A stretch of DNA of 64,000 nucleotides. Source: Candidatus Cloacimonadota bacterium. Lineage in GTDB: Bacteria; Cloacimonadota; Cloacimonadia; Cloacimonadales; TCS61. The number at the start of each line of letters is the position of its first letter. Positions within the stretch are counted from its first letter, which is position 1. The stretch is taken from NCBI GenBank assembly GCA_030600585.1, contig JAUVLU010000008.1, positions 6,431-70,430 of the forward strand, read 5' to 3'. A program made the position numbers and the translations under genes. The notes under the pieces are model-generated. The model worked only from the letters and a program-made list of their open reading frames with translations. It did not search any database and was not told the origin of the DNA. Below are positions 1 through 64,000 of this stretch, piece after piece.

Positions 1-1
1 A

Positions 2-463
2 GTAAACTCTACCAACCCGTATTCAGGCAAAGCACTTGAATTATATGAAAATGGACAGAAGGAGGAAGAAGTAACTTTCAAGGATGGGAAACTAGATGGA
101 TTACAAACTTCTTGGTATAAGAATGGGCAGAAGTCAGCAGAAGGAACTTTCAAAGATGGGGAAAATAATGGATTATCTACTTCTTGGCACGAAAATGGAC
201 AGAAATTGTCAGTAAAAACTTACAAAGATGGGAAGCAAGAAGGATTATCAACTTTTTGGTACAAAAATGGACAGAAACGGTTAGTACAAACTTACAAGGA
301 TGGTAAACAAGATGGATTATCAACTTTTTGGCTCGAAAATGGGCAGAAACAGGAAGAAGGAGCTTACAAAGAAGGGAAAAAAGATGGGAAATGGGTAATT
401 TGGTACAAGAATGGTCTAAAGTCGTTTGAGATAACTTACAAGGATGGACAAATGATTGACTGA
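2..463 (+). CDS. MORN-variant / YwqK-like repeat protein, C-terminal part (5' end lies outside the window)
   Basis: Frame 2 is open from the window edge to TGA 461-463. The translation is a run of ~23-aa units (..DGK..GL.T.WY.NGQK..) typical of MORN-variant/YwqK repeats. Track ORF 206..463 is only its tail. Confidence 0.55.
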   Translation, partial: VNSTNPYSGKALELYENGQKEEEVTFKDGKLDGLQTSWYKNGQKSAEGTFKDGENNGLSTSWHENGQKLSVKTYKDGKQEGLSTFWYKNGQKRLVQTYKDGKQDGLSTFWLENGQKQEEGAYKEGKKDGKWVIWYKNGLKSFEITYKDGQMID

Positions 464-688
464 AAAAAATATTACCTTTTACCTTGAAAATGTTTCTTTC
501 GATTTTTCTTCTTGTTTAACACTTTCAAGGTTAACCCGACTTTGAAACACTTTCAAGGTTAGTTTTATATTTTTTTTGAACCTTCCGAATCCTCATATAT
601 CAGTTAATTTGAGAGAAGGCTTCGGAAGGTATTCCCAATAGCCTGCCCGTTCACGGGTAGGATAAGATTTATCAATCAAGAAGAATGA

Positions 689-714
689 GGTTTCCAAGCT
701 GGGGCTTGGAAACC
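689..714. repeat. Perfect hairpin GGTTTCCAAGC-tggg-GCTTGGAAACC (CCAAGC hairpin family)
   Basis: 11-bp perfect inverted repeat with a 4-nt loop, read directly. The same 34-nt string (gaggtttccaagctggggcttggaaaccagaata) recurs at 51670-51703. Confidence 0.85.
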
Positions 715-789
715 AGAATATCAAACTTGGAAACCAGAATATCAAACTTGGAAACCAGAATATCAAACTTGGAAACCAGAATATCAAAC
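706..789. repeat. 21-bp tandem repeat, 4 exact copies (TTGGAAACCAGAATATCAAAC)
   Basis: Exact head-to-tail copies at 706, 727, 748 and 769. The first copy overlaps the 3' arm of the hairpin and the last overlaps the stop codon of the minus-strand gene ending at 784. Confidence 0.95.
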
Positions 790-2241
790 TATCACAGAAT
801 GAATCGGAATATCTTTTATTGATCTGCTTTCCAGAATATTATCTTTCAAACAGACAAAATTTGCTAATTTCCCTTTTTCAATTGTTCCGAATCGTTTTTC
901 ATCACCGGAGAGTATTGCTGCATTTTTTGTGTAAATTTCAATAGCCTGATAAGGTGTGAGTTGTTCTTTTTCGTTATGGATTCTGGTCGCAGCATCGATT
1001 CCCATTAAAGCGTTTAAATCTGTAATATACCAGTCAGAACCGCCGGTAAGCAAGATATTCCTATTATAAATTGAAGCAAGTCTATTGGTGCGGGAAGTTC
1101 TATCTTTTCCCAATCGTTTTTCGTAAAGTCCATTTTTACCAGCCCATAATCTATCAAACATCGGCTGCATCGCAGCACTCACGTTCGCTCTATCCATTCT
1201 ATCCAGCATTTCATCGGAAGTTAATTCATTATGAATTATTATATGTTTCAAATCTTTTGGATCTTCACTTTGAACAGTTTCGTAACAATTTAGTATTTGA
1301 GAGATCGCAGCATCACCAATACAATGAACGGCAACCTGCAAATCATTTTTATGAGCCTTCCGAATAAAATTTTTCCAGAAATCATCAGATCGATATAAAA
1401 TTCCGGATGTTTCAGGTTTATCGGAATATGGTTCTAATAAAGCTGCGGTATATGAACCGAGAGAACCATCTGCGAGAATACAACCGCCAATTCTACGAGA
1501 GCCAATTTCCAAAGCAATATCCACGTTTGTGATCTGCGGATAAATAATAAATTCTATTGGAAATAGATGTGAATTTTCTTTGATCAGTTTGTAATGCTTA
1601 ATATCGGAATAGGCATCACCGATCATTGTGTGAACGACAGTATGACCGTTTTGAAGAGCAATATTTGCAGCTTGCTGATACGCCTTAATTATTGCATCAT
1701 CGGTTAAATCTTTATGAAACCAGTTTGATGCTTTTCCGTTTGCACGTTTAAATAAATAACCGTTGAAATCTGAAGGAAGCGGCTTTTCCCAATCTATCAT
1801 TTTGGCAGCTTTGGAATTAATTACGCAGGCATGTCCATCAACTCGTCTTAAAATAAGAGGAATTTCGGGAAATATCTTATCGAGTTCGGAAATGGTCGGA
1901 AATCTTTTTTCTTTAATATTATTCTCATCAAAGTGAAAAGCAAAGATCTTTCCGCTAACCGGTTTTGTTTCCGCAAGAATTTCAAATACTTGATCGAGAT
2001 TTTCTGCATTTTCCAGATTTGCACTTAAACTGTATAATCCACCTTCGAATGAATGAGTATGAGTATCGATGAATCCGGGATAAATGAAATTGTTATGAAG
2101 ATCGATCTTCTCAACATTTTCAATTTGCGGAGTATGAATGAAAGTCTCTTTAATATATCCACTATCATCAACCAATACAGCAGAAACAGTATCATTTTTT
2201 TCCTTTATTGTATGAAATTGCGCATTATAAAATAATTTCAT
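784..2241 (-). CDS. Amidohydrolase-family metal-dependent hydrolase (YtcJ-like)
   Basis: 485-aa ORF. It has the N-terminal PGFIDTHTHS metal-binding motif and later HCIGD and GGSDW motifs typical of the amidohydrolase_3 family. Confidence 0.75.
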   Translation of the reverse strand: MKLFYNAQFHTIKEKNDTVSAVLVDDSGYIKETFIHTPQIENVEKIDLHNNFIYPGFIDTHTHSFEGGLYSLSANLENAENLDQVFEILAETKPVSGKIFAFHFDENNIKEKRFPTISELDKIFPEIPLILRRVDGHACVINSKAAKMIDWEKPLPSDFNGYLFKRANGKASNWFHKDLTDDAIIKAYQQAANIALQNGHTVVHTMIGDAYSDIKHYKLIKENSHLFPIEFIIYPQITNVDIALEIGSRRIGGCILADGSLGSYTAALLEPYSDKPETSGILYRSDDFWKNFIRKAHKNDLQVAVHCIGDAAISQILNCYETVQSEDPKDLKHIIIHNELTSDEMLDRMDRANVSAAMQPMFDRLWAGKNGLYEKRLGKDRTSRTNRLASIYNRNILLTGGSDWYITDLNALMGIDAATRIHNEKEQLTPYQAIEIYTKNAAILSGDEKRFGTIEKGKLANFVCLKDNILESRSIKDIPIHSVIV

Positions 2242-2377
2242 AATTATTCCTTAAGGTTAAAGAATTTAATTAACAACTAACAAGAACGAACAAAAACCAA
2301 AAATATTTTTATGTATTTCTTTTAAATATTTCCAAACTTTCAATATTCAACAATTTAACAATAATCTTCATTTTTTG

Positions 2378-3799
2378 TTAGCTTTTGTTAGCTGTTTTTT
2401 TATGTTTCATTTTCAAAAAATCAATGCCGGTATTTTGTTGTGCTCGTTTTATCAGTTCTTCACTAATTCTGTTATGATCATTAATGAGTTTTTTCAGATC
2501 AATGTCTGCTTTCCCGTTTTTGATGCGGATATTTCCGTTGATGATCAGGTAATCTATGGGTCGCATTCTTTGAGTGAAAACGAGTGCTGCCGGCGGATCT
2601 GAAAGTGAACCGGCGTATTCCAAAGACTTGAGTGAGAATAAAGCTATATCTGCCTGCTTCCCAACCGATAACTCTCCAATATCATCTCTTCCGAGAGCTG
2701 CTGCGCCTCCGCGAGTTGCAATGCGAAGAACGTCTCGTGCCGTTAACCAAAATTCAGGTTTTCGCAAACGACTGAGCAGCATTGCCTGTCGTATTTCCGA
2801 AAGCATGTTGCTGGAATCGTTAGAAGCAGAACCATCCACACCCAAACTTACAGCCACTCCTGCTTTCAGCATCTCTTTTATTTTGGCAATTCCTGAACCA
2901 AGACGCATATTGGAAGATGGACAGTGAGAAATTCCCATTCCGCATGCTCCCATTTTTTTTATCTCTTCATCAGAAAGATGAACTGCATGAGCTACCCAAG
3001 CATTTCCGCTGATCCAACCCAGCGATTCCAAATATTCTGCAGGTCGCATCCCAAATTTTTCAATGCAGAAATTTTCTTCATCAATTGTTTCTGCCAGGTG
3101 AGTGTGAAACATCAGATTTTTTTCTTTTGCTAACTTAGCTGTTTGTTTCATCAACTCTGATGTTACGGAAAATGGGGAACAGGGAGCCAGCGAAATTCGT
3201 ATCATTGCACCGTCTTCAGGATCGTGATATTTTTCTATTAAGCGAAGAGAATCCTTCATGATCTCTTCTTCAGTTTGAACTACATCATCCGGCGGAAGTC
3301 CTCCATCTTTTTTACTTAATGACATCGAGCCGCGGGTTGGTTGGAAACGAATTCCCAATTTCTGAGCTGCATTAATTTCAATATCTATAAGTTCATTATT
3401 GCATTTTGTTGGGAAGAGGTAAAGATGATCGGAACTGGTTGAAACGCCGCTTAACATCATCTCGAGAAGTCCTGTTTGAGCACTTGTAAAAATAACTTCA
3501 TCATCAACTTCGCGCCATACTTCATAATGGTTTACTAACCATGGGAACAGCTCTTCATCCTGCATTCGCGGGATGTTCCTGGTTAATGATTGAAATAAAT
3601 GGTGATGTGTATTGATGAATCCGGGCAGAACAATCATTCCCGATGCGTCTATCTCTTCATCAAAATTTCCTTTATATTGTTGTTTGCCAATAGAAACAAT
3701 TTTATCACCTTCGATAAGTATATGCCCGCCACTCCATTCATCCATATCATCATTCATCGTAGCGATGAAGCTTGGATTTTTTATTAAGATCTTTCTCAT
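2378..3799 (-). CDS. Amidohydrolase-superfamily deaminase/chlorohydrolase (8-oxoguanine deaminase / MtaD-like)
   Basis: 473-aa ORF with LPGFINTHHHLFQSLTR, HLAET and GVDGSASND motifs characteristic of the cytosine-deaminase-like chlorohydrolase subgroup. Its start overlaps the maf stop (ATGA). Confidence 0.7.
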   Translation of the reverse strand: MRKILIKNPSFIATMNDDMDEWSGGHILIEGDKIVSIGKQQYKGNFDEEIDASGMIVLPGFINTHHHLFQSLTRNIPRMQDEELFPWLVNHYEVWREVDDEVIFTSAQTGLLEMMLSGVSTSSDHLYLFPTKCNNELIDIEINAAQKLGIRFQPTRGSMSLSKKDGGLPPDDVVQTEEEIMKDSLRLIEKYHDPEDGAMIRISLAPCSPFSVTSELMKQTAKLAKEKNLMFHTHLAETIDEENFCIEKFGMRPAEYLESLGWISGNAWVAHAVHLSDEEIKKMGACGMGISHCPSSNMRLGSGIAKIKEMLKAGVAVSLGVDGSASNDSSNMLSEIRQAMLLSRLRKPEFWLTARDVLRIATRGGAAALGRDDIGELSVGKQADIALFSLKSLEYAGSLSDPPAALVFTQRMRPIDYLIINGNIRIKNGKADIDLKKLINDHNRISEELIKRAQQNTGIDFLKMKHKKTANKS

Positions 3800-4374
3800 A
3801 ATATTTCCTCTAATAATTTGTAAAAGCGATATACCGGAAATCCCATTACATTAAAATAACAACCTGAAATTCTTTTAACGAATTGACTTCCCATACCTTG
3901 TATCCCGTATGCGCCGGCTTTGTCCATTGGCTCTTTTGTATTAATATATTCTTCGATCTCTTTTGCAGTAAGGTTCCTAAAAAACACTTTTGTCTTTTCA
4001 TAACCGGAATATATTTGATTCTTATAAGAAATTGCAACACCTGTATAAACGTAGTGATATGTGCCGGAAAGACGGGTAAGAAATTCTGCGGCTTGATATT
4101 TATTTTCAGGTTTTTCTAAAATGTCTGAATCCTGATAGACAATTGTATCACTGCCAACGATCAAATAATCGTTATCTACAATTTTTCTTATAGCAAGAGC
4201 TTTATTCTCTGCATGTGTTGTTACAAGTTTTCGTGGGTTATTGCAGAAATTGCTCTCATCGATATGAGCCGGCATTTGCAGTGCTGTTATACCGATCATC
4301 TCGAATATATTTTGTCTGCGTGGTGAAGCAGATGCAAGAATCACCTTTTTATTTTTTAAAATTTCATGGATCAT
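3796..4374 (-). CDS. maf: Maf-like nucleoside triphosphate pyrophosphatase
   Basis: 192 aa with VILASASPRRQ near the N-terminus and KAGAYGIQG near the C-terminus, both hallmark Maf motifs. Confidence 0.85.
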   Translation of the reverse strand: MIHEILKNKKVILASASPRRQNIFEMIGITALQMPAHIDESNFCNNPRKLVTTHAENKALAIRKIVDNDYLIVGSDTIVYQDSDILEKPENKYQAAEFLTRLSGTYHYVYTGVAISYKNQIYSGYEKTKVFFRNLTAKEIEEYINTKEPMDKAGAYGIQGMGSQFVKRISGCYFNVMGFPVYRFYKLLEEIL

Positions 4375-4379
4375 TTTAA

Positions 4380-5135
4380 TTAATTCTTACTAAAAATTTT
4401 ATCAACCAGATTAGTCTGGGTCACATATTCGCGGATCATCATCAAATCCGGATGGAAATCCAGTTCACCCCAGTCAGCAGGAGTGCATTTTGAAAAATGT
4501 ACAGGATAGCCTTTGTTAATGATTTCCTGAATAGCTTTTAGATAAAAGACATTCTTATTTTCAGGATGACGAACCATCTCTTCCAGAATATTCACATATA
4601 TCTGCGGTCCGTGTCCACTGAACTTAATGATTCCTACCGATTCGCCATTAGCAATAGCTGGTTCTATCTTTTTGCTTACTTCCATCACTAAACCATCTTT
4701 ATGAATTATCTTCATATCGTCTTCATCATATTCATTTTTTTCATCCATCACCATTGTAATATTGTGTTTGCTTTTCAATAGATTAGTAATTACGGATGCA
4801 GTAAACATATCATCACCATTTATTGTAATAAATTCATCCTGCATAAAATGGCGTGCCATCCACACAGAGATCAGATTATTTGAAATATCATAGAAAGGAT
4901 TATATATTGTGTTAATGTTAAAATCTTTCTTATATTTATGTAGTTTTGCCTCGATCTGTTCTGCCCGGTAGCCAACAATAATAGTCACGTCAGAAATCCC
5001 TGCCTCTTGCAGGCTATGTAATTGTGCTTCCAATAAAGATAGCCCTTCTCCTACTTCCAAAAGACTTTTAGGTGTATTTTTGGTTAGAGGGTAAAGCCTG
5101 GTTCCCTTTCCGGCTGAAATTAAAATAGCTCTCAT
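4380..5135 (-). CDS. Nucleotidyltransferase (NTP_transferase fold, LicC-like alcohol/sugar-phosphate cytidylyl/uridylyltransferase)
   Basis: The protein starts MRAILISAGKGTRLYPLTKNTPKSLL (G-x-G-T-R-L signature). I prefer the ATG at 5135, which has GAAGGA 8 nt upstream, over the track start at 5153. Confidence 0.7.
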   Translation of the reverse strand: MRAILISAGKGTRLYPLTKNTPKSLLEVGEGLSLLEAQLHSLQEAGISDVTIIVGYRAEQIEAKLHKYKKDFNINTIYNPFYDISNNLISVWMARHFMQDEFITINGDDMFTASVITNLLKSKHNITMVMDEKNEYDEDDMKIIHKDGLVMEVSKKIEPAIANGESVGIIKFSGHGPQIYVNILEEMVRHPENKNVFYLKAIQEIINKGYPVHFSKCTPADWGELDFHPDLMMIREYVTQTNLVDKIFSKN

Positions 5136-5539
5136 AATTATTCCTTCTCTCATTATTTTCTTATAACCACAAAAAGGTTGTAATAATAAGTGTCCATAAT
5201 TTTATTGGCTTGAATTCTAAACTTGACAATATTTCGTACTAAAATTTCCTCCAAAATGATTTGATGAGAGTAATTAAAAATAAGATGAAAGGATAACTCA
5301 TGAAAAAGTTAATAATGACGAATTACTGTGGAATAATGGATTAACAGTAGATGAATTTCTTAGGGAAAATCATTTCTTGATTCATCTCTATATTGCTATA
5401 ATTAATGGTAAGTTCATCAATAAGAAATTCTATAATGTCCAAATAATTAACGACGATGATGATATTAAGATGATACATTTGATAGCTGGAGATTAAGGAT
5501 AATTTGCTGATCAGTTACTATGAAAGGGATTTGTAATAT

Positions 5540-6451
5540 ATGAAAAATAAGAACAAAAAATTTAAGGAATATAACAAGCAGATATTTAAAGAGTATAGAA
5601 AAACTTTGAAACATATGGTATTTGATGAAACATTAACCCTATATATATTAAGACCGATTGCTTTCATTTTTGTTAAATTGCTCTATCCCACAAACATAAC
5701 CCCGAATCAGGTTTCACTGATGTCGATAATTATGGGAATGATGAGTGGTTATTTCTTTTCTCGTGGAGATGTAACAAGCTATTTTATTGCAGGGTTTTTT
5801 TATTTTATCTGTCTAATTTTGGATTGTGTGGATGGCATGATCGCTCGTTTAAAAAAGAATGGAACGCCTGTCGGACGGATCGTTGATGGATTTGCAGATT
5901 ATATCGTGGGAATTTCCGTTTATATCGGTTTGGGAATCGGATTTTCCAAAGGCATGGTGAATATTGATTTTTGGCCTTATTCTCCATTGATATTATTATT
6001 TTTTGCAGCTGCCAGTCATATCTTTCATGCTATGATCGTAGATTATTATCGTGTGGAATTTATGAGTCACGGACTGGGGAAAGTTACTTCCGTATGGGAA
6101 GAAAAACGTATTTTTACAGAAGAAATGAATAAAATTAAACATATACCCGGCAAATGGTTGGATAAAATATTAATATCGGTTTATCTAGGATATTCTCATC
6201 TTCAAATATTTCATCTGAATGAACAACAGCATTATAACCGAAGAGCCTACTACAAATCAAATAAATTTATTATATTTCTTTGGTTCTGGATTGGCCCAAC
6301 TGCTCATGTATTTGTACTGATTATATCGGCTTTTTTTTACAGACCGATCATCTACTTTGTTTTTACTATTGGACTTGCTAATATTTATATGCTGATTCTA
6401 TGGATAATACAGGTGAAAATAAAACAGAGATTGAGAAGAAATCAAGTATAG
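5540..6451 (+). CDS. CDP-alcohol phosphatidyltransferase family membrane protein
   Basis: DCVDGMIARLKKNGTPVGRIVDGFADYI matches the D-x2-D-G-x2-A-R-x8-G-x3-D-x3-D signature. Multiple hydrophobic segments are present. Confidence 0.8.
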   Translation: MKNKNKKFKEYNKQIFKEYRKTLKHMVFDETLTLYILRPIAFIFVKLLYPTNITPNQVSLMSIIMGMMSGYFFSRGDVTSYFIAGFFYFICLILDCVDGMIARLKKNGTPVGRIVDGFADYIVGISVYIGLGIGFSKGMVNIDFWPYSPLILLFFAAASHIFHAMIVDYYRVEFMSHGLGKVTSVWEEKRIFTEEMNKIKHIPGKWLDKILISVYLGYSHLQIFHLNEQQHYNRRAYYKSNKFIIFLWFWIGPTAHVFVLIISAFFYRPIIYFVFTIGLANIYMLILWIIQVKIKQRLRRNQV

Positions 6452-6493
6452 ATAAAATTTTAAGTTACAATTAAAAGTGGCATTTTTATTTGG

Positions 6494-7564
6494 TTATTCG
6501 TGTTCTTTCTTAATTTTTTCAATAAAATCTATAGCACGTTGTGTTGATTTTCCATCGTTAAAATAGAAACAGTCAAAAAGCATTTTTTGATGTATCTCTT
6601 TATACTTATTTTTTGCCAGATTATATGAAATCATATCCACAAGTGGAATTGATTCATCATAAATATCCACGTTATTCAGAATATTCATCTCGTCCGGCAT
6701 TTTGTGTAATTTCTTATATTGGTTGTCGATTATGATCAGTGGTTTTCCGGTAATTAAATATTCATAATTCACAGAAGATGTATCACTTATCATCATATCG
6801 GAAACTGCGAAATCATACATTGTATCATTAAATCGCAAGTTGGAAGGATTAGAGAAATAGATATTCTTCAGACCTTTAAATTTTGCCCATATTTTAATCT
6901 CGGGAATATGCTTTGCATCATGAGAATGCGGACGGATAATCAGGTTATATTTTGGCGAAATTTCCTGGCAGAATTTTTTTACGTATTTGTCAAATGTACC
7001 ATTTCCGAATCGCCAAGTAGGTGCATAAAGAACTGTTTTCCTACTACGATCTTTTATCCCAAGTCTTTTAAATACAGCATCTTTGTCTATATTACCATTT
7101 AAATATTCATCAAATCGCATATTACCGATCTTTATTAATCGTTCTGAAGGAATATCTACACCAGAATCATTCAATCTGGCTAAGTGCTTTGGACCGGAGA
7201 TAAAAATATATTCGTAATTTAATAGATTTTCAGGTCCAACCCGATTGCCGCCATAAGGTTTATCTCCGGTACCATGACCAACAAAAATGCGGATACATTT
7301 GCCCGGTTCACTCTTAATATTGATATTTGAATGAGAAAAGATAATTCCTTTACCATCAAATTTTTGTGTAATATTTCTTTTTATTACCCTCGGAGAATTC
7401 AAAAATGTATGATACTGTGATTCCTTATTCATTCCCCTGAAATAACGTTTAAATTGGAGTAAACGATCAAATTTCTTCACAACATAAATACCCCCAATAT
7501 TTTCATAAATAGGTTTGGAATAGGAAAATTGATACATCTGAAATGCATAATAATAAATATTCAT
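6494..7564 (-). CDS. CDP-glycerol glycerophosphotransferase family protein (TagB/TagF-like), paralog 3
   Basis: 356 aa with VLYAPTWR and ISDTSSVNYEYLITGKP motifs typical of the Glyphos_transf domain. Confidence 0.75.
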   Translation of the reverse strand: MNIYYYAFQMYQFSYSKPIYENIGGIYVVKKFDRLLQFKRYFRGMNKESQYHTFLNSPRVIKRNITQKFDGKGIIFSHSNINIKSEPGKCIRIFVGHGTGDKPYGGNRVGPENLLNYEYIFISGPKHLARLNDSGVDIPSERLIKIGNMRFDEYLNGNIDKDAVFKRLGIKDRSRKTVLYAPTWRFGNGTFDKYVKKFCQEISPKYNLIIRPHSHDAKHIPEIKIWAKFKGLKNIYFSNPSNLRFNDTMYDFAVSDMMISDTSSVNYEYLITGKPLIIIDNQYKKLHKMPDEMNILNNVDIYDESIPLVDMISYNLAKNKYKEIHQKMLFDCFYFNDGKSTQRAIDFIEKIKKEHE

Positions 7565-7567
7565 TAT

Positions 7568-8170
7568 TTACTCCTCAGTCTGCACAATGGCATTGTCGTC
7601 TTTTTTGAAGTTCCACACTTTTACCGGTATTTTCCAGTCACCGTAACGATAGGTGAGGTAGTCTTCATAATCTTTGGGAATGAGATAATCTTTTCTATCA
7701 AATTTGATTTTAGAAAGTTCATCGTAATACTTAGCAGGAGATGATTTGAGTACCGGTGATTTGATGCCTACCGTCCAAAAATATTCATTATCTACTTTCC
7801 GTTTCAGAAAAATGTCCAGCATCACTTCTCCCTTTTTCAGGAATTTTTCGTAGTTACGCACCTTTATCATACGTAGTTCACCCTTTTTAAAAGGTTCCAT
7901 ATTCCGATTATAAAATCTGGTGCTGATGCGATATCCCTTAAAAAAAAGTTTTATGGCTATCCTTAACAGTTTCCAGCGATCAGTTATGTACATTGAAATA
8001 TCCATATCGTTATCCCAAGGTAATAATCTATTTTCACGGATAACACCCAAAAGTGTGCCACCTTCTAACCAATAATTTACTCCGGATTTTTCCAGTTCTG
8101 ATGTCACAGTATGTAACAATTTCAGTGCAATCTCAATATTCTTTCCTTCTAATCTGGTTTTCCCCGACAC
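7568..8170 (-). CDS. LicD-family phosphotransferase (phosphocholine / polyol-phosphate transferase)
   Basis: YWLEGGTLLGVIRENRLLPWDNDMDI is the LicD signature. A GTG start immediately follows the upstream stop. Confidence 0.8.
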   Translation of the reverse strand: MSGKTRLEGKNIEIALKLLHTVTSELEKSGVNYWLEGGTLLGVIRENRLLPWDNDMDISMYITDRWKLLRIAIKLFFKGYRISTRFYNRNMEPFKKGELRMIKVRNYEKFLKKGEVMLDIFLKRKVDNEYFWTVGIKSPVLKSSPAKYYDELSKIKFDRKDYLIPKDYEDYLTYRYGDWKIPVKVWNFKKDDNAIVQTEE

Positions 8171-9259
8171 TTATTTCTCCTTCATTATTTCATCGATCTT
8201 AGCTTTCACTCTCTGTGAAGATTTACCATCTAATCCTATAAAAAAATAGTTGCGATATTCTTCCAGCTTTCTCTTCATTTCCGGTGTGGGATTCAAAGCA
8301 GATTTCACAGCAGGAAGCAGGTCTTCCGGTTTATACATTTTTGGAAAAGCCCCTTCCAACCAATCTTTCGGATCGATAGAAACGGATTCCATCCCATCCG
8401 AATGCTTCAATTTGGAATTTGGAAGAACGTATATAATTCCAAATTTTCCCAAAGCCAGAAATTCATTGATAACACTCGAAGTATCACTGATGAGCGTATC
8501 GGATAGAAATAGATATGGATAAATATCGTAATCTTCTTTTTCAATTAGGAATACATCTTTGTGTTTCTTTGCCAGTTTTTCATAGAATTTGTGCTGGGAA
8601 TGAGAAGCATATTTTCCACCCCAACTGTAAGGATGAAGCTTAATGATCAGATTGTATTTCGGCAGAAGATTGGTGATGCGTGATTGCACATAACTTATAC
8701 AACTTGGTTTGTAGGAAGGCGCAAAAAGCACGGTTTTTTTATTCGGATCTATTCCAAGATTTTTAATTAGTTTTTTGTTATCATAATAACCATCCCAAAA
8801 TAACGGATCAAGTTTTGGAATACCAGTCAGATAAAAATCAGCAACATTTTCCCAGCCAAGACTTTTTATATAATCGTACCAACATTGACCTTCCAGAAAA
8901 ACGTGATAATGGTAATCTTTTTGTTTTTTGATATTTCTGATGCGTAACGTTTTTGTGCCGACTCCATGATCAAGGTGAACACGGACAACATCTCCATAAT
9001 GCTGAGGATATTTTAAAACATCACCGCAAACGACCAGATCAAAACCTTCCGTTTTATCTGTTAATTTCAATCCCAATTTCAATAATTTTTCTTCGATCTG
9101 CTTTTTTTGAGGGATCAGAAAAATTCCTAAAAACCTTTTTTCATCTTTTCCTACATAAAATTGAATATCATATTCAGGATCTTTTTTCAATTCCTCATAA
9201 ACAGGCTGCAACGAATTAAAATAATATTCTTTTTTTAAATCGAATAACACTTTTATCAT
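8171..9259 (-). CDS. CDP-glycerol glycerophosphotransferase family protein (TagB/TagF-like), paralog 2
   Basis: 362 aa with VLFAPSYKP and ISDTSSVINEFLALGK motifs. It overlaps the upstream gene by 1 nt. Confidence 0.75.
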   Translation of the reverse strand: MIKVLFDLKKEYYFNSLQPVYEELKKDPEYDIQFYVGKDEKRFLGIFLIPQKKQIEEKLLKLGLKLTDKTEGFDLVVCGDVLKYPQHYGDVVRVHLDHGVGTKTLRIRNIKKQKDYHYHVFLEGQCWYDYIKSLGWENVADFYLTGIPKLDPLFWDGYYDNKKLIKNLGIDPNKKTVLFAPSYKPSCISYVQSRITNLLPKYNLIIKLHPYSWGGKYASHSQHKFYEKLAKKHKDVFLIEKEDYDIYPYLFLSDTLISDTSSVINEFLALGKFGIIYVLPNSKLKHSDGMESVSIDPKDWLEGAFPKMYKPEDLLPAVKSALNPTPEMKRKLEEYRNYFFIGLDGKSSQRVKAKIDEIMKEK

Positions 9260-10299
9260 TATCTCAAATATCCTTTTTTGTATTTTTCATGGTAGAGAAC
9301 TTGAAGTTTTCTAAATAAATTCAAGGGTTTCTTCATATTTTTCAATTCATTATTTTCTATGATATTTTGTAAAGTTTGTATCAGGTTTTCACTAATTTTC
9401 CCATCTATTCTGGGATTGATCTCTTCAATATGTTCAATTCTTTTCTGGTGAAATTCCTGCGGATTTTGCAGACTTCTATCGATAGCATCACGCAGCTTTT
9501 CCGGTTTAGTAATATCGATCCCCTTATCTTTTCTGCTCTGTGTTTTATAGGTTATCACCGGTTTATCGAGGATCATGAATTCGTAAGCAACCGACGATGT
9601 ATCTGTGATCAGCACATCGGCAAGATGCAGATAGGGTGTGATGTCGTAATCATCAATAATTCTGATATTCTTAGAATTTGTAATTTTTTCAATAATTTCT
9701 TTATTCATCAATTCATGAAATTTAAATAACCAGATCTCATCTTCGTTAATTATTTTTGGAATTATCGGAAGCAATTCTTCGGCTGATTGCATTTTTCTGC
9801 TGTGAGTGGGAGCAAAAAGAATTACTTTCTTATCTTTCGGGATATTATATTTATCTTTTAAATCTTCGGTAGGGTAATTGATAATATGATCTATTTTTGG
9901 CCAACCGGTTTCTTTAACTAAAAAATATTTATGTTTCTTTTGCAGTTTTAAAAATCGTTTCGTTACAAAAGGACCGGAAGTGCAGTAAACATCAAAAAAA
10001 TGGCGGATTTCATAATGCGAAAATTTTTCTACACCCAAGCCGTGAAAAATTTGTACTTTGATTCCCTGAATTCTAAAATCCACAAAATTACCCGGAACGA
10101 TCACAAGATCAGGTGAGAATTTTTTTGTACTATCAATGTTATCAATAATTTCATATTCCGATAGATCTTGCGAAAATTTATTCCTTACTTTTTTTGATAG
10201 AAAAAAAGCAAATTTGTGATTCGTATTCTCTAAATATTTCACGATCGGTTCTATGATCGGAATTGAATAGTTTTTGGAAATGTAAAAAAGAAATTTCAT
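9259..10299 (-). CDS. CDP-glycerol glycerophosphotransferase family protein (TagB/TagF-like), paralog 1
   Basis: 346 aa with ILFAPTHS and ITDTSSVAYEFMILDKPV motifs. Confidence 0.7.
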   Translation of the reverse strand: MKFLFYISKNYSIPIIEPIVKYLENTNHKFAFFLSKKVRNKFSQDLSEYEIIDNIDSTKKFSPDLVIVPGNFVDFRIQGIKVQIFHGLGVEKFSHYEIRHFFDVYCTSGPFVTKRFLKLQKKHKYFLVKETGWPKIDHIINYPTEDLKDKYNIPKDKKVILFAPTHSRKMQSAEELLPIIPKIINEDEIWLFKFHELMNKEIIEKITNSKNIRIIDDYDITPYLHLADVLITDTSSVAYEFMILDKPVITYKTQSRKDKGIDITKPEKLRDAIDRSLQNPQEFHQKRIEHIEEINPRIDGKISENLIQTLQNIIENNELKNMKKPLNLFRKLQVLYHEKYKKGYLR

Positions 10300-10302
10300 T
10301 GT

Positions 10303-12204
10303 TTAAACGGAATCGTTAAACTGCAATTCATAAAGTGTTTTATATTTATCGCAAGATTGCAGCAAGTCATCATGTTTTCCTATTCCGACGATTTTCCCAT
10401 TATCAAGAACAACAATTTTATCGGAAGAAAGAATTGTTGAAAGCCGATGAGCGATCACAATAACTGTTCTATTCTTTGTAGCTTGCTCGATTGCCTGTTG
10501 CACTTTTCTTTCCGCTTCGGTATCGAGGGCACTGGTTGCTTCATCAAAGATAAGAATTGGCGGATTTCCTACGATCGCACGTGCAATGCAAATTCTCTGT
10601 TTCTGTCCACCGGAAAGGTTGGATGCTCGAGTATGAAGAAGTGTTTCGTATTTCTCGGGAAGAGTTTCAATAAATTCATCTGCATACGCAATTGTTGCTG
10701 CATTGGTTATTTCCTTATCAGAGACATCTTCCAGAGTTCCATAACTGATATTGTTTGTTATCGTATCACCGAACAGAATGGATTCCTGGGTTACGGTTCC
10801 CATCAGATTACGTAAATCTCGTAGTTTAATATCCCTGATATTATTATTATCAATAAGAATTTCACCGGAGGTAGTGTCATACATTCGTTCCAGTAGATTT
10901 ACCATTGTTGTTTTACCGGAACCACTTCCGCCGACAATGGCAATTTTTTCTCCCTTGTTGATTTTTATGGAAATATTTTCCAACACTTCATTTGATTTTT
11001 CGTATGAAAAAGAGACATCTCTGAACTCGATCTTACTTTCAAAAGTATCTTTTTCAACAGCATCTGGCGACTCTTCAATTTCAGATTTTATATCCAAAAT
11101 TACAGAAATCCTATCCAGAGAAACTAATGCTTTTCGTATCTGAGCATAAGCCTTACTAATTACTTTCATAGGATGAAGCATAGAAAAAATTGCAAACAGG
11201 AAAGTGAAAAAACTTCCCAATGAAAAGTTATTGGAACCCGACAGAACCTGATTTCCCCCTATAAGAAGAACTACAATACCTGTAATTGTGCCATTCATCT
11301 CGGAAAGAGGAACATTGAAAAAATGATAAATTCTGGATTTTCGCCAAAACTTGAAATGCTTCTGGTTTATGGCTTTAAATTTTCCAAGTTCATAATCTTC
11401 CCGTGAGAATGCTTTTACTATCCTCATACTGTTCAATATTTCTTCTACATTAGAAAAAAGGTTGGATGATTGAATTTGTATTCTTTTTGAATATTTTTTT
11501 ATCTTATTCCCGATGAAATTTATTACAATGCTGAAAACAGGAAGTAATATCAGACTGATAAGAAATAATTTTGTATTCAAAAAAATAGCGATCCGGGCAA
11601 AAAACAGGATAAGTATAATATTTTGCAAAGCATCGAAAATAGCCCGAATGAAAAAATTACTTACTATCTTTACATCGGAAACCATTCGTACAAGTGAATC
11701 TCCAACTTTATTTATATTGAAGAATGCAAGTGATTGATACAGGTATTTTTTAAACATCTGGTTACGAATAGTTCTGATCGTTTTTCCACGCAGATTGGCA
11801 AACACTATTTTGTTACAGTAAAAGAATAAATTCTTTAGTAGAATCAACAGAATGAGTATTACACTTATTAACCAAAGTAAAAATATGGGATCTGTATGAA
11901 GAAGTAGTGTTTTTAATTCTTCCATGAATGGTTCATAATTTTGTTTCTGAGATAGAGCAAATAGATTTCCGTGTTGGGAAACAAAGTGCGTGATGATCTT
12001 TTGAAAAGCTATTCGGAACGAAGGGAAGTTAGTGTATAATATCGTTACTTTTTCCGGTTTAAATACATAATCTAAAAGCGGGATTGCCATCATAATGCTT
12101 ACACTGCTGAACACAGCGTAGCCCAACATAAAAAAGAGTCCGGCAAGCAGGTAACCCCAATATCGGAGCATTATTTTATAAATCCTTTTTACGTTTTTCA
12201 TCAT
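10303..12204 (-). CDS. ABC exporter, fused permease-ATPase (MsbA-type)
   Basis: 633 aa. The N-terminal half is hydrophobic with six-TM character. It carries Walker A GGSGSGKTT, signature LSGGQKQRICIARA and Walker B ILIFDEATSALD. Confidence 0.85.
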   Translation of the reverse strand: MMKNVKRIYKIMLRYWGYLLAGLFFMLGYAVFSSVSIMMAIPLLDYVFKPEKVTILYTNFPSFRIAFQKIITHFVSQHGNLFALSQKQNYEPFMEELKTLLLHTDPIFLLWLISVILILLILLKNLFFYCNKIVFANLRGKTIRTIRNQMFKKYLYQSLAFFNINKVGDSLVRMVSDVKIVSNFFIRAIFDALQNIILILFFARIAIFLNTKLFLISLILLPVFSIVINFIGNKIKKYSKRIQIQSSNLFSNVEEILNSMRIVKAFSREDYELGKFKAINQKHFKFWRKSRIYHFFNVPLSEMNGTITGIVVLLIGGNQVLSGSNNFSLGSFFTFLFAIFSMLHPMKVISKAYAQIRKALVSLDRISVILDIKSEIEESPDAVEKDTFESKIEFRDVSFSYEKSNEVLENISIKINKGEKIAIVGGSGSGKTTMVNLLERMYDTTSGEILIDNNNIRDIKLRDLRNLMGTVTQESILFGDTITNNISYGTLEDVSDKEITNAATIAYADEFIETLPEKYETLLHTRASNLSGGQKQRICIARAIVGNPPILIFDEATSALDTEAERKVQQAIEQATKNRTVIVIAHRLSTILSSDKIVVLDNGKIVGIGKHDDLLQSCDKYKTLYELQFNDSV

Positions 12205-12438
12205 AATTATCCTATTACTTAATTAATTTCATTTAAATTTCTTTGGAGCAAGATTGTGTCAATATATTATTCAGTGATGTTAATCATATAAATTTGAACC
12301 AATTTGATCTTGAAAATGAAATTGTAATTAGTGAGAAATTGCTATATAATAGACTTTAAGAAAATCCTTTACAAAGAAACCTTCGTTTTTTCTGTTGTTC
12401 ATGCTTGAAAAATGCAAAAAAATAAAAGGAGGGAATGC

Positions 12439-12708
12439 ATGGCATTAAATACAGAAGCCAAAAAGGCGATCATGGCAGAGTTTAAACTCCATGATTCAGA
12501 TACAGGGTCACCTGAGGTTCAGGTTGCTTTACTGACAACTCGCATCATAGAGATCACGGAACATTTGAAAATTCATAAAAAGGATTATCATACTCGCCGC
12601 GGTCTGCTCAAACTTATTGGTCAAAGACGTAGATTACTTGATTATATCATGAAAAAGGATATTGTACGTTATCGTAAATTGATCAAAGCACTTGGACTCA
12701 GGAAATAA
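12439..12708 (+). CDS. rpsO: 30S ribosomal protein S15
   Basis: [33 protein letters not shown]...[16 protein letters not shown] is classic S15. AAGGAGGG precedes the ATG at 12439, so the track start at 12412 is probably too long. Confidence 0.95.
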
Positions 12709-12727
12709 TATATTTTTTGGAGTTAAC

Positions 12728-12760
12728 AGAAAGGGGATAAAACCCCTTTCTTGACTTTTT
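12728..12760 (+). terminator. Rho-independent terminator-like hairpin after rpsO
   Basis: AGAAAGGGG-ataaaa-CCCCTTTCT followed by tgacTTTTT. Confidence 0.6.
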
Positions 12761-12844
12761 AGAAGAAATACCTTAACAAAAAAAGTAGAATAAATATTTA
12801 TACCAACAGCTAATTATAAAGTATAAATGAGAAAATGAAAAAAT

Positions 12845-12910
12845 GCGGAGGAATGGAGCAATAAGCTAAGTTCAGCAATCCTGATTTTAGTCTATTGCTT
12901 TAATCTCCGC
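12845..12910 (+). promoter_or_regulatory. Long imperfect hairpin in the pnp 5' leader
   Basis: GCGGAG..AGCAATA...TATTGCT..CTCCGC lies ~90 nt upstream of the pnp ATG. Its position resembles the RNase III-processed autoregulatory hairpin known in the E. coli pnp leader. Function is inferred only. Confidence 0.35.
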
Positions 12911-12999
12911 GAGTTAATCCGGCTTTGAAAACAAAGTCAAAACAAATTGGGCTTCGTTTCGATTAATTGGAACTTCGCCCGAATTAAAAAGGAGAAAAA

Positions 13000-15216
13000 A
13001 TGCACAATTTTAAAATTACAAAGAAAACAATCGAAATTGCCGGCAAAACATTAACAATGGAAACCGGTAGAATGGCAAAACAAGCTAATGGATCAGTTTT
13101 TATAACCTACGGTGAAACATGCGTATTGGTTACTGCAACTGTATCTAAAGAGGCAAGAGAGGGAACAGATTTTTTCCCATTAACAGTAGATTTTATAGAA
13201 AAAATGTATGCTTCCGGTAAAATTCCCGGTGGTTTCTTTAAAAGAGAAGCCAGACCTACTACTCAGGCTACATTAAATGCACGTCTTATTGACAGACCAA
13301 TCCGACCGCTCTTTCCAAAAGGATTTAGAAATGCAGTTCACGTTGTTGTAACTGTACTTTCTTACGATGGAGAAAACGACCCCGGCATGTTGGGAATTCT
13401 GGGGGCATCTGCTGCTCTTTCAATTTCTGATATTCCATTCCACGGACCTTGCGCCAGTGTGAAAGTAGGTGTCGTAAATGATGAGATTGTAATCAATCCC
13501 ACAGTACAGCAATTTGAAGAATCTGTCCTCGATCTGGATGTAGCAGGAACATCATCTGCAGTTGTAATGATAGAAGCCGGAGCAAAAGAAGTTTCGGAAG
13601 AGATTATAATGAACTCTATCTATACAGGTCATGAAGTTATTAAAGAGTTGGTTGCTTTCCAAGAAGAATTTGTTAAAGATTCCGGTAAAGAAAAAATGGA
13701 AATAGTATTGGATGTTACACCAGAAGAAATTATTCAAAAAGTTGAAAAAGATTTTGGAAAAGCAATTGATGAAGCTGCCCATATCCATGGCAAATTGGAA
13801 CGTTATGAAGCTATAGATGCAATTAAAAAAGAGATGATGGAAAAAAATGCTGAAGAACTCGGTAAAGAATTTGATGAGCAGGAAAGAAACTTCAAGAATG
13901 CTTTTGACGAAGTTTTTGCAAAATCTGTTCGTAATGCTATTTTGCATGATAATCATAGAGCCGATGGCAGAGGAATGGACGATATCAGACCAATAACCTG
14001 TGAATTGGATATACTTCCTCGTGTACACGGTTCAGCACTTTTCACTCGTGGAGAAACACAATCATTGGGAACTGTAACTTTAGGAAATAGCCGTGACGAA
14101 CAGATCATTGATGGTCTGGCAGAAGAATACAAAAAATCATATTACCTTCACTACAATTTTCCACCATTCAGTGTTGGAGAAGCCGGATTTATGAGAGGTC
14201 CTGGACGTAGAGAATATGGTCATGGAGCCTTGGCTGAACGTGCCCTGTTTCCGATGATACCATCCAAAGATGATTTTCCATACACACTTCGTGTTGTGTC
14301 AGAAATATTAGAATCAAATGGATCATCTTCAATGGCAACGGTATGCAGCGGAACTTTAGCTCTGATGGCTGCAGGTGTTCCACTTAAAAAGCCTGTTGCA
14401 GGAATTGCAAACGGACTTATTATGGAAGGTGAAAACTTTGTTGTTCTTACTGATATTCAAGGTTTGGAAGATCACCTGGGAGATATGGATTTCAAAGTAA
14501 CTGGAACAAGAGACGGTATAACGGCCATGCAAATGGATATTAAGATAGAAGGCATCACAAAAGAAATAATGGGAATAGCTTTGGAAAAAGCGCAAACTGC
14601 CCGTTTCTATATTTTAGATAAAATCATTGAGACAATTCCAGAACCACGTGCAGAATTAGCTGAAACTGCTCCTCGTATCGAGTCTATCAAAATCGATCCT
14701 GATAAAATTGGTGCTGTAATAGGTTCAGGTGGAAAAATGATCAAACAGATCATTGAAACTACAGGTGCTGATGTGAATATCGATGATGATGGAACTGTTA
14801 GCATTTCATCATCTGATAAAGATTCAATTGCAAATGCAATAGCAATAATTACAGATATAGTTTCCGATCCTGAAATGAATAAAATTTATGAAGGAGAAGT
14901 TACTCGTGTTGAAGTTTACGGCGCATTCGTAAAATTTATGAGTAACACAAAAGAAGGTTTAGTTCATGTTTCTCAATTGCATACTGATCGTGTTGCAAAT
15001 GTAGGGGATATGCTAAAGCTTGGTGATAAGGTTAAGGTAAAATTTATTGGTTTTGACAGGGGTAAAGTTAAACTTAGCATGAAAAATGTAGCAGGAAATC
15101 CTGAACATAAACCCGGAAGTTCTCCAACACCACCTCCTGCTCCAAGAAGTAGCTATGGAAGAAACGATAATCGTAGAGATAACAGACGGGACGGTCGAAG
15201 AGACAATAAAAGATAG
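13000..15216 (+). CDS. pnp: Polyribonucleotide nucleotidyltransferase (PNPase)
   Basis: 738 aa with two RNase PH-like halves, a KH region (IGAVIGSGGKMIKQI) and an S1 region (YEGEVTRVEVYGAFVKF). It ends in an extra Arg/Asp/Asn-rich tail. Confidence 0.97.
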   Translation: MHNFKITKKTIEIAGKTLTMETGRMAKQANGSVFITYGETCVLVTATVSKEAREGTDFFPLTVDFIEKMYASGKIPGGFFKREARPTTQATLNARLIDRPIRPLFPKGFRNAVHVVVTVLSYDGENDPGMLGILGASAALSISDIPFHGPCASVKVGVVNDEIVINPTVQQFEESVLDLDVAGTSSAVVMIEAGAKEVSEEIIMNSIYTGHEVIKELVAFQEEFVKDSGKEKMEIVLDVTPEEIIQKVEKDFGKAIDEAAHIHGKLERYEAIDAIKKEMMEKNAEELGKEFDEQERNFKNAFDEVFAKSVRNAILHDNHRADGRGMDDIRPITCELDILPRVHGSALFTRGETQSLGTVTLGNSRDEQIIDGLAEEYKKSYYLHYNFPPFSVGEAGFMRGPGRREYGHGALAERALFPMIPSKDDFPYTLRVVSEILESNGSSSMATVCSGTLALMAAGVPLKKPVAGIANGLIMEGENFVVLTDIQGLEDHLGDMDFKVTGTRDGITAMQMDIKIEGITKEIMGIALEKAQTARFYILDKIIETIPEPRAELAETAPRIESIKIDPDKIGAVIGSGGKMIKQIIETTGADVNIDDDGTVSISSSDKDSIANAIAIITDIVSDPEMNKIYEGEVTRVEVYGAFVKFMSNTKEGLVHVSQLHTDRVANVGDMLKLGDKVKVKFIGFDRGKVKLSMKNVAGNPEHKPGSSPTPPPAPRSSYGRNDNRRDNRRDGRRDNKR

Positions 15217-15222
15217 AAATAG

Positions 15223-16617
<1,395 letters not shown>

Positions 16618-16700
16618 ATATTCAGATTTTGATAGTTAGTATATTAATTCAATATAAAATATAAGGAACTAATAAAGTAGAATAGAGGAGAATCTTTAAA

Positions 16701-18002
16701 ATGGAAAAGATCATCAAGAAGATCAAAAACAAAACCGCAGTTGTTGGTATTGTGGGTTTAGGTTATGTTGGTCTTCCTATGGCTGTAGCTGTAGCGAGAA
16801 AAGGATACAATGTTATCGGGATCGATGTAAGTGATTATGCGGTTACTCACGTAAACGCCGGAGAAAATTATATCGGTGATGTGGATGACGATGAGTTGAA
16901 GCAATTAGTTAGCTCGGGGAAATTGAAAGCTACTTTCGATTATGCAAATGCAAAAGCAGCAGATGTGATAATGATAGCCGTTCCCACACCGCTCGATAAA
17001 TTTCAACAGCCGGATTCGAGTTATGTTCGGGCTTCCGTAAATTCACTCGCAGAAAATGTTTCTGCGAATACACTCGTAATTCTGGAAAGTACCACATATC
17101 CCGGAACTACGGCAGAGATAGTTGTTCCCGCTTTCGAAGAAAAAGGTTTTGAGATTGGAAAAAATTTCTTTGTAGCTTTCTCTCCGGAAAGAGTTGATCC
17201 CGGAAACAAAGAGTACAAAACAAGAAATACTCCGAAAGTAGTAGGTGGAGTCACCGATAAATGTAATAAAATTTCAAAGATATTTTATGAACAGATATTG
17301 GAAGCAGAAATCCATACAGTTTCATCTCCCGCAATTGCGGAAATGGAAAAAATTTATGAAAACACTTTCCGGAACATAAATATAGCTTTGGCAAATGAAA
17401 TGACGATATTATGTAACAAAATGGGACTCGATATTTGGGAAGTTATCGAAGCGGCAAAAACCAAACCTTACGGTTTTATGGCTTTTTATCCCGGACCGGG
17501 AATCGGCGGACACTGTATTCCGCTCGATCCGTTCTATCTTACTTGGAAAGCCCGTGAATATGGTTATCATACACGTCTTATAGAGTTGGCTGGAGAGATA
17601 AACAATCATATGCCGGAATTTGTAGTGAATAAATTATCCAGACTGCTGAATAAAAAAGGACTGTCTTTATCTAAATCTAAAATTCTTATTCTTGGTGCTG
17701 CTTACAAAAAAGACATCGAAGATTTCCGTGAATCTCCTGTTCAACAACTGATGGTGGAATTAGAAAAAAGCGATACAACTTTTGATTACAATGATCCTCA
17801 CGTTCCGATCTTCCATAATGAGCTTAATGGAAAAAAATATCATTCTGTTTCATTGGATAATATAGCAGATTATGATGCTGTGATCATAGCTACAGATCAC
17901 ACGATCTATGATTATGAAAATATCGTCAGCAAAGCCTGTTTGGTGTTGGATACAAGAAATGCATGTAAAAATATTAAAGCAGAAAACCTGATAAGAATGT
18001 AA
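16701..18002 (+). CDS. Nucleotide-sugar 6-dehydrogenase (UDP-GlcNAc/UDP-ManNAc dehydrogenase family)
   Basis: 433 aa with an N-terminal Rossmann VGIVGLGYVGLPMA and the catalytic GIGGHCIPLDP motif. Confidence 0.8.
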   Translation: MEKIIKKIKNKTAVVGIVGLGYVGLPMAVAVARKGYNVIGIDVSDYAVTHVNAGENYIGDVDDDELKQLVSSGKLKATFDYANAKAADVIMIAVPTPLDKFQQPDSSYVRASVNSLAENVSANTLVILESTTYPGTTAEIVVPAFEEKGFEIGKNFFVAFSPERVDPGNKEYKTRNTPKVVGGVTDKCNKISKIFYEQILEAEIHTVSSPAIAEMEKIYENTFRNINIALANEMTILCNKMGLDIWEVIEAAKTKPYGFMAFYPGPGIGGHCIPLDPFYLTWKAREYGYHTRLIELAGEINNHMPEFVVNKLSRLLNKKGLSLSKSKILILGAAYKKDIEDFRESPVQQLMVELEKSDTTFDYNDPHVPIFHNELNGKKYHSVSLDNIADYDAVIIATDHTIYDYENIVSKACLVLDTRNACKNIKAENLIRM

Positions 18003-18007
18003 GAAAA

Positions 18008-18556
18008 GTGGCTACCAATAAACCTATAGAAATTGTTGAATTATTTGGAGATCTCGAAATTGCTACAGCAGACAAAAAATGGTTTGTTGTTCATACAAAG
18101 CCAAGATGTGAAAAGAAACTTGCAGAATTTTCCTTACAATATGAGATCAATTATTATCTTCCCTTGATAGATAGTATTCGAGTATATAAAAATAGGAAGG
18201 TGAAATTTACAAAACCGATGTTTCCCGGATATGTTTTTACCAAATGTACTCAAGAGAAGAAAAGACAGCTTACTATTACGGGTTATGTTGCCTATTGGCT
18301 TCCGGTACATGATCAGATGGAACTGGTTAGCGATTTACAACAGATCCATTCCGGACGTGAATTAGGTGTTGAATTTACACGAGCAGAATTTTTGGAAAAA
18401 GGTACGAAAGTTGAGATCCAAAAAGGACCGTTTACAGGGCTTATTGGATATGTGGAAAATCAGAAAGATGTGAAAGAAGTTATTTTGCAGGTAACTCTGC
18501 TGCATCAGGCAGTTTCAGTTTCTGCCAGAGCAGATCAAATAAAAGTGATACGATAG
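18008..18556 (+). CDS. NusG-paralog transcription antiterminator (UpxY/RfaH-like)
   Basis: KWFVVHTKPRCEKKLAEF and PMFPGYVF (NGN domain) plus a C-terminal KOW-like segment (GTKVEIQKGPFTGLIGYV). GTG start 5 nt after the previous stop. Confidence 0.7.
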   Translation: MATNKPIEIVELFGDLEIATADKKWFVVHTKPRCEKKLAEFSLQYEINYYLPLIDSIRVYKNRKVKFTKPMFPGYVFTKCTQEKKRQLTITGYVAYWLPVHDQMELVSDLQQIHSGRELGVEFTRAEFLEKGTKVEIQKGPFTGLIGYVENQKDVKEVILQVTLLHQAVSVSARADQIKVIR

Positions 18557-18565
18557 GAAGGTTAA

Positions 18566-19498
18566 ATGAAAGTTTTAGTAACAGGTGGAGCAGGATTTAT
18601 AGCTTCACATATTGTAGATAAATATGTTGAACTAGGTCATGAAGTTGTGGTAGTTGATAATTTATCAACCGGTTTTAAGCATAACGTGAACCCAAAAGCA
18701 AAATTTTATGAAATCGATATTCGCTCAAAAGAACTGGAGCAGATATTTAAAGATGAAAAACCGGAGATCGTGAATCATCATGCTGCTCAGATCAGTGTTC
18801 CTGTATCAGTAAAAGAGCCGGAACTCGATGCTGAAGTTAATGCAATTGGTTTTCTTAACATTCTGCAAAATTGCGTGAAATACAAAGTGAAAAAAGTGAT
18901 CTTCATTTCTTCCGGTGGTGCAATATATGGTGAAGCAGAAGAATATCCTACAACTGAAAATTATGATCCCAAGCCGCTTTCACCTTATGCAATTCATAAA
19001 TATGTTTCGGAAAAATATTTGTATTTTTACCATCATCAATATGGTTTGAAATATACAGTTCTAAGATATGCAAATGTATTTGGACCGCGTCAGATTCCTC
19101 ATGGAGAAGCCGGAGTAGTTTCCATTTTTATTACGAATTTCAGAGATAACAAAAAAACATATCTCTATGCTTTTGATGAAGAACCTGACGGAATGATCCG
19201 TGATTATGCTTATGTGAAAGATATCGTTAATGCTAATGTGATAGCATTAGATAGGGGAGAACTTGAAGCGTTTAATATCGGTACCGGATTAGAGACAACA
19301 ACCGGACAACTTTATCGAGAAATTGCTTTACAGATGAATACGCAAATTGAACCTGTGCGAAAGGGAGCAAGACCCGGGGATATAAGGAAAAGTTGTTTGA
19401 ATATTGAAAAGGCAAGGAATGAATTTGGCTGGGGACCAAAATATACTTTGCGTGATGGTGTGAAGGAAACAATAGATTTTTTCATGAAGAAAAAATAA
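18566..19498 (+). CDS. NAD-dependent epimerase/dehydratase (extended SDR, UDP-sugar epimerase-like)
   Basis: VLVTGGAGFIASH glycine-rich motif and a Y-x3-K catalytic pair (YAIHKYVSEKY). Confidence 0.8.
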   Translation: MKVLVTGGAGFIASHIVDKYVELGHEVVVVDNLSTGFKHNVNPKAKFYEIDIRSKELEQIFKDEKPEIVNHHAAQISVPVSVKEPELDAEVNAIGFLNILQNCVKYKVKKVIFISSGGAIYGEAEEYPTTENYDPKPLSPYAIHKYVSEKYLYFYHHQYGLKYTVLRYANVFGPRQIPHGEAGVVSIFITNFRDNKKTYLYAFDEEPDGMIRDYAYVKDIVNANVIALDRGELEAFNIGTGLETTTGQLYREIALQMNTQIEPVRKGARPGDIRKSCLNIEKARNEFGWGPKYTLRDGVKETIDFFMKKK

Positions 19499-19507
19499 GG
19501 AGATAGT

Positions 19508-20476
19508 ATGCCGAAAATCGAGGAGATCAACATTGCACAGATGAAATTACCAAAGAAAAAGATAATTACTGGAGTAATCATTCTGGCAGCGGTAATTTTC
19601 TTTGCTACGGGTTTATATACTGTAAACCCCGAAGAAGTAGGTGTTATCCAGAGATTTGGGAAATACCTTTCAACTACACAACCGGGGCTGCATTTCAAAA
19701 TCCCATTTGGTGTAGATAAACTTACGAAAGTTAAAGTTAAACATGTATTTAAGGAAGAGTTCGGATTCAGAACTCTGCAAGCTGGTGTACGTACAAAATA
19801 TTCTGCACGAAGTTACAACAATGAAGCAATTATGTTAACTGGAGACCTGAATATTGCAGATGTAGAATGGATCATTCAATACAGGATAAAAGATCCTATG
19901 AAATATTTGTTTAAAGTTAGGAATGTGAAAGAGACCTTGCGTGATGTTTCTGAATCTGTGATCAGGGAAGTTGTTGGAGACCGAAGCGTGGATGAAGTTA
20001 TCGTGCTTAATAGAAAAGAGATTGCTGATAAGTCAGTAATCATGCTTCAAGAACAGCTTGATATTTATGAAGTAGGTCTGGAAATTGTTACAATAAACCT
20101 GCAGAATGTTAATCCGCCGGAAGCAGTTCAACCAGCTTTTAATAATGTGAACTCAGCAAAACAGGAGAAAGAAAGGATCATTAATGAAGCATGGCAAAAA
20201 TACAATCAGGTGATCCCTGAAGCAGAAGGAAAGGCGAAGAGAACTGTTGAAGAAGCTGAAGGATACGCTGTTAATAGAGTTAACAGGGCTAATGGTGATG
20301 CAAATCGTTTTATCCAAATGTACAATAAATATCGTTACTCTAAATCTGTAACCAGAAAAAGACTCTATCTGGAGATGATGGAAAAAGTTCTTCCAAAAGT
20401 TGAAAAGAAATACATTATTGATGATAAGGCGAAGAATGTACTGCCTCTGTTAAATCTTGGACAAGGAGGTAAATAA
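19508..20476 (+). CDS. hflK: SPFH/band-7 protease modulator HflK
   Basis: 322 aa with an N-terminal TM and an SPFH domain (VNPEEVGVIQRFGKY...). It is paired with an HflC-like gene immediately downstream. Confidence 0.8.
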   Translation: MPKIEEINIAQMKLPKKKIITGVIILAAVIFFATGLYTVNPEEVGVIQRFGKYLSTTQPGLHFKIPFGVDKLTKVKVKHVFKEEFGFRTLQAGVRTKYSARSYNNEAIMLTGDLNIADVEWIIQYRIKDPMKYLFKVRNVKETLRDVSESVIREVVGDRSVDEVIVLNRKEIADKSVIMLQEQLDIYEVGLEIVTINLQNVNPPEAVQPAFNNVNSAKQEKERIINEAWQKYNQVIPEAEGKAKRTVEEAEGYAVNRVNRANGDANRFIQMYNKYRYSKSVTRKRLYLEMMEKVLPKVEKKYIIDDKAKNVLPLLNLGQGGK

Positions 20477-20477
20477 A

Positions 20478-21410
20478 ATGAAAATCAAATTAAAATTCAT
20501 CCTAATCCTGTTTGCGCTTATCGTACTATTCAATGCTTTTTATATAATAGATGAAAGACAGCAAGTTATCATCACACAGTTCGGTAAACCGGTAGGTGAT
20601 GCGATTACAGATGCCGGATTGCGCATCAAGATCCCATTTATTCAGAAAGTACATTATTTTGATGAAAGAATACTAGAATGGGATGGTGAAGCAAAACAGA
20701 TACCTACTTCAGATAAGCGATATATCTGGGTCGATACATTCTCACGCTGGCAGATAATTGATCCTTTGAAGTTTTATGAAACTACTCGTTACGAAAGTAA
20801 TGCACACAGCAGACTAGATGACATTACCAGTGGTATAACACGTGACGTTATAAGTTCCTATAAATTACTGGAAATTGTAAGAAGTTCCAATAGAGAAATG
20901 GCCTTTACTTCCGAATATACAGATAGTAAATTGGCAGATGAGATCAAAGAAAAGATCACTAATGGTCGTCAGGCAATTTCTGATTCTATCTTTGTACTAA
21001 CAAAGGTAAAAGTTGCCGAATATGGTATTAATTTGATCGATGTTCGTATAAAAAGATTGAATTATAATCAGGAAGTTCAGTCAAAAGTATTTGAAAGAAT
21101 GATTTCAGAAAGAAACAAGATCGCTGAAAAATACTTGTCAGAAGGAAAGGGAAATTCTTCCGAAATATTGGGTAAAATGCAGAGAGAGTTGGATCAAATT
21201 CAATCTGAGGCATATCAAAAAGCTCAAGAGATCAAAGGTAAAGCAGATGCATTGGCTATCAATATATATGCAAATGCCTATAACAGAGATCCTGAATTCT
21301 ATGAATTCCTGAAAACTTTAGAAACTTATGAGAAAACAATTGATAATAAAAATACTCTCATTATGACTACCGACAGTGATTACTATAAGTTCCTGAAGAA
21401 AATGAAGTAA
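20478..21410 (+). CDS. hflC: SPFH/band-7 protease modulator HflC
   Basis: The ATG at 20478 is preceded by AAGGAGG, while the track start at 20457 is TTG. TM then SPFH domain (IDERQQVIITQFGKP). Confidence 0.8.
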   Translation: MKIKLKFILILFALIVLFNAFYIIDERQQVIITQFGKPVGDAITDAGLRIKIPFIQKVHYFDERILEWDGEAKQIPTSDKRYIWVDTFSRWQIIDPLKFYETTRYESNAHSRLDDITSGITRDVISSYKLLEIVRSSNREMAFTSEYTDSKLADEIKEKITNGRQAISDSIFVLTKVKVAEYGINLIDVRIKRLNYNQEVQSKVFERMISERNKIAEKYLSEGKGNSSEILGKMQRELDQIQSEAYQKAQEIKGKADALAINIYANAYNRDPEFYEFLKTLETYEKTIDNKNTLIMTTDSDYYKFLKKMK

Positions 21411-21869
21411 ATGAACAGTAAATATCCAGATGAATACTGGATGAAGTTCGCAATAGATGAAGCAAGATCGGCACTTCAAGAAAATGAGGTGCCGATCGGT
21501 GCTATATTAGTTAAAAATAACAAACTAATTGCCTCTGCACATAACCGAACAAACGCTGCAAATAACGGATTGGCTCATGCTGAAAAACTTGTTATTGAAG
21601 AAGTGATTGCAAGCGGTGAGAAGTTTTTATATGATTATACTTTGTATGTAACGGTTGAGCCTTGTCTGATGTGTGCCGGCATTATTATCTGGTCACGAGT
21701 TGGAAAGGTTGTTTTTGGTTGTTATGATGAAAAAGCTGGAGCTGCCGGTTCCATTTATAATGCTTTATTAGATAAAAATTTTAATCACAATCCGGAATTA
21801 GTATCTGGTATTTGTGAAGCAGAATGTTCCAAATTAATGAAAGACTTTTTTAGAAACAAAAGAAAGTAA
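21411..21869 (+). CDS. tadA: tRNA adenosine(34) deaminase
   Basis: 152 aa with HAE...PCLMCAG zinc-binding deaminase motifs and typical TadA length. Confidence 0.9.
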   Translation: MNSKYPDEYWMKFAIDEARSALQENEVPIGAILVKNNKLIASAHNRTNAANNGLAHAEKLVIEEVIASGEKFLYDYTLYVTVEPCLMCAGIIIWSRVGKVVFGCYDEKAGAAGSIYNALLDKNFNHNPELVSGICEAECSKLMKDFFRNKRK

Positions 21870-22036
21870 AGTAGCCACCCCAGTTAGTCAATGGGGCAGG
21901 CAGACTGACACTAAAGAACATTTCTTGTTCGCATCCGGCAGTTGCCGGATTGCGGACACAATTGGATTGATAAGTTTAACTTATCAACCAGAATAATGGT
22001 AAAGCGAAAATCAATATGTTAAGTTATTAATTATTT

Positions 22037-22198
22037 ACGGAGAGTCCTGCCGTGTTGCATAACACGGTGCCGGAGCGGTTGAATCCCACACAGTATGCAC
22101 TATGGCTGACGGGACATGTGGGGTGGTCTCGTCCTGATATAGATTAATGAATAATTATTTGCGGAGAGTTGCCGGAGCGGTTGAACGGGGTGGTCTCG
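22037..22198 (+). repeat. 162-bp direct repeat, copy 1: expanded tRNA-Ser 5'-half-like element + spacer + clean tRNA-Ser 5' half
   Basis: Matches 22514-22675 with 5 mismatches and no indels. It ends at ..GGTCTCG, which is anticodon position 35 of the tRNA. Confidence 0.95.
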
Positions 22199-22247
22199 CC
22201 CTGATATGCATCAGGGCGCCATGCCGAATGGCAAGGCGAAAACAAAA

Positions 22248-22502
22248 ATGTATTATGTATATATTTTAAGAATGAAAAATGGTCAACTTTATACAGGATT
22301 TACTTCTGATCTAAAGCGTAGAATGAAAGATCACGAGTATGGAAAGGTAAAGTCTACAAAGTTAAGACGTCCTCTGAAGCTGATACATTATGAAGCTTAT
22401 ATATTAGAAAGTGATGCCCGTAGAAGAGAGAAATTTCTGAAAACATCGGAAGGGAAAAAATTGCTAAAAAAACAAATCAGAGATTTATTACTTACGATAT
22501 AA
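22248..22502 (+). CDS. Small stand-alone GIY-YIG nuclease family protein
   Basis: MYYVYILRMKNGQLYTGFTSDLKRRMKDHEYG carries the GIY-YIG-type motifs (YVYIL ... YTGFT ... R..H) in an ~84-aa protein. Family members normally start at this M, so the upstream ATGs at 22206 and 22221 are probably not used. Confidence 0.8.
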   Translation: MYYVYILRMKNGQLYTGFTSDLKRRMKDHEYGKVKSTKLRRPLKLIHYEAYILESDARRREKFLKTSEGKKLLKKQIRDLLLTI

Positions 22503-22513
22503 TTACATTATTA

Positions 22514-22675
22514 ACGGAGAGTCCTGCTGTGTTACATAACACGGTGCCGGAGCGGTTGAATCCCACACAGTATGCACTATGGCTGGCGGGACATGTGGGG
22601 TGGTCTCGCCCTGATATAGATTAATGAATAATTATTTGCGGAGAGTTGCCGGAGCGGTTGAACGGGGCGGTCTCG
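22514..22675 (+). repeat. 162-bp direct repeat, copy 2 (its last 36 nt are the 5' part of the functional tRNA-Ser)
   Basis: See copy 1. The only difference in the tRNA part is C22668 versus T in copy 1. Confidence 0.95.
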
Positions 22676-22729
22676 AAAACCGTTGTGCTCTTACGGGTAC
22701 CCAGGGTTCGAACCCCTGACTCTCCGCCA
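22640..22729 (+). tRNA. tRNA-Ser (anticodon CGA), class II with long variable arm, CCA encoded
   Basis: Hand fold: acceptor GGAGAGT/ACTCTCC, D stem CCG/CGG with the GAGCGGTTGAA loop, anticodon stem GCGGT/ACCGT, loop CTCGAAA (anticodon CGA), long variable arm, T arm CAGGG-TTCGAAC-CCCTG, discriminator G, CCA. Confidence 0.9.
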
Positions 22730-22891
22730 TGTTTTAGTTAGGAATGAGAAATTAGGAATTACAAATTATCTATCATTAATTAGTAACTAATATATTTTAA
22801 CTTGCCAAACAACAATGTGATAGAAAATATAACATCTGAAACAAGAAAATAACAATAGTTATTAAAAGGATAATAAAATTAGGAGGATATT

Positions 22892-23560
22892 ATGAAAAAA
22901 ATTTTGGGTTTAATTTTCATTCTAACATTGTTCATTACTGGATGTACAGATGAAGGTATATTAAAGATCACTAATTTTACCAACTTTGATGTTTGGTTTG
23001 ATTTAGGTGGCGGTTCACAGACTACACTTACTTTCTTTGGTCAAGTCTATGAAAAAGATTACACCTTGAGTACTTCCATATTTGGTGATGAAGATAAAAG
23101 AGTAACAGTAAACTATGGTGGTGATTTTGTTTTCAGCAATTCTGTTAGTAAAACAATCAAACCCGGCTCAACAGCAAAAATGAATATTAATTCTGATGCC
23201 GGTATTATCCGTATAGAAAATGAAACCTTTTACGATATAACAGAAGTATATTTAGCACCAAGTGATGACCAATATTGGGGGAGCAATGATCTTTATGGAA
23301 CAATTGGATACTGGGAATATGCTGAATGGCTAGTTACACCAGGATATTGGGATGTTATGTTTTATGCTACAGATGGTTATTATTATGAAATCTATGATAT
23401 ATTAATATTGATTCCTGAATCTACTTTTACGATAACATTTGAATATGGTATGGAGGGCTTTAAATTGGACACTCAGAGAAAAGAGCTTAATGCACAAAAT
23501 TGCAGAACAATTACTGAAGATAAATCTGAACAGAAAAAAATTGGAAATATGGAAAAGTAA
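22892..23560 (+). CDS. Hypothetical lipoprotein
   Basis: AGGAGG RBS and signal peptide with lipobox LFITGC. No recognisable catalytic motif. Confidence 0.6.
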   Translation: MKKILGLIFILTLFITGCTDEGILKITNFTNFDVWFDLGGGSQTTLTFFGQVYEKDYTLSTSIFGDEDKRVTVNYGGDFVFSNSVSKTIKPGSTAKMNINSDAGIIRIENETFYDITEVYLAPSDDQYWGSNDLYGTIGYWEYAEWLVTPGYWDVMFYATDGYYYEIYDILILIPESTFTITFEYGMEGFKLDTQRKELNAQNCRTITEDKSEQKKIGNMEK

Positions 23561-23566
23561 ATGAAA

Positions 23567-23597
23567 TGGTGGAGTTTTCTCCACCAATTTTATATTT
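23567..23597. terminator. Hairpin terminator between convergent genes
   Basis: TGGTGGAG-tttt-CTCCACCA followed by aTTTTaTaTTT. Confidence 0.65.
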
Positions 23598-23871
23598 AAT
23601 TCAAATAAACCATCCCCAAAAAGAACTTAGGAACGAGTAAACTAGCAATTAGAAGATAGATTCCTAATCGGTCAGTCAGTAGCCGGAGTAAACAGTTTAG
23701 AATGACAGTGATCTTTATTCTATTTTCTTCCTCTCCTTGCAGGTATGAGTCGGCTTGCGAAGCAAACGATCTCAAGAGGGTCGGGGTGAGGTTTCTTCGT
23801 TTCCAAGACACATTTAGGAACGAGCAAAATGCATATCTGTTTTTCTAATTAGGGATTATGAATTTGGATTT

Positions 23872-25107
23872 TTACCATTTACCTAAAATCTTATTTGAAA
23901 GCAGCAGGTTTATTTCTTCCTGTTTTCTCAGCAGTTCAAATTCCTTATTCATATTTGATATTTTGGAATTCTGGAATTCAATTTTTGAACGGTCAAGATC
24001 GAGCAAACTTATCATTCCATGCTTATATTGTTCCTGAGCCATCTGCAAGTTTTTTTCGGCAAGTTCGAGCTTTTCTGCATACAATTTTTGTGATTGTTTT
24101 ATCGTTTCAAGATCAGAGAGCAGATTTTGTAATTCTATTTTATTGTTCTCTTTTGTAATATCGAGATCCATTTTTATGAGTTTGTGATTTCTTTTGGATT
24201 GAAGATACATCTCTCTTGTTTCCAATAAATTGAAGATATTATAACTTGCGTTTAACGAGAGTGTATTACCGGCTCTATCATAATTTCCAAAATCATAAAT
24301 ATCATTTGGATCGTTGTGCGTTAATGAATATGACAATGAAATAGAAGGCAGAAAATTCATCTTCTGCTGTAACAATATTATCTTACTGGTTTTTAGGGAA
24401 TTCTCTTTTTGTTGGAACGCAAGATTTGTTTTAAATTCAGCATTATCTATTGTAATATCAATTTTTGGAATCGAAAGATCAAATCCTTCATCATTGATAT
24501 TCAGGTAACTGAAAAGAGATTTTCTTTGTTTGCTAAAACTGTTTACTGCTTCATTCACAGCTATTTTATAATCGATCAAAGATATCTTACTCTGCTGTAA
24601 TTCCAAAGCAGATTTATCTCCTGTTTCAAATTGTACTTGCACTTGATCGTTGATCTTTTGCTGAAGAGTTAAATTTTCTTTTTGAATTTCCAGGTTTTTC
24701 TGCGCTTCTAACACAGACAGATATTTGATGAAGACCGTATAGGCGATCAGTTTTCTTTTATTTCCCAAAGAAAGATCTGCATTTTTCTTATTAAAGATAG
24801 AAGTTCTTACATCATAATAGGAAGGTTCGTTCAAACTTATATTTTTACTTAAACTAAAAGTAGCAGTATTATCCCAATTATCATTGGTATCATAATTTTT
24901 TGAACCTCCTGCAGAAATGTTTGCGGAAGGAAGCAGCCGAATCCAACTGCTTCGTAGATCACTTTGTGCATTTAAGTTGTTAACGTTTTCCAGTTTAATG
25001 GAATACGAATTTTCTAAACCAATATTTATCAGTTCATCAAGAGTATATTCCTCTGCAAAAATTAAAATTGGAATAATAATCATTATTAATACTATTGTTC
25101 GTCTCAT
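23872..25107 (-). CDS. TolC-family outer membrane channel protein
   Basis: 411 aa with a signal peptide. Two repeated halves carry coiled-coil heptads and the LDELINIGLENSYSIK-type N-terminus seen in OEP/TolC proteins. Confidence 0.7.
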   Translation of the reverse strand: MRRTIVLIMIIIPILIFAEEYTLDELINIGLENSYSIKLENVNNLNAQSDLRSSWIRLLPSANISAGGSKNYDTNDNWDNTATFSLSKNISLNEPSYYDVRTSIFNKKNADLSLGNKRKLIAYTVFIKYLSVLEAQKNLEIQKENLTLQQKINDQVQVQFETGDKSALELQQSKISLIDYKIAVNEAVNSFSKQRKSLFSYLNINDEGFDLSIPKIDITIDNAEFKTNLAFQQKENSLKTSKIILLQQKMNFLPSISLSYSLTHNDPNDIYDFGNYDRAGNTLSLNASYNIFNLLETREMYLQSKRNHKLIKMDLDITKENNKIELQNLLSDLETIKQSQKLYAEKLELAEKNLQMAQEQYKHGMISLLDLDRSKIEFQNSKISNMNKEFELLRKQEEINLLLSNKILGKW

Positions 25108-25216
25108 TTATAACTCCTTTATTTCTCAAATCTCAAATCGTATATCGAAATTCTGAAATCAATTCTTCCAGCGGCTTCTTATGTTTCACTTAGGAACGAG
25201 TAAAACAAAAATCTAT

Positions 25217-25759
25217 TTATTCACTAAATTTTTCAACTTGATAAATATAGATTTCAACATCTGCATCTTTATAAGCATCTGCGGGCAATCCTGCTTTAGA
25301 TGAACATAAGCTTCGGAGGAAGGTTTCACGATCCCAACCTGTATCGATAGCCACCTGCGGCAGATAAACTCCACTATAAAATCCTTGCTTAATCCAAACA
25401 CCATCAATACCCATACGAATTTTTGTATAATCGAATATTCTTTCCATTGGTGACAATACGGAAATTTCAATTTCAATTTTTTCTAATTCGTCTTTTTGAA
25501 CAGATGGGAAACGAGGATCTTCAAATGCTGCCGCAACAGCCATTTGTATTACGGTTTTATAAAGCGGCATTTGTGCGTGCATGTGTCCGATACAACCCCG
25601 AAGATTTCCATCTTTATGAAGAGTTACAAAAACTGCTCGCTCTTCCATAAAGACAATATTGTCAGGGGTTTTTGAAATAAAATGCTTTTTATGATCTAAA
25701 TAATATTTAATACTTTTTCTAGCCAAATCTAATAATTGAGATTTGTCTTCATCATTCAT
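25217..25759 (-). CDS. AMMECR1 domain protein
   Basis: 180 aa with LRGCIGHM and DPRFP motifs typical of AMMECR1. Confidence 0.8.
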   Translation of the reverse strand: MNDEDKSQLLDLARKSIKYYLDHKKHFISKTPDNIVFMEERAVFVTLHKDGNLRGCIGHMHAQMPLYKTVIQMAVAAAFEDPRFPSVQKDELEKIEIEISVLSPMERIFDYTKIRMGIDGVWIKQGFYSGVYLPQVAIDTGWDRETFLRSLCSSKAGLPADAYKDADVEIYIYQVEKFSE

Positions 25760-25762
25760 AAA

Positions 25763-26083
25763 TTATTTTATTCTTTCTTTTTGGCTGTTAATAAGGATCT
25801 TTCGCATAACGGAAGCATATTGCCTGCGCTCTTTGATTCTAAAATCCCCAACAATAAAAATACTCAAAAGTAGTATTCCAATAACATATCCAGGCAGAAG
25901 TAACCATAATGAGTGAAGATTATTTAAAGTTATTATTGTTTTATAAGCAACATATAGTGTTACGAACATACCGGAAATTAAAAATAGATTATTTAAAATA
26001 ACTTCTAATGAAGCCTTTTTTTGGTCCCATCTCAACATTTTACGCATAAAATCTTTTTCACTTTTATTTAATGGAATAGCCAT
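25763..26083 (-). CDS. Small membrane protein, unknown function
   Basis: AAGGAGAAAAAAATG RBS at the internal Met (MAIPLNK...). Two hydrophobic helices. It sits 3 nt upstream of the AMMECR1 gene. Confidence 0.5.
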   Translation of the reverse strand: MAIPLNKSEKDFMRKMLRWDQKKASLEVILNNLFLISGMFVTLYVAYKTIITLNNLHSLWLLLPGYVIGILLLSIFIVGDFRIKERRQYASVMRKILINSQKERIK

Positions 26084-26621
26084 TTTTTTCTCCTTTATTA
26101 AGATACAAATAAATAATGCTCTCTGCAACATCGGATAACTTTTTTGCCTTTTTTATCATTACATTCCCTCTTTGAATAATTCATGTTATAATCTTGTACA
26201 AAGATTGGATAATAGTTAATAGTGTCAATTATTTTGTGAATTAAATTCATTTTGTTTTTATTAATTATATTTTTAATCCATATGAAAGTCTGTGTGCATT
26301 TAATTGAGGGGAATATTCTTGTATGATTTCATATGTTTTATGAGTATTAAACTTTACATACTACTTTTGATAATTCGTAACTTATGGTATTTAATAATAT
26401 TAAACATCATTAATATCAACCTTATTAGCATAATAATTTCAAAATTGATTATCCTACCTATTCTACTTTATAATAATCTACTTGACAGTAATATTTCCAT
26501 AATTTTATTCTGTACTCGAAAGTATAATAGTAGAAAAGAAAATATTTTAAACGCAGGATTCCAGATATTTATCTGTCTAAATTGTAGAGATGAAAAAATA
26601 TGAATATAGAAGGATGTTTCA

Positions 26622-27194
26622 ATGAATAAATCCGATTTGGTTGTACTCGGATTCCTGAATTGGAAACCAATGTACGGTTATGAAATTATCCAATTTACAA
26701 AAATGAAAGGGCTCGATGTGTGGGCTGGAATTAAAATGCCTTCTATATATAAAGCATTGCAGCGATTGGAAACAAATAAATATATTTTCGGCAAACAAGT
26801 TATGGAAGGGAATAATCCGCCGCGAAAAGTATTTACTATCTCAAAAATTGGAACAAAACATTTTCGGAAGATTCTGATACATTTTCTGGAATCTAAAGGT
26901 GAACAGAATGCTGATTTCTGGATGGCTATCTCTTTTATGGGAAACGGGATAAGTAAAGAATTATTTCTTAATCTTTTAGATAAACAAATAGATAAAACAT
27001 TGATTCACATTAAACATCATAAAGAACATTGTAATATTCCTGAAGATGTATTGAAGAACATTCCTTTTTATATTCAAATATTAATGGAAATGGGAGAAGA
27101 GATGGCTAAAACTCAGAAACGAAACCTGATAAAATTGAAAAACGCAGTTCTCAAACCTGAAAATGAATTTGTATTTCTGGATAGTGAAACATAA
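26622..27194 (+). CDS. PadR-family transcriptional regulator
   Basis: LVVLGFLNWKPMYGYEIIQ winged-helix N-terminus typical of PadR. It lies directly upstream of efflux genes. Confidence 0.8.
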   Translation: MNKSDLVVLGFLNWKPMYGYEIIQFTKMKGLDVWAGIKMPSIYKALQRLETNKYIFGKQVMEGNNPPRKVFTISKIGTKHFRKILIHFLESKGEQNADFWMAISFMGNGISKELFLNLLDKQIDKTLIHIKHHKEHCNIPEDVLKNIPFYIQILMEMGEEMAKTQKRNLIKLKNAVLKPENEFVFLDSET

Positions 27195-27380
27195 TTTATA
27201 AAAGAATATGAAAAAAAAACTGTATACTGTCTTTCCGAAGCTTGTCTGCCGAAGGCACGGCTTCCCGCAAAGGAATACTTACATTTAAGATTCGGAAAGT
27301 TTTAGATTCGTAACCTTCCGAATCTTATAATAAGGAAAACCGGAAGAAAGCTTCGGAAGGTAAATTAAAAAGGAGGAACT

Positions 27381-28730
27381 TTGAGAAAAATAATTTTAAC
27401 TATAATTATTGTTGCATCTTGTTTTGTTTTGAATGCTGAAATTCTTACTTTGAATGATGCAAAAGAAATAGCACTTAAGAACAATCCCGAATATCTATCA
27501 AAAAAATATGCTCTTGAATCTGCAAAATGGAGTGAGATCAGTTCTCTCTCCGGTTTGCTGCCTGCTGCTAGTTTAACAGGTTCTCAAATTCAGATGAAAC
27601 CCGGAATGCCAACTATGATGAATCCAATTCCTGATGATGAAAAGAACACGCGCTCGATTGGATACTCGATAAATCAACCGTTATTTCTCGGTGGTAAACT
27701 CTGGCTTGGTTATAAAATTTCCCACGATACAAAACAGATGTCGGAATATACTCTTGCAGAACAAAAACTGAAAACTATTTCTGCAGTTGAGGAAAAATAT
27801 TTCAATCTTTTGGAAGCTGCAGAAATTCTGGAAATCGCAGAAGAACAGCTTCGTTCTGACGCATTAAATCTGGAAATCGCTGAAACAAGATACAAAATGG
27901 GAACGCTTTCCAATGTCGATCTTCTGAAAATCCAATCCGATAATGCTGCCAAGGAAACCGAACTGATCCAATCAAAAACTTTGTATTCGATCAATTATTC
28001 TGGTCTTAAAAATTATTTGCAATACCACAGTAATTTTGAAGTAGAAGATTTCGATACAACTATTTATAATGAACTAATTAAAAACCTGAACACTTTTGAT
28101 GAAAAACAAATAAATGATCTTATGAATGAATGTTTCCTGATTTCATTAAATGAGAATTTATCTATTAAAACACTTGAAGAAACAAAAAATATAGCAAAGA
28201 AAAGTGTGTTGATGGCAGCGGGGAATTTTCTTCCAACCTTGAATTTAAATTACAGTCAGACTTGGAGCAAATCCTGGAATGATATTCAAAGTGAATCGGA
28301 TTTTGGATATGAAGATTCTAAACAATTAGCATTAACGGCTTCTATCCCGATCTTTCCAATTGCTGATAATTTTGCTGATTATAAAAAAGCAAAATATGAA
28401 AAAAGAAAAACCGATGAGGAATATAAATCCGCAGAAAGTGGTATCAAACTTGATTTGGAAAGCTCTGTTTTGAATCTGATAAGTTCTGCAAAGCAGGTGA
28501 AAGCTTCCGAACTTACTTTGAATTTTACAACCGAATTACATTCTCAAATGAAAGAAAGATTCAAGAACGGAATGGTTTCAACAACCGAAATGCTCGATTC
28601 GGAAGTAATGCTTAAAGGTGCAAGAATTTCCAATATTCAAAGTTTATTCTCATTTATAAAAGCTAAATCAAAATTAATGCTGCTTCTCGGAATGGAAGAA
28701 GAAAACGAATTTTTGAAATTATTAAAATGA
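27381..28730 (+). CDS. TolC-family outer membrane efflux protein
   Basis: 449 aa with TTG start after AGGAGG, a signal peptide and the LTLNDAKEIALKNNPEY start typical of OEP family proteins. Duplicated coiled-coil halves. Confidence 0.8.
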   Translation: MRKIILTIIIVASCFVLNAEILTLNDAKEIALKNNPEYLSKKYALESAKWSEISSLSGLLPAASLTGSQIQMKPGMPTMMNPIPDDEKNTRSIGYSINQPLFLGGKLWLGYKISHDTKQMSEYTLAEQKLKTISAVEEKYFNLLEAAEILEIAEEQLRSDALNLEIAETRYKMGTLSNVDLLKIQSDNAAKETELIQSKTLYSINYSGLKNYLQYHSNFEVEDFDTTIYNELIKNLNTFDEKQINDLMNECFLISLNENLSIKTLEETKNIAKKSVLMAAGNFLPTLNLNYSQTWSKSWNDIQSESDFGYEDSKQLALTASIPIFPIADNFADYKKAKYEKRKTDEEYKSAESGIKLDLESSVLNLISSAKQVKASELTLNFTTELHSQMKERFKNGMVSTTEMLDSEVMLKGARISNIQSLFSFIKAKSKLMLLLGMEEENEFLKLLK

Positions 28731-28832
28731 AGTTTTACAAAATGATAAATGGTTGTCTTTCTGAGGAAATCTTCGAAGAATATTCTCACGAAGAATCTCA
28801 TTATAAGCAGAGATCCTTCCAAAGAATAACGT

Positions 28833-28852
28833 ATCCCGAAAGCTTTCGGGAT
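28833..28852. repeat. 20-bp perfect palindrome ATCCCGAAAGCTTTCGGGAT in the tolC-mfp spacer
   Basis: Read directly. It belongs to the CCGAA/TTCGG palindromes also seen at 580-632, 27230-27360 and 34357-34420. Confidence 0.8.
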
Positions 28853-28915
28853 CAGGATGACAAAAATACTATATTTTGTGGAACTCATAATTATTAAAAT
28901 AAATTAGGAGGAAAA

Positions 28916-30016
28916 ATGAAAATAAAATATTTACTGATAACCTTAATTGTGTTCTCAATATTGTTCGGTTGCGGGAAAGAATCTGAAGAAAAATCGGAAC
29001 TTTCCAAAAAAGGAAAAAGTAATACTGGAAAGAATATTCCCGTTATGGTGGAAAAAGTACAACCTAAAAATCTGGAGCAGTTCATAAAAGTAACCGGTAA
29101 ACTGGAAGGCTGGACAGATATCGTGATGACCTCTGAAACCAGCGGAAAGATTATCGAAATTAAAAAGCATCTTGGTGATCGGGTAGCAAAAGGTGAGGAA
29201 ATCGGTAGGATAGATAATAAAGATTATGAAATTCAGGTTAAACAATCTGAAGCATCGGTTCTAGCGGCAGAAGCATCTTATGAGGCGGCAGAATTGCAAA
29301 TGCAGGCTTCCGAAAATCTGTTTAAGAATAACAGCATTTCGCAGGTGGAATATTCCCAAAGTAAAAGTGCTTTTAAAAATGCTCTTGCCGGTGTTAAGGG
29401 TGCACAAGCAGGTCTGGAAAAATCTCAAAAAGCCTACGACAATTCGTGTTTTATTGCTCCTGTTTCCGGATTTATTACAGATATTCCTATCGAGATCGGA
29501 CAGACAATTTCATTCGGACAACCGGTTTGCAGTATCGTTGATTCCAAAAAAATGATAATTAAGACCGGAGTTGGTGAAAAGGAAGTTCAGAAACTAAAGA
29601 AAGGTCAGCAAGTAACTATTTCCAACGACGGAAAGAAAGATACTTTTTATGGGAAGATCACAGGCATCGGAATTAAACCCGTTAATAATTCAGCATCGTA
29701 TCCCATCGAGATCGAAATCGATAATCCAAAGGGAAAATTACTTCCGGGAATGGTGATCGAAGCAAGCATTCTAAGTAAAGTATTCAAAGATGTTATATAC
29801 ACTTCGATGAATAATATTTTTCAGGAATATGACGATTATTTTGCTTTTGTGATAGATTCGAAAAATAAAGCAGAACGTAGGAAAGTAACTCTTGGTGAGA
29901 AAGTCGGTGAAAACGTGATCATCATAAGTGGAATAAACATCGACGAAAAACTGGTGATCGAAGGTGTGGAAAACCTGGAAGACGGTTCTGTGGTTGATAT
30001 CAGGAAAGGTTTATAA
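28916..30016 (+). CDS. Efflux RND periplasmic adaptor (membrane fusion protein, HlyD family), lipoprotein
   Basis: 366 aa with lipobox LFGC. Lipoyl/hairpin region (GKLEGWTDIVMTSETSGKIIEI, ...APVSGFITD) typical of MFPs. Confidence 0.85.
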   Translation: MKIKYLLITLIVFSILFGCGKESEEKSELSKKGKSNTGKNIPVMVEKVQPKNLEQFIKVTGKLEGWTDIVMTSETSGKIIEIKKHLGDRVAKGEEIGRIDNKDYEIQVKQSEASVLAAEASYEAAELQMQASENLFKNNSISQVEYSQSKSAFKNALAGVKGAQAGLEKSQKAYDNSCFIAPVSGFITDIPIEIGQTISFGQPVCSIVDSKKMIIKTGVGEKEVQKLKKGQQVTISNDGKKDTFYGKITGIGIKPVNNSASYPIEIEIDNPKGKLLPGMVIEASILSKVFKDVIYTSMNNIFQEYDDYFAFVIDSKNKAERRKVTLGEKVGENVIIISGINIDEKLVIEGVENLEDGSVVDIRKGL

Positions 30017-30259
30017 AACTTGAATTAAGTTTGGCTTTAGCCGGGCTTGATTTAAGTTTTAAAAGGATCACACAAAACCAAGGAATGAAACGAAATAAAA
30101 TGATAATGAGAAATGTATGCGAGCTTAATTCAAGACCTTTGATCTTAAATCAAGTTCTTCAAACTTGCAAAAGACGCAAAAAATGAAATCAACTCAAATG
30201 ATGATGGAAAGCTAAAACTTAACTCATCACAAATAAATTTGAGATAAGTCAAGTTTTGA
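30017..30259 (+). repeat. ~243-bp direct repeat, left copy (REP-dyad-rich spacer)
   Basis: Aligns with 30936-31179 with one 1-nt indel and roughly 19 mismatches by my hand alignment. It starts right after the mfp stop. Confidence 0.9.
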
Positions 30260-30354
30260 AAATTAAGGTCAGCTTGATTTAAGTTGAACACGAATGAGAC
30301 TAAAAACTTAATTCAAGACTTTCAGTCTTAAATCAAGTTTTAATTGGAGGAAAA

Positions 30355-30933
30355 ATGAGGTGTAAACAAGAATTATTTCAAGTAAATAATTACTTCCATT
30401 TTTATAATAGAGCTATTGGAAGCGAAAAATTGTTCAAACATAATGACGATTATATTACACTTTTAACAAAATTAAAAAAAGTCCTTAAAGAATATCCTGC
30501 ATCAGTTTTTGCATATTGTTTAATGCCCAACCATTTTCACTTTCTGATGAGACAAGATAGTGATAAGCCGATAAATAAATTTTTTAATAATCTATTTTCA
30601 TTTTATGTTCAAAATTTCAATAAAAAATATAATCGAAAAGGACAACTTTTTCAGGGAAAATTACAGCATAAACTTATATCAAAAGAAAAATATTTGATTC
30701 ATCTTTGTCGTTATATCCATTATAATCCTGTTAAAGCAAATCTCGTTGATAAAATTGAAGACTGGAAATTTTCCAATTATCCAGAATGGATAAATATTAG
30801 GAAAGGTTCTCTTTTTAATAAAGAATTAAGAGATGAATATTTTCTTTCGATCTCTGAATACAAAGATTCAATCAAAGATTATGGGAAATATCTGGATGAA
30901 AAAGAATTTCAAAACTTACTTTTTGACTCTTAA
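30355..30933 (+). CDS. REP-associated tyrosine transposase (RAYT; IS200/IS605-like Y1 HUH transposase)
   Basis: 192 aa with the HUH motif in AYCLMPNHFHFLM and the catalytic Tyr region CRYIHYNPVKANLV. A single gene flanked by palindromic repeats, as for RAYTs. Confidence 0.8.
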   Translation: MRCKQELFQVNNYFHFYNRAIGSEKLFKHNDDYITLLTKLKKVLKEYPASVFAYCLMPNHFHFLMRQDSDKPINKFFNNLFSFYVQNFNKKYNRKGQLFQGKLQHKLISKEKYLIHLCRYIHYNPVKANLVDKIEDWKFSNYPEWINIRKGSLFNKELRDEYFLSISEYKDSIKDYGKYLDEKEFQNLLFDS

Positions 30934-30935
30934 AA

Positions 30936-31179
30936 AACTTGAATTAAGTTCGATTTTCAGTCGGGCTTGATTTAAGTTTTAAAAGGTTCACATAAAACCA
31001 AGGAATGAAACGAAATAAAATGATAATGAGAAATGTATGCGAACTTAATTCAAGACCTTTGATCTTAAATCAAGTTCTTCAAACTTGCAAAAGACGCAAA
31101 AAATAAAATCAACTCAAATAATGATGAAAAGTCAAAACTTAACTCATCAAGAATAAATTCGAGATAAGTCAAGTTTTGA
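30936..31179 (+). repeat. ~243-bp direct repeat, right copy
   Basis: See left copy. It is followed by the AAGGAG RBS of the RND pump gene. Confidence 0.9.
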
Positions 31180-31198
31180 TAAAAAAGGAGTAAATAAA

Positions 31199-34100
31199 AT
31201 GTCTATAGCGAAGTTTTCAGTTAATAATTCTGTTTTGATAAATATGGTAATGATCGTCGTTTTCATTGTCGGTATTTACACGATGATAGAAATTCCCAAA
31301 GAAGAGATGCCGGCAGTCGATTTTGGTTCTTTCGTAATTGTTATTCTGTATCCGGGAGTATCACCTTTGGAAATGGAGCAACTTGTAATTCAGAAAATCG
31401 AAGATGAGATCGGAGATGTGGAAAATATCGATTACATCGAATCCACAGCATCGGAAGGGAAAGCAATGATCTTTATTGTTTTTGAACCTGATGCGGACAT
31501 CGATAAGGCGGAGAACGACCTGCGGGCGGAATTGGATAAAGTGCGGGATTTGCCGGATGATGCGAATGATCCCTATATGCTTCGCTTGAATATGCGGGAA
31601 GTAAACGAGATGTGTGCGGTTGTTATCGGCGGAGAATTTTCCGGAAATGCGGTCAGGGAAATTTCCGAAGATCTGCGGGAAGAACTTCTTAACATCGATT
31701 ATGTTTCCAAAATCGATATTTTTGGAACGCAGGAAAGAGAGATTTGGATAGAAGGCGATATTAACAAATTAGATGAATTCGGTTTATCGTTATCTGACCT
31801 GCAAAACACAATTCAAATGCGAAATATGAATGTTCCTGCCGGAACAATAAAATTCGGGACTGCCGAGTTCATAATTCGCACAGTTGGTGAATTCAGTAAC
31901 ACCGATCAGATCGCAAATCTCGTAATTCGGATGGACAGCAACGGACGGGCAATGCGTATTCGTGATGTTGCCACCGTAAAAGATACTTTACAAGAACGCA
32001 GCATTATTTCCAAATTAGATGGAAGTCCCAGCGTTACTTTGTTCGTTTATAAAAAAGCGGACGGCAATATTATCAAAGTGATGAAAGATGTTCGTAATAA
32101 TATGGAGAAATTCAGGGAGAACATTCCGGGACTGGAAGCAGTTATTCGTAACGATGGTTCGATCGATGTAAAAAACAGTATTAATACTCTCGGGCAAAGT
32201 GCTTTTTTCGGTGTGATCCTTGTTTTCTTTTCTCTTTTCATTTTTCTTGGTTGGAGGAATGCTCTGTTTGCTTCTATCGGTATTCCATTCAGTTTCCTGC
32301 TCACGTTTATCCTGATGCAGTATTTTGATGTTACAATGAATAACCTGACTTTATTCGGATTGGTTCTGGTATTGGGAATGATCGTGGATGATGCGATAAT
32401 TGTGCTGGAAAATGTTCATCGTTATGTGGAAATGGGATTGAATGTGAAAGATGCTGCCATCAAGGGAACTCAAGAAATTATGTGGCCCGTGATCGCTGCT
32501 GTCAGCACGACTGCTGCTGCATTTGTTCCAATGCTGATGATGGAAGGTATGATGGGAAAATTTATGAGAGTTTTCCCGATCGTAGTAACACTTGCTCTCA
32601 TCGCTTCCCTTTTTGAATGTCTCGTTATCCTGCCTTCTCATATCGCCGAATTTTCCAAACCACAGAAAAAGAAGAAACCACACAAACTTCACGATGCTCT
32701 CGTCAGGAAATACAGACGTGCAATTAAATTCGTTTTGAGACATCGGTTTTTATCTATTTTGGCAGTAGTTACGGCACTTATTCTTTCTTTGATGACAATT
32801 GCATTCCGTCTTGTTCCATTTGAATTTTTCCCGGCACAAACTCCAAAAACTATCATTTTGAGATTGCAAACTCCCGTCGGAACGAATCTCGATAAAACCA
32901 ACGAAGTGGTATCAGACATTGAAGAATTTATCTATCAAATGAAAGAAAGGGAAGACATCGAAGCTGTGGTAACGACCGTTGGAATGATGGCAAAAAATAA
33001 AAGGTGGGATACAAAAACCAATAATGCGCAATTGCGGATCGACCTGAAAGACATCAATGATATGAAATATTCTCATACCGAGATAAAGAAAGCGATCCGT
33101 TCCTACCTGGAAAAATTACCCGGATTATATACTTACCAATTTTCTAAACCTCAACAAGGTGCACCTACCGGAAACGATGTTGAAATTCGTGTGAAAGGTG
33201 ATAATCTTGAGCGTTTGAAATATATCGGGAATATCATTAAGGACGAACTGGAAAAAATCCCGGGAGTTGTGGATATCGAGGATAGTTTCCAACCCGGTAA
33301 AAAAGAAGTTCAGATCATTCCAAAACACGAAAGACTTGCACTTTACGGTTTATCGGTTTCCCAGATTGCGGGTTTTATCAGAACCGCTTCTTACGGAACA
33401 ACGATTTCAAAATACAGGGGTGACGGAACGGATGAATATGATATAATTCTTCGTTTGAAAGAAGATCAGATCGATGATTTGAATGACCTCGATAATTTGA
33501 AAATACGCACCAGAAATGGTGATTTAATAAATTTGAATGAGTTGGCAGATTTTGAAATAAAATCCGGTTTAGCGCAGATAAAGCATCGTGATAAAAAACG
33601 GATCATCGTGATCACCGGCAATACGACTTTGTATAAAGATGGGAATAAAATGAAAAAGAGAAGCACGGATGATGTTATGCAAACATTGATGGGCAGCCGC
33701 ATCACAGGCGCAGAAGGAACTCTTTCCAATTTCCAGCAGCGTTTTCCGGGACATATCCTCGAATTCGGCGGAGTGGCAGAAGAGCAGAAAAAATCTTATA
33801 CTTCGTTGTTCCTTGCCTTTGGAGTTGCACTTCTTCTGATCTTCACAATTCTCGCTGCTCAGTTCAAATCTTATGTGCAGCCGTTTATCGTGATGATGAC
33901 AATTCCTTTCTCCTTGATCGGAGTGATCTTCGGACTTCTCGTTACCGGACTTCCCGCATCTTTGAACTCGCTCGTGGCGGTAGTTGCGCTTGCCGGAGTT
34001 GTGGTGAACGATTCGCTGGTTCTCGTGGATTTTGTGAACAGGGAACGTGATAAAGGTGTGGATCGCTGGAACTCGCTGATAAATGCAGGAGCAACCCGTC

Positions 34101-34354
34101 TGCGTCCGATCATTCTGACTTCGGTTACAACTATTTTTGGTCTGATGCCGATGATACTTTCTACTTCTCAATCTGCTTCGGAATGGAAACCGATGGCTGT
34201 TAGTATTGCGTTCGGACTTGCCTTTGCCACAGTTCTTACCTTGTTTGTAATTCCTGTTATTTATTCGCTTATGGATTCATTCTTCGGCAGGATCGGTGTT
34301 ACAAGATTTAAAACGCATTTGAGTTATGATGATTGTGTGGATTGTGATGAATAA
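31199..34354 (+). CDS. RND efflux transporter permease (AcrB/HAE family)
   Basis: 1051 aa with 12-TM/2-large-loop architecture. Conserved TM4 region GLVLVLGMIVDDAIIVLEN and second-half VALAGVVVNDSLVLVDF. Confidence 0.9.
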   Translation: MSIAKFSVNNSVLINMVMIVVFIVGIYTMIEIPKEEMPAVDFGSFVIVILYPGVSPLEMEQLVIQKIEDEIGDVENIDYIESTASEGKAMIFIVFEPDADIDKAENDLRAELDKVRDLPDDANDPYMLRLNMREVNEMCAVVIGGEFSGNAVREISEDLREELLNIDYVSKIDIFGTQEREIWIEGDINKLDEFGLSLSDLQNTIQMRNMNVPAGTIKFGTAEFIIRTVGEFSNTDQIANLVIRMDSNGRAMRIRDVATVKDTLQERSIISKLDGSPSVTLFVYKKADGNIIKVMKDVRNNMEKFRENIPGLEAVIRNDGSIDVKNSINTLGQSAFFGVILVFFSLFIFLGWRNALFASIGIPFSFLLTFILMQYFDVTMNNLTLFGLVLVLGMIVDDAIIVLENVHRYVEMGLNVKDAAIKGTQEIMWPVIAAVSTTAAAFVPMLMMEGMMGKFMRVFPIVVTLALIASLFECLVILPSHIAEFSKPQKKKKPHKLHDALVRKYRRAIKFVLRHRFLSILAVVTALILSLMTIAFRLVPFEFFPAQTPKTIILRLQTPVGTNLDKTNEVVSDIEEFIYQMKEREDIEAVVTTVGMMAKNKRWDTKTNNAQLRIDLKDINDMKYSHTEIKKAIRSYLEKLPGLYTYQFSKPQQGAPTGNDVEIRVKGDNLERLKYIGNIIKDELEKIPGVVDIEDSFQPGKKEVQIIPKHERLALYGLSVSQIAGFIRTASYGTTISKYRGDGTDEYDIILRLKEDQIDDLNDLDNLKIRTRNGDLINLNELADFEIKSGLAQIKHRDKKRIIVITGNTTLYKDGNKMKKRSTDDVMQTLMGSRITGAEGTLSNFQQRFPGHILEFGGVAEEQKKSYTSLFLAFGVALLLIFTILAAQFKSYVQPFIVMMTIPFSLIGVIFGLLVTGLPASLNSLVAVVALAGVVVNDSLVLVDFVNRERDKGVDRWNSLINAGATRLRPIILTSVTTIFGLMPMILSTSQSASEWKPMAVSIAFGLAFATVLTLFVIPVIYSLMDSFFGRIGVTRFKTHLSYDDCVDCDE

Positions 34355-34625
34355 AACCTTCCGAACGGTCTCTACCAGCGGTATTCTTCTTGCTTGACCT
34401 TCGGAACGGTTGAAATAGTTGAATCAGGCTTTGTTTTACTACGCCGTGTCAAGAAGGCGCTAAGAACGGAAAGGAAAGTAAAAAAACTAGACTTCTTCGG
34501 CAACTGCCGAATACGTCCGAGCAAGCGGAGAGTACGGAGAGAAAATTTAGTTTAATAGCCCAGCCGTTCACGGCTGGGAATGGATTGAGTGAGCTTTCTC
34601 ATTCCCAATTTTTCAGTTACCGGCT

Positions 34626-34664
34626 AACCCTGAAATTGCTAAATGGAAGATAAATTGAGAGAAG
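34626..34664 (+). repeat. AACCCTGAAATTGCTAAATG..ATAAATTGAGAGAAG repeat, copy 1
   Basis: Near-identical to 36741-36779 and related to 36891-36928. A fragment (aatttgagagaag) is also at 615-627. Confidence 0.8.
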
Positions 34665-34702
34665 CGAAAGTTAAGCAAGAGAATCTCAGCGATCGATTTA
34701 TT

Positions 34703-35329
34703 TTATAAATCCTCTTGGATTTTCTTCATGCTTTCAATTGAATTTTGTTGATCCTCATCTTTTTTCAATTTTTCAGCTATCATATCTGTGTAAAAAATTC
34801 TAACTTCATTAATGCCCTCAATGATTTTAATTTTTTTATTTTTATCAATAAATATATAGTTATCACTATCTCCTAAAACTGGTTTTTCAGAAAAAATTCT
34901 ACCTTTAAAAGAATTCATGTACAACATTGATAATTGCATCTTTAGTATTTCATTAGAAAGCAATTCTTCAGAAGTTACTAATAAGAACAATTGAATCAAT
35001 TTCCCATCAAAAAATTCAGATCCTAATGTAGCATGAGCTTTCCACTTTGTATAACCTTCATCAACATCAAAAATATACACATAGTTATTTTTTTTGTTAA
35101 CTTTGAGTTTACCTTTTCGCTCGAGTTTATTTAAATGTGAGTTGAATTCCTTTTTAGTCATACCAAATCTGAAATCTAAGAATATTGTATCACTTCTTAT
35201 ACTTGTTGCTAATTCTGATTCAATAAATGATTCCATCTCTCTTTTTTCTTTTTGTTCATTGTATTCTTCACAACTGATTAATAAAAATAATATAGTAAAT
35301 ATTGAGCATAAAATAATTAGTTCTTTCAT
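34703..35329 (-). CDS. Hypothetical lipoprotein
   Basis: 208 aa with lipobox LLISC. Very AT-rich. Its 4-nt overlap with the upstream gene suggests an operon. Confidence 0.5.
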   Translation of the reverse strand: MKELIILCSIFTILFLLISCEEYNEQKEKREMESFIESELATSIRSDTIFLDFRFGMTKKEFNSHLNKLERKGKLKVNKKNNYVYIFDVDEGYTKWKAHATLGSEFFDGKLIQLFLLVTSEELLSNEILKMQLSMLYMNSFKGRIFSEKPVLGDSDNYIFIDKNKKIKIIEGINEVRIFYTDMIAEKLKKDEDQQNSIESMKKIQEDL

Positions 35330-35937
35330 GTTTTACTCCTTTCATACAATTGTATTGCTTTTTCTAATCTTTTCTTTTCAGTAATTATCCCAAAACTTTT
35401 GTTGTAAATAATCCATCCGGCATGATTCTTTACATTTTCTCCAGATATTGAAGCTTCATAAATTCTTTTCTTATCGTTTTCATTTGCATTTGTTAAACAT
35501 TTTTCAAGATACTTAATATGAAGTGGATCTTTTAATTTTATGTGATTTTCAATAATTCTAATTTCTTTATCATAACTTTTTTGTTTCCTATATAATATCG
35601 CTAATCTGTCAAAAGCATGAGAAGGAAATCTGTTAAGTCTTTCGTAATGCTCATTGATATAACTGATGCATTTCTGATAACAAAATATGGCTTTATTAAG
35701 ATCATTGTTTTTCTCTGAATCTATACCATCGTTGTTGAATTTAGTTATTGGACTCCATAATTTTTCCCATTCTTTATTCTCTTTTATTTGTATGGTACGC
35801 TTTTGTTTAATATAATCTAAGAAAGGATCGTTACTATTTGCAATATTGGATTTTGTTTTGGTGTTTTTGTTAGGTGAGCTTTTAATAGCTACAGCGAATA
35901 TTATAATGAACAAAATGATAACTAATATTATTTCCAT
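35326..35937 (-). CDS. Hypothetical membrane-anchored protein (helical-repeat-like)
   Basis: 203 aa with an N-terminal TM helix and a Lys-rich linker. No confident family assignment. Confidence 0.45.
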   Translation of the reverse strand: MEIILVIILFIIIFAVAIKSSPNKNTKTKSNIANSNDPFLDYIKQKRTIQIKENKEWEKLWSPITKFNNDGIDSEKNNDLNKAIFCYQKCISYINEHYERLNRFPSHAFDRLAILYRKQKSYDKEIRIIENHIKLKDPLHIKYLEKCLTNANENDKKRIYEASISGENVKNHAGWIIYNKSFGIITEKKRLEKAIQLYERSKT

Positions 35938-35962
35938 TTTATTCTTTCTCCTCTATTCATAA

Positions 35963-36562
35963 TTAGAATTTATACGAAACCCCAATGTAATCAATATCTG
36001 AATAAATTTCAACTTTCTCAAGTGCAATAAATGTGTTTAATATACTAACCCCGAGAAATGTCCAACCAAATAATAATTTTTTATCTTTTTCATTTTTTAA
36101 ATATTTGGGAACAATTATATTATCATTTTTAAGTTCTTCTATGTATTTGCTAAGTTCATTATAATCATCAAAATACTCATAACATAAAAAACCAAATCCG
36201 AAACTTAAAGGAAGGAGTTTTAAATTTGGTCTGTGAAATTGTCTTTTTTCATTTATTGTTAGAATCCGTCCATTCATAGCATTGATGTCATACTTCATTA
36301 CTTTGGGAAATTGTAATAGATTTATTTTTTGCCTTGAGGGTTTACTAAACATTCTTGCTTCTTGATTATTCTTAATATCAATACTTTCAACAATATTTCT
36401 ATCAATCATCACTAATGTTTGATCCACAAGTATGTAATAACAACTTTTTTTAAACAATAAAAGCTCTCCATTGAGTTGGCTTCCATTTTTCAATGTAATA
36501 TTTAAAGTATATAAATTGGCTATTGAAAATAGCAATAATAATATTATCAAAAGTCTTTTCAC
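35963..36562 (-). CDS. Hypothetical secreted/membrane protein
   Basis: 199 aa with a GGAGGAG RBS and a signal peptide. It ends ..GVSYKF (aromatic C-terminus as in many OM proteins). Function unknown. Confidence 0.45.
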   Translation of the reverse strand: MKRLLIILLLLFSIANLYTLNITLKNGSQLNGELLLFKKSCYYILVDQTLVMIDRNIVESIDIKNNQEARMFSKPSRQKINLLQFPKVMKYDINAMNGRILTINEKRQFHRPNLKLLPLSFGFGFLCYEYFDDYNELSKYIEELKNDNIIVPKYLKNEKDKKLLFGWTFLGVSILNTFIALEKVEIYSDIDYIGVSYKF

Positions 36563-36740
36563 TTCTCCTCCTTTTCAATAAGCTTAATTCATTTTTCTGT
36601 TTCGTTTCTTATATTTTATTAAAACTATTATATTAAATAAAATTTTATATAATTCTGTGTCAAATCATTTTCCCCTATATTTTCATAAGTGTAAAATAAT
36701 CCTTGCGATATTTTTATTGATTTTTTAATTTTTTTCAGCC

Positions 36741-36779
36741 AACCCTGAAATTGCTAAATGTATGATAAATTTAGAGAAG
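36741..36779 (+). repeat. AACCCTGAAATTGCTAAATG..ATAAATTTAGAGAAG repeat, copy 2
   Basis: Direct repeat of 34626-34664. The two copies bracket the three-gene AT-rich block. Confidence 0.8.
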
Positions 36780-36787
36780 TGGTCAAA

Positions 36788-36881
36788 ACTTGAGTTAAGT
36801 TTGCTTTAACTGACTTGACTTAAGCTTTCTATCTAACAGAAAACAGATAACTTAACTCAAGACTATCGTCTTAAATCAAGT
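36788..36881. repeat. REP-dyad cluster (ACTTGAGTTAAGT, ACTTGACTTAAGC, ACTTAACTCAAG, CTTAAATCAAGT)
   Basis: Two plus-oriented and two minus-oriented copies of the CTTGA-N-TTAAG dyad, the same organisation as beside the RAYT gene. Confidence 0.75.
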
Positions 36882-36890
36882 TTCTCTTTT

Positions 36891-36942
36891 AACCCTGAAA
36901 GAGCCAAATGCAAGAATTTGAGAAAGAGACTTTTTCAGGGTT
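36891..36942. repeat. Third, diverged copy of the AACCCTGAAA repeat, forming a hairpin with TTTCAGGGTT across the ATP-grasp stop codon
   Basis: AACCCTGAAA (36891-36900) and TTTCAGGGTT (36933-36942) are perfect inverted repeats. Confidence 0.7.
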
Positions 36943-38047
36943 TCACCGGCACAAAAAAATCATTGAACTCGGTTTTGAGAAAACGCTGTAAAGATGTTGA
37001 ACAATTATCTTTTACATAAGCAATAGAAAATACCGGATTCTGTTTGTAGTCGATTTCAACATAATGAAGTATGTCTCCCAAATAATGCAGGTATGCTTCA
37101 TCATTTGGCGTATGAGTTTCAACATCGATATCAGTTCCATTATATCCCAAAACCCACCCAAAATGATTCTCATTTCTTATGTTCCATATCTGTTGCCAGT
37201 CAGGTTTATAATTGTTAAAGAATGCCAAAAAGGGATTAAAACCAAAAGCATGGAATGTGAGATCTGCCAAGCCAAATCCACCGTATCTGAGCGGATTCAT
37301 CTCGATGGGAATAAGAGTGTTGTTTTCTAATTTGAATTCTGCATGAATGGGAAAATTTGTAATCTTCAAATGTTGGTTCAACTCTATAAATATTGCATTT
37401 AGTCTATCGTAAAATCTATCGAAAATATCTTTATTTGTATAATACAAAACATGAAAATATTCTTTTCTTTCTGGCAACGGATGATGATAAATATTCATGA
37501 TCTCAGGTTTGCCATGTTCATTGAAATACATATCCACAGCATATTCTTCACCTTCTACGAATTGTTCAATTATCAGTTCATTTTTAGAAAGGATACTTTC
37601 CGAAAAATAACAGGAATTTTCTTCCAGTTCATTGCGTATCTCTTTCGCAATCTCAGAGATGTCAGTTTTATTATTCAGCTCTTTTACGGCAGTTCCAAAA
37701 AAACCTTTGGTTGGTTTTACAATATATTTCTTTTCTCGATCCAGTTTGATTTTTTCCAGTTCGTCGATCGTGGTTTTAGTAAAGAAAAAATCCGGATATA
37801 GATTGCTCATCAGTTGACGGAATTTATGTTTGTCTTTAAGCATATTCACGGTATTTGTAAAAGTTGTATCCTCCGATCTTTCAAGTATGATTTCAAGTGC
37901 GCTTTCAGTGGGAGCATATACCTTATCACAGGTTTTTATGATCATATTAGAATTCTTGAATTCATCTTCGGTTAGAATATTCACAGTTGCATCTGCCTGT
38001 GTTACAAGATCGGAAATATATCCTTTTCCTGTGATAATATAATTCAT
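36935..38047 (-). CDS. ATP-grasp domain protein (carboxylate-amine ligase-like)
   Basis: 370 aa. KYIVKPTKGFFGTAV, IIEQFVEGEEYAVDMYF and a later IPIEMNPLRYGG segment resemble the ATP-grasp fold. Substrate unknown. Confidence 0.55.
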   Translation of the reverse strand: MNYIITGKGYISDLVTQADATVNILTEDEFKNSNMIIKTCDKVYAPTESALEIILERSEDTTFTNTVNMLKDKHKFRQLMSNLYPDFFFTKTTIDELEKIKLDREKKYIVKPTKGFFGTAVKELNNKTDISEIAKEIRNELEENSCYFSESILSKNELIIEQFVEGEEYAVDMYFNEHGKPEIMNIYHHPLPERKEYFHVLYYTNKDIFDRFYDRLNAIFIELNQHLKITNFPIHAEFKLENNTLIPIEMNPLRYGGFGLADLTFHAFGFNPFLAFFNNYKPDWQQIWNIRNENHFGWVLGYNGTDIDVETHTPNDEAYLHYLGDILHYVEIDYKQNPVFSIAYVKDNCSTSLQRFLKTEFNDFFVPVKP

Positions 38048-38198
38048 AGAATCCTCAAATAAATTTATTTTATTGTTAACTTTCTTAGATAAGTTTTTAT
38101 GTCAAAAAGAAAAAAGGATAAGCTTTATATTAAAAAATATGAAATATTTATTGCATTAATTTGAAAAGAATAAAAATTATAATTATTGGAGGATATTA

Positions 38199-41100
38199 AT
38201 GAAAAAGATTGTATTTTTAATACTTTTTGTAGTTTTCGCAATTAGCATTTCCTATGCATGGCGCAATGCCGAAATGGAAGTGAGGGTTTTTTATAACAAC
38301 CAATATGAACTCGCAAAATTAGCTGAACTTCGTTTGGATGGAGATGTCTATCCCAATGGTGAAGCATTATTATTTGTTATTCCATCCGAACTGGAAATGA
38401 TAAAAGCTACCGGGCTCAAATATAAGATCGAACGGGAAGATTTGAATGAATCTTCCAGGAATTTCTGGCAGTCGATGGACCCCACCCGCGAAGCTTATCA
38501 CACTTATGCAGAAATTGTTGCTATGGCAGACAGTCTGGCAACTGCGTTTCCCGACATCTGTGAAAAGCACATGTTCGGTACTTCCGTGCAGGGAAGGGAA
38601 CTTGCTGCGCTTAAAATAACCGATAACGTTTCGCTCGATGAGAATGAAGCAGAAGTGATGTTCGACGGTGGAATTCATGGTGATGAGATAGGATGTTCTG
38701 AAAATTGTATTCGTTTTGCCCGTGATCTATGCCGCGATTATAGCACAGATCCTTATATTGCTGAACTCATAGATAACCATGAAATATGGATTTATTATTG
38801 TGTAAATCCTGATGGACGTGTAGCAGATGACCGCGAAAATGCTAATGGAGTTGATTTAAATCGCGACTCCGGTTATATGTGGGATGGATGGGGAGGAAGC
38901 TCGGGTGCATTTTCTCAACCTGAGTCGAAGGCTCTCAGAGATTGCCATTACAATCGTCAATTTGTTGTTCATACCACCTACCACAGCGGTACGGAATATA
39001 TTTCCTGCCCATGGAGTTATCGCTCCAGTCAATGTCCCGATTTCGATCATATTATTCAACTCGCAGGCGAATATTCTTCCTCGTCCGGTTATGCAAATAT
39101 ACCATATGGACAGGGTTGTACGGGAATGTATCCTATCAACGGAAGCACAAAAGACACGAATTACGGCATGATGGGAGCTATTAGTTGGTCGATGGAAATT
39201 TCTTACAACAAGCATCCGCCTGCATCACAAATTCAGATGTATTATCAATATAACGTTCCGGCTATGCTCAGTATGATCGAACATTCCGGTTATGGTTTGG
39301 AAGGAATTGTAACCGATGCAAATACCGGTGAACCGGTTACTGCTAATGTATTTATTAATGATTATTTCCCATGCTATACCGATCCGGTTGTTGGTGATTA
39401 TCATAAATATGTTCTTCCCGGAACTTATGATATTACAATTGTGGCAAACGGCTATGAATCGCAAACCATTACCGATGTTACTGTAAGCGCAAATAGTTCG
39501 GAAGTAACTGATTTCCAGTTGCAACCTTTGGAAGGACAATTTGTTTATAAAATATCAGCTTCTCAAATTCCCAATAACAACACTGCGGATGAAGGAGATA
39601 CACCGGGGGTAATTGGAGCACCTGACAGCAGAAATTATTCTATCGGTAAGAACGGCTGGGTGGTTCTTGATATGCAATATCCCATTCCAGATGGAGCGGG
39701 AAATGATATAAAAATATTTGAAGGAGATGCGTCGCCGGAAGGATATACTTGTTATGTCGGAGAATTCATCGATGGACCCTGGTATTCATTAGGAACAGGT
39801 AACGGAACTACAGAATTTGACATAGCATTAAGCAGTCTTATAGAAGCTCAATTTATAAAGATATTAGATGATGGAGATGGAACTGCTATTGCTGCCAATG
39901 CCGGTTTTGATCTGGATGCTGTTGCTGCCCTGGAAAGCTTTTCCGGAGTTTATATTGGTTTGATGAACTACGAAATTGATGATACTGCTGGGAATAGTAA
40001 TGGCAGAATCGATCCCGGAGAAACTGTGAATATTGTTGTCACTCTTTTGAATAATAGTAATATTATAGTAGAAGATATTGAAGGAATGATAAATACGATT
40101 TCTCCATATATTATCCTCAATGTTGCTTTTGCAGACTTTGGCGACCTTGCTCCGGATCAAACAGGAGAAGGAGTATTTACCATAACAGCTGATGATATTA
40201 CACCTGTCGGAGAGGAATTTGAACTTGAATTGGATGTAACTGCTAACTCCGGAGCATATACAAATAATTTTACCATGTCTTTCTCAGTTGGTGGTTTTTT
40301 AATAGAAGAATATTTTGATGGTGCTTCTTATCCTCCAACCGACTGGAGTATAAGCGGATCCAATCCTGGCAACTGGTCTTCATCAAGTACAGCAAATGCC
40401 GGAGGATCCGCACCTGAATCCAAATTTAGCTGGTCTCCATCATTTGTTGGCGAATCTGCTCTTACTTCACCTGTGATCAACACAATGGGATTTACAAATC
40501 TGGTACTTACTTATAAACATTTCCTGAATGATTGGAGTGGTAATGGTTATTCCATCGGTGTAAAAACAACCTCTGATGGCGGCAGCACATGGAATACTGT
40601 TTATGAAGTATTTCCAACCGGAGATATTGGACCGGAAATACTGGAACTTACAATTGAAACTTCAGATGTAGGTTCACCTACATTCCAGATTGCGTTCTTC
40701 TTTAATGGAAACAGCTTTAATTTGGATTATTATTACATTGATAATGTGATTCTGGAAGGAGAAGCAGGCGAATTCAATCCACCACAAACCTTGGCTGTAG
40801 AATGCATCGAAGATTATGCTCACTTCACATGGGAAGCCCCGGCTGTCGATCTGAATTCCAGGGACAAAGATACAAAAGCAAAAGCAGAAGAAACACGTGA
40901 TCTGACAGGTTATAATGTATATCTGGATCAAGTAGAAGTGGCAAACAATATCCCGGATCTGGAATATGATTTCTATGATCTGGTTAATGGTGATTACTAC
41001 GATGCAGGCGTAAAAGCTATCTATGATGATGGTACATCCGAACTTGTAGAGATCAACTTCCTGGCCGAAATAACTGGTGCAGGAAATATCTTGCCGCTGG

Positions 41101-41375
41101 TCACAAAACTTACCGGCAACTATCCGAATCCATTTAATCCGACAACAACGATCAGCTTCTCAACAAAAGAAGCAGGTCATGTTTCAATTAATATTTACAA
41201 CATGAAAGGTCAGCTTGTTAAAACACTTATAAATGAGAATCTTGAAGAAGATTATCATGATGTTATATGGAACGGTAAAGATAACAGTAATAAGACAGTT
41301 TCAAGTGGTATATATTTCTACAAAATGAAATCCGGTAACTATACTGCAACAAAGAAAATGATCCTTATGAAATAA
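38199..41375 (+). CDS. M14-family zinc carboxypeptidase with T9SS C-terminal sorting domain
   Basis: 1058 aa with a signal peptide. M14 motifs GGIHGDEIG (H-x-x-E) and VNPDGR. C-terminus NYPNPFNPTTTISF...SGIYFYKM...KKMILMK is the T9SS type-A CTD pattern. Confidence 0.85.
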   Translation: MKKIVFLILFVVFAISISYAWRNAEMEVRVFYNNQYELAKLAELRLDGDVYPNGEALLFVIPSELEMIKATGLKYKIEREDLNESSRNFWQSMDPTREAYHTYAEIVAMADSLATAFPDICEKHMFGTSVQGRELAALKITDNVSLDENEAEVMFDGGIHGDEIGCSENCIRFARDLCRDYSTDPYIAELIDNHEIWIYYCVNPDGRVADDRENANGVDLNRDSGYMWDGWGGSSGAFSQPESKALRDCHYNRQFVVHTTYHSGTEYISCPWSYRSSQCPDFDHIIQLAGEYSSSSGYANIPYGQGCTGMYPINGSTKDTNYGMMGAISWSMEISYNKHPPASQIQMYYQYNVPAMLSMIEHSGYGLEGIVTDANTGEPVTANVFINDYFPCYTDPVVGDYHKYVLPGTYDITIVANGYESQTITDVTVSANSSEVTDFQLQPLEGQFVYKISASQIPNNNTADEGDTPGVIGAPDSRNYSIGKNGWVVLDMQYPIPDGAGNDIKIFEGDASPEGYTCYVGEFIDGPWYSLGTGNGTTEFDIALSSLIEAQFIKILDDGDGTAIAANAGFDLDAVAALESFSGVYIGLMNYEIDDTAGNSNGRIDPGETVNIVVTLLNNSNIIVEDIEGMINTISPYIILNVAFADFGDLAPDQTGEGVFTITADDITPVGEEFELELDVTANSGAYTNNFTMSFSVGGFLIEEYFDGASYPPTDWSISGSNPGNWSSSSTANAGGSAPESKFSWSPSFVGESALTSPVINTMGFTNLVLTYKHFLNDWSGNGYSIGVKTTSDGGSTWNTVYEVFPTGDIGPEILELTIETSDVGSPTFQIAFFFNGNSFNLDYYYIDNVILEGEAGEFNPPQTLAVECIEDYAHFTWEAPAVDLNSRDKDTKAKAEETRDLTGYNVYLDQVEVANNIPDLEYDFYDLVNGDYYDAGVKAIYDDGTSELVEINFLAEITGAGNILPLVTKLTGNYPNPFNPTTTISFSTKEAGHVSINIYNMKGQLVKTLINENLEEDYHDVIWNGKDNSNKTVSSGIYFYKMKSGNYTATKKMILMK

Positions 41376-41464
41376 GGGAATTACGCTCTGACCTTTTCTG
41401 GAAGGGGCAACTTTTCAATCCTTATGAAATAGTAATACAAAGCTCTGTCTTTGTGAATTGAATA

Positions 41465-41498
41465 AGTCCTTCGGTGAAAGCTGAGGGGCTTTTTTTTT
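41465..41498 (+). terminator. Rho-independent terminator after the M14 gene
   Basis: AGTCCTTC-ggtgaaagct-GAGGGGCT (two G.U pairs) followed by T8. Confidence 0.6.
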
Positions 41499-41683
41499 GA
41501 TGTACCACGTTCACCTTGAACGTGTTGTTTTCAACGTGTTATCCTGAACGTGCTGTTCACAACGTGTTATCTTTTACTCTCGTTCCCAAAGCCCTCTTTG
41601 GGAATGCAATAAAATCTCAGCAGGTTACCAATCCAGTCTTCGTAAACTACGCCTTGGCAAGCAGGGGATTGGTAACCAGAATA
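41499..41683 (+). repeat. 185-bp intergenic module, copy 1
   Basis: Aligns without indels to 43586-43770 with 6 mismatches. It contains the AACGTG array and two long hairpins. Confidence 0.95.
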
Positions 41684-41720
41684 TTTGTGAATTGGTAACC
41701 AGAATAATGGTTAAAGGCGG

Positions 41721-41766
41721 ATAAATCCTGAACGTGTTTGAACGATCGGGACGATCGTTTTACTTT
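41721..41766 (+). repeat. 46-bp module (ATAAATCCTGAACGTGTTTGAACGATCGGGACGATCGTTTTACTTT), copy 1
   Basis: Matches 43988-44033 with 2 mismatches. It contains the palindrome AACGATCG-gga-CGATCGTT. Confidence 0.9.
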
Positions 41767-42128
41767 TGGTTGTACAACATTCACTCAGAACGTGCAAATA
41801 ATAGAGATTCCCGATTTGTCGGGAGGAGTGACAGTGTTCATTTCTTGCCATTTCCGTTTTGCTAATTCGGTAGGAATTTGTGAATATTTACAACAACACA
41901 GCACCTTTCTAAAATTTATTTAAATAAAGTTTGACAAAATAAAACAGTGAATTTTTTAAATTTATCAGAGTTAAAGTTTTAAAGTTTGAGAAACATGAAT
42001 GTGAACTATAGGAATTAAAATGTTGATTATATTAAAACTAAATCGTTACTATCGCAAATAAAGAAATTTGATATTACCTATCGAAAATAAAATTATGAAA
42101 ATTAATCAAAAAAATTAAGGAGAAAAAA

Positions 42129-43373
42129 ATGAAAAAAACAATGATTTTTGCAACAATTCTTTTACTTGCAGTTAGTGCCTTCGCTATAAACCCTCCTACA
42201 GATGTAGCCGTAGATGATCTTACCGGTACGGTAACTTGGTCTGAACCTGTTGTAAGTGGAGTAATTATCGAAGATAACTTTGATAGTTATACCGTAGGTG
42301 ATTACCTTGCTGTAGTTGATGAATATTGGACAACCTGGTCAAATAATCCGGGTGGACCTGAAGATGCATTGATAACAGATGTAGAATCAAACAGTCCATC
42401 TAATTCTGTATTAGTTGAATTAAATAATGACGTTGTCCTTATTATGGAAAACTACACATCTGGTGTATATTCAATTGAACTTAGTATGTTTGTACCTACA
42501 GGTTATTGCGGATATTTTAACCTGCAAAAAACAAATGTTCCAGGTACGGAATGGGCATTCCAGATTTACTTCCAGACAGATGGAGTAGCATTGGCTGATG
42601 CCGGTGGTGCCGGTGCTCTAACTTATAATTTCAATCACGATGAGTGGATGGATCTTAAATTGATAGTTGACTTAGATACCGATTGGGCTACTTACTATCA
42701 TAATGGCGTAGAGATGATAGGATATGCATATTCAACAGGATGTTTTGGAACAAGTGCTCTTTTATCATTTGGTGGAGTTAACGTGTTTGGCGGTGCAAAT
42801 CCAAGCGGTCCTGGAGATACTCCAATGTTCTATTTCGATGATGTTATTCTAAGTACTGCAGTAGCTCCAACTCGTGACCTTACCGGTTACAATGTATATC
42901 TTGATGATATGATAACTCCTGTTACTACAGTTGGTATCGATGTATTTGAATATACATATGAAGCTCTTGTAAATGGTCAGGAATATACAGCAGGCGTTTC
43001 CGCTGTTTATGATGAAGGTGAGTCTGAGATAATTGAAGTTATTTTTGTTTACGGTGGAAATTCTGCTGGAAATGTTGTAATAGCAACAACGCAACTTAAC
43101 GATAATTATCCAAATCCGTTCAATCCTATTACAAATATTGCATATTCAATAAAAGATGCCGGTAATGTAACAATTGAAGTTTACAACTTGAAAGGTCAGC
43201 TTATTAGAACACTTGTTAATGAAGTTAAAACAACAGGTGATCATACAGTAATCTGGGATGGTACAGATAATTCTAACAAGTCTGTTTCCAGTGGTGTATA
43301 TTTCTATAAGATGGTTTCAGACAGCAACATTGGCAGATATACTTCCACAAAGAAAATGATTCTTTTGAAATAA
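42129..43373 (+). CDS. T9SS-sorted surface protein (unknown N-terminal domain + FN3-like module + CTD)
   Basis: 414 aa with a signal peptide. C-terminal NYPNPFNPITNIAYS...SGVYFYKM...KKMILLK. The RDLTGYNVYLD module is shared with the M14 protein. Confidence 0.75.
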   Translation: MKKTMIFATILLLAVSAFAINPPTDVAVDDLTGTVTWSEPVVSGVIIEDNFDSYTVGDYLAVVDEYWTTWSNNPGGPEDALITDVESNSPSNSVLVELNNDVVLIMENYTSGVYSIELSMFVPTGYCGYFNLQKTNVPGTEWAFQIYFQTDGVALADAGGAGALTYNFNHDEWMDLKLIVDLDTDWATYYHNGVEMIGYAYSTGCFGTSALLSFGGVNVFGGANPSGPGDTPMFYFDDVILSTAVAPTRDLTGYNVYLDDMITPVTTVGIDVFEYTYEALVNGQEYTAGVSAVYDEGESEIIEVIFVYGGNSAGNVVIATTQLNDNYPNPFNPITNIAYSIKDAGNVTIEVYNLKGQLIRTLVNEVKTTGDHTVIWDGTDNSNKSVSSGVYFYKMVSDSNIGRYTSTKKMILLK

Positions 43374-43555
43374 GGAAATTTCGCCTGACCACTCACGAGT
43401 GGTCAGGCAACTTTTCAATTCTTTTGAAATAGTAATACAAAGCTCCATAATACCTTGCGAACGGTGCATTGGCTTGAGTAGCAAACGATGCTGGAATTCT
43501 CTTGCATGTCGAACGGTTGTAAACCTTCGCAACGGTTAATGTGAGCTGTTAGAAA

Positions 43556-43585
43556 TTAGCCCCGGTTTGCCGGGGCTAATTTTTT
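43556..43585 (+). terminator. Strong rho-independent terminator
   Basis: TTAGCCCCGG-tttg-CCGGGGCTAA followed by T6. It sits immediately 5' of repeat copy 2. Confidence 0.75.
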
Positions 43586-43770
43586 GATGTACCACGTTCA
43601 CCTTGAACGTGTTGTTTTCAACGTGTTATCCTGAACGTGCTGTTCACAACGTGTTGTCTTTTACTCTTGTTACCAAAGCCCTTTTTGGGAACGCAATAAA
43701 ATCTCAGCAGGTTACCAATCCAGTCTTCGTAAACTACGCCTTGGCAAGCAGGGGATTGGTAAGCAGAATA
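43586..43770 (+). repeat. 185-bp intergenic module, copy 2
   Basis: See copy 1. Here it lies between convergent genes. Confidence 0.95.
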
Positions 43771-43987
43771 AAACACACGATCTTGTATCCAAGCCCCAGC
43801 TTGGAAACATCTGATACAGAATAATTTTACTGAATAGGGTTACCAAGCAGGGGATTGGCAACCAGAATATTTTTGGATTGGTAACCAGAATATCAATATA
43901 TCAGCTCTTCAGCTTTTCTGAGGGGCTTTTATTATACCACGTTCACTCAGAGCCAAGAAAACTGGCGGACTTGTAAGCCTACGGCTT

Positions 43988-44033
43988 ATAAATCCTGAAC
44001 GTGTTTGAACGATCGGGGCGATCATTTTACTTT
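43988..44033 (+). repeat. 46-bp module, copy 2
   Basis: See copy 1. It ends 5 nt before the stop codon of the minus-strand gene. Confidence 0.9.
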
Positions 44034-44038
44034 CAATA

Positions 44039-47000
44039 TTATTTCAATAACAGTATTTTTCTTACTTTTGTTTTTTCTCCGTTATTAAGGTGGATAAAAT
44101 ATATGCCGGAAGCTACAGAATTATTAGAATTATTCTTTCCATACCAGACATATTCATGATTTCCGGTTGGTAGAATATCTTTACACAGATTTTTAACTTT
44201 TTGTCCTTTAATATTGTAAATTGAAAGTTCTACTTTGCTTTCAACTGGAACATTGAAGCGGATATTAGTGGAAGGATTGAATGGATTCGGGAAATTGACA
44301 AAGTCATAAACAGCAGATAAAATATCATCCGATGATGCAGTATTATTGTTAATGACAACCAAGCCTGAAATCGTTCCAATTTGAGAAGGAATAAAGGAGT
44401 AATTATAATTTCCGCTTGTAAGCTGATTCCAATTATTGCCGTCAATTTGAATATCAGCATAATAACTTTCCGGCAAGTTTGGCATATCGAATTCAAGAGT
44501 TACTGCATCTAAAGTATGAATTTCCAAAATAAAATTCCACAGTTTAAATTCTGGTAATCCAGTTTCTAAAGATGACCTTATTTCACGATTCAACTCAGAA
44601 TAAATGAAAAGGGAATCGAGTTGTGAATCTTTTGGAATATACATTCTAATTCCATTTTCTACAGGTTTCGCAGGTGCTTCCGGTATATCGTATGCATTAT
44701 CAAAATTATCTGTTGCATATTCGCTGCAACCCACAATTATTTCATCGGTATCAGATTGAGCTGCAGAGATCGTAATTTCCCAATCTATATCGGGGATATA
44801 TTGATATCCATTATAATATGGTAAAAACCGGCATTCCATATTATCGAAGTTCTCATTATTTACATACAAATAAAATGCTTCGTATGGATGTATAATATTT
44901 GCTTTTTCAAATTTACCATCTTTGTAAATATAAGCAGCATTTGCTATAAGTTCTTCTTCAACAGCATAATCAAAACAGAAAGTGTGTCCGGCATTCCGCA
45001 TTCTAAGATCGCGCGGATCATAAGGACACAGATGTGGATTTTGAATAAGATTCCAACCTGGAATTAATGCAAAAGAAAATTCATCTTTCATAATTGAACC
45101 GGAATGTGTGAAATATCCCTCTAATTCTGCATTGAGCCAGTACCCGTTCCCAAATACAAATTCATCGGAAGATCCAAAATTATTATGCGGAAGGGGGAAC
45201 AATAATTCAGAATTTGTTCCAAATATTTCTGAGGCAAAGAATTGTTCATCACTATTCCATGGATTACTGATCAACTGCCAACCTTCGGTGAATTCGATTG
45301 TATATTCCAATGGAACAATTCCATATATACTTGTGGAATAATACTCATAAATTGTTCCATCTACAGCATGAACGCCAATGACGACTCGAGCATTGTGCAT
45401 TTCAATATCTTCCGGTGTATTCCAAATATATTGCTCTTCAAGCCGATTCACATAATCAGCAATTACGATAGTAGTTTCTTCATCCTGCAATGAAATATCA
45501 TAATATTCGATCAATTGAGAAACGCCGGCTTGCCATCCGATGAATAACTCATCTCCTCCTTGCAGAAGCTGATTTTGCATGTTAATGAAATTAACATAAG
45601 GATGCAGATCACCCCAATATAATTTGAAATCGTAATAAGTTGTGTCTTCGGCAAAGAAGATCAGATGATCATTAACAATATTTGTAATCTGATCGGTCTG
45701 CAAGTTCATCAAGAATAATTTTTCGTTGCTATTTATAAATTCTGAGCAGACTGAAATTTTTATTGGTTCATCAAGTTGGTTGGTTTTCACTTTTAAATTC
45801 CAAATCTTGTAATTTTCAAAAGGAGAAAATTCACCATGAACCTGCTGTTGAAGATATATTCCGCCAGGAATCCAAAATTGTTCATAAAAAGCTGAGAAAA
45901 TATATTCATCCGGCAACGCAATATTTTTCTCAAAATCATAGTTTGTATCAAACCAGTCTGTAGCAAATTGGTTCTTTGAGAACGTGACGGAATCTATAAT
46001 AGTTAAATTGGAATTTGACACAAAAAGATTAAAATAATCATTTGGAGAGCAGTTTCTTGAGTATTTATAAAAAAATTCTCCGCCATCTTCATTCTCCGAT
46101 GAAATTCGATATGTGTAGATCCTGCCATTTTCAACATCTTCATCAAAATAGGAATATTCTTCTTCAGGATTTTGAGTTCCAGCTAATACCGGATTTGTAA
46201 TCCAGCTATCGATCTGGATAAATTCACCTCCCTCAATTTTTCTGTAGATATTGAATCCCATATTTCCATCTTGTTGAACTGCTGTCCACTTGATGTTAGA
46301 TTTGGAATCGAGTCCAATTGCGATTAGATCACTGATCTCAACAGGTGGAGTAACAACTTCAATTTCTTCTGAGAGGGGAGAGTAATCTCCATTTTTATCT
46401 ACAGTGCGTATCTGGAAATAATAATTACTATTGAGATCAAGATAATATACTTCATAATTATTATGTAATGGGCTGGCAAAAAGTGAAAATTCATTTCGAT
46501 CAATTATTGTGTAATTAGTATGATTTATCGGCTTATTTGCGAAATAAATTTCGTATGAATGGAAATCGTAGGAAGAGACAGGTTCCCATCCCAGATCGAT
46601 TGAATTATGATCAACATCGATAGCAGTAAAATTTTGGGGAGTAGCCGGAGCAATTCCATCATCAAGCTCTAAAGCAGCAGGCAATACTTCCGTCATTGCA
46701 TCTACCCAATATGAATAATAAGAGAGTGTTTTATCAAAAAGCATATCCATTTGGAACATATTGCTTTCCGTATTAAACCCATAGAACCAGTGATAATTCT
46801 CTTCCAATTCTTCATAGCTTCCCGGTAATTCGTCCATTTCTATATGAAAAAATGGATCAAAAACATCATATCCGTTCCAATTCTGGTAAGTATAGAGTTT
46901 TTGTTTGTTCCCGCTATATCCCGGAAGATCAATATTATCATTAACCGGATACGGATCACCTTCCCAATTATAAAATAAAAAGTCATAGTAAGAATAATAA

Positions 47001-47959
47001 ACCGAATAATAATCGTTAAGAAAAACCTCTGTATTGGAACCTATTGTATTCTGTGGAACAACAACATGTTCACTTGCATTTATCATATCGAGATGCAGAT
47101 CCGATAGGTCTCTGATAGGAAGGTTGGGACAATTAGACATTGCAGAGATCTGACAATCCGGATGCCCATCATGTCTGTCCCAGTCATAACTGTGGATCTG
47201 AGCTGAGAATTCTCTTCTGTCAAAATCTTCTCTGATGTTATCACAAAATGATTTATAAGCTACATTAAAAACTACATCATCATTTCTGGAAGGATCGCAC
47301 AAAGATTTGGAATTGGAATAATTACCTTGATTCGTCCACAGAACTTCTCTTCCTGCACCTGAGATCAGCAAGAATTTTGCGTTCCAGTCATCAAAACATT
47401 TATATCCGATAGTCGATGTAATAAAATCGTCATTCGGATGTGGAACAGTTATAATTACCGGATTTATCGATTGCGGATTATGAATGAAAAGTCCCCAGCC
47501 ATAATCGAAGGAACCGATCTCATCATCATAAGTGTCAATGGTTCCGTTTCCATCATAGTATTCAGGATTCAATATTTCACGTAACATATAATATATATTT
47601 CCGGTATCGGTATCATTAAATTCTACAACATGATACGGAAAGTTAAAATAATCCAGCATACTCTGAACCGCAAAATAATTTCCTGCCAGAAAAGCATCGA
47701 TTACATTTTGCCATTGTTCCAGTATAGTCTCATCAGGTAATATAAATGATCCAAAACCTTCCGATTGCACATCCCATGGTGAGTATAGATTATAATCTTC
47801 TTCTGCGATACCTTCGGTAATATGGGATATCCAATTGTCATATTCACATTCTTCTGCATTACCATACAAAAAATCTGTGAACGATGCAGTTTCAACTATT
47901 AACGAAAATGCATTGACCCATATAAACAAGGATATGATCAGAAAAAATATTCTCTTCAT
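44039..47959 (-). CDS. Very large T9SS-sorted surface protein (FN3-like domains, unknown N-terminal domain)
   Basis: 1306 aa with a signal peptide. FN3-like segment (PATPQNFTAIDVDHNSIDLGWEPV..). C-terminal FPNPFNPSTNIRF...SGIYFIHL...RKILLLK CTD. Confidence 0.75.
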   Translation of the reverse strand: MKRIFFLIISLFIWVNAFSLIVETASFTDFLYGNAEECEYDNWISHITEGIAEEDYNLYSPWDVQSEGFGSFILPDETILEQWQNVIDAFLAGNYFAVQSMLDYFNFPYHVVEFNDTDTGNIYYMLREILNPEYYDGNGTIDTYDDEIGSFDYGWGLFIHNPQSINPVIITVPHPNDDFITSTIGYKCFDDWNAKFLLISGAGREVLWTNQGNYSNSKSLCDPSRNDDVVFNVAYKSFCDNIREDFDRREFSAQIHSYDWDRHDGHPDCQISAMSNCPNLPIRDLSDLHLDMINASEHVVVPQNTIGSNTEVFLNDYYSVYYSYYDFLFYNWEGDPYPVNDNIDLPGYSGNKQKLYTYQNWNGYDVFDPFFHIEMDELPGSYEELEENYHWFYGFNTESNMFQMDMLFDKTLSYYSYWVDAMTEVLPAALELDDGIAPATPQNFTAIDVDHNSIDLGWEPVSSYDFHSYEIYFANKPINHTNYTIIDRNEFSLFASPLHNNYEVYYLDLNSNYYFQIRTVDKNGDYSPLSEEIEVVTPPVEISDLIAIGLDSKSNIKWTAVQQDGNMGFNIYRKIEGGEFIQIDSWITNPVLAGTQNPEEEYSYFDEDVENGRIYTYRISSENEDGGEFFYKYSRNCSPNDYFNLFVSNSNLTIIDSVTFSKNQFATDWFDTNYDFEKNIALPDEYIFSAFYEQFWIPGGIYLQQQVHGEFSPFENYKIWNLKVKTNQLDEPIKISVCSEFINSNEKLFLMNLQTDQITNIVNDHLIFFAEDTTYYDFKLYWGDLHPYVNFINMQNQLLQGGDELFIGWQAGVSQLIEYYDISLQDEETTIVIADYVNRLEEQYIWNTPEDIEMHNARVVIGVHAVDGTIYEYYSTSIYGIVPLEYTIEFTEGWQLISNPWNSDEQFFASEIFGTNSELLFPLPHNNFGSSDEFVFGNGYWLNAELEGYFTHSGSIMKDEFSFALIPGWNLIQNPHLCPYDPRDLRMRNAGHTFCFDYAVEEELIANAAYIYKDGKFEKANIIHPYEAFYLYVNNENFDNMECRFLPYYNGYQYIPDIDWEITISAAQSDTDEIIVGCSEYATDNFDNAYDIPEAPAKPVENGIRMYIPKDSQLDSLFIYSELNREIRSSLETGLPEFKLWNFILEIHTLDAVTLEFDMPNLPESYYADIQIDGNNWNQLTSGNYNYSFIPSQIGTISGLVVINNNTASSDDILSAVYDFVNFPNPFNPSTNIRFNVPVESKVELSIYNIKGQKVKNLCKDILPTGNHEYVWYGKNNSNNSVASGIYFIHLNNGEKTKVRKILLLK

Positions 47960-47980
47960 TAACTAACTCCAATTTTACAG

Positions 47981-47997
47981 ATGCAATTATGCGACCA
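47981..47997 (-). promoter_or_regulatory. Sigma-54-type -24/-12 element TGGTCGCATAATTGCAT
   Basis: GG-N10-GC spacing with TTGCA at -12, versus the consensus TGGCAC-N5-TTGCA. The GC lies 23 nt upstream of the ATG at 47959. Confidence 0.45.
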
Positions 47998-48462
47998 TTT
48001 GTCAAATAATATCTTGTTCCACACATCCCCCGAAAAAATATACATTCGTTGGTTCTCTTTTGAAAAATAATAAAACAAATAATTAGAAGCCCACGAATTT
48101 ATTCGTGCGGAGAGAAACCCAAAACTGCTCATATTAACCATTTCAATAATGCATTGACTTTCAGCTTGCTGAAAACGATGCCAATATTCTTCTTATTTTT
48201 TTATATCTAATAAACGGTTAAAACCGTTATCTTTTTCTGTGTGTTTTTGGTTCCCACGAATAAATTCATGGGCTACCATGGAAAAATATTTTGTAAACGC
48301 TTCATCCATATTTTACCTTTTTTTTATATGTTAGAATTATTATTTAATAAATTTTCGGGGGATGCGTAATATTTTGTTCATTCCAACATAATTGCAACGA
48401 GCTTGACATTAATAAGATTATTTTAAGCGGTGCTGATAGTTATATTATTTTAACTATTTAGC

Positions 48463-48479
48463 TGGAATAATATTTGCAT
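48463..48479 (+). promoter_or_regulatory. Sigma-54-type -24/-12 element TGGAATAATATTTGCAT
   Basis: GG-N10-GC spacing with TTGCA at -12. It lies ~44 nt upstream of the ATG at 48521 and shares ATTTGCATAATAAA with the element upstream of pilA. Confidence 0.5.
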
Positions 48480-48520
48480 AATAAATTAAAAGATTAATAA
48501 TAAAATATGGAGTATAAATT

Positions 48521-51500
48521 ATGAAGAAATTGATTTTTGTTTTTGTTTCTTTCTTATTCTTAACAGCAGGTTTTGCTGAAATAATTATTGAAGAAGATTT
48601 TTCAGGAACATTTCCACCGGATGGCTGGAATGCTTACGGAATGAATCCGGGGAATTGGTCGCAATCTTCAACTGCAAATGCCGGTGGAATCGCACCCGAA
48701 CTGAAATTTAGCTGGTCACCATCGTTCACAGGAGAAGCGATCTTTGCTTCCGGACCTGTAAATACAGTTGGAGCTTCAACTCTTGATCTTATATATTCAC
48801 ATTTTCTAAACGATTTCAGCGGGAGTGGTTATACGATCGGAGTAAAAACTTCGAGTGACGGTGTTAATTGGAATACGGCTTATGAAGTTGCTCCAACCGG
48901 AGATATTGGGCCTGTAGTAGAGAATCTGACTATCACAACATCTGATGTCGGTTCTGCTACTTTTCAGCTTGGTTTTTTCTTTAATGGTTATAGTTTCAAT
49001 CTGGATTACTGGTATATTGATGATGTGTTTTTGGAAGGTACATTGATAACTTACGATAACGATCTGGCTGGAATGGATATTTCCGGTGATACGGTAATTA
49101 ATGCCGGCAATACCGAAAATTATGATATAACAGTAAAAAATGTTGGAAACAATACTCAAAATTCTTATACGGTTAAACTGTATAAGAATAATGATGAAGA
49201 ATTAAGCTCAATCGATATCAGTCAAACAATTGCTCCTGATGAAACGGTTGTACACAATCTTGTTTGGAACGTTCCTGCCAATGAACCTGCCGGTATGGTC
49301 GATCTTTATGGGAAAGTGATTCTTGCCGGAGATGAAAATACTGCTAACGATGAAACAAATACTCTGGAAGTAGAGGTGTTTCCTCCCGGTATTCTTGAGA
49401 TAACTGTTGGTGATGGAACCGAAAATAATAATAGAACACCTCTTTGTTTTCAGTATAAGAATAGCCTTACCGAAATTATCTATTTTGCTGATGAATTAGC
49501 AGGCGCTGAAGGAATGATAACAGCACTTACATATTACAATAATTTTACCAATAATTTACTTAATAAACCAACTGCGATCTGGCTGGGAGAGACAACACAA
49601 ACGAATCTAACAAATGGTTGGATACCGTCAACATCGTTGACAGAAGTTTTTAACGGTAACGTTTCTTATCCATCCGGAACGAACAATGTAACAATTCAGT
49701 TTACCACTCCTTATTTTTATAATGGCGGGAATTTGGTAGTCATGGTTTTCCGTCCAATGGATACTCAGAATTACGGTATGAATGATGAATTTATTCACGA
49801 TACAACACCGGATATGATAGATAGAACAAGATATGAACGTGATGATAATATTGTGCTTGATCCTGCAAATCCTCCGGATATCAGTTATACTGGTGAGTTC
49901 TTTGCTAATACAACCTTTACTTTCTTTTTGGGTGCGATGGGAGAAGTGGAAGGATATGTTCTTGATGATGAAGATAATCCTCTCGAAGATGCTCAAATAA
50001 CCATCGAAGAAACACAGACTGTAACTTATACAAATAATCAAGGATATTACCACTTTGGAAATGTAATTACAGGGATTTATGATTTTACTGCTGAAATGAT
50101 GGGCTATTCTCCTCAAACTATAACCGGTGAAGTTATTGAAAATGAAATAACTCAAGTGGATTTTTCCATGATTCCGCTTGGAATTGTATCGGTTTTGGGG
50201 CATGTGGTCGGAAGTGATTTCCCTGAAGTAGGCTTGGAGAATGCTGTAGTAGAAATTACCGGATTTGAAAATTATCAAGCAACAACAAACGGCAACGGTG
50301 ATTTTACTATCGAGGGTGTTTACACTAATATAACTTACAATATTCTAATTACATACGATGGTTATGATAATTATATTGATGAAATATCGGTCGGCGGTAC
50401 AACTTTGGATCTGGGAACGATTATTTTAAGCGAGATCGCCTTTCCGCCTGGAAATGTTCAGGCTGTTCAGAATGTAGAAGGAACTGAAGTAACACTTAAT
50501 TGGAGTTCTCCCGGGCAGGGTGGAGGTGAATTCCGCTATGATGATGGTGATTATGAATTCCAATTAGGCTATAACTCAACTCCTGCAAATGCTGTCTTTG
50601 GCGCTGTTCATCCATATATTTCCGTAGTTCAGGAAATACACTGGTATCTCTGTTCAAATTATGTTTCTCATGATCAGGTTAAACTATATCTTTTTGGATT
50701 AAATGAAGATAACGAGCCCAATACCGATATTGTTTTATATGAATCGGGTTATGTAGATAATATTGATGATGAATGGAATACTTATTACATCACAGTTCCT
50801 GTAGAAGCTTATGAAGGCTTTTTTGTCGGCGTTTCCACACCAAATGAATATACCTCGATAGGAATGGATGATGGAACCGGAGAACCATGGGAATTCCAGA
50901 CCGGAACTCAATTCTGTAAAGAAAATTGGACAAGTTCCGGCAGTTGGACAAATGTTGAAAGTTATGGTCCTAATTATGAACGTAATTTTATGATTCGTGC
51001 TTATGGAATAAATATGGGAAATACACTAACCGAAAATGTAGTTCTTCACGAGACGAAGTGTATAAATAAAACATTAAAAAGCAGGTCATTTGAATCATAC
51101 AATGTTTACAGGTTCTATGATTTTCAACACAACGATCCCGGTAGTTGGGAACTTATTGGCGAAGGTATTGAAGATACCGTTTATGTGGATATCAGTTGGA
51201 TCAATCTTCCCAATGCTGCATATCAATTTGCTGTAAGATCCGTATATACAAATGGAATTGAATCTATACCGGCATTTTCGGCAATTATAGAAAAAACCTC
51301 CGCTTCTGCCGATGATCTGCCGCAATTAAAGACTCAACTTTTTGCCAATTATCCCAATCCATTCAATCCAACAACTACAATTTCTTTTTCCGTAGCACAA
51401 AATTCCGATTTTGTTACTCTCAATATTTATAACATCAAAGGGCAAAAATTGAAGACATTCCCAATTAACCAATTTACCAATCAACCAATTCACCAAATTA

Positions 51501-51613
51501 TCTGGAATGGAACAGACGACAATAACAAACCTGTCTCTTCCGGAGTCTATTTCTATCGTTTGATAGCTGATGATAAAATTATTGATACGAAACGGATGCT
51601 GCTGCTAAAATAG
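48521..51613 (+). CDS. Large T9SS-sorted surface protein (N-terminal module shared with the M14 protein, CarboxypepD_reg-like beta-sandwiches, CTD)
   Basis: 1030 aa with a signal peptide. Two segments are like GYVLDDEDNPLEDAQITIEE..NNQGYYHF..GIYDFTAEMMGY. C-terminal NYPNPFNPTTTISFS...SGVYFYRL...KRMLLLK. Confidence 0.75.
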   Translation: MKKLIFVFVSFLFLTAGFAEIIIEEDFSGTFPPDGWNAYGMNPGNWSQSSTANAGGIAPELKFSWSPSFTGEAIFASGPVNTVGASTLDLIYSHFLNDFSGSGYTIGVKTSSDGVNWNTAYEVAPTGDIGPVVENLTITTSDVGSATFQLGFFFNGYSFNLDYWYIDDVFLEGTLITYDNDLAGMDISGDTVINAGNTENYDITVKNVGNNTQNSYTVKLYKNNDEELSSIDISQTIAPDETVVHNLVWNVPANEPAGMVDLYGKVILAGDENTANDETNTLEVEVFPPGILEITVGDGTENNNRTPLCFQYKNSLTEIIYFADELAGAEGMITALTYYNNFTNNLLNKPTAIWLGETTQTNLTNGWIPSTSLTEVFNGNVSYPSGTNNVTIQFTTPYFYNGGNLVVMVFRPMDTQNYGMNDEFIHDTTPDMIDRTRYERDDNIVLDPANPPDISYTGEFFANTTFTFFLGAMGEVEGYVLDDEDNPLEDAQITIEETQTVTYTNNQGYYHFGNVITGIYDFTAEMMGYSPQTITGEVIENEITQVDFSMIPLGIVSVLGHVVGSDFPEVGLENAVVEITGFENYQATTNGNGDFTIEGVYTNITYNILITYDGYDNYIDEISVGGTTLDLGTIILSEIAFPPGNVQAVQNVEGTEVTLNWSSPGQGGGEFRYDDGDYEFQLGYNSTPANAVFGAVHPYISVVQEIHWYLCSNYVSHDQVKLYLFGLNEDNEPNTDIVLYESGYVDNIDDEWNTYYITVPVEAYEGFFVGVSTPNEYTSIGMDDGTGEPWEFQTGTQFCKENWTSSGSWTNVESYGPNYERNFMIRAYGINMGNTLTENVVLHETKCINKTLKSRSFESYNVYRFYDFQHNDPGSWELIGEGIEDTVYVDISWINLPNAAYQFAVRSVYTNGIESIPAFSAIIEKTSASADDLPQLKTQLFANYPNPFNPTTTISFSVAQNSDFVTLNIYNIKGQKLKTFPINQFTNQPIHQIIWNGTDDNNKPVSSGVYFYRLIADDKIIDTKRMLLLK

Positions 51614-51624
51614 TGATATATGCT

Positions 51625-51728
51625 CTTGTATCCAAGCTTCAGCTTGGATACAAATAATCAACGTGATGAGAAGGTTTCCAAGCTGGGGCTTGGAAACCAG
51701 AATACTATATCCAAGCTGGGGCTTGGAT
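51625..51728. repeat. Three consecutive CCAAGC-N4-GCTTGG hairpins
   Basis: TTGTATCCAAGC-ttca-GCTTGGATACAA (51625-51652), GGTTTCCAAGC-tggg-GCTTGGAAACC (51672-51697) and TATCCAAGC-tggg-GCTTGGATA (51707-51728). Confidence 0.9.
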
Positions 51729-51842
51729 ACAAGAATGTTATGTAGTTTATTTACAATTAATTTTATACTTTTAATTACTTTGATATTAAATAATTAATTA
51801 CTCGAGATTTTACTTGCAAAAAAATGGAAGGAATAAATATCT

Positions 51843-51859
51843 CGGAACAGAATTTGCAT
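51843..51859 (+). promoter_or_regulatory. Sigma-54-type -24/-12 element CGGAACAGAATTTGCAT upstream of the pilin gene
   Basis: GG-N10-GC spacing with TTGCA at -12, ~37 nt upstream of the ATG at 51894. Confidence 0.5.
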
Positions 51860-51893
51860 AATAAAGATGCGAAAATAATTAGGAGGATGTATA

Positions 51894-52322
51894 ATGTTTA
51901 AAAATTTACAAAACCAAAAAGGATTTACTCTTATTGAATTATTAGTTGTTGTTGCTATCATTGCTATTCTGGCAGCTATTGCAGTTCCAGTTTACATGAG
52001 CTATGTGCATCAGGCAAGATCAACCGAAGCTCAATCTGCTATCGCAGCATTACGGCAAACGTACAGAGTTCATTATCAAACTTATGGCTCTACTACAGAT
52101 TATGATGTTGAATCTGCTTTAAAAGATACCAACCTTGGAAACAGAACTAATAAAAACTGGGAATTTGAAGTTGTTGGTAATCCACCAAAGAAATATATGG
52201 CTACCTCAACAGCGGAATTTCCGGCAGGAGAAGGAAAGCAGGTATGGTATGATGTAGAAGATGCTATGTTTCATGGTTATGGTATCGATGAAGAGGAAAA
52301 CGAAGAAGAGATTCTCGACTAA
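51894..52322 (+). CDS. pilA: Type IV pilin (prepilin-type N-terminal cleavage/methylation domain)
   Basis: QKG|FTLIELLVVVAIIAILAAIAVP is the class III signal peptide with Glu5. 142 aa with an acidic C-terminal tail. Confidence 0.85.
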   Translation: MFKNLQNQKGFTLIELLVVVAIIAILAAIAVPVYMSYVHQARSTEAQSAIAALRQTYRVHYQTYGSTTDYDVESALKDTNLGNRTNKNWEFEVVGNPPKKYMATSTAEFPAGEGKQVWYDVEDAMFHGYGIDEEENEEEILD

Positions 52323-52339
52323 ATTTTTGGGGGTGTCTT

Positions 52340-53395
52340 TTGACTGTTAAAGAATTGTTACAATTTACCTCGGATGCCGGTGCATCTGACCTGCACATAA
52401 GTGCAGGATCCGTACCCATGATAAGAGTTTTGGGGCAGATGAAAAAACTTAATTTGCCCGTGATGAGTGTTAAAGAAGTTGAAGAACTTATTTTTAGCAC
52501 AATGAATAATTCGCAGATAACAATTTTTAAAGAAAAATTGGAAATTGATTTTTCCACGAAATTGGATGATGATACACGTTTTCGCGTTAATGCTTTTCAT
52601 CAGGTCAATGGGTTAGGTGTTGCATTCCGTGTGATTCCTAATGCTATAAAAGATTTTAATGATCTGCACCTTCCGGAAATCCTGGCAAGACTTTCGATGA
52701 AACAACGTGGTTTAATACTGGTAACAGGACCTACAGGCAGCGGAAAATCTACAACCCTTTCTACAATGGTCGATTATATAAACGATCATAAACATTGTCA
52801 TATTATCACAATTGAAGATCCAATCGAATTTATGCACAGAAGCAAGAACTCTCTCGTCAATCAGCGGGAAGTGGGGCACGACACATGGTCATTCAAAATA
52901 GCATTGCGTTCTGCTTTACGTGAAGATCCCGATGTAATACTTGTGGGAGAGATGCGTGACCTTGAAACGGTGTCTTTGGCATTAACGGCAGCCGAGACAG
53001 GTCACCTTGTACTTGCTACACTGCATACAAGCAGTGCTACTAAGTCTATCGACAGGATCATTGATATGTTCCCAAAAGAGCAGCAGGCTCAAGTTCGTTC
53101 AATGCTTTCCGAATCACTTCAGGCAGTTATAGCACAAACTCTGCTTCCAATGAAAGACGGAAGTGATAGAATCCCTGCTCTTGAAATTATGATCGCGAAT
53201 AGTGCTGTTAAAAATCTTATTCGTGAAGAAAAAACATATCAAATACCTTCCGTTATCCAATCTGGGAATAAGGAGGGTATGCAATCTAAAGATCAATCAT
53301 TATACAATCATGTAATGAATGGTTATCTCGATAGAAAAGTAGCCGAAGAAGTGGCTGATAATCCAAAAATGTTTGCTACGGGGACGGCTTTTTAA
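52340..53395 (+). CDS. pilT: Type IV pilus retraction ATPase PilT
   Basis: TTG start after GGGGG. ASDLHISAGSVPMIRV, Walker A GPTGSGKSTT, IITIEDPIEF, GEMRD and LATLHT motifs. The ~350-aa size fits PilT rather than PilB. Confidence 0.9.
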   Translation: MTVKELLQFTSDAGASDLHISAGSVPMIRVLGQMKKLNLPVMSVKEVEELIFSTMNNSQITIFKEKLEIDFSTKLDDDTRFRVNAFHQVNGLGVAFRVIPNAIKDFNDLHLPEILARLSMKQRGLILVTGPTGSGKSTTLSTMVDYINDHKHCHIITIEDPIEFMHRSKNSLVNQREVGHDTWSFKIALRSALREDPDVILVGEMRDLETVSLALTAAETGHLVLATLHTSSATKSIDRIIDMFPKEQQAQVRSMLSESLQAVIAQTLLPMKDGSDRIPALEIMIANSAVKNLIREEKTYQIPSVIQSGNKEGMQSKDQSLYNHVMNGYLDRKVAEEVADNPKMFATGTAF

Positions 53396-53869
53396 ATGAT
53401 TAAAAAGATATTAAGATCTGATGGCGGGTTTGGTATTATTCAAACTCTTGCAGGTTTGATAATTGTAACTATTGCTCTTAGCGGTCTATTTTTAAGTTCA
53501 TATTATGCTTGGCATAATTCAGTGGGAAATTATCATTATAGAGTTGTTCTCTTAAAAGCACATCAAAAATTAGAACGTCTCAAATTTGTTAATCGAAATA
53601 ATGAAATTATTACTGACATCGATGGATTTGTTTCGGAGAAATTTCTTATAGATGATGAAAACGATAAGCCTGTTTACGGACTCATTCATTCTCCCACAAG
53701 AACTACATATACAGATATGGTTGTTTCTCAATATGTCGATTACGATGTGATTAGTGTGAAAATAACCTGGCGGGATGGACCGGAATATTTCTTTAACAGC
53801 ATTTTAAATAAGGAAAGAACCCTTATCTTGCGGGAAGATTATTTTTACAGAGTTGATGAGGAAGAATAG
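53396..53869 (+). CDS. Minor-pilin-like protein lacking Glu5
   Basis: 157 aa. N-terminus ..SDGG|FGIIQTLAGLIIVTIALSGLFL resembles a prepilin leader plus hydrophobic helix, but with Gln at +5. Its position after pilA-pilT fits. Confidence 0.45.
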   Translation: MIKKILRSDGGFGIIQTLAGLIIVTIALSGLFLSSYYAWHNSVGNYHYRVVLLKAHQKLERLKFVNRNNEIITDIDGFVSEKFLIDDENDKPVYGLIHSPTRTTYTDMVVSQYVDYDVISVKITWRDGPEYFFNSILNKERTLILREDYFYRVDEEE

Positions 53870-53871
53870 TT

Positions 53872-54555
53872 ATGAAAATATTAAAAAATAACAAAGGATA
53901 TTCATTAATTGAAATAATTGCCGGACTTCCACTTGTTGCTTTGGTTTTTGTGATATTTGGTATAGGTACGGTTCATTTTGTAACTAATTTTCAGGAAGTG
54001 AAACTATATTCTCAATTACAGCAGGATCTTTTTGAAGCAATAGAAGTAATGAGACACGGATATATGTGTGAAGGTGTAACTGATAATGAAGGTCTTATAG
54101 GAATTGCAACTGCCAAGAAGGTAACAATTAGTGCCTCCGGAAATTCTATTAAGGTCATGCCATTAACACTTAATACTGTCGAGGAAGAACACTACTGGGT
54201 CAGGTATATCGTAAATGATGATATGCAATTAGAAACAAAAGGGTCTTATGGTATAAACAGATATCAGAATAAAATGTTATTTCCAGCTACACCAATTAAA
54301 TATATCGGCAGGGAACCCCAATTTACAATAAAAAATCCAATGCAGATATGGAATGTAACCGAAACTGATGCGCAGGGTAATCCTTTGATGCTCAATATTA
54401 AATTGATTGGTCAGGTTAGATTTCGTGAAAAAACGAGGGATCAAACCAATGAAGATGACATAAGAAAGAATACCAAAACTATTACTTACGAAACTTCTGT
54501 CTTTCTGGGTAATTCACATGCGAGTTTAAAAATTGAAGAAGAAGAAGAAGAATAG
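53872..54555 (+). CDS. Minor pilin (prepilin-type N-terminal domain, PilW-like position)
   Basis: NKG|YSLIEIIAGLPLVALVFVIF has a canonical cleavage/methylation motif with Glu5. 227 aa, ending in EEEEEE. Confidence 0.7.
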   Translation: MKILKNNKGYSLIEIIAGLPLVALVFVIFGIGTVHFVTNFQEVKLYSQLQQDLFEAIEVMRHGYMCEGVTDNEGLIGIATAKKVTISASGNSIKVMPLTLNTVEEEHYWVRYIVNDDMQLETKGSYGINRYQNKMLFPATPIKYIGREPQFTIKNPMQIWNVTETDAQGNPLMLNIKLIGQVRFREKTRDQTNEDDIRKNTKTITYETSVFLGNSHASLKIEEEEEE

Positions 54556-54564
54556 GGAAATATT

Positions 54565-56880
54565 ATGAAGAAAATATTTAAGAAATTATTGAATAATAAT
54601 GTTGGTAGTGTTCTCATAATGGTTATTGCAGTTATGTTAAGTATAGTTGCAGTTGCTTCCTCAGCTTCTTTAATGGTAATTACCGGACATAATCAATTAC
54701 AAACTCAATATTCTCACGATAAGATACAGGAAGAATTGCTGTTGCGCAGCGAAGCTACAAGACTGCATCTGTCAATAGAGCATGACGATACTAGAAGGTT
54801 ACCGGGGCGTGTTGTTGAAATACTGGAACCTGATCGGAAAACAACATATTTTATTTCCAGCCGTGGACAACATATAGTTATAAGCAGCTTTATGGGGATT
54901 GCAACACAACAGGCTTATGCAGTACAATCTTTGATCACTGCCAGAAGGGATCGTCGTATAGCTCGATCTTACAAATCTCCGGTTAAAAGATATTCCGAAC
55001 GGCTTATAAGGAATAAAAGTCTGGCGGAATATCAATATTTTACCAATACGGAAGCCTCGGAAAATGCTGACGGCGGAACTGCTGCTGCAATGGTAAGTTT
55101 CTATGGTTCTGATGATCTTTATGGACCTGTTCATTCCAACGATTTTATCTGGATACAAAATTCAGGATCATGGCCTACATTTCATAGTATGGTTACAACA
55201 CATAAATGGATCATGGATAAAGCAACGGGAGCACGTGCAATTTACAGTGCACCAATGGGATCTATATTTCTGGGTGGTTATTTAGAAGAAGCTCCATCAA
55301 TTATTTTTAATCCTACTGCTGAACTTATCCGTCAAAATGGTTTGGAACTTGGTAATCCTGAAACGGATATAGTCTATGTGAAACTTCATGACGGTAGTTT
55401 TGACTGTATGTATGGTGAGATCGTAAATGCAGGAATTGATACTTTTGGTGTGTATAGCTGGTTCCCGCATACTGCGGATCTTGCAGATTATATTGTGAAT
55501 AATGGCGGTAACTGGTATGAAGATTCAGATCATATTTATACGAATTATATAACTAACTACGATACAATTTGGACGGATGCATCATCATTTCCGGTTACAA
55601 ATCATTCTGTATGGGTTGGTGATGCCGAGCTTTGGATAGAAGGTGAAGTTTATGGAGCGCAAACCTGGGGAAGTGCCGATACTGTGTTTATCGTCGGCGA
55701 TATAATTTATGCCAATACGAATCCCGGTTACCCGCCAGATGATCCTGGTGATACAAATCTAACGGATTATTTCGGACTTGTCTCTGAGAAGAAGATATTG
55801 ATCAGGTATAAACACAAAGATCCATTCGAAGAGATGGAAATAAGTGATGATAATTGTAATAATGTAATACTTTATGGAGCTTATGCCGCTATCGGGGCAG
55901 GTGATGAAAGCATACATGGAAATATGTATTGTCATTATGATGGTATCTTTACATTCCAATATCATCATCCGCATGGTTCAACACCGGATTTTATTGCATT
56001 GAATCCATATATTTTAGAAGATTTTACCATTAACTTGATAGATACAGGCGGTGACGGCTGGGAGGGAGCGGAGTTAGATCTTTTAATCAATGGAGAAATT
56101 AGATTAAATGACATTACCTGCTCCGGCGGTTTGAGCACTTACACATTTGAAGTAGAAAATGGAGATGTAATAGAAACCGCTTATACAGCCGGCACAAATG
56201 AAGATGAACATTTTTATGAGATTGTGGATGGTGATGGAGTTGTGGTTGCTTCCGATGGACCTAATCCCGGACCCGGTATTATCTTTCAGGCTATATTAGA
56301 ACCTGAGGAAGAGATTCCATATACTTATGTGGATCTGCATAAATTTATTTTCCCGCCAAATGATATGGTGGCACCGGGAATAGAAGGTTTTAATATGCAT
56401 GGTGGAAATCCGATAGTTTTTGGTACTTGCGGATTCCCTTATGAAAGTCCTGCTTATATAAATTCATACCCCAATAATAATTCCAGTAATTACGTTTATC
56501 CTTATGGAACAGATTACCCATGGTATAATCCTGTATGGCCGGAGAGTGCCGAAGATATTGTTTTTGAAAGAGGTGATCTCACAATATACGGTGCTATTGC
56601 TCAAACAAGGCGTGGATTTATTCATCGTTCCGGAAGTGATCCATATAATCACCCTCCTGGAAATAATAAATGGGAAATGGATATATATCATTATGATGGA
56701 GTTCATCCACCAACAGGATATGATAAAGATTATCATTATGATAACCGTTTTATATTTGTGCAGCCGCCGGATTATCCGCAGATATATGAAGGTTGGGGAG
56801 AGACAACGCTTACAGCTTTTGAAAAGAAATCGTGGTTCTATAAAGCTCCGCCAAAAGATTTTATAGAGACTACTCATTAA
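54565..56880 (+). CDS. Large pilus-associated protein with PilX-N-like hydrophobic N-terminus
   Basis: 771 aa. N-terminal GSVLIMVIAVMLSIVAVASSASLMV resembles the PilX_N anchor. The large C-terminal region has no motif I can name. It occupies the PilX/PilY1 position of T4P minor-pilin operons. Confidence 0.5.
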   Translation: MKKIFKKLLNNNVGSVLIMVIAVMLSIVAVASSASLMVITGHNQLQTQYSHDKIQEELLLRSEATRLHLSIEHDDTRRLPGRVVEILEPDRKTTYFISSRGQHIVISSFMGIATQQAYAVQSLITARRDRRIARSYKSPVKRYSERLIRNKSLAEYQYFTNTEASENADGGTAAAMVSFYGSDDLYGPVHSNDFIWIQNSGSWPTFHSMVTTHKWIMDKATGARAIYSAPMGSIFLGGYLEEAPSIIFNPTAELIRQNGLELGNPETDIVYVKLHDGSFDCMYGEIVNAGIDTFGVYSWFPHTADLADYIVNNGGNWYEDSDHIYTNYITNYDTIWTDASSFPVTNHSVWVGDAELWIEGEVYGAQTWGSADTVFIVGDIIYANTNPGYPPDDPGDTNLTDYFGLVSEKKILIRYKHKDPFEEMEISDDNCNNVILYGAYAAIGAGDESIHGNMYCHYDGIFTFQYHHPHGSTPDFIALNPYILEDFTINLIDTGGDGWEGAELDLLINGEIRLNDITCSGGLSTYTFEVENGDVIETAYTAGTNEDEHFYEIVDGDGVVVASDGPNPGPGIIFQAILEPEEEIPYTYVDLHKFIFPPNDMVAPGIEGFNMHGGNPIVFGTCGFPYESPAYINSYPNNNSSNYVYPYGTDYPWYNPVWPESAEDIVFERGDLTIYGAIAQTRRGFIHRSGSDPYNHPPGNNKWEMDIYHYDGVHPPTGYDKDYHYDNRFIFVQPPDYPQIYEGWGETTLTAFEKKSWFYKAPPKDFIETTH

Positions 56881-56927
56881 TAAAAAAAATATAGATAGAT
56901 AAAAAATGAATAACAATGTGAGGTTAC

Positions 56928-57998
56928 ATGGCTAAGACGAAAACAGTTAAATTCAAAGAATCAATCGGATTGGACATAGGTAATCACAGCATCAAGATGG
57001 TACATCTAAAAAAAACACATCATGGTTACAAATTGCTAAATTGTGAAAGCCTTTCAACAATTCCGGAAGGGATAGAACCTGTACTCTCAGATCTATCTCC
57101 AGATCGCTATGGTCCCATATTATCTCAATTTATAAAAACGATGAAACTAAAGCCGAAAAAGATCAAGCATCTTGTTTCTTCGATAGGTGGAGATAATACA
57201 AGTATAAAGCAGATAAAGACAATATTCCTGCCGGACGAAGAGCTGGAATCTGCTTTATTCTTTGAAGCTAAGAAACATTTACCCATAAGTGGTGCGGAGA
57301 TGAATTTGGATTACCAGGTTCTAAGTGTAGAAGAGAAAACCAATAATATGAATATCTTACTCGCTTCATCTACAAAATCGTTATTAACAGAGCATTCCAG
57401 TGCCTTAACAAGTGCCGGCTTAACTCCCGGTATTGTTGATCTGGAATCGTTAGCTGTTGCAAACAGTTTTATTCTTAATAGTGAAGAAGAAGATGGTGTA
57501 TTCGTTATTCTTAATATTGGCGCATTCAAAACTAATATGGTTATATACAGTCCGACTTCTAAGTTCTTTGCTCGTGATATTGCCTTGGGTGGTTTCAATT
57601 TCACCAAAGATATTATGAAGCATCAGAAGATATCTTATGAAGAAGCTGAGATGTATAAACTGGAGCATGGCTTAAAAGAGAAAGAAACCGAAAAGAAAAA
57701 ATCTTCTCTTCTTGCTTTAGATATAACAGAAAAGAATACGGTCGAACTTATTACTCAAGAAGTGAAAAGATCTCTCCGATTCTATGTGAAAGAGGCAGGG
57801 AACAGTGATTTTAAAAAGATATTACTTGTGGGCGGAAGTGCTAGCATAAAAGGACTTCCCGAATATATTACCGAACAGCTTAAAATTACAGCCGAAGTAT
57901 TCAATCCATTTAAAAACCTCGAAGATTCAGACAGACCGGGTACAACAAATGATCCTCAATTTGCTGTTGCTCTGGGACTGGCGATGAGACCGGAATAG
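56928..57998 (+). CDS. pilM: Type IV pilus assembly protein PilM (actin-like ATPase fold)
   Basis: 356 aa with IGLDIGNHSIKMVHL at the N-terminus, later ILNIGAFKTNMVIY and LLVGGSASIKGL. Typical PilM. Confidence 0.85.
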   Translation: MAKTKTVKFKESIGLDIGNHSIKMVHLKKTHHGYKLLNCESLSTIPEGIEPVLSDLSPDRYGPILSQFIKTMKLKPKKIKHLVSSIGGDNTSIKQIKTIFLPDEELESALFFEAKKHLPISGAEMNLDYQVLSVEEKTNNMNILLASSTKSLLTEHSSALTSAGLTPGIVDLESLAVANSFILNSEEEDGVFVILNIGAFKTNMVIYSPTSKFFARDIALGGFNFTKDIMKHQKISYEEAEMYKLEHGLKEKETEKKKSSLLALDITEKNTVELITQEVKRSLRFYVKEAGNSDFKKILLVGGSASIKGLPEYITEQLKITAEVFNPFKNLEDSDRPGTTNDPQFAVALGLAMRPE

Positions 57999-58002
57999 GG
58001 GA

Positions 58003-58602
58003 GTGATGATGAATAAATTTTACTTCAAAATAAATCTTAATAAATTCGGTGAATTAAAGCAAAAAGCCGAATCTGAAAAGAGAACTTTCAGAATTTCTGC
58101 GATCAGTTATGCTGCAATATTTTTTATTGCAACAATAATTGTGATATTACTGAGCAGTAACTTAAGTGCTAAAATTAAAAATAGAAGTAAGCTATTGAAC
58201 AGTATTCGTGATGAGATCAAAACTTATAAGGTAAGTGGAGAATTCCTCTCATCGAAGGATCTGGTAAGGCTTGCCAATATTAGTTCCGAAAGGATTTTCT
58301 GGACAAAGAAGCTGGTAGCTTTATCAGAAAAAACCACTGATAAAATAGCTATAACTCATTTCTCTTTCAAGAATAATAAACTCAGCCTTTTTGGAATTAC
58401 CCGGCTTGATAAGGATCTGAAAGAATTCGATTTGATCGATGATTTTATTACTGAATTGAATAATGATAAACAAATCAATTTCGACTTTCCTGAAATTCAA
58501 TTTGTAAAATCCAGCAAGGATAAGGAAAAAGATGTTGAAATTCTCCGATTCCAGATTGATTGTATTTCTAAAAGTTATACAAAAAAAGGAGGTAGAAAAT
58601 GA
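58003..58602 (+). CDS. pilN: PilN-like pilus assembly protein
   Basis: 199 aa with an N-terminal KINLNKF motif (cf. INLLP) followed by a single TM helix. Follows pilM. The start may be the ATG at 58006 rather than the GTG at 58003. Confidence 0.6.
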   Translation: MMMNKFYFKINLNKFGELKQKAESEKRTFRISAISYAAIFFIATIIVILLSSNLSAKIKNRSKLLNSIRDEIKTYKVSGEFLSSKDLVRLANISSERIFWTKKLVALSEKTTDKIAITHFSFKNNKLSLFGITRLDKDLKEFDLIDDFITELNNDKQINFDFPEIQFVKSSKDKEKDVEILRFQIDCISKSYTKKGGRK

Positions 58603-59156
58603 TGAAGCAAAGATATCTACTTCTTTTGTTCGTAATGATCTTGAGTACTATATGTTTCTTTTATTTCAGTACAAATAATATAAAAGCAAAGATCGAAAAG
58701 ATCGATAAATACGATGAAGCGATAAAAGAAGAACAAGAAAAATTGAACAGTGCCAAAGTAATTAATGTCCAACTTCAAGAAGTATCTAAAGTTATTTTGC
58801 GAAGTATGACAGATGAAAAAGAATTTGTTATTGAAGATGTTAATGCCTTTGTAAAAAAATTGGCTGATCTGTCTGATAAATATAAGATCTCCATCGATAC
58901 TCTCTCTCCCAAAGTTGTCTCTTCCGATAAATCTTATCTCGTTGAACAAGGTTATACACTTTCAGTTGGCTGCACGTTTATCCAAATGGGACAATTTCTT
59001 TCCGAACTGGAATCTTTCGACCATATCATAAAAATTAATACTCTCGATGTTAGACCGATGAAAGAAGATAAGAACAAAACTTCCGATGAAATACTTGAAA
59101 CAAGATATAAAGTTACGTTTGAACTTTCTGTCTTTTTGATCATCAAGGAGGCATAA
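58599..59156 (+). CDS. pilO: PilO-like pilus assembly protein
   Basis: 185 aa with TM helix, coiled-coil, then an alpha/beta domain. ATGA overlap with pilN. Confidence 0.55.
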   Translation: MMKQRYLLLLFVMILSTICFFYFSTNNIKAKIEKIDKYDEAIKEEQEKLNSAKVINVQLQEVSKVILRSMTDEKEFVIEDVNAFVKKLADLSDKYKISIDTLSPKVVSSDKSYLVEQGYTLSVGCTFIQMGQFLSELESFDHIIKINTLDVRPMKEDKNKTSDEILETRYKVTFELSVFLIIKEA

Positions 59157-59157
59157 T

Positions 59158-59706
59158 ATGGAAGAAAAATATTTAAAAGATCTTGTAATTGCATTAATTG
59201 TAATTCTCTTTATTGTGCTTGGTGTTAAATGTAACAGCCTTTACAGAGATATCAAAAGTGTCTCTGTAGAATCCAAATACGAGAAATTAGCATTAAGCGA
59301 AGATCTGTTCCGTCAGATCCAGAATATTGAGCAGTCTATTCAGGATAGAAAAGAATTTGTTTTTACTGTAATTAAAGATCCACTTGAACAAAATCTGATC
59401 GTAAAAACTATTCGTGACCTTGAAAAATTATGGCGACTGGAAGTTGAGAGTATGGTTCGTCTGGAATCAACGATCGTACCGGAAGTTGGTAGGAAAATGG
59501 CTGCGATCTCTCATAAGGGAAAAACAAAAATCTATTCTATTGGTGACGATTTTTTCTACGGAAAGATAACCAATATACATCAAGGTAAGATTGTTTATAT
59601 TTATAAAGGAACAGAAAATATTCTTAAACTTCAAAAGCTTCCTGATAAACCGGAGGCAATTAAGAACGATAGTGAAGTTTCACAAGAAAGAAAATATAAT
59701 TGGTAA
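59158..59706 (+). CDS. Hypothetical membrane-anchored protein in the PilP position
   Basis: 182 aa with an N-terminal TM helix, located between pilO-like and pilQ. No recognisable lipobox. Confidence 0.35.
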   Translation: MEEKYLKDLVIALIVILFIVLGVKCNSLYRDIKSVSVESKYEKLALSEDLFRQIQNIEQSIQDRKEFVFTVIKDPLEQNLIVKTIRDLEKLWRLEVESMVRLESTIVPEVGRKMAAISHKGKTKIYSIGDDFFYGKITNIHQGKIVYIYKGTENILKLQKLPDKPEAIKNDSEVSQERKYNW

Positions 59707-59721
59707 AATAAAGGAGAATGT

Positions 59722-61131
59722 ATGAAAAATTATAACAGTAAATTACTTTTGCTGTCATTAACTGTAATGATATTGTTATCTGTGAATGTTTTTGCAGCAG
59801 AAGGATCAGATCTTTTAAACAAGAAGATCACATTAGATGCGGAAGATGCATCTGTTTCAACTATCATTTCAACAATGGCAAGATTAAGTGACTGTAATAT
59901 CGTATTGGCGATGGATACGGAAACTAAAGATGAAAAATCTGAAGAGAAGAAAATTACTATCCATATTAAAGAAGTTCCAGTCGAGCAAGCATTAGCTTTG
60001 GTTGTGAAATCTATTGGGCTTTCTTATCGTCTGGTTGGTGAGAAGACATTTATTGTAGGCGAGAGAGGCAGGATCGAAGAAGAGATCGGAGAAAGAACTT
60101 ATGTGCTGCATCTTAATTATGTTGATGTTAGTAAGATCGTGAACGCTCTTAAAATTATGCCGGGTGAATCAATTGCAATTGAAGGACAAAACGCAATTCT
60201 TATTCGTGCAAATCCCGAAACTTTTGCTGAGATAACTAACAGGATCGAAGAGATAGATGTTCCTCAAAAACAAATTGAGATTCAAGCTCGTCTTATTGAA
60301 ATCTCAGTTTCCGAAGCAGAAAAATATGGTATCGATTGGTCAAAATTGAACAAACTTACAACTATTCTTGCTGAAGATGCAAAAAGTGCAAATGGAATAG
60401 GTTTACCATACAATTTTGTTGATGAAACAGGTAATACACCTTATGGAGATTTTTCACCTTTTGGTCAGATTCCTGAAGATCAATACTTTCAGAGATTGGA
60501 AGATATTTCCGATATTGCTCATTTCAGTCGTCAGCTTACAGCTTTTGATATTACTATAGACTGGCTATTGCAAAATAATGCAGCGAAACTTCTTACAGAC
60601 ACAAGAATTACAGCTTTAAATGGAGAAGAAGCGGAAATTCATATTGGAGAAATAGTTCCTTATATTGCCGAAGATAACGAGAAACAGATACAAGTTGAAC
60701 GTGAAGAAGTCGGTATCAAACTCAAAGTTAGACCTACAATTAATTCCGAAGGACAGATCACAACAAGGATCGAACCTGAAGTTAGTTCCGTAATGGAATT
60801 GGTTGGCGGATATATTCCAAGAACTAAAATTAGAAAGATAATTTCTACTGTAACAGTACCGGATGGTCAGAGAATCTTGGTTGGTGGATTGTTGAGTACT
60901 ACCATGTCAACAACTGTAAACAAAGTTCCTATTCTTAGTCTTATTCCTTTTATTGGAAAATTGTTTCAGCATAAAGTTATCCATCTTGATAAAACTGATC
61001 TTATTATTGAAATCACTCCTCGTGTAGTTACTTATGACAATATTAATGTTAAAATAGATATCGATGAGAAACTTGAAAAAAGATTGATCAAAGAAAAAAA
61101 ATCTGATGATGTTCAGAAATTGGAGGAATAA
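59722..61131 (+). CDS. pilQ: Type IV pilus secretin PilQ
   Basis: 469 aa with a signal peptide and N-domains. C-terminal secretin motif VPDGQRILVGGLLSTTMSTTVNKVPILSLIPFIGKLF. Confidence 0.85.
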   Translation: MKNYNSKLLLLSLTVMILLSVNVFAAEGSDLLNKKITLDAEDASVSTIISTMARLSDCNIVLAMDTETKDEKSEEKKITIHIKEVPVEQALALVVKSIGLSYRLVGEKTFIVGERGRIEEEIGERTYVLHLNYVDVSKIVNALKIMPGESIAIEGQNAILIRANPETFAEITNRIEEIDVPQKQIEIQARLIEISVSEAEKYGIDWSKLNKLTTILAEDAKSANGIGLPYNFVDETGNTPYGDFSPFGQIPEDQYFQRLEDISDIAHFSRQLTAFDITIDWLLQNNAAKLLTDTRITALNGEEAEIHIGEIVPYIAEDNEKQIQVEREEVGIKLKVRPTINSEGQITTRIEPEVSSVMELVGGYIPRTKIRKIISTVTVPDGQRILVGGLLSTTMSTTVNKVPILSLIPFIGKLFQHKVIHLDKTDLIIEITPRVVTYDNINVKIDIDEKLEKRLIKEKKSDDVQKLEE

Positions 61132-62603
61132 TGAAATATTCAAAACTAATTTTATTGATTTCTATTGTTATCGTAGTTGCAGGTCTCATACTTACCGCTT
61201 GTGATAATAGAATAGTGGACCCATTAAATTATACTATTGCCAGTATGACAACAGATGAAAATGTTATTTTTTCGGATGGTGATGAAACAACTTTTGCAAC
61301 TATCAGAGTTATGCTAAAAGATAGTGATAATTTTGCCGTATTCGGACAGATTGTTAAATTTAGATCTGATTTGGGTTATATAGAACCTGCAGAAGCTACA
61401 ACAGACAGCAGCGGCATCGCGACTGTTAAATTCCACGATGGTAATGCATTTGGTTATGCAACTATCGAAGCTATAGTAGGAAGTGTTTCACAATCAATAG
61501 AGATTTATATCGATGGAGTTCCACCTCAAGATGTAAGTTCGATTGGATTTGATGTTTCCGAACAAATTCAGATCAGTGTTCAGGGAACAGGCGGTACGGA
61601 AACTTATGAACTTGTTGCAAGCCTTTATGATAGTTCCGGTCAATTGATCAATCAAGCAAAAACTGTCTATTTTGAATTGCTTTATGCACCGGTAGGAACA
61701 AATATCAATAACGTCGGTTTAATTGACAGTACAACTTCGATTGCAGGAAAAGCTTCTGTAAATATAAATAGTGGTGAACATTCCGGTATTGTTACATGTA
61801 AAGTTTCCACATATAATCTCGTGGGTGCAATTATAAGTTCAACAAAATCTAATATCGTTGTTGCCAGTGGCTTAACTCACACAGTAGAATTTGCTATTGG
61901 AGGTCATAGTTCCGGAATAGATATGGGCAGCGGTATGTGGAAAGTACAAATCTCAACTCTTCTAAATGATATCGAAGGTAACCCGGTTGCCTCCGGTACT
62001 GCTGTGTATTTCTCACTTCCGGATGAACCGGAATGGGCATCTGTTGTTGCTGCAGCTTATGTTAATAATCAAAATGCACAGGGAGATTCTCTCGCCGGTG
62101 TTGCTTACTCATATTTAATTTATGATGGATCACATACAAATGATGTGGTTAATGTAAGAATTGAAACTGGTCTTGGTGATATTTTTGAAGGTGAACTTGT
62201 TCTTCCAATCCAATATCCCGTAATAGATATTGCTGCAGTTCCACAACACGTTGACTGGTGGGAAATTCCACCGGATCCACAATATAAATCTTCTGAGATC
62301 AGGATAACCGTGATGGATGGTCAGAATAATCCGATCGATAACCAGGTCGTTGTATTCTCTACAACTCACGGTGAACCATTAGAACCGTACCCACCGGATA
62401 CCGGAGACCCTTATACAGGTTTGACAGGTGTTGTAGGTGGTGAGCATGGTAGATTGAACAAGGAAGTAGAATTCTATTATGGTGAATGTCCTGCACCTGG
62501 GACTGCACCTCCGGGAACAACTACTGCTGCCATCACAGCTCAGATCCTCGGTACTCAAACATCAAATCAAACTACTGTTACTCTGAGAAGATACGTCGAT
62601 TAA
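61131..62603 (+). CDS. Lipoprotein with bacterial Ig-like (Big_1/invasin-type) repeats
   Basis: Lipobox LILTAC. Repeated segments of the type ATIRVMLKDSDNFAVFGQIVKF..TTDSSGIATVKF. Its start overlaps the pilQ stop (TAATG). Confidence 0.55.
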   Translation: MKYSKLILLISIVIVVAGLILTACDNRIVDPLNYTIASMTTDENVIFSDGDETTFATIRVMLKDSDNFAVFGQIVKFRSDLGYIEPAEATTDSSGIATVKFHDGNAFGYATIEAIVGSVSQSIEIYIDGVPPQDVSSIGFDVSEQIQISVQGTGGTETYELVASLYDSSGQLINQAKTVYFELLYAPVGTNINNVGLIDSTTSIAGKASVNINSGEHSGIVTCKVSTYNLVGAIISSTKSNIVVASGLTHTVEFAIGGHSSGIDMGSGMWKVQISTLLNDIEGNPVASGTAVYFSLPDEPEWASVVAAAYVNNQNAQGDSLAGVAYSYLIYDGSHTNDVVNVRIETGLGDIFEGELVLPIQYPVIDIAAVPQHVDWWEIPPDPQYKSSEIRITVMDGQNNPIDNQVVVFSTTHGEPLEPYPPDTGDPYTGLTGVVGGEHGRLNKEVEFYYGECPAPGTAPPGTTTAAITAQILGTQTSNQTTVTLRRYVD

Positions 62604-62625
62604 AAAGATAATGGGAGTGTTATAA

Positions 62626-64000
62626 ATGAGTTTTAATCCTCAATATGCCAAGTTAGGTGAAGTGTTGGTTCATCAGGGTGTTGTTACTGAGCAGCAAGTT
62701 AATGAGGCACTGCAAAAGCAGAAGAATTACGGACTTAAAATCGGAGAAACGTTAGTAAAACTCGATTTTATTTCTGAAAGTGTTCTTTTGAATGCGTTAC
62801 ATCTTCAACTTGAATATGAAATAATCAAAGAAGATGAACTTCTTGAACTAGACCCTGAAGTTGTAAAGCTTATCCCGGAACCTTTTGCTGTAGAAAATAG
62901 AGTTATTGCTCTGCGTAAGCAGGATAACACAATGGTAGTTGCAATGATTGACCCAGATAATATTGTTATTCATGATAGTCTGCAGAAACTTCTGGGATTG
63001 AATATACTTCCAATGCTTATTGGTGAATCTACTCTTACGGATACTCTTGAAAAATATTATAAGGGTATCCGTACATCTTCTCAAATGGAAGATGCTGTGG
63101 GCAATTTTGAATTTGTAGCTGTTGATGAAGATGAAAATGAGATTACAATAGACAGTAAAGCTGATGCTGATGCGCCGGTTGTAAAACTTATTAATCTCAT
63201 TATCACTGAAGCTATAAAATCAAATGCAACTGATATTCATATTGAACCTCTTACAAATAATACACGTATAAGATTCAGGATAGATGGTGCATTACGTGAA
63301 GTTATGTCACCGCCAATCGGACTTCACGGCGGAATGGTCTCACTTGTTAAAGTTATGTCAAAATTGAATATTGCAGAACGAAGATTACCACAAGATGGTC
63401 ATATTTCGCTTAAAACGTCAGTGAAAAGTGTTGATGTCCGGGTTTCCATTACACCTACAGTTACCGGAGAAAAGGTTGTGATGCGTCTTTTGGATAAAGG
63501 GGAATTCGGCTTTAGCCTTACTACTCTTGGATTTTCAAAAAGTGATCTTGATATATTCCATAAATGGATCAAACGTCCTTATGGAATTACTATTGTTTCC
63601 GGTCCTACTGGTAGTGGTAAATCAACCACACTTCATGCTGCATTGAAAGAGATAAAAAATATCGAGAATAATATTGTAACAGTTGAAGATCCGGTGGAAT
63701 ACAGATTGGACGGAATTACGCAGATCGAGGCGAAAGAGAAGATCGGGCTTACGTTTGGAAAGGCACTTCGTTCTGTTCTTCGTCAAGACCCTGATATCGT
63801 ACTTATTGGTGAGATCCGTGATGAGGAAACTGCTGATATTGCTATCAAATTCTCACTTACCGGTCATCTGGTATTTACCACACTTCATGCAAATGATGCG
63901 CCTTCAACTATTACCAGACTTGTTGATATTGGCATACCTTCATATCTCGTAGCATCTTCTTTGAATCTTGTAATGGCACAACGTTTGGTACGTAAGATCT
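62626..64000 (+). CDS. pilB: Type IV pilus assembly ATPase PilB/GspE family (3' end beyond window)
   Basis: My own translation from ATG 62626 (GGGAG RBS) gives MSFNPQYAKLGEVLVHQGVVTEQQVNEALQKQ.. (MshEN/T2SSE_N-type N-domain), then ATDIHIEP, GPTGSGKSTT, TVEDPVEY and IGEIRDEETA. The frame stays open to the window end, which is why it is missing from the ORF track. Confidence 0.9.
   Translation, partial: MSFNPQYAKLGEVLVHQGVVTEQQVNEALQKQKNYGLKIGETLVKLDFISESVLLNALHLQLEYEIIKEDELLELDPEVVKLIPEPFAVENRVIALRKQDNTMVVAMIDPDNIVIHDSLQKLLGLNILPMLIGESTLTDTLEKYYKGIRTSSQMEDAVGNFEFVAVDEDENEITIDSKADADAPVVKLINLIITEAIKSNATDIHIEPLTNNTRIRFRIDGALREVMSPPIGLHGGMVSLVKVMSKLNIAERRLPQDGHISLKTSVKSVDVRVSITPTVTGEKVVMRLLDKGEFGFSLTTLGFSKSDLDIFHKWIKRPYGITIVSGPTGSGKSTTLHAALKEIKNIENNIVTVEDPVEYRLDGITQIEAKEKIGLTFGKALRSVLRQDPDIVLIGEIRDEETADIAIKFSLTGHLVFTTLHANDAPSTITRLVDIGIPSYLVASSLNLVMAQRLVRKI

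Follow-up and report, generated by a model that had tools for sequence, protein, structure and literature searches.

A small GIY-YIG nuclease gene and a pair of short hairpins, lying between a broken and an intact copy of one and the same tRNA gene, make up a compact arrangement that can be followed through bacteria of several phyla and through tRNA genes of many types. Equivalent sites are found empty, singly occupied or multiply occupied; the stems of the hairpins covary, and older copies of the arrangement have decayed. In the Candidatus Cloacimonadota bacterium described here, it is located at the gene for tRNA-Ser(CGA). The locus is probably a GIY-YIG cassette of a homing or transposon-like type, directed at tRNA loops and sparing one working tRNA; its mechanism we infer. 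As proposed, the unit would consist of a tRNA part broken in a loop after a CG, a pair of hairpins of about 18 nt, each followed by CG, some further tRNA bases, a co-oriented open reading frame (ORF), and the intact tRNA.

The tRNA-Ser(CGA) locus

The window, that is, the whole stretch of DNA analysed, is 64,000 nucleotides long, and the genes next to the unit encode HflK/C, TadA and a lipoprotein. ARAGORN and Rfam, used for the tRNA search that had been proposed, agree on a single tRNA in the region examined, tRNA-Ser(CGA) at 22640-22729. The features of the locus are as follows.

22030-22198, + strand: repeat copy 1, made of an expanded tRNA part, a spacer and a clean tRNA part (second copy at 22507-22675)
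22039-22131, + strand: expanded half, an old and decayed copy of tRNA-Ser(CGA) positions 1-36 ending in ..GGTCTCG (four-copy alignment)
22050-22067, + strand: solo hairpin CCGTGTT-gcat-AACACGG between tRNA positions 7 and 8 of the old copy
22084-22123, + strand: second insertion of the old copy, CCCACA..TGTGGG, a degraded solo hairpin (four-copy alignment)
22132-22140, + strand: TCCTGATAT, what is left of a truncated hairpin 1 (complete form at 22199-22216)
22163-22198, + strand: clean tRNA-Ser(CGA) positions 1-36, broken after anticodon position 35
22199-22238, + strand: signature hairpin pair CCCTGAT-atgc-ATCAGGG CG CCATGCC-gaat-GGCAAGG CG, at CTCG/AAA of the anticodon loop
22239-22243, + strand: AAAAC, the anticodon loop and stem resumed after the break (overlooked in the original prediction)
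22248-22502, + strand: GIY-YIG nuclease gene, 84 aa, single domain (UPF0213/Slx1-like; Pfam PF01541)
22516-22617, + strand: second expanded old tRNA part with a truncated hairpin remnant (repeat and alignment)
22640-22729, + strand: intact tRNA-Ser(CGA) (ARAGORN; Rfam tRNA, 51.3 bits)

A repeat search returned a direct repeat of 169 nt (22030-22198 and 22507-22675) with a period of 477 nt, the two copies being 96% identical with six mismatches. A 162-nt block with exactly 5 mismatches and the same period of 477, flanking the GIY-YIG ORF on both sides, had been described in the original prediction and was recovered exactly on recomputation. The D-arm string TGCCGGAGCGGTTGAA occurs at exactly four sites (22068, 22170, 22545 and 22647) with a chance expectation of 0.22. 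A four-way alignment shows tRNA positions 1-36 as two clean copies (22163-22198 and 22640-22675, with one base different, at 22191) and two enlarged copies (22039-22131 and 22516-22608) that share the same two insertions, in agreement with the first description of the locus. All four of these tRNA-Ser(CGA) 5' parts reach ..CTCG at the same end point. The truncated copies are followed by yCCTGATAT, as had been noticed, and the longer string GGTCTCGyCCTGATAT is present at three sites (22125, 22192 and 22602). Within the 64-kb window the 162-nt block and the hairpins are confined to the tRNA locus, and the concern that the block might be a generic repeat is not borne out there.

The hairpin CGCCCTGAT-atgc-ATCAGGGCG across the junction of tRNA and insert (22197-22218) is present as predicted. 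That account knew this one hairpin after the break and missed both the second, CCATGCCgaatGGCAAGG at 22219-22236, which is followed by CG, and the AAAAC after it. Since AAAAC continues the anticodon loop beyond the hairpins, the pair is a clean insertion at CTCG/AAA. The yCCTGATAT after each expanded copy is what is left of a truncated first hairpin, and TCCTGATAT marks an older unit whose ORF has been deleted. The 477-nt repeat is best read as the duplication of a whole unit that already held an older, ORF-deleted copy.

The GIY-YIG gene is the sole ORF of the inserted block, in which there is no gene for an HUH Y1 transposase or for a tyrosine or serine recombinase. A promoter and terminator scan gave no informative signal. 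RNA folding of 22030-22250 was not significant (z = -1.15), and no structured RNA is claimed there; DNA folding of the expanded half, 22039-22140, was also not significant (z = -0.67).

Occupied and empty sites in relatives and in the wider family

Close protein homologs share the hflK-hflC-tadA context. The simplest form is seen in locus L005, where a clean 5' part, two hairpins, AAAACC, the ORF and an intact tRNA follow one another; AAAACC is kept after the hairpins in L014 as well. In L001 there are two ORF units, and the sole full-length tRNA bears an enlarged 5' part; ARAGORN does not recognise any tRNA at this locus. L003 has one unit with the ORF and two without it, the latter keeping AAAACCGTTGTA after the hairpins.

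Orthologous loci were sought in metagenomes with the TadA of the window as query. In many loci tadA is followed directly by an intact tRNA-Ser(CGA), and there is no nuclease gene. Examples of such empty sites are L098, L099, L102, L103, L108, L124 and L130, with TadA 84-89% identical to that of the window. The same scan gave L106, L107 and L109 as occupied sites. There is one unit in L107, L109 and L005 and there are two in L001, so that the gene is polymorphic in presence and absence at a conserved tadA-tRNA site. Because it is present or absent among close relatives, the arrangement is an insertion and not an ancient fixed duplication, the outcome for which the original prediction had suggested comparing related tRNA-Ser loci. 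Bounded by the empty sites, the insertion measures about 350-480 bp per unit (an element of about 0.35-0.5 kb) and contains one 84-aa ORF.

Homologs of the window protein number 952, and the family comprises 863 clusters at 50% identity (E ≤ 1e-10). For a census, a protein-alignment scan with one genome per species yielded 80 loci. By record title these belong to Cloacimonadota, Lentisphaerota, Victivallales, Kiritimatiellia, many Patescibacteria, Bdellovibrio-like MAGs and MAGs labelled Gammaproteobacteria; most are MAG or metagenome contigs, and the taxonomic assignment of some of them may be mistaken. In 74 of the 80 loci the ORF has a tRNA gene no more than 300 nt away, in every case on its own strand; such adjacency had been put forward as a check on the idea. 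Genomes carry only some tens of tRNA genes, so chance would place a tRNA this close to a few per cent of genes. The tRNA usually starts 3-36 nt past the stop codon of the ORF. The tRNAs concerned are Ser (CGA, GCT, GGA and TGA), Gln, Arg, Tyr, Lys, Asn, Thr, Gly, Glu, Cys, Leu and Pro. A neighbour-joining tree of the short protein clusters partially by tRNA type, across taxa.

The usual layout is a tRNA part broken in a loop, two hairpins, a few tRNA bases, the ORF and an intact copy of the same tRNA. Nearly always it is the 5' part of the downstream tRNA that is found upstream of the ORF. The break falls in the T-loop, at GGTTCG/AATCC, in at least 22 cases, in the anticodon loop, at CTCG/AAA or CCG/AAG, in at least 12, and in the D-loop in one. 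The proposal that the element enters within the anticodon loop and that the tRNA is regenerated is supported in substance, with the amendment that tRNA loops in general are targeted, and mostly the T-loop. After the hairpin pair there are 5-12 further tRNA bases. In 18 of the 25 loci where broken and intact copies were compared, their identity extends at most 2 nt upstream of tRNA position +1.

Two variations on this layout have been detected. In a mirror form (L027, L052, L063, L074 and L076) the intact tRNA comes first and is followed by the ORF, a few bases of the T-stem with TTCG, then the hairpin pair and finally the 3' part of the tRNA; the ATG of the ORF is 0-8 nt after the end of the tRNA. 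Tandem arrays of three (L045, L025) or two units (L014, L086, L001) are common as well.

In L017/L022, L047 and L057, broken and intact copy are distinguished by changes in the acceptor stem and variable arm; since these changes are compensatory, the two are distinct functional alleles. Such alleles fit a cassette that carries its tRNA sequence along, as would be expected from the earlier suggestion that the element brings a replacement tRNA part; mobility itself we infer. In viral collections the hairpin-pair pattern had 0 matches and the protein family one weak match. A phage vector is therefore unlikely, pattern and family being essentially absent from viral contigs.

The hairpins and the status of the cassette

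The hairpin pair has the consensus cg/CCnnGTCATyCGACnnGG cg CCnnGTCGrATGACnnGG cg/aa, and the cores beside the gene are GTCATYCGAC or GTCGRATGAC. It forms two independent 7-bp stems (18-nt hairpins) in which 13 of the 14 pairs have changed on both sides. A single long hairpin was considered and is unsupported, with 83% of cells paired as against 80% in shuffles. The sequences of the hairpin alignment were picked with a pairing filter; covariation in it is informative, and the percentage of paired cells is not, since the filter makes it circular. With a strict detector the canonical pair is found within 170 nt of the ORF in 58 of 87 ORF units; others have variant hairpins. The bases before the pair are most often TTCG (34) or CTCG (16), and those after it AATCC (27) or AAAAC (12). 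At most loci the hairpins are in the 5' leader.

Solo hairpins are present elsewhere in old copies of the tRNA (L040, L041 and L054). The CCGTGTT-gcat-AACACGG of the window recurs as the second hairpin of L025, and a compensatory variant of this first-insertion hairpin, CCATGTT/AACATGG, is seen in L003. The counterpart of the second insertion in L107 is TCCCAGTCATTCGACGGGA, which bears the family core GTCATTCGAC. Expansions of the window type are found in the relatives L001, L003, L106 and L107. The expansions are solo hairpins of the same family lodged in older copies, which agrees with the view that displaced halves decay and gain insertions.

Solo hairpins also suggest a different explanation: the hairpin pair itself could be what moves, as a miniature palindrome of the kind known from REP or NTS/SRM repeats, with the GIY-YIG protein a trans-acting and possibly domesticated nuclease and the partial tRNA duplications by-products of the repair of breaks at loops that bear hairpins. 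Hairpins at other positions of old copies (22050-22067 in the window; L040, L041 and L054) point this way, as do hairpin-bearing tRNA fragments that have no ORF (L003, L016 and L047), the twofold symmetry of the CG-flanked insertion and the precedent of Ssn/NTS. However, the ORF adjoins the broken copy in the same orientation at nearly every locus, and within the 64-kb window there are no copies away from the tRNA locus, whereas Ssn repeats reach hundreds of copies per genome, which is not what is seen in this window. This explanation is unlikely, and the cassette is the preferred reading.

Remnants of integrase islands, with the tRNA parts as att-site scars and the GIY-YIG gene as passive cargo or a resident, would be a very improbable source of the same pattern. 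Integrases that use tRNA genes characteristically leave direct repeats of a tRNA segment around an insert, with the crossover in the anticodon loop or T-loop, and L001 and L016 do have tandem 3'-end repeats. Nevertheless, the insertion is only about 350-480 bp with no other ORF, no integrase is nearby, and the duplicated part is mostly 5' rather than 3'; a conserved hairpin pair at the break and the tie of 74 of the 80 loci to one nuclease family would not be expected.

An explanation at the RNA level, either a group I intron with a homing ORF in the tRNA or a broken tRNA and hairpins acting as a cis-regulatory leader of the nuclease mRNA, is scarcely credible: bacterial tRNAs are known to harbour group I introns in the anticodon loop, some introns encode GIY-YIG enzymes, the hairpin covariation fits RNA as well as single-stranded DNA (ssDNA), and the hairpins are mostly within the 5' leader, but Rfam gave nothing except tRNA and tRNA-derived matches (E ≤ 1 for the window, E ≤ 0.1 for 18 loci), no group I intron or other family among them, the mirror loci place the hairpins downstream of the ORF, and the empty sites show that the entire block is an insertion. 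Splicing is not needed because a complete tRNA with its own 5' part follows each unit. The same Rfam result answers the earlier worry that the expanded half might belong to an unrelated structured RNA family. A 'COG2827 RNA motif' upstream of such genes is supported neither by Rfam nor by the literature searched.

The nuclease and a possible mechanism

The ORF at 22248-22502 matches Pfam GIY-YIG (PF01541, E = 9e-16) with the domain over residues 1-70, in accord with its first description as a stand-alone GIY-YIG protein of about 84 aa. Residues Y3, Y5, Y15, G17, R25, H29 and E61 are invariant in the protein alignment, and the hallmarks of the GIY-YIG superfamily (catalytic Tyr, Tyr-Gly, Arg and Glu) are all present. 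Profile matches in the PDB are 1zg2 and 1ywl (E about 1e-12), with BH0048 and EF2693 as the solved UPF0213 proteins. The AlphaFold2 model is compact (pLDDT 90.9) and by Foldseek is nearest to UPF0213 and the Slx1 nuclease domain, I-TevI being far less similar. Slx1 is a structure-specific endonuclease. The protein is a catalytic domain alone and has neither a DNA-binding extension nor a C-terminal DNA-binding module. An exact database look-up of its 84-aa and 98-aa forms found neither on record, PADLOC and PHROGs gave no match, and NCBIfam returned merely a sub-threshold match to a group I intron endonuclease.

By analogy with the Ssn nucleases and from its fold likeness to Slx1, the enzyme may be specific for DNA structure or for ssDNA. 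It would cut tRNA-gene DNA at the CG of an exposed loop while the DNA is single-stranded or extruded, which is proposed because the targets are loops and the protein resembles structure- or ssDNA-specific relatives. The TTCG/AA junction sits within the palindrome TTCGAA, and a CG borders the insertion at each end; this CG would resemble a 2-bp target duplication after a 2-nt staggered cut. The break could be repaired through tRNA homology, from an occupied allele or a circle, and repair would copy the hairpins and the ORF into the site and leave one intact tRNA. Read-through from the tRNA promoter probably drives the ORF, a suggestion that comes from its co-orientation with the tRNA and from spacers that are short or absent. 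Tandem arrays such as the 477-nt repeat might arise from repeated events or from unequal exchange between the repeated tRNA parts.

Several observations weigh against this scheme. An intact and presumably cleavable tRNA persists beside the nuclease gene, which is more than simple homing accounts for. The hairpins stand on one side of the ORF alone and leave the element with no evident second end. A perfect duplication from tRNA position +1 on a newly colonised tRNA type is not accounted for by the mechanism, and the 84-aa protein has no DNA-binding domain.

A more far-reaching version is possible, though doubtful: a new class of prokaryotic mobile element in which a minimal, hydrolytic GIY-YIG nuclease is the mobility enzyme, reads tRNA-gene DNA in a folded single-stranded or cruciform state together with its own hairpins, and cuts at the loop CG, the element inserting with a duplication of exactly the stretch between a mature end of the tRNA and the cut. 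As it stands, the arrangement is best seen as a selfish GIY-YIG gene of the free-standing kind, partnered by hairpins; there is a real chance that it stands for a new class of element. Such an element would be hard to lose, because the resident tRNA copy is disabled while a working one is supplied. The recently discovered Ssn-type nucleases would then have a biological role, that of driving a tRNA-targeting element.

If the cassette reading holds, a very small, integrase-free, tRNA-targeting element (about 0.4 kb) joins the catalogue of mobile DNA. It would explain the broken or "expanded" tRNA copies that confuse tRNA annotation in Patescibacteria, the PVC group and Cloacimonadota (L001 is an example), and it points to a natural role for GIY-YIG nucleases that consist of a single domain and have hairpins as partners. 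The nuclease is also compact, and dozens of natural insertion junctions show directly what it appears to target, a CG in a tRNA-like loop.

Comparison with known systems

Integrative elements at tRNA genes enter the anticodon loop or the T-loop, restore a complete tRNA and leave behind direct repeats of a tRNA segment, and their tandem occupancy gives several partial copies. The cassette shares loop targeting and tRNA regeneration with them. In contrast, it has no recombinase, measures about 0.35-0.5 kb where those elements reach several kb or more, usually duplicates the 5' part of the tRNA, and has a conserved hairpin pair at the junction. It also differs from a group I intron in that no ribozyme core is matched in Rfam and no 3' exon is shared, each unit having a complete tRNA.

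No description of the combination of a broken tRNA copy, a hairpin pair and a GIY-YIG gene was found in the literature searched; the original prediction had said that no such system was known, which stands for the architecture as a whole, while T4 SegB and Ssn/NTS are partial precedents. Transposons of the IS200/IS605 type and REP/RAYT systems are likewise defined by hairpins, insert directly 3' of a short target sequence, probably work on ssDNA and have gene-less miniatures (established knowledge; PMC11893778). They differ in using an HUH Y1 transposase with a covalent intermediate, whereas the sole enzyme here is a hydrolytic GIY-YIG nuclease; the cassette moreover has hairpins on one side of the ORF only, and its target gene is partly duplicated.

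SegB of phage T4 is a free-standing GIY-YIG homing endonuclease encoded in a tRNA gene cluster. It recognises the T-arm motif GGTTCRANTCC in tRNA genes, makes 2-nt staggered cuts, and spreads its own gene, along with adjacent tRNA genes, into genomes that do not have it (PMC2330249). A GIY-YIG gene among tRNA genes is common to both, and the cassette is commonest at GGTTCG/AATCC. Unlike the cassette, SegB lacks both the hairpin pair and the partly duplicated tRNA; it is a phage protein of several domains whose recognition site spans 27 bp, and it cuts near the 3' end of the tRNA, whereas the cassette protein has 84 aa, is encoded in a bacterial chromosome and is essentially absent from viral contigs.

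The Ssn proteins are single-domain GIY-YIG enzymes of about 90 aa that act as site-specific ssDNA nucleases (Chenal et al. 2025; PMC11893778). Nowhere in its text does that paper mention tRNA. Whereas NTS are dispersed in hundreds of copies, the hairpins of the cassette are seen at the tRNA locus alone in the 64-kb window, and the SRM pattern HGTCWYN(0-2)YYVSBRHN(0-5)WNVSBRGN(0-2)RNCYNB had 0 matches on both strands of the 80 loci and the window. Set beside Ssn, the window protein has UPF0213 proteins as its best solved-structure matches. The likenesses are a single GIY-YIG domain of similar length (84 aa, for a size of about 90-100 aa) and hairpins beside the gene. The ssn gene is flanked by its cognate hairpin repeats (NTS/SRM), an architecture that the authors note to be IS-like, and Ssn cuts ssDNA a few nt upstream of the hairpin (PMC11893778). 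By analogy, a cut at that position would coincide here with the junction of tRNA and hairpin.

Gene order of tadA and tRNA-Ser(CGA)

The tRNA-Ser(CGA) gene lies directly after tadA, and this arrangement is kept even where TadA identity is only 41-45%. The pairing of the gene for a tRNA-editing deaminase with a tRNA gene is a deep synteny. The distant loci, identified by their TadA proteins, with tadA followed by tRNA-Ser(CGA) are:

L155, L146, L153
L156, L157
L160-L164
L167, L169

Small insertions between tadA and the tRNA gene

Small genes of more than one type insert at the tadA-tRNA-Ser site, making it an insertion hot spot. Some relatives have, inserted in this interval, a gene that encodes a 23S rRNA-intervening-sequence protein and ends just 5' of tRNA position +1. 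It is found at 728-1099 of the related locus L100 (Pfam PF05635, E = 3e-14), and a truncated copy occurs at about 2425-2640 of L001, the locus with two nuclease-ORF units.

In the window, the interval between tadA and the tRNA locus also contains a 130-nt segment with three strong hairpins (21868-21998; DNA fold z = -6.6). Possible identities for this segment are a further small insertion, an sRNA and a terminator. Among the relatives compared, a counterpart is found in the occupied sites L106 and L107 and in L102 and L130, where the nuclease gene is absent; it is missing from the empty sites L098, L099 and L108. The middle hairpin varies by locus, and is GCATCCGGCAgttgCCGGATTGC in the window and GCAAGTTgaaCTTGC in L102. 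At L130, otherwise an empty site, the tRNA-Ser gene itself contains a 13-nt sequence, GGTTGAACGGGGC, duplicated in tandem (about 960-995).

The 3' side of the tRNA gene

Several Cloacimonadota relatives share a conserved motif, GGGATGAGAAyCCnGTTCTTCTTGC, located 3' of tRNA-Ser; the window shows no obvious copy of it. The approximate positions of the motif are:

L098, 890-920
L003, 3825-3850
L005, 3440-3465
L001, 3520-3550

Tandem repeats also occur on this side of tRNA genes. In L016 (2345-2570), an intact tRNA-Lys(CTT) is followed by 3-4 units, none with an ORF, each composed of a spacer, then a T-arm whose loop holds one hairpin, and the tRNA 3' end. In L001 (3495-3830), a unit of about 122 nt, which runs from the T-loop through the 3' end of the tRNA (ATCCCTGACTCTCCGCCA) into the downstream flank, is present three times in tandem. 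The L001 array is a duplication on the tRNA 3' side with the T-loop as its boundary.

Follow-up and report, generated by a model that had tools for sequence, protein, structure and literature searches.

How did a transposase-like gene come to lie between two genes of an efflux operon, and what are the repeats that surround it? We addressed this question in a 64,000-nucleotide stretch of DNA from a Cloacimonadota bacterium, hereafter the window, which harbors a single intact RAYT (REP-associated Y1/HUH tyrosine transposase) amid its own clusters of REP hairpins, in the spacer that separates the adaptor gene from the pump gene in an RND efflux operon (Table 1). The explanation that accounts best for the locus as a whole, and that we regard as quite probable, is that the RAYT is embedded in its cognate REP clusters, that the enzyme rearranges these REPs, that the repeat upstream of the gene is a local expansion of the cluster, and that attenuation of the pump is a likely consequence. 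The gene has the same orientation as the operon, and its position between an HlyD-type adaptor and an AcrB-type pump agrees with what an earlier note on this DNA had described. The first REP hairpin has the adaptor stop codon TAA (30014-30016) at its base, and its pairing begins at 30014.

Table 1. Features of the RAYT locus, its host operon and the dispersed REPIN (positions are those of the window)
Feature	Position	Strand	Description
PadR gene	26622-27194		Upstream of the OEP gene; Pfam
OEP/TolC-like outer-membrane efflux protein	27381..28730	+	First structural gene of the operon; Pfam OEP, E 1.2e-53
RND periplasmic adaptor (HlyD/MFP)	28916..30016	+	Pfam HlyD_3, HlyD_D23
REP(+) hairpin, long-loop	30014..30061	+	CTTGAATTAAG, 16 nt, CTTGATTTAAG; 22 pairs, two of them G·T
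Upstream copy of the ~243-bp repeat	30017..30268	+	REP(+), spacer, REP(-), degenerate hairpin
REP(-) hairpin, short-loop	30121..30157	-	Minus strand reads CTTGATTTAAG, 9 nt, CTTGAATTAAG
Degenerate REP-like hairpin	30214..30257	+	CTTAACTCA...TAAGTCAAG; DNA fold -7.0 kcal/mol, z -2.6
Half REP	30271..30285	+	Single CTTGATTTAAG unit; repeat family D3
REP(-) hairpin	30303..30341	-	Just 5' of the RAYT ribosome-binding site; DNA fold -10.4 kcal/mol, z -6.5
RAYT	30355..30933	+	192 aa, ATG start; HUH at 60-62, Tyr at 120
REP(+) hairpin	30934..30980	+	Begins at the first base past the RAYT stop; DNA fold -10.3 kcal/mol, z -5.2; RNA fold -24.7 kcal/mol
Downstream copy of the ~243-bp repeat	30936..31188	+	Ends at the ribosome-binding site of the pump gene
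REP(-) hairpin, short-loop	31042..31076	-	Repeat family D2
Degenerate REP-like hairpin	31131..31180	+	RNA fold -15.9 kcal/mol, z -6.2; inverted repeat I2
RND inner-membrane pump, AcrB family	31199..34354	+	Pfam ACR_tran, E 3.8e-215
Dispersed REPIN, same family	36785..36885	.	REP(+) with GAGTT/GACTT units, 25-nt spacer, inverted REP; between two minus-strand genes

The RAYT open reading frame is preceded by GGAGG at 30346-30350 and matches Pfam Y1_Tnp (PF01797) with an E value of 1.1e-8. The HUH (H60-F-H62) and tyrosine (Y120-IHYNP) motifs, which had been read as intact, are both present, and residues H60, H62, Y120, N124 and P125 are invariant among 50 homologues. The NCBIfam model REP_Tyr_transpos (NF047646) returned 80.0 bits, a score that coincides with its cutoff (80), so that the call by this model is borderline. 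The sole PDB sequence match was E. coli TnpA-REP (4ER8; E 6.1e-5), and this structure was also the best Foldseek match (E 1.3e-9, TMt 0.70, 167 columns) of an AF2 model with a mean pLDDT of 94.8; the TnpA proteins of IS608, IS200 and ISDra2 ranked below it, at E 1.3e-5 or weaker. The protein continues for 72 residues past Y120 as a C-terminal extension, of which residues 142-186 are modelled as helices. Only one RAYT copy was detected in the 64-kb window with tblastn, and Pfam and the list of open reading frames revealed no tnpB beside it, the adjoining genes being those of the adaptor and the pump. Judging from its sequence and predicted fold, the product of 30355-30933 is a Y1/HUH enzyme closer to TnpA-REP than to the TnpA of IS200/IS605 elements. 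Taken together with the inverted orientation of the flanking REP hairpins, the single copy in the window and the lack of an adjacent tnpB, this sustains the assignment as a RAYT that the earlier note had made. The proper annotation of 30355-30933 is RAYT rather than IS200 transposase, and the efflux operon should not be termed disrupted.

Each REP consists of the 11-nt unit CTTGANTTAAG twice in direct orientation, and the two copies pair with each other to give a hairpin of ~22 bp with two G·T wobbles. The wobbles are found on one strand only, the opposite strand having A·C mismatches, and folding as DNA differs between the strands: the hairpin at 30014..30061 reaches -11.1 kcal/mol (z -5.3) versus -5.8 kcal/mol on the other strand, and -26.1 kcal/mol as RNA. 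REPs are present singly, as inverted doublets (REPINs) and in clusters, with a REP(-) directly 5' of the RAYT start codon, conserved in the relatives L001, L134 and L136, and a REP(+) directly 3' of the stop codon. Covariation across copies is seen both in the central pair (A/T, G/C, T/A, C/G, T/G) and in the loop-proximal stem (GGC/GCC, CGAC/GTCG). The half REP is what is left of the REP(+) in the RAYT-proximal REPIN, a doublet that L001 has kept intact. GTAG or CGTC is absent from either hairpin foot, the feet consisting of A-runs and T-runs (e.g., TAAAA...TTTTA), and no match to an Rfam family in the window attained the gathering score.

In the 64-kb window the REP dyad CTTGAWTTAAG occurs 12 times (0.2 expected from 100 shuffles), 11 times at the RAYT locus and once away from it, at 36870. 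With the centre left free, 15 CTTGANTTAAG units are found in the window, 11 at the RAYT locus and 4 at 36789-36880. The sole further REPIN in the window (36785-36885) is situated ~6 kb from the RAYT and is 81-89% identical to REPINs in L017, L069, L071, L099 and L127, those of the last four being in other contexts. Related intergenic REPINs are also present on at least ~14 other low-GC contigs, none of which carries a RAYT or has flanks homologous to the window, and the proposed link between the gene and dispersed REPs thus holds in a qualitative sense. Counts from the metagenome scan, which used the pattern ACTTGANTTAAG-N8-26-CTTGANTTAAG, are lower bounds rather than densities, because an abundant but unrelated repeat, ACTTGACTTAAGTCTAGCCGACTTGACTTAAG (GC 0.40-0.48, two JGI samples), dominated the scan. 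The exact flanking 16-mers occur at the RAYT locus only, in the 16-mer test of PMC5581495 applied to the 64-kb window alone, a scale at which the test is uninformative.

Direct repeats of ~243 bp flank the RAYT as had been noticed before, at an identity slightly above the ~90% first stated. An alignment of 30017-30262 with 30934-31198 gives 93% column identity, and the ungapped core (30036-30268 versus 30956-31188) is likewise 93% identical, with a spacing of 920. The length of the repeat is 233-252 bp depending on the alignment, each copy spanning the region from a stop codon to the AAGG of a ribosome-binding site. As 7% of the positions differ between the copies, the duplication is not recent.

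Comparison of the same adaptor-pump junction among relatives identified the RAYT without an upstream 243-bp copy in four of them (L001, L006, L132 and L134; five contigs examined). Three of these (L001, L006 and L132; four contigs) have just one upstream REPIN of 136-155 bp, and L134 has other REP remnants upstream of the gene. In alignment A2, L001 and L006 carry one REPIN where the window has 338 bp; the upstream state of L132 matches that of L006, and that of L134 is similar. Downstream, L002 harbors two tandem REPINs; a search with its pump fragment, meant to extend the L002 context, yielded distant fragments only. The RAYT is missing from the junction in the close relatives L005 and L128-131 and in the distant L007 (MFP 60%). 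In the RAYT-free close relatives the spacer measures 285-389 bp, and one lineage has REP-type doublets there that belong to another family, a second lineage an unrelated tandem repeat; among the relatives examined, the RAYT-free spacers are unrelated sequence, and none resembles one 243-bp unit. RAYT homologues with 47-91% identity (L001, L002, L134, L136, L003 and L021) are flanked by the same REP core, and those of L137 (61%) and L095 (41%) by different hairpins. The layout of the window, with REPs on both sides of the gene, recurs in L001, L002, L134 and L136 and, in reverse orientation, in L003; the homologue of L021 (47%) also has REPINs on both sides, in ~110-bp direct REPIN repeats. Because RAYT-bearing relatives lack the upstream copy, the direct repeat is best read as REP-cluster growth that took place locally and at a later time rather than as the footprint of a 920-bp insertion, and for the same reason REPs as target-site duplications were rejected. 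Of the earlier proposal that a 920-bp unit was inserted, the part that stands is the existence of close relatives with no RAYT at the junction; the unrelated spacers and the RAYT-bearing relatives without the upstream copy speak against the rest. The states of the junction (empty, occupied by REP-type doublets from another family or by unrelated tandem repeats, or holding a RAYT and a variable number of its REPs) form a series that could reveal how REP clusters grow and how a RAYT is gained, lost or exchanged.

The dN/dS ratio of the RAYT against L001, L002 and L006 is 0.03-0.12, which indicates that the gene is under purifying selection and predicts that it is functional. Among close lineages the RAYT and its neighbors have equal dS (0.38-0.55 for the RAYT versus 0.42-0.68). 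Between the window and L134 the RAYT dS is 0.54, that of the pump is 1.85 and the adaptor is saturated; pS is 0.35-0.41 throughout the RAYT, 0.65 in the first 80 codons of the pump and 0.88 in the last 80 codons of the adaptor. This suggests that the RAYT-REP cassette and its flanks differ in history. A slower synonymous rate in the RAYT was rejected as the cause, based on the equal dS in close lineages, and the descent of the RAYT in L002 is likewise discordant with the flanks. The RND operon backgrounds with the RAYT at this junction are divergent and number at least three, those of the window, of L134 (adaptor 56% and pump 84% identical) and of L002 (pump 66%), and sister lineages have REPINs of another family in the same spacer. 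This raises the possibility, which we consider doubtful and advance tentatively, that the RAYT with its REP arms is a discrete, horizontally exchangeable cassette that was placed or replaced in each background, with the REP clusters as recombination arms and the junction as a preferred landing pad where the cassette is selected as an attenuator of the pump. If true, this would run against the picture of RAYTs as genes that do not move and are inherited vertically.

If it works as TnpA-REP of E. coli does, the enzyme would bind the better-folding strand of a REP hairpin as single-stranded DNA, and would cleave and rejoin nearby DNA via Tyr120 and a metal bound by the HUH motif, with the outcome that REPs and REPINs may be copied, lost or rearranged. 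The ~243-bp direct repeat may be such a rearrangement, in which the upstream spacer gained a second version of the downstream REP cluster in the window lineage only; the duplication could equally stem from unequal homologous recombination of the ordinary kind between REP copies, in which the RAYT took no part. The REP(+) hairpins of the sense strand, which reach -25 to -26 kcal/mol when folded as RNA, lie directly against the stop codons of both the adaptor gene and the RAYT, and would probably act as barriers at mRNA 3' ends or as partial attenuators that lower expression of the pump relative to the adaptor. Our scan of the spacers found no consensus promoter or terminator above chance, with a consensus that may not fit Cloacimonadota, and the regulatory effect is for that reason one that we infer.

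Three other accounts of the locus were weighed against these data. An autonomous insertion sequence of the IS200/IS605 type, a TnpA bounded on the left and on the right by subterminal hairpins that had entered the operon by transposition, would be in line with the Pfam domain label (Transposase IS200 like), the presence/absence polymorphism of the RAYT among relatives and a gene history unlike that of the flanks. However, both sequence and fold are nearest to TnpA-REP and not to the TnpA of IS200, IS608 or ISDra2, the catalytic Tyr is followed by the 72-residue extension, the proximal hairpins are mutually inverted and recur as gene-free doublets, only a single copy without an adjoining tnpB is present in 64 kb, and in close lineages the dS equals that of the neighbors with a dN/dS of 0.03-0.12, so that this account is largely refuted and retains hardly any probability. 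It is also very unlikely that the hairpins are chiefly RNA elements internal to the operon (attenuators, mRNA stabilizers or bidirectional terminators) that set the adaptor:pump stoichiometry, with the RAYT an inactive passenger. The intact RAYT under strong purifying selection argues against a passenger, as do hairpins in both orientations and between unrelated genes, repeats that follow RAYT relatedness (close homologues share the core and two others have different hairpins) and the absence of a detectable consensus terminator in the spacers; what such RNA elements would explain are the A4-stem-T4 form of the sense hairpins that start in or directly past stop codons with -25 to -26 kcal/mol, the G·T wobbles that favor the transcribed strand for REP(+), and the long structured spacer (285-389 bp) retained by all examined relatives of 85-92% MFP identity, even those free of the RAYT.

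Entry of a discrete ~920-bp cassette of RAYT and one REP cluster into a spacer of ~260 bp that was there before, through recombination of the single-crossover (Campbell-type) or REP-to-REP kind and with the 243-bp repeats as its footprint, is unlikely. In its favor are the following observations: the period is exactly 920 bp, both repeats run from a stop codon to a ribosome-binding site, the L021 RAYT likewise sits between direct REPIN repeats, close relatives have RAYT-free junctions, and the contrast with L134 (RAYT dS 0.54 and pS 0.35-0.41 versus flank pS of 0.65 and 0.88) points to distinct histories. Against it are the four relatives (L001, L006, L132 and L134) in which the RAYT occupies the junction with no upstream copy, the lack of any RAYT-free relative with a spacer like one 243-bp unit, and the 7% difference between the repeat copies, by which the event was not recent. 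We retain a RAYT embedded in its cognate REP clusters, with local expansion upstream of the gene, as the best explanation.

Among known systems, E. coli K-12 TnpA-REP (YafM; 4ER8) shares with the window RAYT a single-domain Y1/HUH enzyme with a C-terminal extension and a gene flanked by cognate REP hairpins clustered in alternating orientation (REP/BIME). Hairpins in both systems have a strand-specific imperfection, which takes the form of a bulge in E. coli and of G·T wobbles in the window. The two proteins are 18% identical in the structural alignment, and the window RAYT, with 192 aa and a longer helical C terminus, exceeds the 165 aa of the E. coli enzyme, whose extension is ~25 aa (PMC3479197). 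Unlike their E. coli counterparts, the window REPs have a high AT content and consist of two 11-nt units in direct orientation. They have no 5' GTAG, the tetranucleotide required by TnpA-REP (PMC3479197), nor the 5' head of GTAG or CGTC that the E. coli enzyme needs (PMC3479197; PMC3733652). A two-unit REP with G·T wobbles and without a GTAG head would be a clean substrate for examining how RAYTs read hairpins.

The RAYT-REPIN system of Pseudomonas fluorescens SBW25 (Bertels and Rainey 2011; PMC5581495) likewise has REPINs beside a RAYT present as one copy, counted in our case over the 64-kb window, an extragenic scatter of REPINs and purifying selection on the RAYTs (PMC5581495). REPIN abundance here appears low in comparison, with one REPIN in the 63 kb outside the RAYT locus, and the window cassette is discordant with its flanking genes, whereas SBW25-type RAYTs are reported to be mostly vertically inherited (PMC5581495). 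The TnpA proteins of the IS200/IS605 family are obligate dimers of ~125-150 aa (PMC3479197). IS608, ISDra2 and IS200 TnpA share the HUH/Y1 fold with the window RAYT (Foldseek E ~1e-5) and act on single-stranded DNA hairpins, as the RAYT would by analogy, but IS200/IS605 elements have same-strand end hairpins, are multi-copy and are often paired with tnpB, and none of these features was seen at the window locus.

REPs inside E. coli operons (e.g., malE-malF) stabilize upstream mRNA and lower downstream expression. The window resembles these cases in having strong stem-loops directly past a stop codon between operon genes, and differs in that its spacer also holds a transposase gene. Among the papers that we searched in full text, none described REPs or RAYTs from Cloacimonadota, and this locus extends the range of RAYT/REPIN systems to this uncultured AT-rich phylum. 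Measured against the known RAYT/REP systems, the locus is a fairly ordinary addition, and it is the location and the history of the gene that are unusual.

Our results demonstrate that the ORF between the adaptor and pump genes is a real RAYT with its own REPs. The RAYT call of the earlier note was borne out by HMM searches against Pfam (Y1_Tnp, see table) and NCBIfam (REP_Tyr_transpos, 80.0 bits, right at the cutoff), and by Escherichia coli TnpA-REP (4ER8) as the best match in both sequence and fold. 4ER8 was the only solved structure matched by sequence (E 6.1e-5; HFH aligned on HMH and RYIHYNPVK on DYIYINPVK), and it was the top PDB match to the AlphaFold model of the protein (50 homologs, mean pLDDT 94.8; E 1.3e-9, TMt 0.70, 167 aligned columns), followed by the TnpAs of IS608, IS200, and ISDra2 (E 1.3e-5 or weaker, 108-138 columns). 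The gene is present once in the 64-kb window, and both of its neighbors are efflux genes; there is therefore no tnpB partner beside it. About 419 homologs were found, mostly in Cloacimonadota MAGs, and some carry the JGI name RayT. Full-text searches of one paper library found no account of REPs or RAYTs in this phylum.

All five genes of the efflux region (26.6-34.4 kb) lie on the plus strand. The spacer 3' of the adaptor stop recurs 3' of the RAYT stop with 93% identity in a MAFFT alignment, slightly above the ~90% of the earlier note. From the adaptor stop, the locus is arranged as REP(+), REP(-), a degenerate hairpin, a half REP(+), REP(-), the RAYT ORF, REP(+), REP(-), a degenerate hairpin, and the pump gene. 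Each REP consists of two direct copies of CTTGANTTAAG that pair with each other across a loop of 14-17 nt or 7-10 nt. Unit positions 4 and 8 form G·T wobbles, giving a continuous stem on one strand, and A·C mismatches on the complement. As ssDNA, the REP 3' of the adaptor stop folds with -11.1 kcal/mol (z -5.3) on the plus strand and -5.8 on the minus strand, and the REP just 5' of the RAYT ORF with -10.4 (z -6.5) on the minus strand and -7.5 on the plus strand. In the full set of REP copies (window plus related low-GC contigs), the paired units nearly always have complementary bases at their central N (long-loop class, A/T 12, G/C 9, C/C 1; short-loop class, T/A 10, C/G 5, T/G 1), and covariation extends to the loop-proximal stem (GGC/GCC, CGAC/GTCG). 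What is conserved is thus the hairpin, and not merely the sequence.

The earlier note had proposed a genome-wide count of CTTGA-N-TTAAG dyads; in the window, CTTGAWTTAAG has 12 copies where 0.2 would be expected, and 11 of the 12 are at the RAYT locus. Exact flanking 16-mers are confined to that locus within the 64 kb; the abundance criterion itself is genome-wide (Bertels et al. 2017, PMC5581495). The link to dispersed REPs was supported qualitatively: a REPIN of the same family (two inverted REPs) lies between two minus-strand genes of the window, and a metagenome scan dominated by an unrelated repeat found REPs or REPINs belonging to the family in gaps between genes on at least ~14 other low-GC contigs (76-90% identity to the window REPIN where blastn matched). 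Among these ~14 matches listed, no contig carried a RAYT, and none had flanks homologous to the window. The repeats track the enzyme. The same hairpin core flanks RAYTs of 91% (L001/L134), 82% (L002), 65% (L136), 62% (L003), and 47% (L021) identity; different hairpins flank those of L137 (61%) and L095 (41%). The L021 RAYT lies between ~110-bp direct REPIN repeats, and the REPIN-RAYT-REPIN layout therefore recurs.

Coordinates of features in the window and in compared contigs (L numbers)
Feature	Sequence	Position	Strand	Remarks
PadR regulator	Window	26622-27194	+	
Outer-membrane efflux protein (OEP)	Window	27381-28730	+	
Adaptor, HlyD-type	Window	28916-30016	+	
RAYT ribosome-binding site	Window	30346-30350		GGAGG
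RAYT ORF	Window	30355-30933	+	192 aa; Y1_Tnp E 1.1e-8
RND pump, AcrB-type	Window	31199-34354	+	
Direct repeat, ungapped core	Window	30036-30268, 30956-31188		Spacing 920
Dispersed REPIN	Window	36785-36885		~100 bp; REP, 25 nt, inverted REP; units GAGTT/GACTT
GCYAACCCTGAAATTGCTAAATG...GAGAAG repeat	Window	34623-34664, 36738-36779, 36888-36929		~42 nt; 64-90% identity
CCAAGCCCCAGCTTGG near-palindrome	Window	694-709, 43789-43804, 43843-43858, 51632-51647, 51678-51693, 51711-51726		16 nt; 0-2 mismatches
Repeated blocks	Window	41107-41766 vs 43093-44033; 40355-40759 vs 48637-49038		40-199 bp; 75-96% identity; ~2 kb or ~8.3 kb apart
169-bp direct repeat	Window	22030-22198, 22507-22675		96% identity
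tRNA-Ser(cga)	Window	22640-22729		
72-bp tandem repeat	Window	47-387		4.7 copies; 75% matches
21-bp tandem repeat CTTGGAAACCAGAATATCAAA	Window	705-790		4.1 copies; perfect
Hairpin doublet, RAYT-free spacers	L128; L131	7125-7275; 7104-7250		ACTCGAGTTCA...GGACTTGAGT and TTCTGAACTCCAC...GTGAAGTCCAGTC
Same doublet family	L137	160-395, 968-1100		Several copies flanking 61% RAYT
Spacer tandem copies	L005	3492-3879		GCGGCTAAAGAAGAAGAATATAAGCCGC...CCTTAGCG
Spacer tandem copies	L133	4130-4377		At least three, 60 bp, GTCGAGAACAACCAGATCGCAATCC.AAGTTGGACTTGACTCGCAGCGAAGTGTGA; contig end inside array
PDDEXK_13/REase-ARP gene	L134 (GCA_030612605.1)	2976-3851		
Cas6b and Cas_TM1802 genes	L134 (GCA_030612605.1)	13492-16133		
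65% RAYT, co-oriented	L136	274-2074		purS, purQ-like amidotransferase gene on either side; layout as in window, REP(-), gene, REP(+), REP(-)
GGGGGTGTCCTGGTTTCGACAGGG	L095	3600-3700		3' of 41% RAYT

The adaptor-pump junction was compared in thirteen related contigs. A RAYT is present in L001 (adaptor 95%; upstream, a single REPIN of 136 bp), L006 and L132 (adaptor 92%; upstream, a single REPIN of about 155 bp), L134 and L135 (adaptor 56%, pump 84%; no 243-bp copy upstream), and L002 (pump N-terminus 66%; downstream, two tandem REPINs). It is absent from L005 (adaptor 91%, pump 94.5%), whose 389-bp spacer is two unrelated ~185-bp tandem copies, from L128-L130 and L131 (adaptor 85-88%; spacers of 375 bp and 285 bp), and from L007 (adaptor 60%; spacer of 78 bp). 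The L128/L131 spacers carry a hairpin doublet whose family also flanks the L137 RAYT. These states show that the junction repeatedly hosts REP-type repeats, with a RAYT in only some lineages. In the adaptor-gene tree, the close-group carriers (window, L006, L132) group together with a bootstrap of 75.5, and RAYT-free lineages surround this clade. Like that of L005, the L133 spacer holds tandem copies. In L134, the same operon has a restriction-endonuclease-like gene inserted between OEP and adaptor, and there are cas genes 4 kb beyond the pump gene on its downstream side.

The RAYT-free junctions agree with the insertion proposed in the earlier note, but its 920-bp unit did not stand. An alignment (A2) resolves the 338-bp upstream spacer of the window into three joined parts: a REPIN of the L006 type, the tail of the downstream cluster, and a partial REPIN of the L001 type. 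The window lineage alone thus has the upstream 243-bp copy, and the repeat was rejected as a footprint left by a 920-bp insertion. The upstream copy is instead a later expansion of the REP cluster at this site. Compared among close lineages, the RAYT shows a dN/dS of 0.03-0.12 and a dS of 0.38-0.55, similar to the 0.42-0.68 of its neighbors; the gene is functional and has occupied the junction since these lineages diverged. Between the window and L134, dS is 0.54 for the RAYT (pS 0.35-0.41 over its full length), 1.85 for the pump gene (pS 0.65 already in the first 80 codons), 1.47 for OEP, and 0.79 for PadR, and the adaptor gene is saturated (pS 0.88 in the last 80 codons). DNA identity is 86-90% for the RAYT and adjacent REPs, 77% for the pump gene, and 66% for the adaptor gene. 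L002 gives the same contrast (RAYT dS 0.86, pump gene saturated). Judging from these divergences, there was either an exchange of the RAYT-REP cassette between lineages or a swap of the efflux genes flanking it, and under each reading the REP clusters contain the breakpoints. Three distant homologs (61-65% identity) lie in intergenic gaps elsewhere and point the same way as the genes next to them: the purS-purQ gap (L136), the gap between a radical-SAM gene and a gene of no known function (L003), and a site ahead of a response regulator gene (L137). The efflux association is thus confined to the RAYT clade at 82% identity or more. The locus is of interest for its REP design, an intra-operon site common to several lineages, repeat turnover at one junction, and a discordant cassette history.

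In the sense transcript, the REP(+) hairpins fold with -26.1 and -24.7 kcal/mol; the first stem takes in the adaptor stop codon, and the second begins with the first base past the RAYT stop. Positions 30017-31198 hold no sigma-70-like promoter with at least 10/12 matches and no consensus intrinsic terminator, and the RAYT and pump genes each have a good ribosome-binding site. As to the uncoupling of the pump gene proposed earlier, the likeliest reading is that co-transcription would continue, with the hairpins protecting 3' ends or causing partial attenuation.

Other repeats were also observed. Two copies of the GCYAACCCTGAAATTGCTAAATG...GAGAAG family, a second set of short intergenic repeats, bracket the dispersed REPIN, and the third lies just 3' of the pump gene; nearby sequence matches L051:1265-1322 (window 36885-36941, 88%) and L134:11028-11085 (window 34568-34625, 90%). 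The six CCAAGCCCCAGCTTGG sites, against 0 expected, may be another REP-like family without an associated enzyme in the window. The 40-199-bp blocks probably stem from paralogous genes whose 3' ends and intergenic regions are alike; L107 and L099 also have matches to window 41118-41320 and 51347-51561. The second 169-bp copy overlaps the 5' part of tRNA-Ser(cga), and this repeat could mark an integration site. Two tandem repeats lie at the left window end. By sequence likeness, GGGGGTGTCCTGGTTTCGACAGGG is a candidate tmRNA 5' end. The palindrome that dominated the metagenome matches listed, ACTTGACTTAAGTC(T/A)AG(C/T)CGACTTGACTTAAG, is very abundant in two metagenomes, on contigs with a GC of 0.40-0.48 (among L008-L125; JGI Ga0209052, Ga0056124) and has a CTTGACTTAAG core in common with the window REPs.

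The RAYT is a Y1/HUH enzyme of the TnpA-REP type, intact and under constraint, and its cognate strand-asymmetric hairpins flank it on both sides and also occur elsewhere. Lineages whose flanking genes are ~90% identical in DNA sequence differ in REP copy number at the locus. By analogy with E. coli TnpA-REP (PMC3479197), the enzyme would bind the better-folded REP strand as ssDNA, and Tyr120 with the HUH-bound metal would cleave and rejoin it, resulting in REP and REPIN turnover; it is equally possible that ordinary recombination between REP copies made the 243-bp duplication. For a RAYT acting on its REPs, guide and cleavage sequences other than those of E. coli are required, because the GTAG head found there is absent from the window REPs. 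The two enzymes are alike in extending past the catalytic tyrosine, by 72 residues after Tyr120 in the window RAYT and by ~25 aa in E. coli TnpA-REP, where the extension is autoinhibitory, whereas IS200/IS605 enzymes lack it (PMC3479197).

Follow-up and report, generated by a model that had tools for sequence, protein, structure and literature searches.

Hairpin-module mosaics in the 3' flanks of two neighbouring T9SS cargo genes of a Cloacimonadota bacterium

Both 3' flanks of a pair of neighbouring T9SS cargo genes in a Cloacimonadota genome are three-layer mosaics of hairpin modules, each comprising an H unit, a terminator and modules B and C (Table 1). The H unit is conserved across several Cloacimonadota lineages and was found only behind genes with T9SS tails. 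Cargo linkage is limited to H and does not extend to B and C, which are built from REP-like palindromes, several of them with tandem arm-plus-tail copies, and are specific to the lineage. The explanation favoured for the mosaic as a whole, at a probability of about one half, is that H is a conserved cargo-linked layer and that B and C were recently copied between the flanks. The window referred to throughout is the entire 64-kb stretch of DNA analysed.

Cargo genes and the blocks common to their flanks

Pfam assigns T9SS sorting domains (Por_Secre_tail/FlgD_ig) to cargo genes 1 and 2 and to two adjoining genes. Cargo gene 1 also carries Peptidase_M14 and CarboxypepD_reg, and its closest homologue is 63-65% identical; the homologues of cargo gene 2 come from Cloacimonadota (best 72% identity). 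As proposed in the first-pass annotation, and in agreement with the gene map, flank copy 1 lies upstream of a co-directional gene and flank copy 2 between convergent genes.

Table 1. Features of the two cargo-gene flanks and related loci in the window
Feature	Position	Strand	Description
MORN-repeat (non-cargo) gene 3' flank	688-809	+	Hairpin TTTCCAAGCtgggGCTTGGAAA then four 21-nt arm-plus-tail repeats; B/C palindrome family
Deaminase (non-cargo) gene 3' flank	21967-21995	+	Hairpin with CCAGAATA tail
RAYT locus	30036-31188	+	Gene for a REP-associated tyrosine transposase (RAYT), 30355-30933, with a 233-nt direct repeat on each side (30036-30268, 30956-31188)
Cargo gene 1	38199-41375	+	T9SS M14 carboxypeptidase, 1058 aa; tail ...TKKMILMK, stop
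H copy 1	41361-41431	+	CDS end ATCCTTATGAAATA (41361-41374), 43-nt stem-loop (41375-41417), exact 14-mer again (41418-41431)
T1 region	41432-41498	+	Conserved post-repeat string GTAATACAAAGCTC, small hairpin 41437-41454, predicted intrinsic terminator 41464-41491 + T9 (terminator scan)
B copy 1	41499-41683	+	hp1 41506-41524, AACGTG x4, hp2 41578-41607, hp3 41623-41677
Repeated arm, copy 1	41684-41706	+	Tandem repeat of hp3 3' arm + tail, TTTGTGAATTGGTAACCAGAATA; part of D14
C copy 1 region	41716-41797	+	Module C 41716-41766, hairpin 41740-41759, hp1-like TACAACATTCAC...GAACGTG 41773-41793
Cargo gene 2	42129-43373	+	T9SS (Pfam), 414 aa; tail ...TKKMILLK, stop; module sets on both sides
H copy 2	43359-43431	+	CDS tail ATTCTTTTGAAATA (43359-43372), 45-nt stem-loop, exact tail again (43418-43431)
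Copy 2 string + T2	43432-43585	+	GTAATACAAAGCTC, hairpin insert, TTAGC-type leader, strong terminator 43556-43579 + T6
B copy 2	43586-43770	+	6 differences from copy 1
Copy 2 extra material	43771-43892		Inverted REP-like palindrome 43784-43808; second hp3-end + repeated arm 43837-43892
T3 region	43903-44033	+	Terminator-like hairpin 43903-43927, hp1-type start TACCACGTTCAC 43935-43946, small hairpin, module C copy 2
Cargo gene 3	44039-47959	-	Convergent T9SS, 1306 aa; Pfam fn3, Por_Secre_tail
Cluster behind cargo gene 4	51620-51737	+	Three palindromes, same family as 688-809

The blocks described in the first-pass annotation were all recovered. The two 185-nt copies of B contain no indel, and their differences fall at 41569, 41581, 41585, 41596, 41605 and 41676 (copy 1 numbering). 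The ungapped match reaches 41485-41683 and 43572-43770 (199 nt, 96%; repeat D3), which ranks it among the window's three longest repeats. In module C (41721-41766 and 43988-44033) two of 46 nt mismatch, and the match extends to 51 nt at 92% (D13); 5 nt separate the end of its second copy (43983-44033) from the stop codon of cargo gene 3, which is convergent. The post-stop string (41406-41445 and 43406-43445) is 40 nt long with two differences (95%; D16). A further common block had been overlooked (41658-41706 and 43844-43892; 49 nt, 94%; D14). Also upheld was the claim that the coding ends are far more diverged than the modules (95-97%): the C-terminal 161-167 residues of the two cargo proteins share 55-58% identity, and the corresponding DNA 65%, with 51% at third codon positions. 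Coding identity climbs from 0.52 to 0.78 toward the stop, and the flank blocks reach 0.95-0.97; in a syntenic gene pair from another species a similar gradient (0.68, 0.81, 0.90, then 0.96) leads into different flank sequences. In the alignment the two flanks present their blocks in largely the same order (A, then the terminator, B, the repeated arm and C), with direct-repeat spacings of 2087, 2186 and 2267 for B, the repeated arm and C.

T1 and T2 are predicted from sequence to be intrinsic terminators, each a G+C-rich stem-loop with a T run immediately after it, and one of them directly precedes each B copy, as the earlier annotation had also held. T2, identified by direct reading, has a perfect 10-bp stem (TTAGCCCCGG-TTTG-CCGGGGCTAA, then T6), and its module is 83-86% similar to terminator modules at the related loci L019, L020 and L041. 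A hairpin insert of about 100 nt (43446-43545) appears as an alignment gap and is confined to copy 2.

The H unit

The H unit comprises 57-59 nt directly after the stop, namely a long, imperfect stem-loop of 43-45 nt (GGGAATTTAGCCCC...GGGGCAACTTTTC) and then the final 14 nt of the gene once more. In both window copies gene tail and second repeat match at 14/14 positions; among all units the direct repeat is mostly 11-14 nt (range 9-14 nt). Covariance model R1 matches copy 1 at 41373-41432 with 70.3 bits and copy 2 with 66.3 bits. The post-stop string is the 3' part of this unit, and its two differences fall exactly where the gene tails differ; in L019 and L047, AAG is present in both the gene tail and the repeat. 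L046 provides a clean empty site, in which ...ATGAAATAG abuts TAACACAAAGCTCTGTCTTTGTG; H copy 1 is what results when a 43-nt piece and the 14-nt repeat are added to that flank, giving a filled/empty pair. The string GTAATACAAAGCTC and the flank downstream of it directly follow the stop in L046 and follow an H array in L041. Unit number ranges from 0 to at least 7 (2 in L020, 6 in L041, at least 7 in L025), with the lengths taken from short-read assemblies, which may misjudge them. Fossil gene tails adjoin H in L051 (21 nt) and L052 (33 nt). With repeats of variable length, fossil tails and head-to-tail arrays, H does not display the fixed-length target duplication of a transposase. The stop codon is TAA in 8/8 H-filled sites and mostly TAG in unfilled ones.

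Of 21 T9SS tails of the KKMILMK type, 13 are followed by H, and of 81 ORF ends of other kinds, none (Fisher p = 2e-11; 8e-9 when the discovery loci are left out). This association is measured only against genes flanking the loci examined, since these loci were mostly reached via cargo-gene homologues. A covariance-model search of 338 kb returned no further H matches. Among 13 distinct units from eight loci plus the window, 94.8% of helix cells are paired, four pairs show compensatory changes and two positions carry G-U; none of 500 shuffles reaches the observed covariation score, and slid controls are 39-62% paired. With its recurrence across lineages, its compensated pairs and its position on the predicted transcribed strand upstream of a terminator, H would qualify as a conserved structured RNA.

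H is old, not recently spread. It may be gained, lost and amplified through replication slippage or unequal recombination, with the flanking direct repeats, and also paralogous gene ends, serving as partners. Its place upstream of the terminator would make it the first part of the transcribed 3' UTR, with a probable role as a protective or pausing stem-loop. It is doubtful that H goes beyond a hitch-hiking hairpin to form a dedicated cargo-specific signal or cassette system. Such a system could take the form of a sense-strand RNA stem-loop at the cargo mRNA stop, acting on termination, stability or localization; alternatively, it could be a site-specific mini-cassette that inserts hairpin and terminator modules at ...ATGAAATA(R) gene ends and rebuilds the stop codon each time.

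H shares traits with several known systems. Like minisatellites or VNTRs it occurs as 1, 2, 6 or at least 7 head-to-tail units that are near-identical within an array, but the unit straddles the stop codon in a single class of genes, has a stem-loop that is conserved and covaries, and is common to paralogues and different lineages. Its filled and empty sites with flanking direct repeats recall MITEs, though the repeat varies in length and is shared between units in arrays. As with tRNA-gene integrators and integron attC cassettes, a copy of the target gene 3' end bounds the inserted DNA, and serial insertions leave a series of such copies; at L020_end9522 the terminator module itself is bounded by CTGATGAAATA. 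However, the inserts here are only 43-110 nt, encode nothing, have no linked recombinase and lack the R''-L''/L'-R' architecture of attC.

Palindrome families of modules B and C

Within module B, AACGTG occurs four times with a period of exactly 14 nt (41519-41566), followed by hp2, a palindrome tagged by TCTCG, and the long hairpin hp3 (arms 41623-41634 and 41666-41677, tail AGAATA); hp2 and hp3 had already been quoted in the first-pass annotation. Both belong to palindrome families that are over-represented in the window (6 matches vs 0.05 expected, and 11 vs 0.63, the latter figures being those for ACCAGAATA). Palindromes of the hp2, hp3 and CCAAGC-N4-GCTTGG types are all intergenic, in keeping with the definition of REP sequences as short (20-40 nt), imperfect, extragenic palindromes. 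They occur in both orientations: flank copy 2 has one inverted unit among direct ones, 25 nt within it being identical to 51710-51734 in the cluster behind cargo gene 4, which is itself uniform in orientation. These families are also found in L066 and occur in multiple copies on IMG/VR contigs; some phage-like contigs are filled with related palindromes. A hairpin with tandem copies of one of its arms recurs in the host genome and in phage-like contigs, with periods of 7, 14, 21, 23 and 24 nt.

REP and BIME sequences usually number more than 100 copies per genome. The window palindromes resemble them in being short, imperfect and extragenic, in forming mosaic clusters mostly behind genes and in keeping their pairing in stem variants. 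They differ in lacking the GT(A/G)G head, with conserved flanks instead formed by TCTCG on one side (hp2 family) or by CCAGAATA/CAAGAAT on the other (CCAAGC family), and in the tandem repetition of one arm with its tail in many units, which is not known as a REP feature. The RAYT gene, 11 kb upstream of the flanks, is a further likeness: it matches Pfam Y1_Tnp and NCBIfam REP_Tyr_transpos (80 bits, equal to the cut-off), its HUH and tyrosine motifs (HFH and YIHYNP) are intact, and it has palindromes of its own around it. However, these are of the CTTGAWTTAAG type, a family other than those of B and C, so that the latter do not qualify as its cognate REPs, and they lie with the gene inside the 233-nt direct repeats. 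The gene is missing from the MFP-AcrB spacer of the syntenic locus L066. On a doubtful reading, hairpin-plus-arm-repeat architectures could be recognition sites of HUH-type enzymes rather than slippage debris. The host also differs, being a member of the Cloacimonadota: Nunvar et al. (2010, PMC2817692), who treat REP sequences and their RAYT transposases, detected no RAYT homologues in other major bacterial lineages and placed their origin later than the point at which the gammaproteobacteria branched off (for REPINs, see Bertels & Rainey 2011, PMC3116915).

Searches for B and C beyond the two flanks returned no copies. The 5' part of B had no true match in 185,579 GTDB genomes, JGI metagenomes or IMG/VR, nor did module C in IMG/VR, all by exact matching of single patterns. 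The GTDB scan gave just one unrelated match to a pattern present twice in the window, so the window genome apparently lies outside the GTDB representative set. Phages and plasmids gave no BLAST match to 41485-41830, which covers B, the repeated arm and C, and neither module was found in the fetched parts of 11 related loci, including L066, whose M14 gene is flanked by a bare terminator.

These observations divide the claims of the first-pass annotation between layers. It had suggested either a recently spread element targeting cargo 3' flanks or a conserved cargo 3' UTR/sRNA module. Recent spread fits B and C as recent copies, and not H, which is conserved across lineages; targeting of cargo flanks fits H, with its confinement to T9SS tails and an empty site in a relative, and fails for B and C, as their constituent palindromes also lie behind the MORN-repeat and deaminase genes and in phage-like contigs. 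The search for further 185-nt copies that it had proposed returned none in the collections and loci covered, and compensatory changes were seen in H and not between the B copies. A conserved 3' UTR or sRNA role may still apply to H and is not supported for B and C, which follow terminators, are missing from relatives and differ without compensation.

Origin of the likeness between the two flanks

Modules B and C are most likely recent copies exchanged by gene conversion between the flanks. Their 96-97% identity would result from recent DNA copying between two neighbouring flanks, most probably through gene conversion or unequal recombination, driven by homology and starting from the gene end and flank that the two sites have in common. 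As in the concerted evolution of adjacent paralogues by gene conversion, identity is highest in one stretch and falls off away from it, a pattern that recurs with different sequence in the second species. The homogenized part differs in being mainly non-coding flank, patchy and broken by unrelated hairpin modules. High-identity blocks alternate with unrelated segments (the H stem-loops differ, as do T1 and T2), so a single simple conversion tract is insufficient; flank copy 2 also holds extra inserts of roughly 100, 66 and 90 nt.

The left edge of B, placed at the ends of two different terminators, resembles site-preferring insertion more than conversion. A possible but less likely origin is independent insertion of B after each terminator as a self-contained, non-autonomous mobile element, and of C as another such element. 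A REPIN would be one candidate; a second would be a palindrome-associated element derived from IS200/IS605 and mobilized in trans by a Y1/HUH transposase. In both copies B has the same sharp edges next to unrelated sequence, ...TTTTGAT precedes both copies, and hp1-type starts recur behind two further hairpin-plus-T-run sites (41773 and 43935), their order relative to C differing between copies. Like MITEs (Correia/NEMIS) and IS200/IS605-derived elements, B is small, non-coding, hairpin-rich and near gene ends. It differs from MITEs in that it has neither terminal inverted repeats (GATGTACCACG... vs ...GGTAACCAGAATA) nor a flanking duplication at either copy; with subterminal hairpins at both ends (hp1, hp3), this is an IS200/IS605-type layout. 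The intact RAYT gene nearby and the two orientations of the REP-like palindromes also favour insertion. However, B has just two copies in 64 kb, adjacent to each other, and over 15 other intergenic regions hold other repeats; no copy appeared in the public collections searched, the palindromes around the RAYT gene are of a different family, and the collinear blocks and the coding-to-flank identity gradient suit recombination better.

A more doubtful proposal treats cargo gene 2 as an incoming cassette: a circle would have integrated through a single crossover, or ectopic recombination would have taken place inside the B-C region, and the bracketing direct repeats would be a by-product. The gene does have B, the repeated arm and C on either side, in a repeat-gene-repeat layout that recurs in the window around the RAYT gene and a GIY-YIG ORF, each bracketed by 93-96% direct repeats. 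Moreover, cargo gene 2 is missing at this position in L066, where the M14 gene is followed by other genes, and a 409-aa orthologue occurs at another locus in L020 and L047. No donor or circular form is known, however; the post-stop and terminator parts are partly common too, which the cassette model does not require, and the closest syntenic relative is only 63% identical, so that many rearrangements separate the two genomes.

It is improbable that B and C are functional RNAs (an sRNA or 3' UTR module) maintained for T9SS cargo expression, and purifying selection on a cargo-specific RNA was set aside as the cause of their identity in favour of recent copying. Both copies of B are sense-oriented behind cargo genes, and B folds strongly (-62.3 kcal/mol; z = -4.0 on the + strand), but the opposite strand folds almost as well (z = -3.1), as expected for palindromic DNA. 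None of the six differences is compensated and two break predicted pairs (MFE -55.7 to -48.9 kcal/mol). Both copies begin past terminators, the cargo gene closest to C copy 2 runs on the opposite strand, and the modules are missing from all relatives and collections searched; B and C thus lack the features expected of a conserved structured RNA. Rfam gave no match at the gathering threshold across the window, and two within 41300-44100 at about half the gathering score.

The repeats are not due to chance, and an assembly artefact of the MAG, such as a chimeric or duplicated join, is very unlikely even though repeats of 50-200 nt are where short-read assemblers err, as the copies differ at specific positions and carry different inserts and an independent Logan assembly of the same run (SRR18936872) is identical to the window across 41721-43500 and ends where module C begins, the outcome to be expected of a genuine repeat.

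Most of the flank DNA looks like ordinary selfish or structural repeat DNA, and it is precisely at the ends of cargo genes that its repeats interrupt short-read assemblies. One caution is that when paralogues agree more closely in non-coding than in adjacent coding DNA, the usual cause is recent copying in repeat-rich flanks and not function. Repeats of the REP/RAYT type and BIME-like mosaics appear to be active in Cloacimonadota, a phylum known almost solely from MAGs. If H affects mRNA fate, it would be a first cargo-linked cis element for T9SS substrates; if it has no such effect, it would be a clear case from nature of slippage driven by hairpins and of concerted evolution.

Non-coding blocks shared behind the two cargo genes

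The flanks 3' of the two T9SS cargo genes, which encode an M14 carboxypeptidase (cargo gene 1) and a 414-aa protein (cargo gene 2), share several blocks of non-coding DNA, and the observation that these are conserved is sound. Modules B and C recur behind both genes with exactly the few mismatches listed in the first-pass annotation, and a post-stop string is shared too; a fourth block had been missed. In a repeat scan of the window, the B match runs on into the tails of the terminators and reaches 199 nt at 96% identity. The coding ends are, as claimed, more diverged than the flanks: the C-terminal FN3-like segments and T9SS sorting domains share 55-58% amino acid identity, and nucleotide identity is 65% overall and 51% at third positions. 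Over 41721-43500 the window is matched by an independent Logan assembly of the same run (SRR18936872), which breaks off where module C begins; this indicates that the repeats are real, and an assembly artefact is unlikely. The right end of this contig (L001) lies at window position 43500, within a 100-nt insert unique in this window, and may point to a further copy or strain variant elsewhere in the sample.

Each B copy is preceded by a predicted terminator (a stem-loop, then a T run). The earlier judgment was that a simple promoter role does not explain both copies, and such a role for B was rejected: only weak 9-of-12 matches are present, and B copy 2 lies between convergent genes. A small protein gene was likewise rejected, as a frame of 60-73 aa is open in both copies but its translation has no shared words among 5.8 billion proteins.

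Coordinates and composition of repeat features in the window and in comparison loci (L handles)
Feature	Locus	Coordinates	Details
Module B, copies 1 and 2	window	41499-41683; 43586-43770	185 nt; 6 differences, no indels
Module C, copies 1 and 2	window	41721-41766; 43988-44033	46 nt; 2 mismatches
Post-stop string	window	41406-41445; 43406-43445	40 nt; 95%
Fourth shared block	window	41658-41706; 43844-43892	94%
hp1 of B	window		CACGTTCAcctTGAACGTG, then AACGTG repeats at exact 14-nt period
hp2 of B	window		TCTCGTTCCCAAAGCCCTCTTTGGGAATGC
hp3 of B	window		arms GGTTACCAATCC / GGATTGGTAACC, tail AGAATA, then tandem copy of arm and tail
Full CCAAGC-type family members	window	688-809; 43784-43892; 51620-51737	
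Different-stem hairpin, same CCAGAATA tail	window	21967-21995	
Hairpin with arm copies	window	688-809; 41506-41570; 41623-41706	
Hairpin with arm copies	L054	47-146; 7149-7200	
Hairpin with arm copies	L047	4605-4940	
TCTCG palindrome	L053, L054, L056-L065		IMG/VR 3300028193_000001, 3300028276_000002 and _000193, 2619618927_000002, others
Same palindrome family (CATTCCCAAACAGGGGTTTGGGAACGAG)	L066	18548-18575	
RAYT gene	window	30355-30933	HFH, YIHYNP motifs
Direct repeats bracketing RAYT gene	window	30036-30268; 30956-31188	233 nt; 93% identical
Further CTTGAWTTAAG copies	window	30305-30339	
Related-looking palindromes	window	36563-36934	spacer; by eye
GIY-YIG nuclease ORF	window	22248-22502	84 aa; Pfam E = 9e-16; region 21870-22891
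Direct repeats around GIY-YIG ORF	window	22030-22198; 22507-22675	169 nt; 96% identical
tRNA-Ser(CGA) gene	window	22640-22729	
CCCAATAGCC-hairpin motifs	window	625-660; 34570-34600	
Further intergenic families	window	464-660, 27195-27380, 34355-34700, 43446-43545; 23561-23871, 25108-25216; 34623-34664, 36738-36779, 36888-36929	
MORN_2 coding repeats	window	47-478	five of 72 nt; 64-74% identical
Tandem heptamers	L019	2223-2260	
Tandem heptamers	L020	2509-2530; 9523-9545; 11231-11265; 11366-11395	
Tandem heptamers	window	43546-43560	
59-nt H units	L025	1-413	at least 7
59-nt H units	L041	750-1103	6

Make-up and origin of modules B and C

Module B comprises three hairpins (hp1-hp3). Its 5' 165 nt have no other copy within the window. 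Its last 27 nt are of the palindrome family CCAAGC-N4-GCTTGG plus CCAGAATA/CAAGAAT, two sites of which lie behind genes that are not cargo genes, one with MORN repeats and one for a deaminase. Predicted folding of the module is strong for either strand, as it has to be in palindromic DNA. Of the six substitutions, two disrupt pairs and not one is compensated; no Rfam match was found for B or C, and a functional RNA is an unlikely reading.

Searches beyond the window returned no copy of B or C from IMG/VR, from phage and plasmid records or from eleven related loci. The pattern AACGTG-N8-AACGTG-N8-AACGTG gave 16 matches in IMG/VR, all of them unrelated 14-nt tandem repeats. A tighter B pattern found nothing in JGI metagenomes or IMG/VR and a single chance match, in a Phycisphaera coding region, in the GTDB genomes. 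The source genome is apparently absent from this representative set, since the scan gave no match from that genome although the window has the pattern twice. The homologues of the two cargo proteins carry the names Candidatus Cloacimonadota or Cloacimonetes, the nearest at 72% identity for the 414-aa protein and 63-65% for the M14 protein; the protein collection searched contained no close relative. Apart from the source, only a Logan contig of 1.8 kb is known to carry the 414-aa protein itself, and an exact-protein look-up of the ATP-grasp neighbour, made in search of a strain-level empty site for B, gave no match. In the syntenic relative L066, the flank of the M14 orthologue is a 144-nt stretch holding a terminator only.

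With third codon positions near saturation, neutral flanks dating from the gene duplication could no longer be aligned, and the absence of B and C from all relatives searched makes strong selection implausible. On these sequence comparisons, B and C must have been copied recently. Recombination (gene conversion) is the favoured route because the blocks are largely collinear in both flanks, because the copies number only two and adjoin each other, and because coding identity climbs toward the stop codon from 0.52 to 0.78 and then reaches 0.95-0.97 in the flank; a syntenic pair in the related locus L020 has the same gradient with other flank sequence (0.68, 0.81, 0.90, 0.96). Spread by transposition ranks second to recombination: block edges are sharp beside non-homologous terminators, hp1-type starts recur behind other hairpins, and an intact gene for a REP-associated tyrosine transposase (RAYT) lies 11 kb upstream. 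Third, the 414-aa gene, which is located elsewhere in relatives, may have arrived in cassette-like fashion with the B and C repeats as a by-product.

Hairpin families and the RAYT gene

Most window spacers longer than 150 nt contain some repeated hairpin. One architecture recurs with different sequences in the window, relatives and phage-like contigs: behind a palindromic hairpin stand 1-5 tandem copies of an arm together with the tail of that arm. The periods are 14, 21, 23 and 24 nt, and longer in the comparison locus L047. It may reflect slippage at hairpins or a protein-binding iteron set. The TCTCG-tagged hp2 type is present in L066 and multi-copy in several IMG/VR contigs (at least nine copies in one of 42.5 kb), where stem variants keep pairing. 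A TCTCG-TTCCCAAGC...GCTTGGGAA palindrome, also with pairing-preserving stem variants, occupies many intergenic gaps of phage-like contigs in both orientations, including at least three gaps of L054, a contig in which ten ORFs yielded no Pfam match. That one family is common to phage-like contigs and chromosomal loci (window and L066) suggests host-phage sharing or misclassified host DNA. In L066, one member lies inside a T9SS sorting-domain coding region, not a spacer.

Further intergenic families of the window include ACCTTCCGAA...TTCGGAAGGT hairpins, TTAGGAACGAG(T/C)AAA, a 42-nt GCTAACCCTGAAATTGCTAAATG... string and CCCAATAGCC-hairpin motifs. MORN_2 repeats end the truncated first gene. A GIY-YIG nuclease ORF lies between direct repeats that resemble the 5' part of the adjoining tRNA-Ser(CGA) gene, an arrangement resembling a small insertion, mobile or homing, at a tRNA gene.

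The RAYT gene is an insertion in an RND efflux operon, where it separates the MFP gene from the AcrB gene; direct repeats of CTTGAWTTAAG palindromes bracket it, and the same spacer in L066 is without it. The closest known kind of repeat is REP/BIME with RAYT (PMC2817692), with which the window shares extragenic palindromes, mosaics, pairing-preserving variants and a RAYT gene. Unlike that system, however, its palindromes have no GT(A/G)G head and its RAYT gene is not flanked by the same repeats as B and C.

A post-stop stem-loop unit behind T9SS genes

The 40-nt post-stop string forms the 3' part of a 57-59-nt stem-loop unit (H). In each window copy the gene's final 14 nt (ATCCTTATGAAATA in copy 1, ATTCTTTTGAAATA in copy 2) come back unchanged after a 43-45-nt insert, and the two 40-nt strings differ only at the two positions where the gene tails differ; AAG likewise stands in both tail and repeat in loci L019 and L047. 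An empty site in L046, ...ATGATCCTTATGAAATAG|TAACACAAAGCTCTGTCTTTGTG followed by the terminator, equals window copy 1 minus the insert and one repeat. The unit also follows T9SS-tail genes in L019, L020-L024, L044, L047, L049, L051 and L052. All eight filled sites have TAA as their stop codon, and the remaining sites mostly have TAG. At the ORF ends of about 150 kb of Cloacimonadota loci, H occurs on 13 of 21 KKMILMK-type tails versus none of 81 others (Fisher p = 2e-11; 8e-9 without the loci used for discovery). A covariance model search of 338 kb, including unrelated control loci, found no further copy, and a degenerate pattern for the post-stop region matched 21 metagenome loci, only three of them real (L025, L041, L044) and the rest T-rich chance matches.

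In the consensus fold, GGGAA.TT.GCCCC pairs with GGGGC.AA.TTTTC; 94.8% of stem cells are paired, against 39-62% in slid controls, four pairs carry double changes, and G-U pairs, present at two positions, speak for the sense strand. A canonical terminator is judged unlikely, since the T-rich 3' side is taken up in pairing with GGGAA on the 5' side and a true terminator comes next. Read-through extension was rejected: the 57-nt copy 1 is in frame and stop-free, and the 59-nt units of copy 2 and L041 soon meet stops. Arrays occur, with six head-to-tail units directly 3' of the stop in L041, two in L020 and at least seven in L025, a sister contig of L041. In L041 and L025 the array precedes an identical downstream flank; either the copy number truly varies between them or short reads have collapsed the array. 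A fixed-length target duplication was rejected on account of the arrays and of fossil gene tails, 21 nt long in L051 and 33 nt in L052; the tails indicate slippage, or else unequal recombination, among gene ends that are conserved.

Ahead of the terminator stem, after the stop codon or the H unit, stand tandem heptamers (AGTTAGC, AATTAGC, TGTTAGA). The terminator ahead of B copy 2 and its TTAGC leader resemble terminator modules of L019, L020 and L041. Such heptamers are a mirrored version of the hairpin and arm-copy architecture at a 7-nt period and, since 7 = 1 mod 3, three copies put TAG in all three reading frames.

H resembles both a MITE insertion and a minisatellite and fits neither definition fully; a literature search found no published description of elements like it, either from Cloacimonadota or 3' of T9SS genes. 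The first-pass interpretation divides: the link to cargo genes holds only for the small post-stop unit, and the large modules consist of repeat DNA that is recent and lineage-specific. The whole finding falls among known kinds of repeat, as a variant, and the H unit is the part of it worth following up.
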